Assembly: GCA_000320545.1 (NCBI GenBank)
Contig: ADNK01003243.1
Span: 3,723 to 67,722, forward strand
Reading direction: 5' to 3'
DNA: 64,000 nucleotides
From: Bigelowiella natans CCMP2755
Lineage: Eukaryota; Protista; Cercozoa
Positions 1 to 64,000 of the stretch are shown one piece after another. Position 1 is the first letter of the stretch. Every line of letters starts with the position of its first letter. The position numbers and the translations under genes were made by a program. The notes under the pieces were generated by a model. That model was given only the letters and a program-made list of their open reading frames with translations. It had not been told where the DNA came from and searched no databases.

Positions 1-404
1 CGGTAATTGTCTCCTTGCGACAACAAAATGGCACTTGTGCTTGCTATTGAGCGCAAGCTAACATCCGAAGCCAAGTCGTATAGCCCAGTTTAAGGTATCT
101 GACTTATTGCAATATATTGAAAATATCTTTTTGAAATATTGTCGCAACATAATTTCCCCATTTAACTTGAATTTGTCTTCATATGATTGGCCGACCATTG
201 CTCTGAAAAGATCTGCTCAACAGTGCATCGGAAAAAAAAAAGTTTTCAATATTTGCGACATGCTATTTTCGTTGGCACAGTAGAAAATTCGGTTGCATTT
301 TATCTTTTTCTATTTTTTGCATGGAGAAATCGTAGATCGCTGCCCCCTGCTTGCCTGCCCCTCAACGGAATCTGAAGTGAATTCGCACTGGCAATTACGA
401 AGCC

Positions 405-1836
405 ATGATCGTGCGGGCTCGAGGCACTGCAGAATGGGACCATAAAGACATCGAATGGGCACAATTAGATAAGACCAAGATGCTGGGCTCACAGACTGCA
501 ATGGTATCTTGTTTCCCACTAAAATGCTGTTGTCGTTTTTGTATCTGAGTTTGTGCGCAAATTGCAGGCGGTAGGCCTACGTGGGATGTTATATCCAAAT
601 AGCGTTATAAAAACACACGTCCAGACAAACGTGTTGACTGGTACAACAAAGGAGGTGGCGAGGACTATTATTGAAAGGTACAATTGAGCAACTATTTGTC
701 CGCAGCGAAAACAGACGAAAACAGATTAGTTTACTTCTTTTGAATGATCTCACTCATACTGTCATTACGACAGGAACGGACTTCGCGGCCTATGGCGCGG
801 GTTTTTCACATGTCAAGTTGGAATTATCCCCGCTCATTCGGTGTATGTGACTGCTCTGGAATGCAGCAAACAGTATATAAAGCAGCACCTGGCAATACAG
901 AAAGGTGTTGGATCCAGAAGAGCGACGCAACTGAGTTCTTTCATGGGGGGAGCTGCTGCCTCTCTGTGTGCAGCTGTAGTACGAACACCTACGGTAATAC
1001 ACCAAAAAACTTGAATATTTGTCTTGAGAAACTACACCTGACACCTCATCATCAGAACTTCTCATCGTTTCTGTTATCCCCTCCTCTAGGATATAATAGC
1101 TCAACGATTAATGATTCAAGGAACGAAGGGGGCTTCGACGGCATACAGCAATGGGTTTCACGCCTTTCGAACAATTCTGAAAACTGAGGGGATCCGTGGA
1201 CTTTATGCAGGGCTGGGCGCTGCTGTCCTTGTTTCAGTACCGTTCTCGGCTACTTTTTGGGGGAGTTACTCTTCTCTAAAGTTCTATATTGGCCATAGTA
1301 TGTCTGGACTCGCCTCGACTGTAGAAGAAAGAAGAAGAAGAAAGCAAAATAATTTGAGCAATCTAAGTAATAGCAGAAGTAGCAATAGTAGTAGAAATAT
1401 GATGCCAGCTGCGGCTCAAGCAGAAGCTGCTGAGAATCAGCTTGCCACTGCCATAAATGCATCTACTGCCTCATCGGAAAATGATGAAATTAGCAAAGGG
1501 ATATTGTCCAAAGCTCCTTTCGGAATGTGGGAAGCCTTAGTATTTTCGAGTGCTGCGTTTCTCTCAGCAAGCTTGGCAGTTGCTGTAACAAACCCCATTG
1601 ACCTGGTGAAAACTAGAATCCAAACAAAAGCCAAGACCGGACGAACAGCAGAAGGCGGGAGGCTTGCTCAAAGCGGTGCTGGCATCCGGCAGCATCTATG
1701 GAGTATAGTGCGGTATGAGGGTTGGTGGAGTCTGACAAAAGGATTTAGTTCAAGAGTATTAACAACAGGACCATTCTCGATTCTAGGGATACTGGTGTAT
1801 GAGGGCACAAAGCACATGAGTCGAAAAAGTCTTTGA
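405..1836 (+). CDS. SLC25A44: Mitochondrial carrier family protein, SLC25A44-like (multi-exon)
   Basis: Exon 1 from ATG 405 reads MIVRARGTAEWDHKDIEWAQLDKTKM; the IEWxxLDKxK N-terminus is typical of SLC25A44. The next exon has MLYPNSVIKTHVQ. ORF 1111-1836 has EGIRGLYAG, the carrier signature NPIDLVKTRIQ (PxDxxKxRxQ) and EGWWSLTKG. GT-AG introns lie between the pieces. Confidence 0.85.
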
Positions 1837-2633
1837 CGATGATGGTGGTGAACAATAATTATTCACATATCGATTCCGATTCCTTTAGTTTTAGGTAGTA
1901 GACTGCTTAGATATCAATTTTGTGCATATTGCAGGAATCAAAATGAACCAACCATTTAGATGTCATTCAACAGGGAAAATAATGAATTCGGATGCTAAAT
2001 TTGTAGAATCGTATTGTGATGAAAGCGAAAGCTTTTACTAATGTTAGTACGATGCACTAGTGCACATAGCGCAATGTAACTATAAGAGCGCAATGTCTGC
2101 TAGTGTGTGCATTGCAGTGTGCTACTCGACAACAATAATAAATGATAACTACTCGGCTTCTTATTATTTCGTAGCCCTTCGCAGTATACAACACATCTCG
2201 GGGTATGTGTCCGTCAACGCATGCCAAAGTAAAATTATGCGTTCACATAGACGCTAATAATATATGTGCACCTAACACAACGCAAACGTAGCAATTAATG
2301 ACTGTTTTTACATGCTGTGCCTGCAACTGCATGACGCGCGCGCACAACCCTGCTGCTCAATATTATTATTAGTGCCACATGCACGTCACATGTCATTAGT
2401 ATCGTGAAGAGCAGCATATGTAGCATGGATGTCTTGCATGTACTGTTTAGTGTTGATCGATGAAGTATGTAGGTGAATGCTAGGCTCGCTTCGGCTCGTG
2501 CAGAATACGATTTGTAGTGACGCGCGGTGCATGTGTAGCACACGCGTAGTCGTATGTCATCCGATGACTTCAATCCGGCACACTGCGCCGCGTGGTACTT
2601 CATTGTAAGTCAAAATGTACTCTGTATCTTAGT

Positions 2634-2638
<5 letters not shown>

Positions 2639-2731
<93 letters not shown>

Positions 2732-2741
2732 TTATAAATTT

Positions 2742-2772
<31 letters not shown>
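2639..2772. repeat. Compound microsatellite (CT)n(CA)n(TA)n...(TG)n
   Basis: Read directly from the sequence. Confidence 0.95.
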
Positions 2773-2776
<4 letters not shown>

Positions 2777-2828
2777 TATTTTTATGTATTTCAAATTAAC
2801 GTAAGACACTCACTGCACTAAATCAGGT

Positions 2829-3755
2829 TTAATCCCTAGAAATTTCCTGGGCCTCCCTTTTTTTTTCCTTTCCATCTTCGTTGATATTCTCGCCTTTACT
2901 TTCTTGGCTGCTGACACTTGAAGGCAGTGTGTTGTTCTGATGCTCCACGCCTACGATGAACAAATCCCAAATTACTTCAATGCACACCTACCACCCACCA
3001 CCACTTATCCATACGAACAACCAAAAACTCGCTCTATATCCTTCAATAACAATGCAAATGGAAGAAACATTTATCTATCGCAAGGAGAAAGACAAGATAT
3101 CAGTGTATAGCGTCTTTAATAATGGGCACACGTAAATGTTCAATAGAAAACACAGTGTCGTCCGTCACAAGGTAGGTAGGTTCTTGAAATAATTATTACC
3201 AATATTAAAAGTATGGCCAACCACACCAGAATTATCCTTCTCTGAAGGAAACACCCAACCTTGGTAGGTAGGAGGGTGGATGAGTAAGTTATTGGGAAGA
3301 AGAAGGAGAGTCAACGCAAATAACATCAACGTTATTGTAAAAAACACATATTTGAAGAGCAAATGATGCTATTCAAAGTAGAAGAGGTAGAGAAGAGTAG
3401 CTGCAGCAACACAAATTCTACTACTCTTTTCACCTTACTACTACAACAACTACTACTATTACTACTACTTACTACTAGTACTTCCACTAATACTGCTACC
3501 TACAAAGTAGTATACTACCTAACAATGATCCGAGAATAGGTGTCTTTCGTGCTAGAGCAATAGGGTGATATCTGAAGACATATAATTACTGTTATTATTA
3601 GTATCACTATTTATGAAACAACACTTGATAATGACCAATATTAACATCTCATACATATTTTTCACAAAATGAAGGAGCAGGAACTATTACGCAGTAGTCG
3701 TGTGCTCTTCCAATTTTCGCTCGGCTTCTTGGATTCCTTTTTGACAACAAATTGG

Positions 3756-3814
<59 letters not shown>

Positions 3815-3847
3815 GACAAAGTATAAACTTGGTAAAAATAAAAAATG

Positions 3848-3882
<35 letters not shown>

Positions 3883-4207
3883 GTGTGTGTATAAATAGTC
3901 TTTTAATGTCCTGAATCAGGATCATGATCTAATCGTTATCATCGCGATCAACACTAGTCTGATACTCTTTTGTTTATCCATAATAACCAACATATCTAAT
4001 TAATGCAAAAGGCCCACCGCCATCACATATCCATCATCATTATCACCATCACCATCATCATTCTATCATAATAATTGCCACCCAATGTTATGCTCTCTGA
4101 TAGAGCATCCATCACGTCCTGATGAAGATGATCAACACAGAAGGGGAAGAAAATCGATGTTAGGATGTTGTTATGATTGGAAAAACGCTAAATATTGCAA
4201 ACACATT

Positions 4208-4242
<35 letters not shown>

Positions 4243-4656
4243 TACTCTTGCATCTAAATAACCCTCTTACTTACTACCTGAGGCAATTCCATATTTGTTG
4301 CAACATCAACTATCATCTTCGACGTTCAAGACATAGAAGAGGAGGAAAAGGAGGAGGAAAATGAGGAGGAAAAGGAGGAGGGAAAAACCATATTATGATA
4401 ATAATAACAATGATATTAGTATCGACGACCATGTGGTCGTCTCCACAGAGGCGAACAACTTGCAGCATAACAACTTAGGTGGTGGTGGTGGTGTGTGTGT
4501 GTGTGTGTATGTCTTAGCATCATCATTGTATTATTAAAGGAATTGATGGATAGATGAGAACTTCTTCTATCTACTACCTCTAAGACTGATTTCAACTCTG
4601 AAGGTCCAATAGAGACACTCAATACGATGCAAGGAGACGACGAAGAAGATGATGAG

Positions 4657-4687
<31 letters not shown>

Positions 4688-5601
4688 ACGTTGCAATCGA
4701 TTGGTGAGTACTACGAGTAGCACTCTTATTATCATTCTTTCTTTCACGGTAATGGTGTCTCGGTGATTCTCCGCCTCCTACTCCTTGCACTTCTTCCCCT
4801 ATTGTACTGCTGCTACCGTCATTATTATTTCTTGTTGTTGATGTTGTAATGTTACTACTATGGCTATTGGTTTTATCGGATAAACTATTTGTATCTGCGG
4901 CCATAGTCGTGCTGCTGCTGTACAAAGGAGGAGGATGAGCACCGCTGTTGCTGCTGCCATTACTACCACTACCACTACTGCTACCATTGCTGCTACTATT
5001 GTTATTATTATTGTTATTATTATTATTATTATTATCATTTCCATAATGATATCCTAGAGAGAATCTTTCAGAATTCTTCAATTCCAGCAACTGAGTAGTA
5101 GTTGTAGTGATAGTCGTATGAGTAGCAGTAAGTAGTAGCAGCATCATTCGGAAGAGGAGGAAGAAGAAAAAGGAAGAATGAGAAGGAGATGATGCTAATT
5201 GGTGGTGGTGCTACTACGGCTACTATATGAAAACTCACCCGAGCTAACGTCATATTTAATGATTCTAGCACGCTAATCGGCATCTTGTAAGGCGGAACAT
5301 ACCTTCAACAACAACAACAACAACATATAATTATTATCTGCGTTATGATTAGAATTCATTCAGATGATCTTACACAGAGTCGTGCTTAGCGACTCTTTCT
5401 TGCACAAATTATTGTTGAGGAGCTATTATTATTATTGACCTCACAGCTCCAATACCAACGAACCTTGAAAATGATGACAACAACCACACAACAATATTTT
5501 AATTTAGCTGCTTCTTAGTGGATACTGAGGCATCATTATCATCATATCTTTCTACCCCATTTTTCTCTCCTCCTCCCCCTCCTCCTCCTCCTCCTCCTCC
5601 C

Positions 5602-5637
<36 letters not shown>

Positions 5638-6028
5638 TACTATTATTCATCACACCCATGGACTTGTGAAGGCGTGATTAGCTCCAAATTGGGAAACGCA
5701 TTGATATCCTTCACCAGCCTCTCTCCTGCTCAATCAACACGCGATGACGATAATGACGACGAAGACGAAAAATGTACGCAGCAGCTGTGAGGGACACCAT
5801 CATCATATAATAAGAGTGAGGAGGAGGATCATTAGTAACAGTACGTAAACAAATGATGTGAGTAGTACTTGTGGATGCTGCGAGCATAAGAGACGTCATC
5901 TGTGGTCCGTCCAATAAGGAAATATAATGTAAGAATAACAATGTAAGACAGCAGCTTTTGCCGTTTAAGCACCACTGCTACTCTCGTCTTCTAAGTTTCT
6001 TCTGAAGCAATACTAAAAATACTAGTGT

Positions 6029-6060
<32 letters not shown>

Positions 6061-8193
6061 TTACACCACCATTATCTTCATCCTCGCAACTGCTTGGTCA
6101 ATACGATATATTGTCGGGTGAAACTCATGATCATCTAGACATGTCTGCCCCCCTCCATTTTCTCTTCCTCCTCCTCCTCCAATACGTAGTAGTTCCCCTT
6201 TTTGTTCTGTCGTCGCTTGAATCATAGCTGCTGTTGGTGTGCTTCTTGCGCCGTTAAGATTATTTGATTTCACTCTGCCTCCTCTTTCTCCTACCCCTAA
6301 TATAATGAAATGCCATCGTCATCATCATCATTATATCATCATTATTATCATCATCACTATCATCAACATCTCCACGATACTACTCCCACAGCCATCTCTC
6401 ACAATCACCTTCCTGCTGCTGTTGTTGCTGCTGTTTTTGCTCAGATTCCTCCTTAATTTATGAAATAAAACTGATGGTAAGATATGCGCTAGCTGGCTAA
6501 GACAATGGGAATGCATGATGCTGATGATGACAATATTATTTATCCTTATGTGATTGCCGTGGAATGTCTCTCGCAATGTTATGATTCTCACTAGTTTGTT
6601 GTTTTATTATTAAAATAATGATGATGTTACCACCTTTGCCTCCGCCTCCCCACCCGAAGCAAAGGGATTGAAGAATATGCCTAATGGTTATCATTAAAAT
6701 TGTTAAAAAATAATAATCGTGATTTTTATCGCCGAGCGTGACACTGATGACTCAACGTCTACAAGGCAGGAAAAGAAAGAGAAGTTTATTCGTATTTTGA
6801 ATCAATCATTAAAGAGACCAACACCAACCAATGATCATATATTTCTTTCTTAAATAAAGGGGGATGATTTATATTGTTCTTCTCATACCAGTAACATTAT
6901 CGTGGCTTGCAAGGTTGAAGTTGGAGTCTAACCCCTCCCTTGTTAAATTCTGATGAATCCATTCTTGCAAACTATTGACTGTGAGATTGAACGATGAAAG
7001 ATCGAGAGCACCACCACCACTACCACCACCACCACCCATTGCAGTAGTAGTAGTAGTAGTAGTAGTAGTAGCAGGTTCCCTTATCCGGAAAATGACGATG
7101 TGTGGCTGTCTCATTCCAGGACCTACTTCGGCATTTAGCCATTTACTCTCTCTTTTCATACACTTCCGCAAGTGATCTTTTTAAGTAATAAGCAGCAGGA
7201 AACAGAGAAAGGACACATACATACCACACAAATGCAACGTAATAATTCAAATCATTTATAAGGATAGGGCAGTACAACAAACAACTGTGGGATGTTTAAC
7301 AGATTGCGTGACTCATTCTAATTTTGCACTTTGTAAGTAAGACTTTTGCGAGTGATGATTTAGTAGTCATTCAATATTTTCATCATTATATTGCTCGTGT
7401 CGTAAATACTTCAATTGAACTATTCACGAAGACACCACATACACCACACACACACACACACACACACATGAATAACTCATAATTCATCATAATCATCCAT
7501 CAATATCTCATCATCATCATCATCATTTTCATCATCATTACTACTATTACTACTACTACTACTACCGCAAAGGGTGAGGTGAAGCTCAACGTGTTTACTT
7601 ATCGAACACAAATCGGTCATCTGCGTCTGTTGCCATAGAACTGCAGTAGGCGTCAGTTTCTGGCTTTTTTCAGGAGGGGGGGGTGGAGGCACAAAGTTTG
7701 CTCTCATCAGAGCAAGACCAAGGTTAATTGATGTGCCTAGATTGAACCATTTCATTGGTTGCGCAACAATGATATCAGCAAGATTCAATATATCTCTGAA
7801 CCAAACACCACTTCTCAATTGGGAAGTAGTAGCAGAGGCACATAGCAACAAGCAGGAGCCCTCTAGTATCAACGTGATGGAGTGCTTGTCACAGATTCTT
7901 CTCAGAGCTTTAATATTATCACATTGATAGGCTATGCTCCCCTCTCTTGCGCCAACACAGGCTACTAGTGCACATGGAAGTCTCCCTGCACTCTTATCTG
8001 CCACTATCTGCTGCTCTACTCTCTCCAAATCGATCTCAAAACTATTGAAAAGCAAGCTGCTGCTGTTCCTTCTCACTGCTAGTGTATCAGCCGTTTTCTG
8101 ATCTCGGTAGTCATTGCTGCTGCTGGTGGTGGTGGTGCGGGTGGTGGTAGTGCTGGTGGTGGTAGTGCTGGTGGTGGTCGCGTTGTTGCCTAG

Positions 8194-8242
<49 letters not shown>

Positions 8243-8933
8243 GTGTGTGTGTGTTGTGTGTGTGCATTATCTATATGTACAGCATTTTCATTCTGTCTGT
8301 TAGAAGAAAGAGAGTAGCAGGTCTCTATTATTACACACCCCTAGTGATAGTAGTAGCAGTATTAGCAGTAGCACAGTCTTGATCATTGTGCACTGCTCTT
8401 ACTTCAACAAACTCGAAGCATCGAACTGGCAACATAAGGTTCCACGCTAGTACAGAGCGTGTGCTGCTACTGTGTGCAAGATGGCTTCCTTGGCTGAAAT
8501 AGAAAACTGGGGGGCGACGGCAGCTGCTTGCGCCTACTTGCGCAAGAGAAGGATATGCCCTGTGCATTGCTGACCGAAGTGCGAACAGTTCCGCCTCATC
8601 TTCAGATGCAGTTATATGCACATCCATTTCCTCCTCATCTATTTGAAAGAGGGTGGAGAGCTTCGAGGTAATGAATGTTTCCATGTATCTTTCAACAGGG
8701 ATTACTTGACTAGGATGAAACTTCTCAGATAGATACGAAGACATTATCTTAATTAGCTGAGCATGTTTGGTCATTGGAGACGCAACATGGGCCTTGAACT
8801 CGTTCGACTCCATGACACGGTTAAAGTAATTAAGAACAGGGTCAATCAGTTCCTTGTCATCGCTGCTTGAGATCTGTGCACTGAGTAGCTTGGACATAGC
8901 CTTCAGGTTCGCCTCGATGTCTTCAAAACTCAT
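2829..8933 (-). CDS. PDXDC1: Pyridoxal-dependent decarboxylase domain-containing protein (PDXDC1-like), many exons
   Basis: ORFs 8331-8933 and 7477-8076 give the group II decarboxylase core (IDLERVEQQIVADKSAGRLPCALVACVG...DNIKALRRICDKHSITLILEG...ADIIVAQPMKW). The 3' exons read QKGIQEAERKLEE (~3700), ARKTPILGSLL (~3530) and GWVFPSEK...GHTFNI (~3200-3260), matching the PDXDC1 C-terminal GIQEA..LRQIPVVGSVLNWFSP..GRTFNL block. The last exon ends EAQEISRD* at 2829. Confidence 0.8.
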
Positions 8934-9589
8934 AGTAGATCGAATTGTAGATCTAATCTAAAAAGTTACGACCAGCTTAACTGTTGTAACAACACATGGA
9001 TATTCAAGTTATTTTGTTGTTGTTTTAACTTTAACCGAGTGATCATTCAGGAAGCATTGAGATATGCAGGAAGATTGTTGTTGTGCGCTACTGACTGGTC
9101 TCCGACGATGACTTGTCCATCAGAAAACAGTATTATCATAGTGTTCGGTAGTGGTGATTAGTTCTGTAGCTATTTGGCTGATAAGGATGTACCTTTCCTC
9201 CTCCTCGTTGTATGATTATAGATGATGAGGAAGCTGTGCTGATGATGAATGCACGGAAAGACCAATGATGATGACGACGATGAGCGTAGTTTTTAATGCA
9301 AAAATATAGGTCAGAAGTATTATCGATAAAATAGTGACCATTTGTCGTTATTCCTTGGTATATAAACAACAATAATATATCCAAACTAAAAGGACGATCG
9401 ATCAACGATAAAGTACCAAGCCAAATACATTCAAAAAAATGGGTCCTTTCCCGAAGTGATTCGATAATGTTCTGGATTAGTAATTTCCGGCTGTAATTAT
9501 TGTCCAAATCGACTTAGGTGTTTCATCATCATCATATATCTTAACTGACGTCTCATCCCACCCCCCCCTTGCTCCAAATTGGGCACAAC

Positions 9590-15322
<5,733 letters not shown>

Positions 15323-15944
15323 TTAAGTAGTAATTGGGCATGAAATGTGTGAATGTCGAACTTGCAGTACCGATCTTAATAACTCGTAAATGACAGTGCT
15401 TTGTGGGTAATTACACTTAATTAACACGACGTGGAGACCATCAAGTTCGCTTATTATTGTCATTGTGATAGGAAATCCCACGCTAACAAAGCTGCATGCA
15501 ACATTTCTAGATTTATTAAATGTCGAGTCTCGTTCTTATTACAATGTCACACATGGTAGCAATGCACAATAGTGCATGCCAGCAACTAGACCACACTGGT
15601 TGCATGCTCTACGAAAGTGCACGAAAGCATAGCTCATGTATACATATGGTCTGAAAAGCAAATAGAAAGAAGCAGCAGTCGACGTTTTGTTGCTATGATG
15701 GCTTGAAACGCTCTAGCGCTGGCTGTCTAGCTGTGTGCGCCGCGCGGTGTCATCGATCGATGCTAAGTGCTATGACGACTAGGGAAGTATTGCCGGATAG
15801 ACTTCAAGTAGCATTGTATAGAGAACAGAAATCATCACGTCAGGGCGCACTACTTTTAGCTACTAAATTAAGGCGTTTGTAGCTATTTAACTCAGCTAGT
15901 CAGCAAGACTGGATTCTGAAGACTTTGCGTATTCGTATGTACAC

Positions 15945-15991
<47 letters not shown>

Positions 15992-16367
15992 AGCGCAACA
16001 GCACATGTATGGAACGCACATTTTGACATTTTACAAATGCAGCTAGCTCTATCGATTAGTCTAGCTAGCTATGGGTGGCTAATCAAAAATTTACTGTAAT
16101 CGTTGGTCTTATATCCTGTGAGCTCCTACATCTAGACATGTGTGTGTTTGTGCGTGTGCATACTTGAATATTCATGCTGCACATTTAATTTACAATCTCT
16201 TGGTACATTGGTGAACCGTTCAGTACAGTAGCAGTGAAACACTCTAATGCTAGAACATCTGGAGTATCCCTTTCAGGATAACAAGTACAGACTAGAACTC
16301 ACTGAACGCTATTTACACGTTACATGCGATCTCACATGCTGGGTATTGTCTAAATCTAATGATTTTC

Positions 16368-19300
16368 CTAGCCTTGATTTGTGGATCTATTATTCCGCTC
16401 TTTGCGCGAGTTTGTGAAATCCTTCAGCAACTCTTTAAGTTGGGTGATCTGATTAAGATATTTCCCCTTTTCAGCTTGGAATTGGCCTCTTTGTTGGATG
16501 ATCTGTTCTTTTATTCTCATAATTGCTTTTTCGTATTTCTCAAAACGTTTGTCCCTCGAGTAATGCTCATTGTTACTGTCCGCCGTCGTATGAAGCAGTC
16601 GTCGCGTTCCCTTTGGAAAATCCTGCGGTTTCTGTTCCTCTTCCTGTTGCGCATTATTTTCTATTGCAGCTGTTACAAGTTTTTTCACAAGTTGCTGCTG
16701 TTCTTCGAAAAGGCGGTCAAATGTTGTCTGCAATGTTTGAATCATCGTGGACTTACTAGACAACAACTCTGGTTTCTCTAGCACCTTTAAGATATTGTTG
16801 AGTACCGCATCAGAGGAGGATGAGGAGGAAAATCCAATACCGTATGATGATGATGATTGAGTGGCATTTCTAATCAAAGCCTCCTTTACGTCTTCCTCAG
16901 CTACAGCACTAGCTCGTAAAATATCGCTTAGCTCAGATTCCGAGAAATTCATTTTGGTAGCAATGACTGACATCTCGGAGGCAAGTGAATTATTTCCGTC
17001 ACCCCCATTCTCTTTCTGTTGCTGATGCCGCTGCTGTCTTTGGATTTTTTTCTTCTCTTTGACATCCTTCAAGCCCTGAGATAAGTGATCTAACAAATCG
17101 CACACTGAACGAGACATGAAGCTTAAAAGTCCCAGAATACCATCAGCTATTTCCTTTCGTAGAGAATTTGCGTGCGCCTTGTCCTTTTCTCTTAGCTTAG
17201 CTGAGGTCAAGTCTTTTTGTTTCCGAAGATCCACGCGTGCAGACAAGAGCATGCTCTCTAAGCTCTCAGCTTTACTGCGGAATTTAGCAAGATCTGCTTC
17301 CATGTCGACAAGCTTCTGCTTGGTCCGATCGTATAAGGTACGAGTGCGTTTGTTATCGTTTCTTAGCTGGGTTATCCTTAGCTCAAGTTGATAGACTTTA
17401 GTTACATCCACCTGCTTACTCTCCATTTCTTTCTCCGCTGTAGCCAGCTTATCACGTAGAGAAGCAATCGTTTGCCTTGACCTCAGCAGTCGTGCAGTTG
17501 TTGACTGAGCTTTAGCTTGTAGATTTATTCTTGCCTGGGCATTTTCTTGATCCATGTTTACTGCAGCATTCAGTCGCTGCCGAAGAGTCTGAACAAGCTT
17601 TTCACGAATAGCAAGTAACTTGTTGGCCTTTTGCAGTTTTAGCTTACACGCTTGATGTTCCCTTTCTGCGCGTGCTGCTTTGGAAGCTGTACGCTTGACT
17701 TCAAGCTTTAGGGATCGGACTGCAGATACTCTTTTAGAAATCTCATCTCTAGCTTGCCGTGCTGCTGCTTTTGAATCTTTGACCGCATTCTCCATTGCTT
17801 CCCAATCAGCCTCGTTTCTCAGTGCAGAATGTAGTTTTTCCAATTGTTTTGCATGTTTCTCTTCAAGAACCTGCATTTGTTTCGTCACTGCGCTTGCATT
17901 TTCTCTAGCTTCCTCCCAATTGGCTTTTAGTTGTGTGTTTGCTGTTGAATGTTTCTTGATTGTTTCTTCAAGTTCTTCCACTCGTCCTGCAGAAAACTTC
18001 AATTGTTTTTCCAAATCTGAAATTTTGGTTTGCAAGCTTGCATTCCTGGCCTCGAGAACGCTACTTTGCCTGTATTCTTTGGAGGAAGAGAATGCCATCT
18101 CAGTTGCATCTGCTGTCACTGCTGCGACCACAGCAGCAGCAGCAGCTGGAGAAGAATTAGCACTCCCATGCATGCTTCGATTCTTCTCGTTTTGCTCTGT
18201 AGCGATACGGAGGGCATTCTCAAGGCGTTTGTTCCTAGATTTGAGTTTCTTCATTGTTAACTTGATCGCAGCTAGCTTCCCTTGCTGTTTGGCAATCTCA
18301 CTGGTCATCTGAACTAAGTTACTTGCAAGAGCTTTTCTCCTTGCAGCATAATTTTTGTCTTTTGTGCTATTATTGACACTGTCGTTGATATTACTTGCCC
18401 CCCCCCCTGTAGCAGCTTTAGTCAGCTTGCCAGGTTTTCTTTCCACTGTCAATCCTGCTCCAAATAACAGCTCTTCGTTATTCGATAGATCCTTCAGCTT
18501 TCTTCTTAAGGTTGCGCATTCGACACTATGACGCTCACTTAGAGAATCTTGTGTGTTTTTGTAGCCTTGGAATTCATGCTTCAGTCGGTCAAAATCTTCA
18601 CGAGAGTCTTTGATCTCTTTGATGTATTGTGCAGCAATGTTTTGTAGCTTTTGGTCCAGCAGTACTCTCTCCCTATTCAACACACTTCGTTCCTTCTCAA
18701 GTTGAGTTTCAAGGTCCTTATTATACTTATGCTCAAGATCCCGTGTTGCCTCCACAATTTCTTCCTTGTGTTTCATCTCAGCTCTTTCTTTTTCCCTTCT
18801 GTGGGTATCCTCTAGCACTCTGATGTTGTGGTAAATTATTAACATCAATTAATTGATGATATTCGAAGACAAACTACTAGTACTACTACAAATACTACTA
18901 ATAGATCCGTGGTATTTAAAACAAGTTGCTGAGAGGTTTGTCAGTACTCGATTATACAAAATAATTTACACACCTTTTTTGTTTCTGAATTTCCTCTCTT
19001 TCTGATTTGAGAGCAAGGTCGTGACGACGTTGCATGTCAGCCATCATTTTCTCAAACATTGCTGCTTGTCTCTGGGATTGGGCTAAAAGCGATGCCTCAG
19101 CTCTTTCAACAGTTTCAAAAGCTTCCTTCTTCACAGCAACTTGCTGCTGCTGTACATCTTTTAACTCCACGAGTTGTCTGGAAAGACGCTCATTCTCTTT
19201 GCATTCGTTTTCGAGCTTCCCCTCAACGACTGCAAGAGCTTCAGCGGCCTCTTTTCTCCTTCGCTCCAAGTCATCTTGTACCTTTTGTGCCGTCTTCACT

Positions 19301-22300
19301 TGCTCACGCAATTGAGCAATTTCAACTTTATGAGCTTCTATCTCCCTTATATGCACCTGCCTTTCATTTTTCCGTGTCTCTCTCTCAACTCCAAGCGCCC
19401 TTTCTCGGTTGGAAAGCTGGGCACGTAGGCTAGAAACCTGCGTTTCCAGTGAAGAAATTCTCCCTTCCAACTTGAAGATTTGTGCTGTCTTGATAACACT
19501 TGATTCCCAGTGGGAGGAGCTTTGATCATCATCCACCTCACCTCCACCATCGAAAGATTTCATATTATTACTTTGACGACGTATACTATGATGATTAGGT
19601 TCCTTGGCTGAAGATAATAATGCATCACCATTCTTTCTCTGCTGCTGGGTTTGATGAACTTCATGTGCAACTACTATTCCTGCCTTCCCCTTTTCTTCTC
19701 CACCATTTCCATCATATTCAGCAGCAATGCTGGGCTCTTCCAGAAGCTTCTTCAAGCTACTCTCGAGCGCTTTTGCATGCAATGTCGCAACTTCTTGCTC
19801 GAGGTTGGCTATCTTGCCCTGATACCACTTATTTTTCTCTTTTTCAGCACGCAACATTGGCCCATCTTGCTGCTGTTGAGGATGAGGTCCTGCTGGTGGT
19901 TGTGGTGACTTATGAGGGCTATTCGTCCGTGCAGAGGATGGCATTTCATCAACTCTCTTGATCGCCTTAAGAGCTTCATTAACTCCTTCAACTTTTGCCT
20001 TCCATTCGCGAATAGCTGCCTTATATCTGTTGATATCTTTAGATTGTTTATCAAGCTTCCGCTCTACAACCAGGCATTTCCGTTTCCATTCGAGTAGTTC
20101 TGCAGTCGGCTGCTGCTTTTGCTGTTTTCGCATGATGCTACTTCTACGGTTTACCGACACACCTAGCTGGTCTGTTCGATGTTTGAGATCCTTGGTTGCG
20201 TTCAGTTGTGCTCGTAAACTAGAAACCTCCACCTTACGCTGGTCTAGCCTCTTCTTGGCGGTATCAAGTTGCATTTGAAGCGCTCGATTTTCTTCCCGAT
20301 TCTTACGAAGTTGGTCCGTTAAGGAACGAATATGGGATGAGGACACCGATGATGACTTTGATGTTGTCGTTGCCATACCCTGAGTGCTGTTTGCTTTTGA
20401 TCCATTGGCAATAAGTAACATTCTCTCAATGCTCTCACCTGCTGTTGTTATTTCTTGGGAGGCCTTTTCCATCTTACTGATAAAGTTTGTGATTAGCTTT
20501 GCTGCTCTTGCAGTTGGCCCTGCTGTAGCCTTTTTGCGTTTCTTGGTGTCCATTCTGACTGAGGAGCGCAAATGAATTTTCTTCGGAGCTGTTGTTGCTG
20601 GTACATGAGGGCCTGGTGATGTAAACACGTTGGAAGATGATGCTGCAACTATCACGATTCCAATTTGTTTATTTACATCTGCAACTACATCCCGAATCTT
20701 TAAAATCATGGAGGACGCAGAAGTGCTCATTTGTGCTTGGATATCATTATCATCATCATCATCATCGCCCCATGCTCGTTTTGGTTGTTGTATTGACAGC
20801 TTTATGTTCGCCTCTTGGGCTTCCTGAAGCTCTCTTTCAGCCTTTTCCAATTTGTGACTTAAGTCGCGAATGACTTCGTTCTGAGAGCTTGACGATGTGG
20901 ATGCAGCAGAAGGTGCTAACGAGTAATCATTGTCATCATCTGCTGCTTCTTCGTTTTGGGATTCATCTTGGTTTCCGCTACTGTTGAGGTCATTCGCATT
21001 CAAGCCTCTTGTTCCTAATGGAGAAGGATGTGGAAGACGCGATGATGAAAATGACGCTGACTGGTGGTGAGAGAGCTTCTTTTTCAGCTTCTCAACTTGC
21101 AAAGCTTTCATCATAACTTGCTGTGTCAACCGAATAATCACATCTGCTAGACCCCCCCCAGTTTCATCATCACTCGTTCTCAATTTAGCGTCTACACCAA
21201 CATCGTAGTCATCATAAACATCTCCAACAGTATTTTGGGAGCGAGTCGTTCCTCTCCTCGGTGTAGTTCCGCTTCTTCTTCTTCCTCCTCCTTCATTTCT
21301 TCGCTCAGTAGATGGAGGAGCCATTGGAGCTCGCTTAGGAGTCGGAAGCCCTATCATCGAAGATAATTGTGATACGCACTTTTTCAGACTTTTCTCGCGC
21401 TTTAATAGACGTTTCATTTCCACCCTCAAGATGTTCTGTTTTTCATCTTTCTCCTGAAGTTGCTTTTTTAGTGCTACAAGCTGTCTCTCAGCAGCAGCAG
21501 CAGCAGCAGTAGCAGCATTTGAAGAAGCCGGAGGTTGCTGCGCTGTAGCTGCTGCGCGTGACTTCATGGCAATTGAAACAGCGAGTTGTCGTCGCAAGTC
21601 TCCAATTTCAATTTCTTTTCTCACCAAATCTTGTCTGATATTCAGGGACTCGATTGCTGAGTTACTGCGATCTTTGAATTGTTGTCTCGAGGCTGTTACT
21701 GTCGCACTCGTAGTTGTTCGTTTCCTTCGCCCTTTGCTTAGTGTTTCTACCCCTCCTCCTCCTCCTCCTCCTCCTCCTCCTTTGGTATTGCCAACGATTT
21801 TGTTTCGTCGGAGAATTCTTAACTCTTGTTCGAGTTGTGCCAGCTTGGTGCGAGCTTCTGCTTCTCCTTGGGCACAAACCCTTGCTTTTCGAGCCGAGTC
21901 TGCTTGAGCAAGTTTTGCATTTGCAAGATGTTGTGCAAGAAGACCCGAATTCTCATTAATATTATTACTACTGGGGGGAGGCTTCATGCGAAGGCTTCTC
22001 CTGCCTTTATCTTCCAAAATCCTCAAAGTTTCTCGGTCCATATGTGCAATCACATGCTGTAGCTCATTTATTGCCTCTTGTTTCTTTTCTATTTCTTCCG
22101 TCTGGCTCCTACTACGCATTTCTGCTTTATGAAGACTTTTCGTTAGCTTGATGACTTCAGATTCCAAGCGTAGTCGATATGTAGCGCTGTCTGGAGAAGA
22201 ATCAGCCTCGAAATCAATTTCTACATTCTCTTCTTCTTCCTCGCTACCGTTTATACCTCTTCGAGATGTTGTTGTTGCTGCAAAATTTTTGATACCCCGA

Positions 22301-25300
22301 TTTTGTATGGAACCTAGCTGTTTGGCGTAGCGATGTTTCATGTCGCGCATGGCTTTCTCATGCTTGTGCTCTGTCCGTCGCACTTGCGTATTCGTGGAAG
22401 CTAGCTGTGATTGCAACCCCTTGTTTTCGGATAAAAGAGCTCGTTTATCAGCCTTAAGGGTTATAACCTCGCGTGAAGCTAGCTTCAACTCAAATTCTAA
22501 TCTTTGCGCCTCTGCCTTGTACTTTTCGAGAGCTTCATCGTATTCCCTTGCATTACGTGCATTGAGGCGTTCATTCGTGAAAACGTCTGCTTTGATACGC
22601 TGCTTCGCATCAACCAATTGTTTCTCCAAATCCTTTATTCGTTTCTCAGACCTAGCCAGCAAGACAGCACGTACTTCCTCGCCCTTACGAGAAGACTCAA
22701 GCTCTTTTTGTAGTGTAGATGCTTTATCCAATAGCTCAGCTTTGACAATATTCAAAGTGGCAATCTCATCTGCAAGATTTTTTGCAAGTGTTTTTACCGA
22801 GAAGGAAGGTTGGACACTATCTTTCGCATCGTGGGTGGAATTTTCTCCACTTCCTCCTCCTTTTTTTGTTACACCATCTTCGATAGCGTTATCACTGCGA
22901 GCAGTCAGGAGAGTCTTTTGCATTGTCTGCTCAATATATGTTTTTATGGCGGCATCGCGAGTGTTGAGCTTTTGAAGAAGCTCTGCTTCGACAATAGCTT
23001 TGCGTTTTGTCTCGTCACTCTCGTGTTCGAGTTCCATAATCCCCACCTGCCTTCGAAGCTTCTCGCATTCGCCCCTATATTGTTGGAGTTCTTTTTCTGC
23101 AGCAGCTGCTTCAAGCATAGCTGCCATCCGAGCTTTATCCACGTGCTCATTAGTTGTCAATAGCTCCGCTACTCGTTGCTCGCCACGACGACGCTCATGC
23201 ATCAGCTGCTTCGAATAAATTTCTTTCATGTCCTCCAACAGTTGATTTGCTCTTCTACCCTCATTTCTGCACTGCCGCCATCTATCTCGCAGAACATCCA
23301 TTTCTGCTTCGTCTCTGCGAATCTTTTGCTGTTGAAGCTGGCATATCCACCTTAGTCGACGAGTTCGTCTCTCACACCTTGTCACCGCTGATTCATTTCT
23401 CAATATAATTTGAGTCATTTCTTCGACTACTTCTGGAATATAAAGGAGGCAAGACATTGATTTATTTTTCATAACACTTTTTTTCTTTGAAGTAGAGGAA
23501 GACGTTGTTGATGCATGGCTTCCCCCTCCTCCTCGCCTAGTTTTTCTGAAACCCCGTTTCGCATTCTGAGCGAGAGAGGAAGAAGATGAACCTGCTGCTG
23601 CTTTTCGAGTGGCAAGAGGAGAGAGCAGTAGTGGTTCGGAAGAAACAATAGCATCTATTTTACTGTTGATGGCCTTGAGCAACTCAATTAAAGGAGGCCC
23701 TGCAACTGGACCACCGAGAGCAGAAGAAGTACCAGCACTTGCTGCAGTGGCAGGAATTGATGATGAAGGAATTTGATGATGTGAACCATCTCCGGCGAGA
23801 AGGACAGGGGGGTAACTATGGTGATTACTTTCGAGTAGTATATTTCCACTATCAACACCACCACTGCTGCTGTCTCCAGTAGCACTATTCAGAAGTATGT
23901 TCATCCACCAGCTTGAATTGTTGGTAACCCCTTGATCATCATCAAATTTGTTCTCATCTGCTATTTCGGATAGTATCCGTAAGTGTTCTTTTCGTTCCTG
24001 TCCTAATCTTTCTAGTGCTGCATCACGCGCTTCTCGAAGCTGCTGCTTGAGATCTTCACAATCACGTCGACTATTATCAGAATCAGCTCTCAGTCTCATG
24101 ATTTTCTGAGTCATCTGGAATTTGGCAGCATCCTCAGCACTGGACTTATTCCGTAGCTGTGTGATTTCTAATCGCTGTTTCTGAATCAATTTCTTATGAG
24201 CTTCACGCTCAGCCTCAAGACGTGAAACTTTTGACGCTAACGTATCCGAGTACTCCTGACTCTGAGAGACGAGATGAAGTTGGCGCTTGTAGCTTTCGTT
24301 CATGCGTTCTACTTGTTGTTCTAGTGTGCTTTCAATGGCCTTGGCAGCTGAGAGATGTGCTGCCAGGTGAATCACCTTTGTCTTCGCATTACTACTTATA
24401 GTCGTAAGTGAAGAGGAGGAAGAAGAGGATCTATTCTTCTGTTTCATTTTATCGACGTTACTACTTTTATTTTTTACAAAAGCTCTGTGATCATCATTTT
24501 CATGGGTGACACCCCTATCCTCACAGCCTGGTTCAAGTGCTTCTACTGTTTCCATTAGCACTGCAATTTGAGCTGACTTTTCTTTTACTAATGCCTGCAT
24601 GCGATCTCGTTCACGTTCAAACTTAGAAGATAAACGACGCTCTGCAGTTACTTCTTCCCTAACTTGCTGAAGATTTTTTTGCAACTTGAGTGCTTCTGCT
24701 TCGTGATGCTCCCTTTGTTCTTCGAGCTGGTTCCTGATTGTGTCACACATAGATTCCGCAGAGCTAACAGCAACACGGGTTTCTTCAAGCTTCTTTGCTC
24801 CATCTGATAACTGCTGACGATACGAAAGCACCTCTTCAGTATGCTTTGTATGTAAAATAGCGGCTTCTTCTGTCGCTCGGGTAGAAGACTGCAACAATTT
24901 TGCATTTAAGCTCATACACTGTTTTTCATACTCCTTTGCTTCTGCTAGAGCTTCACGTCTCTGGAGCTTGACACGATGTAGTGCAAGGCAGAAATGATCC
25001 CGTTGCTGACTCAAAACTCTAATGAGGTCTTGCTCATTTCCTGCAGCAGCAGCAGCTTGCATCTGATGATGGACTCTATGTAAAGCAGCGAGACTTGTGT
25101 CGACGACTGCTGCAATATCGTCACCATCACTTACTTTACTGCTATGCTTCATTTCTTCAATTAAAGCCTTTGTTCTGCCTGCGTGTTCTGCCTCACGTGC
25201 TTCCAGTAGCTCAGATAGTTTGTCGATTTCTTTTGCTTGAGTTTCGATTCTCTCCCCGAGTCTAGCAAGGGTTTCATCCCTTTCAAGTCCCGCAGGAGTA

Positions 25301-28300
25301 GAGCCAACAGTACCAAGAATGTCCCATTTCTTTGCAGAAATAGAATACTTTTGCAACTGCCTTTTCAAGCTCATAACTTGTTTCTCAGCCTCTGCTTCTC
25401 TCTCTTCCGCCCTTTTAGCATCACCTTGAAAACGCGATAATTGCAGTCTCAATTCACCTTTATCAGCTCTTTCTATCGCAAGCTGTTTGTGAAGATCTGA
25501 TCTTGCGCCAAGAGCCTTGATGGTCTCTCTAAGATGCTTTATATTTTGTTCTCCTTGTTGCTTTACCCTCTCGTGCTTTCTTTCCAGCCTCTTAACCTTG
25601 TCTTTATACTCCGCAATTGCGTCGTCACAATCCGCTTGAACCTCTATCTTTTCTTCGTGTACCTTGACCAGTGACTGCCGTAGCTGAGCATTTGAAACAA
25701 GCTGTTCGTCTAAAGCACCACGAATACGTTGAATCTCATCCTCAAGGTCTCTACTACTCTTTTTCTTCATCATCATAATTTCTGCTGCTGGTGCTGGTTC
25801 CCCATTTCCTGATTCATGTCGTCCACCACCACTACCACCTTTAGCGTTGCTGCTATTGGATGATCTTCCACGTATGGATGCTGCTGTGGATGATGATGTA
25901 GCCAACCTTGTCATTTTCCGGAGAGTCTCTTCCAATCGCTCTATCTCTATTCGATAAACCTGGCGTTCGTCTTTTAATCTCTGTCGTAGTGCCTTTATGG
26001 TTAAACCACGGTCGGAAATCTTCGATTCGTCAGTGAGCCATGGCTTTGATGAAGCAGAAGAACCCACATCTTCTTCCCTTCTCCCAATACCTCTACTTTT
26101 GCCTGCTCTTCTTCCATTTTGAGTATTATTATTATCCTAGTGATATGTGATCGTGATATTGTGGAATCAGTATTGTTGATGATAATTATGGTAGTATGAT
26201 AAAGGCGATGATCAAATAACACCAAAGCTGTGATCTAGAGATATATGCTATACTTGGAACAGAAAGACAGACAGATAACCAGCAGAAAATATTGTTTTTA
26301 TGAGTGACTTACCGGATGGGAGACTTCATCTTTGTTCTTATCACCGTCATCACCATTCTTTTCTTTTTCAAATTTGCCAAGAATGTCGTGGTTCTGAATC
26401 TTCTTGTTTGCAGGGGGGTGAAATTGTTTAGGATGTTCTTCTTTTTTGTTTGTTTCAAATCGTCTGTTGGAACGACTTCCTTGCTCAAAGATGTCGTGGT
26501 GAAACGATGGTTGCGGTTGCCTTTGAAGCTCCAAGTGTGCTATTCGTAGTGAAGTAGTTAACTTTGAATTTTGAACTTCGGCTACTTTAAGGCGTTCGCG
26601 AGTATGCTTAAGCTCTGCACGCAGCTCTGCCATAGGTCCCACGCGGCCGATACGCTTCGGTCTCCGAGCATGGCTTTTTCCTGCTACTTGTTCGTCATCT
26701 GGGGATAGACGCTCAGCTAAGTTCCTAAGCTCTTGACCGTGTATTTCACGTTGATCGTTCATCCTGGTTTGTAGCCGGTCAACTTTGGCCTCGAGTTCTT
26801 GTATTATCCCCTTCAATTTTTGGGATTTGCTTCCAAATTTGTCACCACTTATCACCTCATTATCATTGTCACCGTCATCACCATTGCGTTGTTCGTCTAT
26901 AGAGGAAGAAACGTGAAGCTTTTTGATTAAGGCTTCAATTTGGTCTTGCTGATCCTGCAGTTTCGCGCGAAGTTTGACGATTTCGGAAGTCTTCAGAGTT
27001 TCTATGAGTTCTGAATTTTGCTTTTGGTAGTGTGAAGCTTGCTGTTTTACTTGGTGCAGCTCTGCATTGCTCTTTTTTAGAAGGTGAACAGTGTCTCGCA
27101 GCTTGGTTTCCAGCTCTTGCTCTCGACGATTTTTCCCATGCAAGATACTCTCAGCTTCAGTAAGTTTTTTGTGTGCATTCTCAGACTCACGCTTGAGTCT
27201 CTGTTCCAGCTCAACTTCGCGGTCTTTCAGCGTCTGAATCTCTACATCCTTTACTTTGAGAATACTGAGCACTTTCCTGGATTTTTCTTCATTCGACCTT
27301 CTTTCATTGTAGACGGCTTCATCAGCGAGAGCGTGAGCGAGAGCTTGGATCCTTTGTTCATCCATCTCATCCATGGATGTTCCCCGTTGTAACTCATGCA
27401 GAGTTCTGGCCCGTGATGTGGCAAGATCTGCTTCCACACGCAAATGTGCCGCTTCCTCTCGGGCTACCGCAAGCTCGGTCCTAAGCGTCTGAACTTTGTG
27501 TTTCAAATCGATGTTATGTCGATGTATTGACCTTTCTCTCGGGTTGAGGGTCTGTTTTTTACGTGGAGTTGTTGATTTGTCGCTGCTATTTTCAGACGAA
27601 TCATCATAATCTTGCCAATCGTCGTCCTTTGCAGAATTGTTGTGCCGATTTTCGGCCTTCGTTTCAAGAGGGAGATAATCTTTAAGCTCACTTTTATGTT
27701 CTTGCGAGGAAGAAGATTTGGTGTGCATCATTTCTTCAGTGGCTTTCGTTGCTGCTGGTTTTGAAGTAGCCGCAGCTTTTCTACGTTTTTGAGGTTGTTT
27801 CTTCTTCTTCAACTTCGTCGTCGCAGTAAAACAGTTGCTATTCCCTCGGTGGAGAGATCCTCCCACTGGCTGCTTTAATGTATCTGTTTGCTCTGTTTGT
27901 AAAACGTCTTCTGCTAAATCTACTATTGCTCTGGAATGAGAAATATTGCGATCCGGATTTACCCTTAAAAATTCAATCATGTGGATCTATTAGCCGGAGT
28001 TTTGCAACAACAGTAATACGTAATTCTCACCCCCACACGTAGAATAGACCAAAGAAGCGTTGCTCGAACAGTTGTGACTTTATTCGAAAAACGGATTTGT
28101 GTCCCTAGAGACATATCAAGGTGAATAACATGTTGCATATTATTGAAAGCATTTGTTGTCACCTTAGAACCTCTTGGCTTTGGAGGTGGATTGTGCAGTT
28201 TCAATTGCACCTGAATCATACCAACGGACTCTCTCAGGAAATATCACCCGCACCTTCTTATCCGCATATTCACCCATATACTTGCACAAGTACTCTCATT

Positions 28301-28308
28301 GCATAATA

Positions 28309-28369
<61 letters not shown>

Positions 28370-28372
28370 TAT

Positions 28373-28422
<50 letters not shown>

Positions 28423-28977
28423 GTATATGTGTGTGTGTGTGTGTGTGTTCGTGTACCTCAATTAAAACATTGTTTCCTGCAGCTATTTCAGTTGTTTCTG
28501 GAAATATCTGTAAAAAATAGGATAGAGGCAAAGCTTGTATCATGCCCACACATCTGATACGCAACAACATCCAATCACACCTTATAGTAGCTCGGATTTC
28601 CTGGAAGAATTGATATCTGTACTTTGCTGGGAAGTGGGTTGAAAATGCGTATGCATTTGCTGTAAGCCTAAGAATATGGCAAAGAGTAGCAAAGGGCCGT
28701 GTATGAACCAATTATTTTAACATTCTTGTGGTGCTGTGTGTGCTTTATTCTTTGTATTTGCATGCATGTGTAATGTTGTGATACCTACCTGGTGCAAGCG
28801 CACATTTGTGAAAATAATTTCCTCAGGATCAAGATCCAGAACATGATTATGTTTAAGCCGGGAGGCTGGTTTCTGGCTCATAATACTTGAATCTACTCGA
28901 ATGTCGCACCGCCCTCCCCTCCTTGTACAACCATGGACTCACGTTGTTAAATTTGCGGGAAGCACTATGGTGAGCAT
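16368..28977 (-). CDS. Giant (~3,800 aa) centlein-like centrosomal/basal-body coiled-coil protein with an N-terminal Ig-like (ASH/MSP-type) domain
   Basis: ORFs 26298-27980, 18952-26067 and 16368-18848 can be joined in frame by short GT-AG introns. Small 5' exons read HVLDLDPEEIIFTNVRLHQ / AYSKCIRIFNPLPSKVQISILPGNPSYYK / IFPETTEIAAGNNVLIE (Ig-like). ERRSNEEKSRKVLSILKVKDVEIQTL resembles the centlein EKQKSEAKDRKVLEILQVKDAKIQ motif. Heptad-rich throughout. The start ATG at 28977 is tentative. Confidence 0.7.
28311..28448. repeat. Quasi-palindromic (CA)n-(TA)n-(TG)n microsatellite
   Basis: Read directly; self-complementary arrangement in an intron of the centlein-like gene. Confidence 0.95.
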
Positions 28978-29094
28978 GGCAACAACCAACACAACATACG
29001 TCCAGACCGCCGAAAAATTATTTTCTACTATTTTCTGCATTCATTTTTTGGAAACGACTTCAAAAAGTTTTAGTTTTTATAGATCTAGATCTAA

Positions 29095-30875
29095 TGAGAC
29101 TTTCACAAATGCAGTCACTGCGACAATGAGAGTTGGAAAATCCTGAGCGATGCGAAGGCAGGCGGTTTGAACGTTCCGTCCAAGCCGTGTCTGGCGAGTG
29201 TGAAACAAACCGAGAAACCCTCAATTTTTCTTGGTGGTCCAGCCCTGCACCGGTTGAATTGATTGCTAGATCTGTTCTCCATCGCATCGTCCGTTGTGAC
29301 CAGTCTGCCCGCGGATTCGATGTCTCAGAAAACCTAGACCAGACCCACAGCTCTTTGACCTTGACTTCAACCGTGGGGTCAGAGCACTGTTGATGACATC
29401 TGCGCGCCAATGGCAACTTGCGTCGCAGTTGCACGTTCGTCCACCAAACCCGATGCTCCCACCTCCAAACCTGGAGCTTGGGCAGCAAGTCACGTTGGAA
29501 GAACAAGTCTCCAGACTCTTTGAATGTGCGTCACCTTGATGAATGGCACGACAAATCAGGAGTGCCAGAGTGTTGCTGAAGTTTCAGCTGTGTGCGATGT
29601 CGGGACTTGTGAAACCGAAGGACGTCAGGCCAGAGTTCACGACTTGCCTCCCTCGTTCTCGAGTTGTCCTCTTTGAATGCTGAAGTGGTTCAAAGTGTCA
29701 ACCATGTCATCCACCTTTGTTCTCACTTGGGTGCTGTGAGGAACAAACTTTTCTCGAACGTGAGAGTGAGCCTGGTTCCTGGCTCCACTGCATGCTGGAC
29801 TGCTAGACTGCCTGCTCGTCCTTTTTTCGTGCTCCTGATTCCAGCAAAACCAAAGTCCTGCTTGGTGCTACAGCTCCCTCGGGTGACCCGACCGTGGGTC
29901 GTCGCTTGAACGTGGCCTTCAGGAAGTCCCTGCTCTGGTGCTCAAAGCACACGCTTTGCGCGCCGCCGCCACGCGCACGTTGCTGCTGGTACGTCTCACT
30001 GCTCCGCAGGCAGCTGGTGTGCCAATTTCAAAACCCTGCTAGTCTTCACCAGGCACGAGGCAGTCCTCACCAGAGCTAGCTCAAGGGACTGTGTTTCGTG
30101 CACTGCAAGTGCCTTGCAACACTCTGGAAGTGTGATTTTTCATCACTCTTTGTCTTTGTGTTTGCACGTCCAAGTGTCTTGCAACACTTTGGAAACGCAG
30201 TTTGTCACCATTGTCATTGTCATTGTCCAATCACGGTGCATGCGAGAAGTCATTGTCATTGTCATTGTCGTTGTCCAATCATGCAATCACGGTGCGAGAA
30301 GTCTTGCAAGTGCTCACCTGGTGACTTGGCTCAAAGCACGTCGACGGACCGAGGAGCGTGCAGGTCATTCTAGCATTGCTCACAGCTAGTTCAGTTGTTG
30401 GGATCGATCGAACGACTTGTCGCCCATGCTAGCATGCCGGCATGGCCATCGTCAATGATTCACACTCGTGCATCATGCATGCCGTACGTTGCGCCAATCG
30501 TGCGTCACGAAAAGCACTCACCTCCATGTTGCCAACGTGAAAGAAAGAAAATGAGACAGAAAGAAAGAAACTTCTTTCTTGATCGGCTGTGTTTCCAAAG
30601 TGTTGCATGACACTTGCAAAGTACGAAACGTGAAACTTGCATTGTGCAGTCGACACACATTGCTCAGATTGCCAGATTGTGCAACACATTTCTGGACGTT
30701 GCGCGCGATGCGATGTGAGTTGCAGCTCAATGGCAAACGTTGAATTTTCACGTGCACGCACACATGTGGCTGAGCGCTCCGTCAATCCTGTGTGTACTTG
30801 TACTGCACACTTGTGCACGCACGTGACTCAATGAAAGCAAGCGCATGTGCGGTGCCTTGTTCAATGTGACTCATT
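29095..30875. other. TpA-depleted island A (probable degenerate repeat/mobile DNA or pseudogene)
   Basis: By manual count only 14 TA dinucleotides occur in ~1.78 kb (8 CTAG, 5 GTAC, 1 CTAC), with excess TG/CA. The left edge is abrupt and the flanks are TA-rich. Confidence 0.85.
30171..30616. mobile_element. Possible MITE-like relic bounded by 30-bp inverted repeats
   Basis: 30171-30200 CAAGTGTCTTGCAACACTTTGGAAACGCAG matches the reverse complement of 30587-30616 (CAAGTGTCATGCAACACTTTGGAAACACAG) at 28/30. A third partial direct copy lies at 30106-30129. No transposase seen. Confidence 0.4.
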
Positions 30876-31174
30876 TTTAGCAACAACGTTGTGTTGAAAG
30901 TGTGATTCGCCAACACAGCTAGCCTTTTCAAGGATTTTCAACAATGTTACGAATGCAAGAAACAAGCTGATCCTTTTCCTGAATTTCAACTCCATGTATT
31001 TCCTGTTGTTTGACAAATTGATGTGGATGAGATGACAAACCTAGAAATGTCATTTTTGAAAACTACCAGAAGAAGAAATTCCATGAGATCTTGGAAACTA
31101 TTCAAGCAGAACTGTGGAGTCAACCTGCAGTAATTCAATTATACATTAATCACACAATGGACCAGATATACAAG

Positions 31175-31213
<39 letters not shown>

Positions 31214-31344
31214 AAAGTAATTGTTGTAATGGTAAAACTTTGAATCTAAAATGTAACATGATAGATAAACAAATCACACTAAAAGCCTGTCTTTACAATT
31301 CAATATTTGCCGATTGACAGACGACAAGATCTACCCCCGATCGG

Positions 31345-31863
31345 TTAGAATGAGCTTCTTGATGCGTAGTCGATCCATCTTATAGCTTCTATGAGAGAGA
31401 AAGAACAATAAACGACAGCCAGCACATGTGATAATAAGATTATTGCATCATTAGACATCATTTTCGAGGTCTGTTATCGCTTGATTGCTACTTGATTTTC
31501 TTTGAGAATTTTGGATGCCTTTTTAGAGCCCGACTAATTTCCTTCCTGATTTCCCTCACAAAATCTAATTCTCCAGCAAGTCTAATAGCTTCCTTGTTAG
31601 CAGCTTTGTGTAGGTCAAACACGAACTCGAGGCTTTTATTGTCCAGGTTATCATGCTGCAGTGGGTAAATGAGTGTTTTGCTTGCGATGGAAAATATTCA
31701 TTGAAGGTATATCACTATCATTGTCTGCATATTTATTTTTAGTTAAGTCATCGTTATTATGTTTTAAAATCACTTATCACTTGTAATTGCTTCTTCTCCT
31801 TTCTTATTCATATAAAACTAATTTTCACTATGTACACGAGTGAAACGTATACCAAAACTAGCC

Positions 31864-31899
<36 letters not shown>

Positions 31900-32090
31900 T
31901 TTCCCATCACCATTGCAATCACCACCACCAGCAGCAGCCTTATGGATTTTAAAACTGCGCATTAGAATGAACTTACACTGACTCGGTGTCCACGAATGGC
32001 TGCAAGCTTTAGGAGGAGGTGTTGCCACATCTGTCGTTAAATCAGTCAATCAGCCATATTAATGTAATGGTATGTGCGCTAAAATGCACA

Positions 32091-32129
<39 letters not shown>

Positions 32130-34064
32130 ATATACAATATGCAACATTGTTTTCACCTTAAATGGACATCCAACATGCGGCAGCATATTGATATTTGGAA
32201 CGCTGTTTCCCTTTGATTAATAAAGTCATTAAAACTTGACCACTACTATAAACGAGAGAATCTTGTTGTAAATATGATTCTTCGAATCGTACTAAATCAT
32301 TTCTTATCATTGCTGTACAGAAAGACAATTTTATACGTCTTCTGTTGCCAAAGATTCCATGGCTATATGAAACTTTAAGTATTTCACATATCCTAAATTG
32401 TCAATATATGTGATCAGAACCTTTTTGTCTTTTCCAAGAAATTCATGATAAAAAAGGACCTTGAAATAACTCATTAGAATAAGTATCATTATAATGATAT
32501 ACTTGTTCATACATATTGGCTAGTTATTCTCTTCGTAGTTAATTAACGAGAGGGGTGCTTTGTTTTCTTTATTTTTGCATTTAAAACCACCATAAAATCC
32601 TACAATATTTCCTCTTGCTGCTGCTACTACTACTGCTACTACTACTGCTACTACTACTGCTGCTGCTGTTATCACTACTTCTTCCAAATCTACTGGTGAG
32701 GAAATGTCCAAGTCCTGAAAGCCATGGACCTTGCATATCTAGTAACAGAAATACGGTTTACTGTTATATTTCATAGATCCTCGTGGATTGCTTACTTTTT
32801 CACATATGTACTGCTATTTAGAGCTAGTTATGATCCTATTGTGGTTGTAAGTAGTTGTTTAACGACTGAGTGTTCCTTTCCTTTTCTCTGCGATTTCTTC
32901 CATAATCCTTCTTTCTATCTATTTTATTTATCTTCTGTTTTCCATACAGCATTACTAATTGTGGCATGACAGGAGAAATGTGAATGATGATGATAAATTA
33001 ATGCCTTGCATTGATCGATGATAATACTACGACAATGAGGATATTGATTCTAGTGTATGGATATAACATTGGTCCATATATCGAACAGTGCATCGGTTCC
33101 AGCGTCAGTAAGATTTAGCAAGTGTCCAGCGAGCTAAGTGAGTGAGCAGCGTGTGATGTATTCAAGAAGGTCATATTGACGATGGTGTTTTTACAATCAT
33201 ATGGCGACATACTTACTATTGTTGACTCTGATGTCGCATGGGGTATGGGGGTTTGTAAAAAGCAAATGTAGTGGTGGTGGAGCGTCAGCTTTTGATCAAT
33301 CTCTATTATCTGCACTACAAACAGATGGGATAATTTGTATAGAATTGTGCGGACGAAGAGAGAATAAACATTCACTGACCCTTTCATCATTCATTTATGC
33401 AATGTTGAAAACAATCATCTGTATTATAATGGATGGATCAACAATTTCTGTTTGTTATACTCCCTCCACTACGCTATATATACTGCGACAAAAAGTCTTC
33501 TAGCATTAAGATATATCTGCTTTTATCGAAGTAAAGAAATGAATGAATAATTGCAAACCCTATTTGGGGCGCCCCAGCAAGTCGCATAGATTTGAATTTC
33601 CTGTTGTCGTCACCAAGATGGAACGAGACGATGATCATAAACCACATAAATCACATATCTTAAGTCTCGTACAAACAATAGGGTATGTGATACATCCAAA
33701 TACAGCATAGGAGAAAGATTTGAAATCTACGATTGATGTTCGCCACTACCTGCTCAATGCTTTCGATCTCCCTTGGTTTTAAAGTCTCGTAGATGATCTC
33801 ACAAGCCTCTTCTACCTGTTTAAAAGAAACCAAATATAAATAATAAGGTAACACCTACTGCAACTACTACTACTACTACTGCTACTCTACCAAATGCTTA
33901 TCAATATCTTTTCCTTGAGACCATTGTTGTAAAATAGCCAGGTCATCGGCAAGTCTATGTATGAGACCATTGTGGAAAATAATCGGGTCATAACTTAGAA
34001 GCGATGGGGTGGAACCGATAATAATTACATTAGTCTTACAGTCAAGCTAAGGGACTAAATGATT

Positions 34065-34101
<37 letters not shown>

Positions 34102-36250
34102 TCGTGATATCAGTGGCTTACGCTTTGCGGAACTCCATAAGATCAAATGGATGAAGCCGAATACTGTTAGCCGTCAACATCAATTCAAACTACCATATAC
34201 CAAGTCGAGAAGCGAATGAATGAATTAAGTATTTAAGCTAGAGAGTTATGGAGAAACTATATCTGAAGGTGAGAAAATCTATACGTAGCTGCACTAAATC
34301 GCTAAGATTTTAAGGGTTAAATTTTAGCATAAGGGTTCTATTATCTTACACCAACACCAATTTTGAAAAGGATAGTCATAATTACTTCCTACATCTACTA
34401 CTCTAGTACTACCACAGGAGTGTTCTTATGAATCATGATAGTGTCCCTTCCTTTGTATTCGCGAATGTCAACTCCCCTCCTCTCCCACCTGAATAAAATT
34501 GATAATTAATGCTGAAGCGATAAAACGTGGAACCGCCTAGAAATGATACCCCAAACTACAAGATTTTTACTTTTGTTTCTCTGATAATGTATGTCTAATT
34601 GTTGGATCTTTTAGTTCTACACAAAGGCAAGATCACATGCTGATATGCAATATATTACTCGCGAAGTTTGCTCGGGTGCCTTCTCTTTGCGTCCCTATAA
34701 TAAAAATTGTTACCGTTTTCACACACACGTACATACACACACACCCACAAACACAGTTGTATATATTTATGCATATAAATATGTAACATATATATAATGA
34801 AAGTTTCCACCCTTGTAGTTCATCTGTACATGGAAAAATAGGTTTTAGGGGGAGGATCAACATATTTTTCGAAAACTACATTATAAGCTCCGTTAGATTC
34901 CTTGCTTGCCTGGAGCAACATTTTTTCCAAAATCAAATTACTTTTCAAGGTTCCGAATAAAATGATTAAACCTCTGAAATGAAGCGAATGCAGTGCTTCT
35001 CTCCTTGTCCGCAGCCCACTCAAAGACATAATTCTGGATTTGTTCGTCATCTTTGACCAGTCTCTGAAGGCGGCGGCGTATTAATTAACAAGCCGTGAGA
35101 AAAAGAGCGAACTAAAGCATATAATGTGTATATTACCGCAAATGCTTGTCGCATATGATTGAAAGTCGAAAGGAAACCTTTGTCAACATTTTCCTGTTGG
35201 AAACAGCACAGAGATTTTTTTGTGTTCAATGCTAATATCAGATATGTCCTTATCCCCCCCGTGTTGCTCACCCATTCTTTTCAATCACTTTATTCATAAT
35301 TGCGAATTTTCAGTTATTGTGGTTCAGCAATTGCTTTCTTACTGGAATCATTCTATCTACTAGCCAGTCCGTTGTTAATCCACACTCCAAGCAAGCAGTA
35401 TTCAAAAACTGGTCCACGATTTCAATAGTGCGCTGATGTAATTAAATAATTACGTACGAAATAAGACTGTGTACTCTGTACTTTTCTGAAATCAACGTGG
35501 ATTACTTTTTCTAGCTTTTCCTGCTCATCATATTCCTCCTCTGCTTCTTCATCACTGAGTTTTTTTTTAGAAAAAATAGCGGAAGATGATGGTGTAATCG
35601 CGATACAGTGTCGTGGTGTCGCTTGTCATCATAAATAGAACAAGTATGAGTGAGAAAAGTATAGGCAGTGAAAGTGGAAGCAGCAGTGGCATTTCCATTT
35701 GCAAAATTTAATGATAGTAAGATTAATATTCACAGAACTGTTCTTCTCTCTGTCGAGTTGGTATGTTCTCCTCTTGCTTCTGTCGAATTGGTGTGTTCTT
35801 TCTTGACTCCTCCTCTTGCGACGACTAGAAGAAAAATATGACCATAAATAAGTATCCATCAATATCACGAACCAAGCGAAGTACCTCAAAGTTTTGTAAC
35901 TTCTCTCGCCCAAGTTTTTCTTCCGCATCCTCTTCTCCATCGTCGTAAAATTCAACAACGGTTTCTACCTGATTTTTTCATTCATTGTATTAGAAGACAG
36001 ACACTCTGTGCCTGTAAATAAAGTCCAGGTATAACTTACATATTCATCAGAAGAATCTGCTGCTTCATTCTCCATTTTATCGTCCCTTTCATCTGATGTA
36101 AGAAATGAAGGGGGTTTTCTTGGTACTCTTCAACTCTAAATTGCTAGATAGTCTTCATCTCTGAAACTCTAATTTCTCTCAAGTTTGACAAGAAAGATCC
36201 TGCCAACGATTTTACTTCTCGATCTCGTGCGAGAGCAGCTTCCTCCCATT
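31345..36250 (-). CDS. Unknown multi-exon protein (acidic N-terminal region, helical C-terminal region)
   Basis: A chain of short AG...GT-bounded open segments on the minus strand, for example VETVVEFYDDGEEDAEEKLG, RTIEIVDQFLNTACLECG, ENVDKGFLSTFNHMRQAFA, WERRGVDIREYKG, IRLHPFDLMEFRKA, VEEACEIIYETLKPREIE and HDNLDNKSLEFVFDLHKAAN. No family recognised; both ends uncertain. Confidence 0.55.
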
Positions 36251-36633
36251 GTTTCCTTTTGTGAGGGCAAGACGTGTGGTGATTGTCTAGCTTCTCCCTC
36301 CCTTCCTCATTTGTGTCCTTTGTGTCCTCGAACTGCTGTTAGCTTTTTTATTTGAAGACTCTTTTTTAACAACGGTGCGGCTAGTTACTTCCAACTTACT
36401 GTCGCACTAAAGAAACCACCCACAAAAATCAAGATTCCTCCACGGGAAAGAATCGAAGAAACACCGATTTGTAATCATAACAAATACCAAGATTCTCATG
36501 CGGTCATCATTTTGTGGTTTTGAAAAGCAAATATGCGATGTCGCATTAGTAATTTTCAAGACAATTTGTCAGAGAGATATTTAGTCCTAGGCCTACCTCG
36601 GAAGAAAGGGTGCGTCCGTGTTGTCGTCGTTGG

Positions 36634-36668
<35 letters not shown>

Positions 36669-36750
36669 CTCCAGCGTTGCCGATCGGCGCCATCAAGTGT
36701 GATTCGTCAGGAAGCCCGAGTTGGGTTCATCCACCACAGTCTACTTTTCT

Positions 36751-37437
36751 ATGGAGCCTTCTACCGCTCTCCCAGATGCGAAAACAGTGTTTAAAGATGG
36801 ACCTTCTTCGTTTTCACCAATCGTTAAACTTGATGGGAAGAAAATCATAGTCCGAGACTTTACTAAAACTGGCACTGCAGAAGAACCTCTAGCTGAGGGA
36901 ACGTATGATATTGGGCGATATAACGAATTAAGGCCTGGGATGTATGTATCGGAATTATATCAGGACCAAAAAAATGAGATTGAGGGCTACAACGGTGAAA
37001 GAAATATTCACATGGGTCTGGACATTGGAGGTCCAGCAGGAACGCCAGTACACTCTTTTGCAGACGGAACAATTCACTGCTATGGATACAACCCCGAAAA
37101 GGGAGACTACGGGCACGTTGTCATAATTAAATACCAGGTAAATAATACTCCAGTTTGGGCGCTCTACGGACACCTCAGCGGCAAGTCTTGCGGGTACAAA
37201 TACAAAGGAATGTCAATAAAGAAAGGTGACGTGATTGGCTGGTTCGGAACAGAAAAAGAGAATGGTGGCTGGCCCCCTCATGTTCACTTCCAGCTCTCCT
37301 TTATTGAACCAAAAACACATGATCTACCTGGAGTAGTATCTCTTGCAGACCATTCTCGATCAGAAAAACAATTTCCTGATCCAAGGTTGGTCCTAGGCCC
37401 CCTATATCCAGGAGAGGGTTTGTTTCGTCCAAAATGA
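36751..37437 (+). CDS. Bacterial-type M23 family (peptidoglycan DD-)metalloendopeptidase, intronless CDS
   Basis: HMGLD (HxxxD), GTPVHSFADG, GDYGHVVII, LYGHLS and GGWPPHVHFQL (HxH) zinc-site motifs. The first in-frame ATG is at 36751, with an in-frame TGA just upstream. Confidence 0.9.
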   Translation: MEPSTALPDAKTVFKDGPSSFSPIVKLDGKKIIVRDFTKTGTAEEPLAEGTYDIGRYNELRPGMYVSELYQDQKNEIEGYNGERNIHMGLDIGGPAGTPVHSFADGTIHCYGYNPEKGDYGHVVIIKYQVNNTPVWALYGHLSGKSCGYKYKGMSIKKGDVIGWFGTEKENGGWPPHVHFQLSFIEPKTHDLPGVVSLADHSRSEKQFPDPRLVLGPLYPGEGLFRPK

Positions 37438-38298
37438 TAACGACGTTTTAAAAGCGAAGACCAGTAGCAACTATCGACCTTCACTTCATCCAGTTTGGAG
37501 CGGGCTAGCCAACATGATGTATAGCACGAGCAGGCTCTATGCAAATTTATTTACGATACATACATATAATGAAAACTCATGGCATCAAATGGCATCAACA
37601 TGATGTGTTCATCACTATGACATTCAGGCTGGCGATAGTAGTCAATATGTATAAGACTTTGTACAGGCATGATGTGTGCGTGCATCGCTGCATACCGCGT
37701 CGCAGCGACAGAAAAACGTGCCTGGTTTACGTATAAACGGAGAGACGGAGTAAGCATAAATGCTACTCTTCTACTTTTGCTAAAACTAGCTATGAATATA
37801 ATTTTGTCTAACTATGGTTACAAACATGTCTAATCCAACTCGTATATATTGAATGCTGCTGCTATGTGGCAAATGTTAAATTGTACACAGTTGTGTAGCA
37901 TGCATTAGCGGTGCTACATTGGCACTAGGAAAATTTCCAGTTCGCTGCTGCATCGCGTAGCTTTTCGTGCAAACAAATGACACATTGCTCGTGCAAGCGG
38001 CAGGATTGATCATGATCGAAGCTAAAAAGGCGACTGTTAATCTAGCAACATCACTCACTATTTTTATTGATGTAGCCTCGTCCGATGAACAAAATCAAGT
38101 GCTTTTGCTGTGCATGTCTGTGCTGTCATCGACAGCTGCGCTTGTTTTTTTACTGTGCTTTGCTACGCCTACAGCTTTGTAACTAATATAGCTGCCGCAT
38201 AACCAGCTGTACGTGAAACTCAACGATAATCAAAATGAAATATGCATAATGAACTAATGCAACCGCTGACAATAGCAAGTTTCACTCTGGCAGTCATT

Positions 38299-39363
38299 TC
38301 AAAATTTTTTAAATTCGCTGAGAACTTTATGCAGTTGCTCCTGGATTGCATCCTTAAGTGCTAATTAAACAAAAATATTAGAGATGACTCCTCGATAAAA
38401 AAATTCCATACCCGAGACTGCTTTCAAGTACACCTCTCGTTCATTATCCTTTAGAGGAGTTCGAATGTTTATCTTTGGATTCACAATTCCTTTATGATAA
38501 ATCAACTTAATGCGAGGACTGTCAAAAATCAATTGCAATTGTTACCATCCTCAAGCTCACAATTGGTAACTTCATTGTATTCAAGCGTTCCCATCACCAC
38601 TTTATCGGATGCGCCTTCAGGATCTGTGAGCCAAGAGACTTTGAAAGAGAGATCAATAATGTACTTTTTGACCCCAGATTTCACCTAAATCTGTCATAGT
38701 GAGAACCGTATCTACATCAAATACTAATTTGGAATACCATAATATATCCTCCGCCGTCCCAATTATCCACAGATTCAATAAAAAGTATACAGTTTCTTTC
38801 TTCCTCAACCTTGAAATTAGAAGGAAGTTTAGTTTACGCTATGATCTGAGTTGCAATTATGTAATGATGGTTTCAAGATTACGACAATGAAGATGGTAAC
38901 GAAGATGATGATGATGATGACGAGAACGACAATGACAGAGATAGTGTGGTGATAGAGGTGAATAGTTTGTCCCGTACACTCATATATCTACCATACATAA
39001 GGGTCAATGAGCCATGTGATCTTCAAAAATATTTTTATATGTAGAGGTAATACCGGGATTGTCAGGTTCATCAGAGACTTACTCACCTCTTTTCTAATCC
39101 ATCTGTAGTAAGTTGGAAACACAAAATACCACACTAATATCAACAAAGGTCAAATCCAAATTCCAAATGTACATTACTTTTCATGTTTTATCTCTTCCCA
39201 CGTTCCTCCTGCCCACCAAGAGCCACCTCTAAAACGGCACACCACAATTCAGTATTCTGTTTGAGAAACACACGCGCATGCACACACACACACAGAGATA
39301 GAGAGGGGGGGGGGAGGGGGGGGGGGGGGGGGGGGGGAGGGGTAATATAAATTAATATTTATT

Positions 39364-39399
<36 letters not shown>

Positions 39400-39418
39400 C
39401 TTTTATACATCGGTGTGC

Positions 39419-39470
<52 letters not shown>

Positions 39471-40982
39471 ATTGATGAGCATATACACGCAAAACATAAC
39501 ATCAAATTTATATATTACGTTTTGTTCTCTTCTTGTTGTGCCTTGGAAGCCAGTCGCTTAGCATCCTCTGCGCTGATTTCCTTAGGCTAAATTTTTGTTT
39601 TCGAAAAAAAATTATGACTATTACATTTTCTTTTATCGCTATTCATCCACCTTAAATTCGCCTGCCAAGCGTTTCTCTTCGTTAGTCATTTCATGGGTAA
39701 AGTATGATGTTTTTGAACCATCAGCTCTAACCCTATAGCCTTTCATTATCTTTTCCTTGTCGTCATCATCTATTGATTGCCACAGAAATCGTTTCCAGCA
39801 AGTTGAATAAATTCGAATAATTTGGAATAGGTTAATACGTTAAATAATGTCAGTATTTGGATACTATCATGTACAAACCAGTGAGCTGCTCTGATTTATC
39901 TTGAATGATATCCTCCTTCACACACCACCACCTCTTGTTTGGGTTATTCTTGACTGTTGTTCGCCTGTTGGCAGCTGCAGCCACATTTGGTGCTGCTCCT
40001 TCTTCATTTATAGATGAATTACTGACACATGGACCAATAAGTTGAGAAGATTCTTGTTTCTTTGCAAGCTTCAGAAGGCATTGGGTCTCCAAATCATGTT
40101 CATCTAGAGCTAGTGATATTTCCAATGACTCAACCGCATTTGAATAATCTCCCATTTTCATCAGACATTCACCCCGGATACGATGAGCCTGTTTTTGATA
40201 GAATATAGTCATCTAATTTGTCAAATAAATCTGATGTAATAATAAGTGCACCTGTGGGTAACGATCGTTTATTCCTAAAGCTTCCTCGGCATCCTAAATT
40301 CATAGGAAAATGATTCTCATCAGAAGATTCGAGACATTAGATCGAAAGAAAACTGCGCACCTCAAGAGTCTCTTCAATTCTTCCCATTTTCAACAAAACT
40401 TCTGCCCGTGTTCCGAACAACACTGGATTGGAGGAATTGTGGGATATTGCGCAGGATAGCCTAGGAGGACACCGGCGAGGAGAAGTGCAAAAAGAAAAGT
40501 TGTTGATACATAATATGTCAGTACGAGTTACAACGACTATTGCTGTCATTTAGAATTTTAAATTATTGTAATGAAAAGAATGGGAGCTCGTGAAGAATCT
40601 GAGCATGAATCGTGTGTTCGCTCTTGAAAAATTACAATTTCTCTGCAATTGGGTAATTCTTGTCTTTCGTCGCAGCTATTCCACGCCTATATAGCTCATT
40701 CACAAGCGATTGTCTGTCTTTGTCCGAAGATGGTTGAGCACTTAGGACATCTATGTGAGGATTCATCATCAAGGAGCTTGCAGAGGGAGCCCCGAACATA
40801 CCTCCTCTCAAAAATGATGTCATTCGACGATAACGACGAGTACGAATCCCTGATCGAAGAGGCACATCCGACGAAGAAGGTGGCAGAGGTGATGAAGGTA
40901 AAAGGGACATGAAAATTGCTGCTATTAAAATCGAGCAGCTAATAGTGGTGCAGCTTCCCCTCTTTCCATCATTATCCATCAT
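38299..40982 (-). CDS. TPR + Aha1 N-terminal-like domain Hsp90 co-chaperone with an N-terminal signal/transit-like leader
   Basis: TPR exons: ELYRRGIAATKDKNYPIAEK, NPVLFGTRAEVLLKMGRIEE and AHRIRGECLMKMGDYSNAVESLEISLALD. These are followed by GYRVRADGSKTSYFTHEM, GGSWWAGGTWEEIK and VKSGVKKYIIDLSFKVSW..GTLEYNEV (Aha1_N-like). The last exon ends KVLSEFKKF*. Confidence 0.75.
39305..39342 (+). repeat. Poly-G tract (G-quadruplex-capable), intronic
   Basis: About 38 nt of G interrupted by two A. A shorter poly-G lies at ~14963-14983. Confidence 0.85.
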
Positions 40983-41571
40983 CCGGGGCTTTATCCTGTA
41001 TGAAAGTATAATGTTCTGTCTGACGTATCGATTGCAACTACGGAACAGTGGATTTGAATTGCGCTTAGTTATGTAGAAATTAATAAACAGTTAGCAGTGC
41101 CATAAAATTACGCACATGCCCGGATGTCTTCTCTTTTCCTATCACGGGTAATGGAGGACCATGGCCGAAGGAGCAACAACTGGAGGAGGCGACTGATAGA
41201 GGTACACACTATGCTCCATTTTGCAACCTACGACATAAAATCTCGATATGACTCATGGTGTAAATGGCATTGGTTTTCAACCATATCAATGGTAGGACTT
41301 AGGAGGCAAATGGCCTGTATTTCACAATAATATTGTACGTATTATTATTTTTATCATCTACCGTAATTCGGAACACTGCCAACAAGCACGTGGCACCCAT
41401 AATGACTAACTGCACGTGCTAATCCGATGATGATCCAACCCCATTGATATCATTCGAACAGTGTCAGCTACATGTGTTGCGCTGTACTTTTCAACGCAAC
41501 ATATGCTCGCCATGCACAAGGCGAGAGATGAATGAAGCAGGGCGAAGATTCTCCGCCACCGACTATCAATC
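40983..41571. promoter_or_regulatory. Putative bidirectional promoter region (TPR-Aha1 / FEN1)
   Basis: About 590 bp between divergent start codons; no specific element identified. Confidence 0.4.
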
Positions 41572-44500
41572 ATGATGGTCCGACTAGTCATCATCTCCCT
41601 GCCAGTCTTCCTCCTCTTCTTCACTATTTTTGCAAGAATGGCCATCATCTCCAATGCGAGAGGATATGACAATTCGCTTGGTGGTATTAGAGGATTGTCA
41701 AAACTCATCGAGGAACAAACACCGTATGATGACTAATTGTGTACCCCATTTGCAATCTTCAAGGGATTGCATATTGCGTGTGTTTGGGTGTATGTGTTTC
41801 TTTCTGTGTAGGAACATAAATACATACTTTGCAATCGTAGTATGTACTCACATTACACATTGTCGTGTCGAACCTGCACTACTCCTCCTCCTTAACAGTC
41901 GGGCCATAGTACGACCGATCGAGTTGCAGGACTACTCTGGCAGAAGGATTGCTATTGACGGGAATATGGCTTTGTACCAATTTCTGACTGCAATTCGAAC
42001 GGTACGTACACAGAGAATGGAAACATAGGCATCTGACGACATATTCAATAGACGACGACGGCAACGACGACCATCACCGATTATATTCTGATGTATGATG
42101 ATCAGCGACGGCCGAAAGTAGGCATATTATCACAACACCTTCGAAGCTATCGTTCAGGAAATGTCACTTCACATTTACTTGGATTGTTTACAAGCACCAT
42201 TGCGCTTCTCAATGAGGGGGTGGGTGATTGAGTTTGCAGTATCAAGCAGCTGCATGATAGACAGTAGACTATACTGTAATCTAGTAGTAGCAGCGAAACA
42301 GACAGAACCCATCATGTGTACACACACACTAATTCAGGTGGAGATCATCTACGTATTTGATGGAAGGTTTCATCCATTCAAAAGACATATTCTCAATCAG
42401 AGAATGATGAGAAAACGACTTGCTACGGAAAGAATGGAGTAATGTTTCTCCATTGCTTCCAATCTTTCTCTGGGTTTTGAATATTGTACTGTAATTAGAA
42501 CTGCGAGAGCTGAAGCGTTCAGTCTCAGTTGCAAGATGGAAGAATTAAAAAATAGAAAGAGGAAAGCAGTAACCAACATCATGTGTCCCTCTCCTCTTCC
42601 CGCTACAACTTCCATCCCTCTTCTTGTTTCTGATCCTATGCTAAGCTTCCCTGCAACTTCATTATCATCCTTATCTATGAAGCAGCAGGTATCACTATAC
42701 ATGTGTGTACGCATACATTATGCAGCGATAACTCGCTCAGTTGACAATCATCGCCATTTTCAGCGACTAAACATCGTAATGAAGATCCTTTATTGATTCA
42801 ATTTACTCCTACTAATGTGGTTGGAATTGTTGGATATATATCATATATCTTATGTCAGGAATCTGGGGTTGGAGGATGGCCGCTACTGCTATATACAACA
42901 GTAGGCTCTTCTAACAAAGACGTTGCACCCAACACAGTTCTAGACAGAAGTCATAATCCTCTTTGTCCACTCCTGTTAAGCTACAACGAAAAGGAAGATA
43001 ATATTTTTGACGAAGGAGGTGGAAGAGTACATCTAGAAAACAACACTGCAACTTATCACCACGACCAGCAGAAGCAGAAGGTACATTTTGTGACCAGAAA
43101 TGTATTATTATGCACAACAAACTATTCTCGTTCCGACGAAGATAGTAGAGAGGAGGATGAAAATAGTAGGAATCTTTTCTCTACTCAGAAGCAGGATTTA
43201 AATACAGTAGCAATAGAAAAAGAAGACCAAATAGCTACTACTGCTCCAATAGAATACCATTGTGACGTCGTCGGTAGTGCCATGAGGAAGGAGGGTGGTA
43301 CGACTGAAGACAAAGAAGAAGGACAAGAAGAACAAGAAGAAGCTCGAGCTGAGGAAATCCTAAAGACAATAGAACAACAGCGGCGACAGACCGTGCGTGT
43401 TAGTAGGTAGAAGAGATTTTGGCTACAAAATATGTCTAATTATTTTATTCCTAAATCATCCTACTTAATCTCTTCTATTGTTGCCAATCGCTTAATATTT
43501 TCCTGCCTCTCTATATTACTCGTATTAGATGAAATAAAATTTTTTGATCTTCCTCTTCTTCCTCCTCTCCTCTCCTCTCCCGCCATTCGGTCATGATGAT
43601 TCACCTATGCCGTATGTCTGTTTGTTCTTCATGCTACATATTAGTCACATGGTTGCAGAGTCTATTCAACTTCTGAAATTAATGGGAGTTCCAGTGCTAC
43701 GAGCTCCTGGGGAGGCTGAAATCCAATGTGCAGCAATGGCACGTCAGGGTATTGTACATGCTGTTGCTACCGAAGATCTTGATGCAGTAGTGGCTGGTGC
43801 CCCACGTGTACTGCGCGGAATCATAGGGGGGTCACAGGATCCTTCAGCATCATCTCAGGCTGATGCTATTAAACGCAGCAGTCGACGAGGTCGACAACGA
43901 CATAATAAGGTACTATTTTTGAATTTATACCGTGATGAAACTCAAGTTGAGATTAGCATGATTGTATATAGGATATTAAATTCATTGGTGTTACATTTTA
44001 TTTGCGAATAATAATGACAGATGAATGAGGTGGTTCTCGAGACAATGTTATCAGATCTGAACATTACTTTCGAGCAATTGACAGATTTGGCTACAATAGT
44101 TGGATCAGGCATGATGATGGACACAATATCTCGTCGTTGTCGTCGTCGTCGTCTATACTAATTGGGCATGTGTTAACAGCGTTCAATAAACTTCATCGAT
44201 TCAAATAGTAATGAAATGTGTGTCACCAGATTACTGCGATGGAATTCCAGGGGTTGGTCCAAAGAAGGCTATCAAGTTGTTGAGACAGCATGGAAGCTTG
44301 GAGTCATATTTAAAAGCAGTTTTCAAGAAAACCACCGACCAAACCAAGCGTGCAAACATTGCTTTCGATCCGAATCACTTGCTTCGTGTTCGCAATCTGG
44401 TATATTTTACAAAGATGGGATGTAAATTATGTATTCAAATTCGACTACGTTGACAATCGAGATTATCCTTTTTCATTGCAGTTCGCACACCCCAATGTTG

Positions 44501-44758
44501 AGACGACATCTTTGGATCGAGTGCGCTGGAGAAAGAAGCCTGATGAAAAGGGATTAATTAAGTTTTTAGTAGAGGAAAGAGGTTTCAATTCGAAGCGAGT
44601 TCAGACAGGAATCCAAACTTTGAAAGTTACGATGCAGAAAGAGGTCACAAGGACATTCAATCTATCACTTTCTCTGATTTTAGTTAGAGTGTCGATCGCC
44701 CAATTTCTAGGTCCAAACTAGGCTGGACTCATACTTCTTGCAGCAATCCAGCTCCTGA
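41572..44758 (+). CDS. FEN1: Flap endonuclease 1 with an N-terminal signal-peptide-like extension and a C-terminal PIP box
   Basis: Exon 1 reads MMVRLVIISLPVFLLFFTIFARMAIISNARGYDNSLGGIRGLSKLIEEQTP. Later exons give YSGRRIAIDGNMALYQFL, YVFDG, APGEAEIQCA, ATEDLD, GS|DYCDGIPGVGPKKA and PDEKGLIKFLVEERGFN. The last exon (44711-44758) is VQTRLDSYF...*. All catalytic acidic residues are visible. Confidence 0.92.
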
Positions 44759-45235
44759 AGCTAGTGGGCTGGATGATCCCAAACATCTGCGAACTAGCCA
44801 AGTGGACACAAAGGTAAAGTAGGTATGAGGATGGGCAGGAACGAGTGTAGCATGCATCCACCGCATGTAATCTAGGTAATATCGTTATGTGTGGGTACAA
44901 ATGTCACTGATTGTGTACGCACCTACCATGACTTCCAGACACTGCATGTCTTGTGGCTCGAGATCAGATCATCAGGACAACTAGTGGTGACGAAGCGTCG
45001 GTCTGGTGTGCCAGATCTATGTGCGCGTGCGATGTCTTGCTATATATTGCGCTACTGCGCTGACTGACAAAGTAAACTGCTCAAGCGTTGCGCGCGCTCG
45101 TGACGACGCCGCACAGCGTTAAAGCAGGCTGCTGATGCAGTGCGCCATAGTCCGTCACACGACACATGCATGATCGAACAACGCAATGGTCTAGCGCTAG
45201 AGCGGTGCGTAATCACAGCTCAGTTGTTCTACAAG

Positions 45236-45266
<31 letters not shown>

Positions 45267-45328
45267 GATAGGAAGTGCACGACAGATCTAGACATGACAA
45301 CTCTAGAACTGGGCAAGCTAACAAGGTG

Positions 45329-45358
<30 letters not shown>

Positions 45359-45359
<1 letters not shown>

Positions 45360-45492
45360 TCTGCTTCTGCTGCTGGTGGTGATAAGGTGTGGTGTTGTTT
45401 TCTAGATGTGCTCTTCCACCTTCTTCGTCAACAACATCATCTTCCTTTTCGATGCGACGTACAGGAGTAGACAAAGAGGATTATGACTTCTG
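45359..45492 (-). repeat. Inverted, diverged copy of FEN1 internal segment 42945-43079
   Basis: The reverse complement aligns over ~134 bp with 42945-43079. Translations: EKEDDVVDEEGGRAHLENNTTPYHHQQQKQ versus EKEDNIFDEGGGRVHLENNTATYHHDQQKQ. Confidence 0.9.
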
Positions 45493-46102
45493 CTAGGTCA
45501 GCTGCCTACGTACTTGTAGGGCGCGATGCAGACCGTAGGGGCGCAAGGCGCGGCACCCGTGCCACGCATGCACAAAATAAAGAGGTTATTGTCTACATTT
45601 GCATGTGTGCCCTAGTCATGCGGCATGAGTGTGCTTCATGCACATGCGAAAGCATCCATATATCCATGTCGTGTCGTCATGCAATAATGCCACGCAGCAA
45701 GCAGTGTATAAGTGCGTGCGTGCACTAGTGCGATCGGATCATTGTAGCGTGATGTAATTGTAATGATTGTACGCTGTATGTATGTATGTAGCCGCTTAAC
45801 CGCGAGCACAAATAGCTGCATTAGAGCTACCATTGGCGCAGCTTTTATTCGCACATCGCCAGATCGCCATCGATCGTGATGTACAGGTTCATGGGTGTAG
45901 TAATTATCCTAAATGTGTGTGTGTGTAGTGTGTAGTGTGTAGCGAGTGTGTGTGTGTGTGGCAAACAAAATTCAACATGTGTTTAAACAAGTAACGACCA
46001 AATACGTACATTGCAACGCGTGTCGCTGCTCAGAATACATTTTGTTTCGCTGTATTTCATTATGCAAGCATATGCTTCTGGGATAAGATATCCTGTCATA
46101 AT

Positions 46103-49100
46103 TTAACGAAGCATGTTCGAAACAGCATTAAGAGCTTTTTGCGCTAAAGCTAGATCCTGAGATTTTGCTGCCCCGACCATCTTTACACCATTCACTGTAA
46201 GTTCGATGAGGACTGGAGACCCATTGAATTTCAATGAAAAATATAAATGTGTATTTCCATTTGATGGTCTAGAGGCTACGAAGAAAACATTCGTAGAGCG
46301 GAGGGTAGCTTTGATTCCTTCAGGGTCGCTGATGCTTATTGCTGGGAGTTTAACCTCTGCTTCCTGTGCGGGTAGATTCTTCCACATACTGAGATATCCT
46401 GATTGATTAAGCTGTCCATCTTCGCCGAATAGAGTTTCATATCCCAGATTCGCCGCAAAGTATAGAACCCCAACTTTAGTTTTAAGAGCAATTTGAATCA
46501 CCCCTTCTGCCATATCTTTATTCGCTGCCTCAGGTTTCAACAACATTTTATGCGATGCTCCTCCTATGCCACCAGGCGAAATGGGTGACACTTGTACTCT
46601 TGCGCTTGCTGGTGAAAGTCCGACAAAGTTTTTGTTAACTTTTATTGCAAATTGGTCCAGGATAACACTGCTTGAGTTTTGAAACCGCATCTCCAGGTAT
46701 ATATCGCCATTCTTACGAGAAAATCCAGCTTTGATAGCTAATCCTTTACCTTTTTGTGCATTTAATACAAGAGGAAGAGAAGCTTTCGCAGTCGCAGCAG
46801 AAGTAGCGGAAGTGTTAACAACCGCAGGAACAGTAGCCGCGGACGCACCACTATCATTGTCCCCCATCAGGTCCAAAATGTTTATTGTTGCGGCTGCAGG
46901 CTGAGGTGTTGAGACAGGCGTCGAAACTGCTGCTGCTCTGTTTGCCTTTATCTTAGATTTTCTTTCTTTCACCTCTTCTTCTTCCTCCTCTTCCTCATCC
47001 TCATCTTCGTCTTCATCCTCGTCCTCGTCCTCATCTTCATCCTCATCCGAATCATCGTCAGCCACATCACGCCTCGAGTGGCCTTTTAACTCGAAACTTT
47101 GTTTCCCATCCTTGATGAAGAGCTCCGGAGGCTTGTGGTAAACTGATGCTAATGTTGCCAAATTCGAAATAAGGACCTTCAATACTGAAGGATCAATTTT
47201 GCCGGTATCATCTGCCATCTTCGGTTTTTCTGATAGAATCACCTTCTGAGCAACCTTTGCATCAGTAGCAAGCATACGCCAGTAAACGTAAGCTCTGTCT
47301 CTAAGGTCGGGATTTCCGATTACACTAGATGCTCTCTTTAAGAGGCCTTGTACCATGTCCTTACCATCATCGGGGCGTTTCAAGAAGAGTTTGACGGTTG
47401 AGGTTAGGAGAGACAATTGACAATCTGGGTCCATATCCTCAAATCTGTCAATACATCCTTCTATGTACTCAGGAGCATCTTCAATAATTGTCGCATACTC
47501 CCCTAGGATCCATATCATTGCTGCTAGTGGTTTTTCCTCATCGTATCCTTCCACTCCATGCTTGCAGACAATATCAACCACTTTTTCGAATCTATTAGGG
47601 TACTTCCGAAGGATATCTGCCATTACTGAGACCGAGTTTTGCGCTACATAGCCCACAATCCTATCTTTCCCATCCCCTTCACCTCCTGGGTTTGCCTTGA
47701 CAAAGTCCAGCAGAACCCTCATACATTTCCTTGCTGCCCCGTCTAATTTGACGGCCACGCGTCCAATTGTCGCTATGGACTTTCGAACAAAAGTCTCATC
47801 CACCTCGTTACCGTACGCCCTGAGTTCCATCAAGATCTTCTCATAGTTTTCATTATTTGCGATCCGTGCCATAATTTCCAACTTTTCCAATTTGACATAG
47901 AGTGGATCGTTATATTTTACGAAGAAGTGACGGACATGCTTGTCAAGAAGATGTCTCTCTTTCTGCAGAATGAGGTTTATGTTGCGCAGTGCAATGTACT
48001 GCAACTCAGGTTTGTCCCCTGAAAGGATCGTGATCAGAGGATTAGGAATTTTCTCTCGTAGAACATAAGTACGCATGCTGTTGTTCTCGACAACGTCAAG
48101 GTATTTTATGATAACTTTAACAGCTGAAAGGGCAACTGCAGAATTGGCGTGAATTAATCTGGGAACTACTCGCTCAATTACAGTTTCTGCCTGTTTTGCC
48201 GTAGGATTATATTTTGAAAGACAATCGAGGATGGAAACCTGACCCCATTCCGTGCATTCATTCATTGCAGCAAGAAGTTTATTCAGCATATCAGGAGTAA
48301 TTTTAAACACGTCCTTCGATGTAGATTCAGCAATTTCGGCTAGAGCAGCAACAGCATTGGCCACTACCATTGCGTTATGATCAGAGATGAGGGAACGAAG
48401 AGTTTTCAAAAACCCGTGCTCCTCCACAGCATCAGGGGAGATATCATACAGTTTGGCCACGCAAACTGCCGCAGTTTTTCGCACATAAGGATCTGAGTCC
48501 TTTAATCCCTCGCTGAGGGAAGTACAGAAATAGTCTACTACATTTGGTAGTCGAATGCATCCAATGGTGCGAATAACAAGAGCCCTGATGAGGGGACTTC
48601 GATGTTTGGCATCCTTAGTGAAGCTGTTCACAGAAAGGAGAACCTACAAAACATGTACTCTGTAAATACATTGTACTGACTATTAAGTTCTGATATGAGG
48701 ATTGGTGTTGATTTTCAAGATTACAGGTTTTATCGCGTTTGTCTTACCGTCTTGGGATTATTTCGGGCGTACGTAATGATGTAAAGGTAAACCTAAGGTA
48801 GGAAAAAGTCCTTCATAACTATGCATTGATTGTTACGTCATCAATGGCACTTACCAGCTTCTTGAGCTCAACATCTTGAGTCATCATGCGTTTTAAAACA
48901 TCTGGAAAAAGAGAAGATACGTCTTTTCCAACCGTCATGGAAGCGATGACTTTCTTCACAGCATCCTTGGCTACACTGTCCTTCATCGAGTTCAGCTCGG
49001 ATTTGAGCTCAGCGATTTCCCCCTTCTTTGTTGTACTGAAGTAGCGGCTGTCATTTCCAGGTCCCTTCTTCTCCTTTTTGACCTTCTTGCTACGTTTCCC

Positions 49101-49124
49101 TCTTTTAGAGGAGGAGGAAGACAT
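46103..49124 (-). CDS. AP-1/AP-2 complex beta subunit (beta-adaptin), 3 exons
   Basis: [84 protein letters not shown] and [10 protein letters not shown], followed by an acidic hinge, an ILDL clathrin-box-like motif and an appendage domain. Confidence 0.96.
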
Positions 49125-50279
49125 TTTTGGAAGAATCTACAGAGAGTTCCTGGCTCGAGGGGGGAAGATGCTTCGTGAAAATCGAGGAGCGAATTTTGGT
49201 TCAGTATCTTATGAATAACTTGGATTCCTATTCTCATATGAAATATCCTTAAACAATGAACTGCGACCTGCCAAAAATTCCATTATGACTTAATATTCAC
49301 AAACCCATGCGACCGAAGAAATGTGTTTCTAGTTCTGCTGATCTGGAATTCAACATCGGCCCACCTCATTCCTCTCTCAGTAAATCCGGCACTAACCCCA
49401 AGCTACCACGTGGTTTCTAATACAATTTTTAAATTCCCCTTCGAAGACGGGATTTAAAAGATTCACAGAAATCCCCGGGTCTCAATTTTCAGAGTTTATG
49501 GTACAAATTAGTTTCAACTATATATGTATTTTAGCGCTCAGATCAAGTTAGAATGATGTCGTTATTGTCAATTGTAATGTAAGTTTATTATTCGATCATT
49601 CACAAGTTATATTCGAAATCCAAATATTTTTCTGATTGCGCGAAAGTCTTGTATCTCCAAAAAAAATTATCGATTGATCCAGCAAGCGACGGACGTTCCA
49701 ATCGGCACTAGAATTAGCTGATGGAAATCCCCTCTTTTTCCTTCCTCGTTCGCCAAGAATATATTGTCGTAAAATGGGTATTAAAATTTGATGATTATCG
49801 CGAGTGAGTTCAGACACAGGATTCGAGGCTGAAAGTGGATTCATTGGGGAGGGCAGTGAGGAAGGATATGTAATCTTTTTTTACGACTTGAAAATAATGT
49901 TGACGTAGGACATTTTAACATTGCATACATGTCGTATTGATTAGTTTCATCATCATCATCGTTGCATGTGCGACAACTCAAGCTGGTAGCTCGTAATAGC
50001 CAGCACACGGATTGATTGACTGACGCACGCCACCCTAACGAAGCAATCGTAATAATTATGATTTCCCTCCCCAGATAATTCCCCTCCCCTACGATTATTG
50101 ATTCAATTCAACGATCTCGAAAATTTCATCCATTTTACAACGTGTGTATTTTCCTTGTCTTCACAATGTGCATGTAATGTCAGAAACGAACTAATGATTT
50201 TCTTCTGTTTGCCGTTATATTGCTTTCGATTTCAGTGGGTAGATCTTGTTGCAGTACAGAAAGGCTAGCAGAAGTTAAA
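49125..50279. promoter_or_regulatory. Putative bidirectional promoter region (beta-adaptin / NAK kinase)
   Basis: About 1.15 kb between divergent start codons; no specific element identified. Confidence 0.4.
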
Positions 50280-50981
50280 ATGACCTCTGTCCTTAGCTGG
50301 GTCAATAAACAGGTTGAAATATTACCCCACTGAGAGTTACACGGGTTGTGCAAGATTGTGAACACCTCTACCCCACGACCTGCGCCCCTCCAGAAATGTC
50401 CGAAATGTGTGGGTTTTAGAGAGGGGAGAAGAAAGGAGAAATTACGGGTACAGGCTTGACATGCTGTTCGAAATTAGGTTGCAAATGCACAAAGCGCGGT
50501 AAAACAAGCCGTTCAGCAGGTAAAAGTTGAACGTGTTATTTTTCTGGCGAACATAAACGCTACAAATTAATTATGTCATTTATTAAAGGAGGAAATACCC
50601 ATTAATGGCTCTCGCGTACGGATACTGAAAGAACTTGGGTCTGGTGGATATGCTTTCGTTTACTTGGTGAGCTAAGTCATAAATGCAATGAATAACAACG
50701 GATCGCTCTTTCGACTCGAGAATTTAAGAATACTACCATCTCCTGCCACGCAATTTTCATTCAATTCTCTATACTGTGCTTGATATGTTTTTTTGCTGTG
50801 ATTCATCCATAACAAAAATCATCGCAATTAGTAATTATTATTATTATTTGATGGTTCTCAGGTGGAGGATATTCACACTGGTAAGAAATATGCCCTGAAG
50901 AAAATGACGGCAGGAGATAGCGAAACTAAGCAAGTTGCGAAGATGGAGGTAGAAACTTATAATATATAAGTTATATATATA

Positions 50982-51061
<80 letters not shown>

Positions 51062-51821
51062 TATCGATGAATTGAACCAGTATGTGGATACCCAAAATTA
51101 CTCACAATCACACTAAATTAGATCAAAATTATGCGTTCCTACAAAAAAGCTCCCAATTTGGTCCGGGTAAGTTACTCAGAAACCAACACTATCATGTCTT
51201 GATTGTTGGTGTTCTGGGTGCGGGACACACACACACATATAACATACACATACATGACATATTTTTTATGTAATATACACATATGAGAGGGAGAGAGTGA
51301 GAGAGAATATAAAAAGTGCACGTACTCGTGAGAGTGAAGTTATTGACTTGAATTCTCTTTTCCATATCAACGTGGTATTATCACAGTATTACAACTCGTG
51401 CATGAAGCAAATACCAGGAAGGAGGATGACAGAGTACTACATCCTGATGGAGGTGATAATGATGGTCATGATAGTTGTTAGAATAAATGAATCAATGAAT
51501 CATAGAGTGCTCGCCTTAAGTGTTTCTCCTCCTCCCCGTGGCAGTGAGTGGGTAGTCACGTCACAAATGCTGGAATATTGACTCAACTACTGCACTCTCA
51601 GCTCTGTAGCCGTGGTGCTCTTTTGGACGAAATCACGGAGAGAATCGAACACGATCGTTATTACTCGGAAAGGCAAATTATCAGGATGTTTCGCCAGGTT
51701 CTTTGATTTACAATGATGAATGTAATATAAATATAGGTAGATTTTCCATTTTATCGCTATGTATCACTTTGTAAACCAGAATATCAAAATTTTCCCCTCC
51801 CCCCCCGCCCCACTCTCCCCG

Positions 51822-51854
<33 letters not shown>

Positions 51855-53692
51855 GACATGTGTTGCGGTCAAATGGTTTCACACCCGGAAACCCCCTATT
51901 CAACATCGGGACCTTAAAATTGAAAACTTGCTTGTAACTGCTGATGGCACTTTGAAGCTATGCGACTTCGGATCTTGCACGCAAATTTCTAAAAAGTGAG
52001 GAATATGTGTGTGTGTGTGTGTGTGTGTGTGTATAATTTTTCATTTTTCGAATATGTGCGAATTAATCTCAGAGTGCACAATGTATCATTAGTATCGTTG
52101 AGAGATAGGCTAGGAAATTAGGAGTGGACCAACAACGGCTATGACAAAATAATGGATATAGTGATAATGGTGATGATAATTATCGACTCCTCATGGTATC
52201 GTGATTTCTTTGTTGGCAGATATACAACACGATCTGAAATTCTTCAAGAGGAAGAGAGAATTCAAAAATACACCACTAATTGCTACATGGCTCCTGAAAT
52301 GGCAGATTTATATAAGCACGAGGTAGTATGCACAGCATCGTTATACACTCTCTATCTCCTCCTCCTCCTCCTCCTCCTCCTCCTGCTGCTGCTGCTGCTA
52401 TATCGAACGATGTAATATTCAACAATCGATGATTCATCATAGGTTATCTCCGAGAAAGTAGATATCTGGGCTCTTGGTTGTATTTTATTTGTAATGGCGT
52501 TCTTTGAACATCCATTCCAAGAGAAAGTAAGATTGTCTCGTCATTGCACCACTAAAGCAGTAGTAGCAACATTAGCGTGGCGTTATAAATTGATGATAAG
52601 TTGTAAACTCATCGCAGTTTTCACCAATCGTTAGTTTAGTAATATATGCAGTGCGTTATCAATCTTCTCTTTCTTTTTCGCATCGTCACAAATAATAATA
52701 ACAATAATAATAAAAATAATAATAATAATAAGTAATTACTGTCATCATCAATATTCGTCGTCCGTTGTCGATCGATTAGCAACTATCAACTCCTTGTTCT
52801 GACAAAAACAAGGAGTTGTTTGTATCATCATCATCACCATCATCATGCATTCATAATAGGGGACCCTGGCTATAATGAATTGCGCATATACTATTCCATC
52901 AAAGCATAAATACTCAACTGTCCTCCTAGACATGATCAAGGTAGAAAGATAGAGAAAAGCAGAGTGCAATAATTCGTAGCGAGAATTAGTGGTGAATCAC
53001 CTTCTTATTAATGTAAATAATCTGCAGACGAGGAATGTAATTTACAATAGATGTACAACAGTTTCGTGCAGTCGTCGCCGTTGTCGTCGCTAACTCTGTA
53101 GATACTACGTTGTGATCTTTGTTATTGGTGTTGCTACTACTACTACTACTACTACTACTACTGCTGCTGCTGCTGGTGGTGCTGGTGGTGCTGGTGGTGG
53201 TACTCCGGCTGTCCTCCTTTCCTTCCTTTCTGCTGTGATTTTTAGAATCTTTTGACTGCAAAGCCAAAGAGACGACCTGATATTCATAAGGTGGTGGTGC
53301 TGTTGTTTTTGCTGATGAGGCGATGATGACTTCAAAATACAATGAGAGTGTTTCTGTCAGTCAAATTCTAGAAGTCCTGCTAGTTGTAATTATTGTTATA
53401 GAATCGACTGTAAAAGGTGGAGGAGCAGTGATTCCTGAACTGATGTTATCTTGTCCCTGAACAACTGCTTACTGCTGAACAAATGTTATCTTGTCCCTGA
53501 ACAACTACTTACTGATGCTGCTGCACAAACCATCAATACGCCACGACCATAAGTTTTTTATTCATTTCCTCTTGAATTTATCTTCGTTGTTTAGTGTTTG
53601 GATATGGTTGATGCTTGGGAACGGTTTCTTGATACTGGTAAGAAACCAGACTTCAAATCGCTGGGGAGAAAACAGCAGCACCCTGGTTGTAT

Positions 53693-53723
<31 letters not shown>

Positions 53724-54250
53724 TTTTGGATTATGAGCTCGGAAATCTTTCTCATCGTTGCAAAAAGTTATCATTGTCATTTTTACACGACATACTATAA
53801 AAATATAAAGTTTCTGGTTCTGAAGAGAGCGATGAGGATTCGGAAGACATAGAGGAGCGAAAGGTTGTGATATTTGTCGTAGTAGTACGTTTGAGTGATT
53901 ATACGGAGAGTATGATGATGATGATGATCATTGATACTGCGCCCCTGTATACTTACCTTTGAACTCTAGATAAGCTACCAAACCTTCTCCTGAAGAAGTA
54001 GCTGCTAATCCTGATAAATTTGATTAATGATAAAATCAATTGCGATTTACTTTCATCAAATTCCATACTTTTTATCTTTACATTGATATTACTTAGAAGA
54101 GGAAGGCCGCCAAGAAGCATAAGAAGAAAATGGAGAAGAAAAAGAAAAGGGTACGGAAGATTACAACGACCTCTCCACCTATTGTTCTTTCCTCATTTCC
54201 TTCCCCCTATGGTTTCCTTGTCCCCTCTCCTATCTCCTCCTCACCTGCAT

Positions 54251-54301
<51 letters not shown>

Positions 54302-54865
54302 TGCCTCCTCAAAACACAGCAGCAGCAGCAGCAGCAGCCCACGCACGCACAATGCCATGTAGTACCATATGAAGCTCCTCTACGTTTTCTCCGAACAACA
54401 CTTTATTTTTTATGTTCCTTCACACTGTGATGGCAATGCTGTCCCGCGAAGGAGATGGAGAAGAAAGCTAAAGAATCTCAACGAAGGTTGTAGTGCATAG
54501 TAGTGGTAGAAAGAAAGAAAGAAGAAGAAGAAGAAGATGATGATATCGTTTGGAAGAATGCACTAATTTTAAGTAAACATAAGAAGAAAGAGGAGGGATT
54601 CACTTTCCATTTTAGATGGATGAAAGAGAGAGGAAGAAAGATGGCTAAATTGTGAAAGGAGGAGTAGGAGGAGGAGGAGGAGGAGGAGGAGGAGGAGGAG
54701 GAGGAGAAGGGAGAGGAGGAGGGGACGAAGATCCAGTAGTAGTAGCAGCAGCAGCAACAACTATAGCAGTAGCGCATAACAGTGCGAGCACCCCCCCCCC
54801 GACTCCTTTGTTCCTCATTCCTTCCTCTCCCTCCACTTTCGCTATCTTTAATCGCCACACCGGTG

Positions 54866-54905
<40 letters not shown>

Positions 54906-55048
54906 CACCCATCCCCAATACCGTTAACATTATTCTTAGAGCTATGGAGGCGGCTGCTCGGCGCCAAGCACGACGAAAATTAAGGCAACAAGGAGGGGGG
55001 AGAGGACCTGCTGCTCCTGCTGAAGATGACTTCGATGTCCGTCTACAC

Positions 55049-55092
<44 letters not shown>

Positions 55093-55407
55093 TCGCAGCA
55101 GCAGCATTAACAGCAATGACCATCTACACCTTGCATCGTCATCATCATCATCATCATCATCATCATTATCAGCTTCGTCATCATCACAGGTTGATTGGTC
55201 AAAGCAAGGAGGCGGTTTCAATTGTGGTGGTGGATCAGCAGGAGTAGCTGCAAGTAATGCCGCTGATGAAGCTGCTGCTGAGGTAGTAGTAGTTGTAATA
55301 ATTTCATGGCTGCTACTACTCGATAGTATGAGTAACATGAGTAATAACCTTTATAATAACCTTTATATATCCTACTACCCTCCATCTACTCATCAACCAT
55401 CTCACGA

Positions 55408-55439
<32 letters not shown>

Positions 55440-56274
55440 ATTGTTACAAATAGTTTGACGTAGACTGGGACAATGGGCTAAATGAAACCCAGCAGCAGCA
55501 AGGAAGGGAGGGAGAAGGAAGCTCTTCCTCGTCCAAGTTAAGCTGGTAGTAACAGCAGAAATACTGACATTATATAAACAAATACTCCACATCATTGTAT
55601 GTACATACGTACTACTACTACAAAACACGAAAAGGATACACAAGGGGAAACGGAGGAATAATTCTCATTCTTTTCATGCTTCATGATGATGTTGATGACA
55701 TAATGAAGAAAATCAATATGAATTTCGTATTACTGTTTGCTTCATTTGAAAGCGTTGTTCCCGTCATTATTTTGCTGTGTTTCACTATAAAGCACATGCA
55801 TACAGTTATTACATCATCATGATAACATTGTGGTGTTGTTGTTGTTGTTGTTGTTAGGGACCCATTTGCAGCTGATAATACTAATAAAAATGCGCCCGGC
55901 GGCGACATCTTTTCTGTTCTTGAAAGTAGTAGTGGCAATGATCCTAACAAGATCAAACCTACCTTGAGCCGTGCTCTATCTGGGGGAGGAGGAGGAGGAG
56001 GAAGGGCGGGAAATTTTGATGAAAAACAGCAACAGCAGCAGCAGCATTTTATGCCCCCTCAATCAGCCCAGCTTCATTATGTGGTAGTAGTAGCAGTAGT
56101 AGCAGTAGTGTATTCGTCCAATTTTTAAGCATAGTAGTAGTAATGAGATAGTAGTAGTAATATGATTTGGGAGGAGGAGGTAAAGGCGGATGGCAAGGCT
56201 ATGGTAGTTGTAATTTCTGGCACATTATCATATGCCTTGCGCACCATCACCACAACAACTACTAGTAGTAGTAA

Positions 56275-56306
<32 letters not shown>

Positions 56307-57179
56307 ACCACTTCTAAGTCTACAATGTATTATTACGTCTCTGTCTTTGTCTGTCTATCTCTCCAGCAGCAACGACAAATTAGTGGCCAATCGCCTCAAA
56401 TGAGTCCTAATGGAATGATAATGCCACAGCAGCAGCAGCAGCAGCAGCAGCAGCAATGGGGAGGTACTATAGTTCAGCTGCTAATATCACTCTACCAATA
56501 TCATCCAACACATAAAGAGGACAACATTAAGAGCTACCACACAACATTTTGCATACTGTTTGTCTTACAAAATGAAGGGAGGTGATAAGGCCATCACTCT
56601 CTGTCTCATGTTGCGATATAGTGCTACTACTAGTACACTAATAATAATAATAATAATAATAATAATAGTAATAGATGATGATGACAATTAAACACTCACG
56701 ACGATCACCATCACCACGATATACAATTGAATAATTCTTCCTGTTAATGGATGCATTACAAGAGGAAGAAGAAAATACTCATGATAATACATTATATGAT
56801 GGTGCAGGTGGTGGTCTCAATCATGCCTACATGATGCAGCAACAACAACAGTAAGCAGACCCACCCTCCTTATGATTATTATAAGTATTCAATAGCCTGA
56901 TATAGAGAGAGAGATAACTACAATTATATTCTATCATGAGTTATAATGAAGATTTTGCTATTTCTTTGTATCATCAATGTCGTCTACAAATGTGCTCCTT
57001 TTCTTTTTGATTGTTTGTCGCCACAAGGTATTACCATCAGCAGCAGCAGCAGCAAATGTACAACATGCAGCAGCAACAGTATCAGCAGCAGCTTAGTTCC
57101 CCTCCAGCACCGCAACGGCAAGGTTCCTCAAACAGCACTGTGGATTCATTTTTTGGGCCTGGAGGCGGTGTTAGTGCTG

Positions 57180-57212
<33 letters not shown>

Positions 57213-58016
57213 GTGGTGGTGGTGGTGGTGGTGGTGGACATGGCTCAAGCAGTGTCGATGCAGTATCGGTAACAACTAACTCCTCATCATATTAATGATA
57301 ATCTAATCATTTGCTGCTTGTGATTGACAAGAGTAGTAGAAGACACCATACTTAACCACTAAATTATGATATATTGTTACGTACCGATTAAATCCTCCTC
57401 GTCTGTAATTAATAAAGGATGATGAAAGAATAAGCATTGATAGGAATATGTGTTGTTTATTATAACTTTGTAACGAAGGAAGACTTGAGATTGTCAGCAG
57501 TACACCCATAACGACATTGATGATAAGTATTGCTGTGTTAGTATTCTCCATAATATGATGATGCTGCACATATGCATATGAGGATGCTTCGTAACCCATC
57601 TCGTAATACTGGTTATTATTAGGGCCTCACATCTGCTTTCTCTGGTGTTGGAATGGGATCGTCACAAGGTATTCCATCCCTCCTTCCTTTTTTTTCTACA
57701 GCTCAATAATAAAGCATTGTGTAATACTTAAATTGATGTAGAAATTATCATTGTATGAACCAGGAATAATATACTTATATATGTAACACATATGTATAAT
57801 ATGTCGATAATATCTTACACATCCTCCTACGTGTTTGTTCTCTTCTTAGTAAGGAATACTAGCAACGTTGCGTCGAACTCGACATTCGCAAGCGACCCAT
57901 TTGCAGGAGTTGGTTTCAATGACCATACTCCTAAAGAAAGACCGAAATCAGGGACCATAAAAGAGAAGAAGGAAAAAGACGTATTCGAATGCTTGGGGGA
58001 GTTCACCGGTTTTTAA
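50280..58016 (+). CDS. NAK-family Ser/Thr kinase (AAK1/BMP2K/GAK-like) with a long low-complexity endocytic tail
   Basis: Exons read LGSGGYAFVYL, YALKKM, PPIQHRDLKIENLL..LKLCDFGS, EEERIQKYTTNCYMAPEMADLY and ISEKVDIWALGCILFVMAFFEHPF; the activation segment is NAK-type. The tail has DPF motifs (~55860, ~57894) and polyQ, and ends DVFECLGEFTGF*. The start MTSVLSWVNKQ at 50280 is inferred by splicing. Confidence 0.9.
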
Positions 58017-58139
58017 GCACGGTGCACTGGAGTGTATCAAGACAGAAAAATACATTCTCGCTGTTTAAAGAGGTGGATTCGCACGCCACGAATGCACTTG
58101 TCCTGATCGAAGATGTTCATTCTCCATTGCCTCGTAAAA

Positions 58140-59425
58140 TGCGTGAAAATTGACACAGCCACGATTGATCGATTGCGTCCGCCACCTCGCGTCTGACAGA
58201 CGCACAGCATGCACTCATCCGCCTGCCATGCCAATCATGCGATGCACGACCGTCATGCACACGCACGCAGCTCCAGACGTGCTGGAGTGTGCACATCATT
58301 GGCACACATGCGGTTAGAGACTGAGTGCACACATGTCCGTGTGCACCAAGCACATGCATGCACATCCACTGCACATGCGTGTCTCTTGCTAGCTACGCTT
58401 GCTGAGCATGTTGTTGCACGCGGTCTAGATGGTCTTTGCAATGAGTGCGAGACGGATGTGCAATGAAGTGATCAAATCTTTTCAATGCACATGGACTACA
58501 AGTGCATGAATGGTCATCCCAATGCACCATGCAAAGCAGCGGCTGCAGCACTTGGCGGGTTGCATCCATTTGTCTCGCCCTTCCACCATGCCAGCAGCTT
58601 TTTCATGAATTCATTTGAACTGGTGAAATTGCGTTCGCTTGCACGCCAGCTGGACAGCTCAGAGCTGCGATGCAGCAGGTGATCTAGTGATGTGTGTGGT
58701 GCAATGTGTGTCGACTGCTGGACAGGTGTCTCTCATCGCACACCACCTCTGGTCATGTCTGCGTGAGAACGTGCACTGGACCATCATGCACTCGCGGCGC
58801 TGCGGTGCGTCTGCCAGTCTGCACGCAGGAGCATGCATCTCTGCTGCGCAGCGCCATGCTGTTCATCATGCTAGCATGCTAGCCAGCATGGCTCTGGGGC
58901 TGGCTAGCTGGTCAAAACTTGCTAGCCTGGTCCAAATTTTGCTTGCCTGGTTGTCAGTGTCTTGCTCGCTGTCTGCGATCTTGCAGTGTGCGCGCCCACG
59001 CTCGCTGGCAAGTGGCGGAACTTTGGCCAAAGCTGGAAAGCGCCCCACACATGCACCTTCCAGCCTTCTCAAAAGCCATCGATCGGCAATGCAATTTTTT
59101 CCGTCAGGAACTCACCAAAATGGTGCGGCACCTGACTTGGTGTGACCAGTTTTCAGCTGCACGCGGTGGGTGTGGCTAGCTCGTGCTGTTGGAACACTGG
59201 GTGCACCTCTGCTAGCTCTGTCTGGCAACAACAAACGAAAGAAGCAGGCACATGACTTGCAAGAGTTGAAATGTGAGATCTCAGCGCTGGTTTGGTTTGA
59301 GAAGCTTGACCTCCGCTCCAGCTCTTGTTCCTGGGAGAGGGCTGTGAGTGGCGCCTGGCGTGCTCCACGAACAAGTGAACGAAGTGATTCCAGTGGTGGG
59401 ACTTTGATGATGACACTTTGGTTGA
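58140..59425. other. TpA-depleted island B
   Basis: Manual count of 12 TA in ~1.29 kb (9 CTAG, 2 CTAC, 1 TTAG). The sequence is TG/CA-rich and gives His/Cys-rich spurious ORFs. Confidence 0.85.
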
Positions 59426-59585
59426 GTCTAAAGCAAAAAATGATTTTTTATGCACCAAAAACATCTAATAAATTAGAAAACAATGATGCACGTGGAGACA
59501 ATCAAGTTGTCCTCATCAGATCACATGATTCATTGTCGTTTGTCCTTTTCATAGTCATCCTGTCGACTTAGAAATGGCTGACTGA

Positions 59586-60845
59586 ATTCTGTCACGAAGA
59601 GCTACACAGCCTTCCCCAACGGCTGTGCTGTTTGCCTGCTCTTTGGAACAATCCAATCACCACACACTCTCGTCAAAGATAGTCTCGAGATTCGATTCAG
59701 CTGTAACTTCGGCGTTAATAGAAACAATTCGAACATCTTCGACTTCGACCACTGCATCATGATCATTGTCCAAATATTACGATTACACACTCTGACGAGG
59801 GATAAATGATTACGATGCCACAGAAGCCAGAGGAGTGTCACATGATGTCGAGATGCCTCTTTACAGAAGTTTTGTCCAGGCCGTCAATGATTGGTATGAA
59901 AACCATCTTGCCAACGATTCTTCGGTTTCACATACTTTGTCCACAGCACAAAATACGGGGGAGAGTGTGCATCAAAGCTACTTCAGTATGGTAATGCATG
60001 GGTTGACCGATGATCCATCATTTTTTCTTGAGATTCGTCGTAGTCAGGAGATGTCAAAGGGAGAAATCATTCACGATGTTCACGCCAATGGACGTAGGCT
60101 TCTCCGCGCCGACCGAAGATGTACAAAAAAATGAACTAATCACTGCTATTGCTGCTGCTGCTACATAAGAATACTAAATATACAATTGATAGAGTAATCG
60201 TTTATTCTAATAGGTTCGAAGATCCAGATTGGTTGTATTCGGTTCGTCAACTAAATAAAAATTAGAAAAAATGTCGATACTCCATTTAAATCGATGACTT
60301 CAACGACAAGTAACGATCGATGGGGATTCTCATAATTAATTTCCCAGATTCATCATCTGTAAACAATCGCTCACTACATGCAAACGTCAATCAACAAGTC
60401 TACCAAGGACGACCCCATCCATATTGCAAAGATTTTAGTAGTAGCAGAGGCCATTGTGTTATATTCATGGGATTACCAGGTTGCTGATTCTAAAATGATA
60501 TTGCTTACTTTTTTGCTGAGTCGAATGAACGGTTTGTTTGTACCTTTCGGGCTGGAAGGGTCTGGAAAAACAACCTTCAAGAAGTTATGGTTTGGACACT
60601 ATAGGTAGGTAGTAACTGCTTCCATATCCAATATGCTCAATTCAATATTGCATCGAATACTACCAATAGAAATGTTGTATCCCCCACTAAATTCTCACAG
60701 CATGCCATTACACCAACTCCTCACTTTCACTTAAAGGGATATAGACCCAGATTTCATTAAGCGCCGACATCCAAAGTAAGTAAATTAGGTACGGACAAAA
60801 TGCAGGTGTAAATCTCCAAAGCATGGAAAAATGAATGCTGCTGCT

Positions 60846-60881
<36 letters not shown>

Positions 60882-62308
60882 TCCCTATCTATCTGTATAT
60901 ACACACATATAATATTGCGTGTGTGTGTGTGCACTAAAAATGAAGCATTTCTTTCTACCATGGGATCTCCATGTAGCCAATAATCTCCTTGCGTGCTTCC
61001 AAGTTAGAGTTTACTTAATGCTGTATTACTTACCAGAGTAGAGTGCTTGATGTATTATTATACTATTTAAAAACCTGTTAGTTGTTTAAGATGAGCACTT
61101 GAGTTTATTTCTCCGACAATTCGCATGTGGGGGCAGATGGAACATCGCCCTTGCAAGAAACAAACCAAGGACTGATAGAAGGATACATGTTTGGAGTGTT
61201 AAAGAGGCTGTAGCCCAATTACGCAATCTGGGTAACATAAAATTAGCTAACCGCAAAAAAACATCTTCCTCTTGCACACTCACAGACAGCGTATCATGTG
61301 TATGAATATCCAATTGATGTGTGTGTGTGTGTGTGTGTGTGTGTGTCTGTGTGTAATCTTTATCCTGTATAACTGTGACATGCAGAACAAACTCAAAGAT
61401 TTGGTTTATTTGGTTACATATGATGTGCTGCAAACTATAAGTACTTAACTCACGCTATTCACATGTAATGTCTCTGCAATCTGCTCATATGGCAATTGCA
61501 ATGCAGTTAAAAGGGGTGTAAGTTGTGTGCTCGACGCATCTGGATCCGATTGTCTTTGGCTAAAGGTCATCGCTTTTCCAAATTTAAATTAGAAGTATTA
61601 AATGTGATCTGGGTTTTGATATCTATTCTACCTTCATTTTCTTAATATGTTGTATTTGTCGATAATTTCAGGATCAAATACAGACTGCGACAGATGGCGG
61701 ATTCTGGGTCACTATTGTTTACATTGTAGTACCTCTCCAGGTTTCAACTATCATCTTATTCACATGAGCAGATCCCATTGTTCGAGTACGATTGATTCTC
61801 TTTAATACAAATAGATAGCGCTAAAGCGTAATCGAGATAGAAATTCTGGTGGTTACATTCGTGGTGATGATGATAAAGATTCAGAAGGTAGTTTAAACGA
61901 AAACAGATTTATTGATGTAATTAATAATTTTTCCAACCCGTGCAATATCGTTGGCCATTAAATTGTTTTTGACAGTTATATACTACCATGTTCAAATTAT
62001 CTATTATCACTCAGGAAGGTCTCATTTTGTACCGGAAAACGTAATATCGAACAAAGTTGATGGGATGAGAGATTCTTTCTCACGAGTAAATAATGTGGAT
62101 TTAATTGAATTAGACAGGCAGTAATTTTTCATTCTTACTAGGCAAGAAGATTTGCGGATGAAGTGTGGGTGGTCGTAAATTATGATCAAAAGGTGCGACA
62201 AATGTGATGCTAAATTCAAGTTACTTTTTAAATTTATGAGTAATGTCAAGTGTTCGACGAAATGTTTTTCTAACTTTGAAGGAATTGAGCAAAGTGATTC
62301 TGGAATAG
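59586..62308 (+). pseudogene. Zeta-toxin/AAA_33-like P-loop kinase, multi-exon, possibly pseudogenised
   Basis: Exon-like segments: GLEGSGKTT (Walker A, ~60550), DIDPDFIKRRHPK, IALARNKPRTDR, GVSCVLDASG, GFWVTIVYIVVPLQ|IALKRNRDR and ARRFADEVWVVVN. In-frame TGA codons at 59760 and 59793 lie upstream of ORF 59835. Confidence 0.5.
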
Positions 62309-62409
62309 GAATGGACTGGTGCAAATTTTCACAATGTCCCAAAAGCGCACGTATTTCACCCTGCTAGCCTGTGAGATGTGTCAAAAAGCAAAACAGTGTA
62401 TTTTGTTAT

Positions 62410-63395
62410 GAATTGAGAGCAATGAAGACAAATGAAAGATGCAATTTTGCGCTGATCGGTGCACTGTCAATGATGCACATTCCAATGTGTCAGACTCCGA
62501 AATCACCATTGCAATCCTAGAATGTGCAACATGTGGACTGCTTCGTTGCAGTTGCATGAGGCAAGCTGCAAAATCTCCAGACAGATCCATCCATTTTAAC
62601 ATGCGCTGTCGGCCCTCCCCCGCCAAAGCGCGCGCATCTACTAAAAAAATTTGAACCAAAAAAAAATGCTAGCAAGTGCCGCGTTCGATCACACACTTGT
62701 GACACAAAGTCCAATGTGACAATCACAGCATGACATCTCAAATGAAAAACAAGGATGAGGCTTTCGATTCCTTCCGATTCAATGCATGGAAATTCAGACC
62801 CTGGCCAACATGGAGAATCCAATGTGGTCTAACTGTTCACAAGCATGAACAAATGTGAACGCGCGCAAAAGCCAAATTGCCCTCTGGCCATTCCACATCA
62901 CTGTAGTAGCCATTGCGACTTTTCGCTGCTACCTGCAAGCAACTTCTTTCATGACCTGGCTCTTGTGCACTCGATGATGCCAGCCTTGTCGCCTCTCTTT
63001 CCCCCTTCATCATCTAGTCATGCGCTGCGGCTGACGAGGAGTGAATGCATGGCATCTTTCCACATCAGCAGGCCATGGACAAGGATGGGGTCATGGGACT
63101 GCTCGGACGCGGACGACTGCAAACCGGAATCATGGTGAACGGCGTGTGCAAGGCATCATGTTCAAGGTTCTTTGGAAGCTGTTCAAGGATGAGCTTGATG
63201 CGAAGAAGCAGGTGTTGGCCGAGCTAGCGAGGATGATGGCGCTGATGAGTGAGCCCCGTGCCACTGATGCTCACATGGTGCATCACTCAGGCGCTTGTTG
63301 TTTTTTGGAGTTCTCATCCAATTGTGCAAACAAATTGGAATTTTTGTGATCGACAGCTGGATGGCCACATTTGAATGCCATGAGACATTGTGAAA
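62410..63395. other. TpA-depleted island C adjoining the telomeric array
   Basis: Manual count of ~11 TA in ~1 kb; only two (both CTAG) fall in 62940-63395. Confidence 0.75.
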
Positions 63396-63986
63396 TTAGG
63401 GTTAGGGTTAGGGTTAGGGTTAGGGTTAGGGTTAGGGTTAGGGTTAGGGTTAGGGTTAGGGTTAGGGTTAGGGTTAGGGTTAGGGTTAGGGTTAGGGTTA
63501 GGGTTAGGGTTAGGGTTAGGGTTAGGGTTAGGGTTAGGGTTAGGGTTAGGGTTAGGGTTAGGGTTAGGGTTAGGGGTAGGGTTAGGGTTAGGGTTAGGGT
63601 TAGGGTTAGGGTTAGGATTAGGGTTAGGGTTAGGGTTAGGGTTAGGGTTAGGGTTAGGGTTAGGGTTAGGGTTAGGGTTAGGCTTAGGGTTAGGGTTAGG
63701 GTTAGGGTTAGGGTTAGGGTTAGGGTTAGGGTTAGGGTTAGGGTTAGGGTTAGGGTTAGGGTTAGGGTTAGGGTTAGGGTTAGGGTTAGGGTTAGGGTTA
63801 GGGTTAGGGTTAGGGTTAGGGTTAGGGTTAGGGTTAGGGTTAGGGTTAGGGTTAGGGTTAGGGTTAGGGTTAGGGTTAGGGTTAGGGTTAGGGTTAGGGT
63901 TAGGGTTAGGGTTAGGGTTAGGGTTAGGGTTAGGGTTAGGGTTAGGGTTAGGGTTAGGGTTAGGGTTAGGGTTAGGGTTAGGGTTA
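63396..63986 (+). repeat. (TTAGGG)n telomeric array, ~98 units, apparently interstitial
   Basis: Near-perfect TTAGGG repeats with three single variants (GTAGGG, TTAGGA, TTAGGC), followed by non-telomeric GAAATTAAGTGCCT. Confidence 0.97.
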
Positions 63987-64000
63987 GAAATTAAGTGCCT

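What the first reader, a model, noticed from the sequence alone, without database searches (positions are those of the whole stretch)
41572..44758. FEN1 with a signal peptide and an intact PCNA-binding box: candidate nucleomorph replication enzyme
Seen: an in-frame leader MMVRLVIISLPVFLLFFTIFARMAIISNARGYDNSLG (missed by the ORF track) replaces the usual initiator Met before GIRGLSKLI. The catalytic residues and the C-terminal QTRLDSYF PIP box are retained. Known: FEN1 is normally nuclear, and chlorarachniophytes and cryptophytes import nucleus-encoded proteins via the ER into the periplastid compartment/nucleomorph. Inference: a PCNA-dependent nuclease entering the secretory route makes sense only if it serves a second nucleus.
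Basis: partly seen in the sequence, partly recalled or inferred. Interest (0 to 1): 0.75.

Follow-up and report, generated by a model that had tools for sequence, protein, structure and literature searches.

The report
Signal-peptide FEN1 for the nucleomorph
This alga carries a spliced, expressed copy of the DNA-trimming enzyme FEN1 whose usual start methionine is replaced by a hydrophobic leader that likely ships it to the remnant nucleus of its endosymbiont; the gene is probably one already machine-labelled as such in a 2016 table, but a likely independent parallel in cryptophyte algae, a large insertion and an often-unspliced intron appear unreported.

Summary
Observation confirmed. RNA contigs show the leader (41572-41682) in the same exon as the FEN1 start, and define an 11-exon, 646-aa protein with all seven catalytic carboxylates, K93/R100, the catalytic Gly and a PIP box. 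The host is a chlorarachniophyte, very likely Bigelowiella natans. The gene is probably JGI#20879, listed as nucleomorph-predicted in Table S1 of Suzuki 2016, beside a leaderless S-phase FEN1 (JGI#56533); it was not discussed or GFP-tested in the text I read. The Amorphochlora orthologue (9 of 10 intron positions shared) also has a hydrophobic leader. Not found in my searches: (1) Guillardia and its clade have a separate FEN1 whose signal peptide ends on a signal-peptidase-type site directly before the catalytic Gly; (2) a 223-aa acidic insertion between the nuclease regions, where XPG has its spacer; (3) a GC-AG intron splitting the Asp233 codon, retained in 7 of 7 contig runs and spliced in 5 of 7. 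Against a simple 'replication enzyme': JGI#20879 mRNA peaks at dawn, opposite to S phase, and the Amorphochlora PIP box is degenerate. Localisation is untested and origin (green or host) unresolved.

The parts
41378..41571 (+). 5' untranslated region (contig 5' ends at 41378, 41382, 41384); 8 upstream ATGs; two CACGTG at 41387 and 41413
   Evidence: 8 uATGs against 7.2 in dinucleotide shuffles, so not enriched
41572..41682 (+). 37-aa leader: hydrophobic core residues 5-21, then a short polar segment; candidate -3/-1 cleavage sites after A29, G31 and G37 (read by eye)
   Evidence: SignalP not available
41572..41723 (+). exon 1 CDS: leader plus Gly38 (codon 41683-41685), the equivalent of FEN1 Gly2
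41899..42001 (+). exon 2 (D34, Y40, R47 equivalents)
42106..42219 (+). exon 3
42338..42438 (+). exon 4 (D86, K93, R100 equivalents; gateway helix 4)
42499..42688 (+). exon 5 (start of the insertion)
42515..43353 (+). 223-aa insertion (residues 163-385, across intron 5) at the tip of the helical arch; pI 4.9, no Pfam family in its exon 6 part, mostly low-confidence in the model
42859..43406 (+). exon 6 (rest of the insertion, cap helix 5)
42940..43079 (+). 140 bp of exon 6 with an inverted 87% copy at 45359-45496
43645..43909 (+). exon 7 (E158, E160, D179, D181 equivalents)
44021..44108 (+). exon 8
44109..44229 (+). intron 8: 121 nt, GC-AG, phase 1 inside the codon of the Asp233 equivalent (D521); often retained, giving a 537-aa product without D233, the H2TH DNA-binding motif and the PIP box
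   Evidence: database proteins P0121 and P0123 are the retained form
44230..44399 (+). exon 9 (helix-two-turn-helix motif)
44482..44643 (+). exon 10 (3'-flap pocket region, K314/R320 equivalents)
44711..44758 (+). exon 11 CDS: PIP box (44714-44737), 6-residue tail with no Lys or Arg, stop
45359..45496 (-). downstream inverted copy of part of the insertion, beyond the covered 3' end of the mRNA

Best explanation
A nucleus-encoded, spliced FEN1 gene of a chlorarachniophyte keeps its full catalytic set and PCNA-binding box behind a hydrophobic leader, which likely routes the protein through the ER into the periplastid compartment and nucleomorph, where it is predicted to trim 5' DNA flaps on nucleomorph-encoded PCNA. 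Shown: gene structure, leader in the mRNA, conserved active site, PIP box, loss of the basic tail, an orthologue with the same kind of leader. Inferred steps: (1) the core (residues 5-21) acts as ER signal peptide, cut after A29 or G31; (2) the remaining 6-8 residues serve as a minimal transit segment and are trimmed so that Gly38 becomes the free N-terminus, the job that Met removal does in ordinary FEN1; (3) the enzyme docks on nucleomorph PCNA and does both Okazaki-flap removal and long-patch repair, while a leaderless paralogue serves the host nucleus; (4) supply is set by a dawn-peaking mRNA and throttled by inefficient splicing of the GC-AG intron.
For: Neighbouring beta-adaptin is 87% identical to Amorphochlora and at most 58% to the other named hits among the 120 listed. 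Leader unspliced in 3 of 3 contig runs. The Amorphochlora orthologue has a 42-aa hydrophobic leader in place of Met, shares 9 of 10 intron positions (compared by hand) and is the sister sequence (SH-aLRT 99). Suzuki 2016 Table S1 lists FEN1 JGI#20879 (scaffold 104, 'NM') and FEN1 JGI#56533 (scaffold 103, 'no-signal', S-phase cluster); the one AP1B1 row seen is also on scaffold 104, as the two genes are adjacent here. The B. natans nucleomorph encodes PCNA, and POLD, POLH, RFC1 and RPA1 were GFP-localised to it. Gly2 'at the processed N-terminus' is part of the FEN1 active site (PMC5490271). Of 276 FEN1-like proteins, Gly2 was located in 221; 15 lack Met before it, and 14 of these are chlorarachniophyte (5 rows, 2 genes) or in the Guillardia clade (9 rows, three clusters). 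Tail after the PIP box is 6 and 7 residues against a median of 37 in 202 of 273 proteins with a box, in line with nucleomorphs lacking a canonical pore complex (PMC6411479).
Against: No localisation experiment found; the published NM label is only TMHMM plus homology to Arabidopsis nuclear proteins, so it is not independent of the leader. JGI#20879 mRNA is highest at 0 and 24-28 h and lowest at 12 and 36 h (871 to 48, about 18-fold), in subcluster A2-2 with photosynthesis genes and opposite to nucleomorph POLD. The Amorphochlora PIP box has Asp for Gln and its leader ends in Arg before Gly, which is not a signal-peptidase site. Some DNA-contact residues are changed in the window protein (R70 to S, K125 to Q, R129 to Q, K201 to H, R239 to P) and the branch is long. 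Intron 8 is retained in 7 of 7 contig runs. The match to JGI#20879 rests on scaffold co-location, not on sequence. The protein set was retrieved with leader-bearing queries, which may enrich leader-bearing hits.
Confidence: 0.72

Rival explanations
1. The leader is a plastid-stroma signal and the enzyme processes flaps in plastid DNA without PCNA; the PIP box is a relic.
For: Dawn-peaking subcluster A2-2 is rich in plastid photosynthesis genes. Plastid proteins use the same signal-peptide plus transit-peptide layout (PMC4641359). The Amorphochlora PIP box is degenerate.
Against: The polar segment after the hydrophobic core is only 6-16 residues, while the FtsZ leaders tested for stroma import used 90-92 residues. 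The window protein keeps a canonical PIP box on a long branch, and Guillardia-clade copies keep one too. PCNA is nucleomorph-encoded; that plastids lack PCNA is recalled knowledge.
Confidence: 0.12
2. A decaying paralogue: still transcribed, but mostly non-productive through intron retention, with an insertion that grew from non-coding DNA and a leader that anchors it in ER membrane.
For: Retained intron 8 in 7 of 7 contig runs; GC donor where Amorphochlora has GT; 140 bp of the insertion has an inverted copy in flanking DNA; insertion 223 aa against about 90 aa in Amorphochlora; 19-residue hydropathy 2.46 is in the membrane-anchor range.
Against: Open frame over 11 exons with all catalytic residues kept; spliced form in 5 of 7 contig runs; orthologue kept in another genus at 47% core identity; a 600-aa insertion in this region left human FEN1 active (PMC1888826).
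Confidence: 0.09
3. Translation starts at Met23, downstream of the hydrophobic core, or both starts are used, giving a cytosolic or host-nuclear FEN1 with a short extension.
For: Met23 has a purine at -3 and G at +4 (read); database proteins P0121 and P0123 are called from Met23; an out-of-frame uORF from 41532 overlaps the first ATG.
Against: The first two ATGs also have A at -3; the Amorphochlora leader has no Met after its hydrophobic core; 15 extra residues would block the Gly amine; there is no basic tail; a leaderless FEN1 exists.
Confidence: 0.07

Closest known systems
Nucleus-encoded nucleomorph-targeted POLD, POLH, RFC1, RPA1 of B. natans, and JGI#20879 (Suzuki et al. 2016, PMC5635652)
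   Same: Same organism group and same logic: N-terminal hydrophobic leader on a nuclear DNA-metabolism protein, partner PCNA encoded in the nucleomorph. JGI#20879 is probably this very gene.
   Different: Those four were GFP-tested; FEN1 #20879 appears only as a table row, with a 1014-bp model, and the text names four NM replication factors without it. Its mRNA is out of phase with POLD (12/36 h) and POLH (8 h).
Eukaryotic FEN1/Rad27 (Pfam XPG_N PF00752, XPG_I PF00867; PDB 3q8k)
   Same: Best sequence hits (P0123: E 7e-32 human FEN1, 6e-16 Rad2, 4e-10 XPG) and best fold hit for the orthologue (3q8k, TM 0.88 by target); active site, wedge, 3'-flap residues and PIP box kept.
   Different: Met1 replaced by a 37-aa leader; D86-E158 distance 295 residues, the longest of 242 measured (median 72); no basic C-terminal tail; GC-AG intron in the Asp233 codon.
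Guillardia theta FEN1 XP_005825316 and its clade (P0214, P0244 cluster, P0263 cluster)
   Same: Hydrophobic leader replaces Met1; PIP box kept; host has a nucleomorph.
   Different: Separate clade (100/100) not grouped with the chlorarachniophyte pair; leader ends S-D-G, T-E-A or V-Q-G directly on the catalytic Gly, with no room for a transit peptide; no arch insertion; basic tail kept. Only G. theta is named; the others are assigned by the tree.
XPG/Rad2 and the engineered FEN-1-XPG hybrid (Hohl et al. 2007, PMC1888826)
   Same: Long acidic segment between the N and I nuclease regions (XPG spacer pI 4.5; here 4.9 and 4.5 in the two species). The hybrid cut flaps, weakly cut bubbles and had partial NER activity in cells.
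   Different: No sequence family match of the insertion; it is shorter, not conserved between the two species, and the core is FEN1, not XPG. Bubble activity untested.
Nucleomorph-targeted histone H2A of G. theta and B. natans (PMC5443833)
   Same: Precedent for independent acquisition of the same nucleomorph-targeted protein in both lineages, with unresolved origin.
   Different: H2A mRNA peaks in S phase and has a transit-peptide-like segment; its function does not hang on an exact N-terminus.

Membership tests
FEN1 (flap endonuclease 1) | XPG_N and XPG_I domains; closer to FEN1 than to XPG, EXO1, GEN1 | tested here: met
FEN1 (flap endonuclease 1) | Seven carboxylates plus K93 and R100 | tested here: met
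   D71, D131, E426, E428, D447, D449, D521, K138, R145; D521 only in the spliced form
FEN1 (flap endonuclease 1) | Free Gly at the processed N-terminus | tested here: inconclusive
   Gly38 is present but exposure depends on cleavage that I could not test
FEN1 (flap endonuclease 1) | Short helical arch (about 70 aa between N and I regions) | tested here: not met
   295 residues from D86 to E158 equivalents against a median of 72; gateway and cap helices are still predicted
FEN1 (flap endonuclease 1) | C-terminal PIP box | tested here: met
   Q633, L636, Y639, F640; degenerate in Amorphochlora
FEN1 (flap endonuclease 1) | Basic C-terminal tail (nuclear import role is recalled knowledge) | tested here: not met
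   6 residues, no Lys or Arg; median 37 residues and 12 Lys/Arg
FEN1 (flap endonuclease 1) | Double-flap cleavage stimulated by PCNA | not testable with these tools
   needs an assay
Nucleus-encoded nucleomorph/PPC-targeted proteins | Host has a nucleomorph | tested here: met
   chlorarachniophyte by neighbouring gene and orthologue
Nucleus-encoded nucleomorph/PPC-targeted proteins | N-terminal hydrophobic ER signal present in the mRNA | tested here: met
   (hydropathy only, no SignalP)
Nucleus-encoded nucleomorph/PPC-targeted proteins | Transit-peptide-like segment that stops in the PPC and not the stroma | tested here: inconclusive
   6-16 residues, net charge 0 to +1 (read); the primary papers on PPC signals were not available
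Nucleus-encoded nucleomorph/PPC-targeted proteins | Leaderless paralogue for the host nucleus | tested here: inconclusive
   JGI#56533 is listed as no-signal; its sequence was not retrieved and no genome is held
Nucleus-encoded nucleomorph/PPC-targeted proteins | Localisation shown by GFP or antibody | not testable with these tools
   none found
XPG/Rad2 | XPG-type nuclease core and spacer sequence | tested here: not met
   core scores far better with FEN1; insertion has no family

The most novel reading that the evidence does not exclude
Both nucleomorph-bearing algal lineages independently retargeted FEN1 and solved the same problem: import processing, not Met removal, creates the catalytic N-terminal Gly, so the enzyme is a zymogen until imported (in cryptophytes by signal peptidase alone, implying PPC import with no transit peptide). 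In chlorarachniophytes the copy has further become a natural FEN1-with-spacer that doubles as the nucleomorph's XPG-like repair nuclease, made before dawn and gated by a weak GC-AG intron in a catalytic codon.
Probability: 0.2. Interest if true: 0.8.

Novelty: new variant of a known kind. Interest (0 to 1): 0.5.

Why it matters
How the nucleomorph finishes lagging strands and repairs its DNA is open: the 2016 study named four imported factors and no flap nuclease. This gene fills that slot with a testable candidate in a transformable species. Because FEN1 needs a free Gly N-terminus, it is a built-in reporter of where periplastid leaders are cut, and the cryptophyte copies suggest import with a bare signal peptide. 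The parallel in two lineages extends the H2A case of convergence. The headline claim itself is an expected member of a known class and was probably already machine-predicted, which caps the surprise.

Tried and rejected
No whole genome is held, so the host FEN1, nucleomorph PCNA and a genome-wide GC-AG census could not be examined. No RNA holder was on record as RNA; the contig runs are taken as transcripts because they splice, and DNA carry-over is an unlikely cause of intron 8 cover since intron 7 had no cover in 4 of 4 and intron 9 in 1 of 4 runs. Contig depths are too rough to give a splicing ratio. X23 raw reads covered only the 3' end. Leader as an intron artefact: rejected. uATG excess: rejected (8 against 7.2). 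Origin: trees and the test may or did use the window protein without its N-region (241 of 341 columns), an alignment fault corrected; neither version places the pair. A clade with green plants is not rejected (p-AU 0.41, 0.88); tests with Spongospora and with the cryptophyte clade did not finish. The green-plant V-G-R signature at R47 is absent from the pair, a hint against green origin only; no named chlorophyte or chlorarachniophyte host FEN1 was in the set. Giant-virus origin, as for nucleomorph POLD: the top Atlas cluster was viral (0.94) but 29 of 30 hits were of the FEN1-type family set, led by eukaryote clusters; not pursued. Insertion: no Pfam family, Atlas scores under 0.8. Only two chlorarachniophyte genes were found. 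P0122 had no contig on record; P0124 did. Earlier scan findings: none. No complex prediction was run, as nucleomorph PCNA was not in hand.

Full report
Observation. The ATG at 41572 opens 37 codons in frame with GIRGLSKLI; there is an in-frame stop at 41533 and no Met before the conserved Gly. Exon 7 matches FEN1 structures first. Assembled contigs of three public runs from three coded studies start at 41378-41384, run through the leader without a joint and splice at 41723 to 41899. The ten joints give an 11-exon, 646-aa protein ending at 44758. All seven carboxylates, K93, R100, Y40, R47 and the PIP box align with canonical FEN1. Hydrophobicity alone is modest evidence: 30 of 617 ATG-opened frames in the window are as hydrophobic.

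Organism and prior knowledge. The adjacent beta-adaptin is 87% identical to Amorphochlora, so the host is a chlorarachniophyte. Suzuki et al. 2016 (PMC5635652; seen: passages, section 10 whole, supplement part 1 and searches of the 6,289 held rows of Table S1) list two B. natans FEN1 genes: JGI#20879 on scaffold 104, predicted NM, and JGI#56533 on scaffold 103, no signal. AP1B1 is also on scaffold 104, as FEN1 and beta-adaptin are neighbours here. I infer that the window gene is #20879; this is not a sequence match. The NM label came from TMHMM plus homology to nuclear proteins. The text names four NM replication factors, GFP-tested, and FEN1 only as a host S-phase gene; PCNA is nucleomorph-encoded. 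Of the searches for a nucleomorph FEN1, searches returned only this paper as relevant and searches returned nothing; FEN1 was absent from the main texts of PMC5443833, PMC3542566, PMC4494063 and PMC12730881 (passages). Subscription papers and the Curtis 2012 supplements were not seen.

Orthologue. Amorphochlora AAMO2058_001402900 (P0122, P0124) has a 42-aa leader with a hydrophobic core, again with no Met before Gly. Its gene has 26 introns; 9 of the window's 10 intron positions recur (compared by hand). The leaders share a design, not a sequence. Its PIP box has Asp for Gln, and its leader ends in Arg.

Mechanism. Gly2 at the processed N-terminus belongs to the FEN1 active site (PMC5490271, passages; PMC7993637, passages, for EXO1). 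A leader therefore has to be removed exactly. Of 276 FEN1-like proteins, Gly2 was located in 221: 189 start Met-Gly, 16 have extra sequence but keep Met before Gly, 1 is a pattern artefact and 15 lack the Met. Five of these rows are the two chlorarachniophyte genes, nine are Guillardia theta XP_005825316 and unnamed proteins that form a clade with it, one (P0362) is unnamed and weakly hydrophobic. The Guillardia-clade leaders end in small residues at -3 and -1 directly before Gly, the signal-peptidase pattern (recalled rule); further members show the same. In the window protein such sites lie after A29, G31 and G37; the first two are at the usual distance from the core, so a second trimming step is likely. 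Both chlorarachniophyte proteins lost the basic tail; nucleomorphs lack a canonical pore complex (PMC6411479, passages). The inferred route is ER, periplastid compartment, nucleomorph, docking on PCNA.

Insertion. The segment between D86 and E158 is 295 residues, the longest of 242 measured; Amorphochlora has 162, the median is 72. Models show helices 4 and 5 extended with a low-confidence loop between them, and the orthologue's core superposes on human FEN1. The insertion is acidic and has no family. An XPG spacer put into human FEN1 in this region kept flap activity, added weak bubble cleavage and gave partial NER in cells (PMC1888826, passages). That shows tolerance; an XPG-like role here is speculation. 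140 bp of it has an 87% inverted copy downstream of the gene, so part of it is recent or was recently copied out.

Intron 8. It is GC-AG and splits the Asp233-equivalent codon; the same position is GT-AG in Amorphochlora. Among 7 contig runs from 6 coded studies the retained form is in 7 and the spliced form in 5; contig depths spliced/retained were 10.1/16.2, 26.2/61.5, 12/9.0, 53.1/64 and 6.2/19.3, indicative only. Retention ends the protein at 537 aa, before the H2TH motif and PIP box; the two database proteins of this gene are that form. Searches on GC-AG or retained introns in these algae (listings only) showed no account of this. Regulation or a merely weak donor cannot be told apart.

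Evidence against the simple reading. #20879 counts over 13 four-hourly points are 871, 586, 78, 48, 154, 346, 736, 768, 106, 71, 183, 419, 749, against a peak at 8-12 h for the leaderless gene. That is subcluster A2-2, shared with photosynthesis genes, and opposite to nucleomorph POLD. This favours a repair role, a long-lived protein, or the plastid rival. Several DNA-contact residues are changed.

Origin. Unresolved. The pair is a long branch with no supported sister; the Guillardia clade is separate. Early trees lacked the window protein's N-region, corrected. A green clade is not rejected, although the pair lacks the green V-G-R signature. The test of one clade with the cryptophyte copies did not finish, so independent origin rests on the free trees, the different leader and insertion, and the separate origins of the two nucleomorphs.

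Verdict. Real gene, real leader, likely nucleomorph-targeted (0.72); plastid 0.12; decaying or anchored 0.09; downstream start 0.07. The class is known and this gene was probably machine-predicted in 2016. The cryptophyte parallel with cleavage at the catalytic Gly, the spacer-like insertion and the retained GC-AG intron make it a new variant. Interest 0.5.

Noticed in passing
P0250, P0214, P0244 and P0263 clusters (not in window): Guillardia theta FEN1 XP_005825316 and clade-mates carry a signal peptide ending directly on the catalytic Gly, with a PIP box; one cluster member (P0411) is labelled as an archaeal MAG protein, probably mis-binned.
   Followed up: partly
window 42940-43079 and 45359-45496: Inverted 140-bp duplication (87%) between coding exon 6 and the intergenic DNA between FEN1 and beta-adaptin; direction of copying unknown.
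   Followed up: partly
window 44109-44229: GC-AG intron, commonly retained; gene callers take the retained form and start at Met23, which hides both the leader and the PIP box in databases.
   Followed up: yes
window 41387-41392 and 41413-41418: Two CACGTG boxes 26 bp apart just inside the contig 5' ends; 10 in the whole window. Possibly linked to the dawn peak; untested.
   Followed up: no
PMC5635652 Table S1 row 2910 (JGI#54741): One of three LIG1 rows seen also peaks around dawn (cluster A2-1) but is labelled no-signal; worth checking for a missed leader as the partner ligase.
   Followed up: no
window 46103-48643 (-): Beta-adaptin encoded largely by one 846-codon open frame in an otherwise intron-rich region.
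   Followed up: partly
window 63396-63983: TTAGGG telomere array: the window ends at a chromosome end.
   Followed up: no
window 16368-27986 (-): Very long coiled-coil-like open frames (826, 2394 and 562 aa), probably one giant gene; no Pfam family for the 2394-aa frame.
   Followed up: no
window 36703-37437 (+): Peptidase M23 domain (E 1.6e-15) in a eukaryote, a family typical of bacteria (recalled); possible transfer.
   Followed up: no
window 9545-10030 (+): Frame with another hydrophobic leader-like stretch and no Pfam family.
   Followed up: no
window 1090-1836 (+) and 39850-40212 (-): Mitochondrial carrier gene; TPR-protein exon upstream of FEN1 on the other strand.
   Followed up: no
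window about 41000-41280: A separate contig in X1 and X3 with a loose end at 41115, so another spliced transcript lies just upstream of the FEN1 5' end.
   Followed up: no
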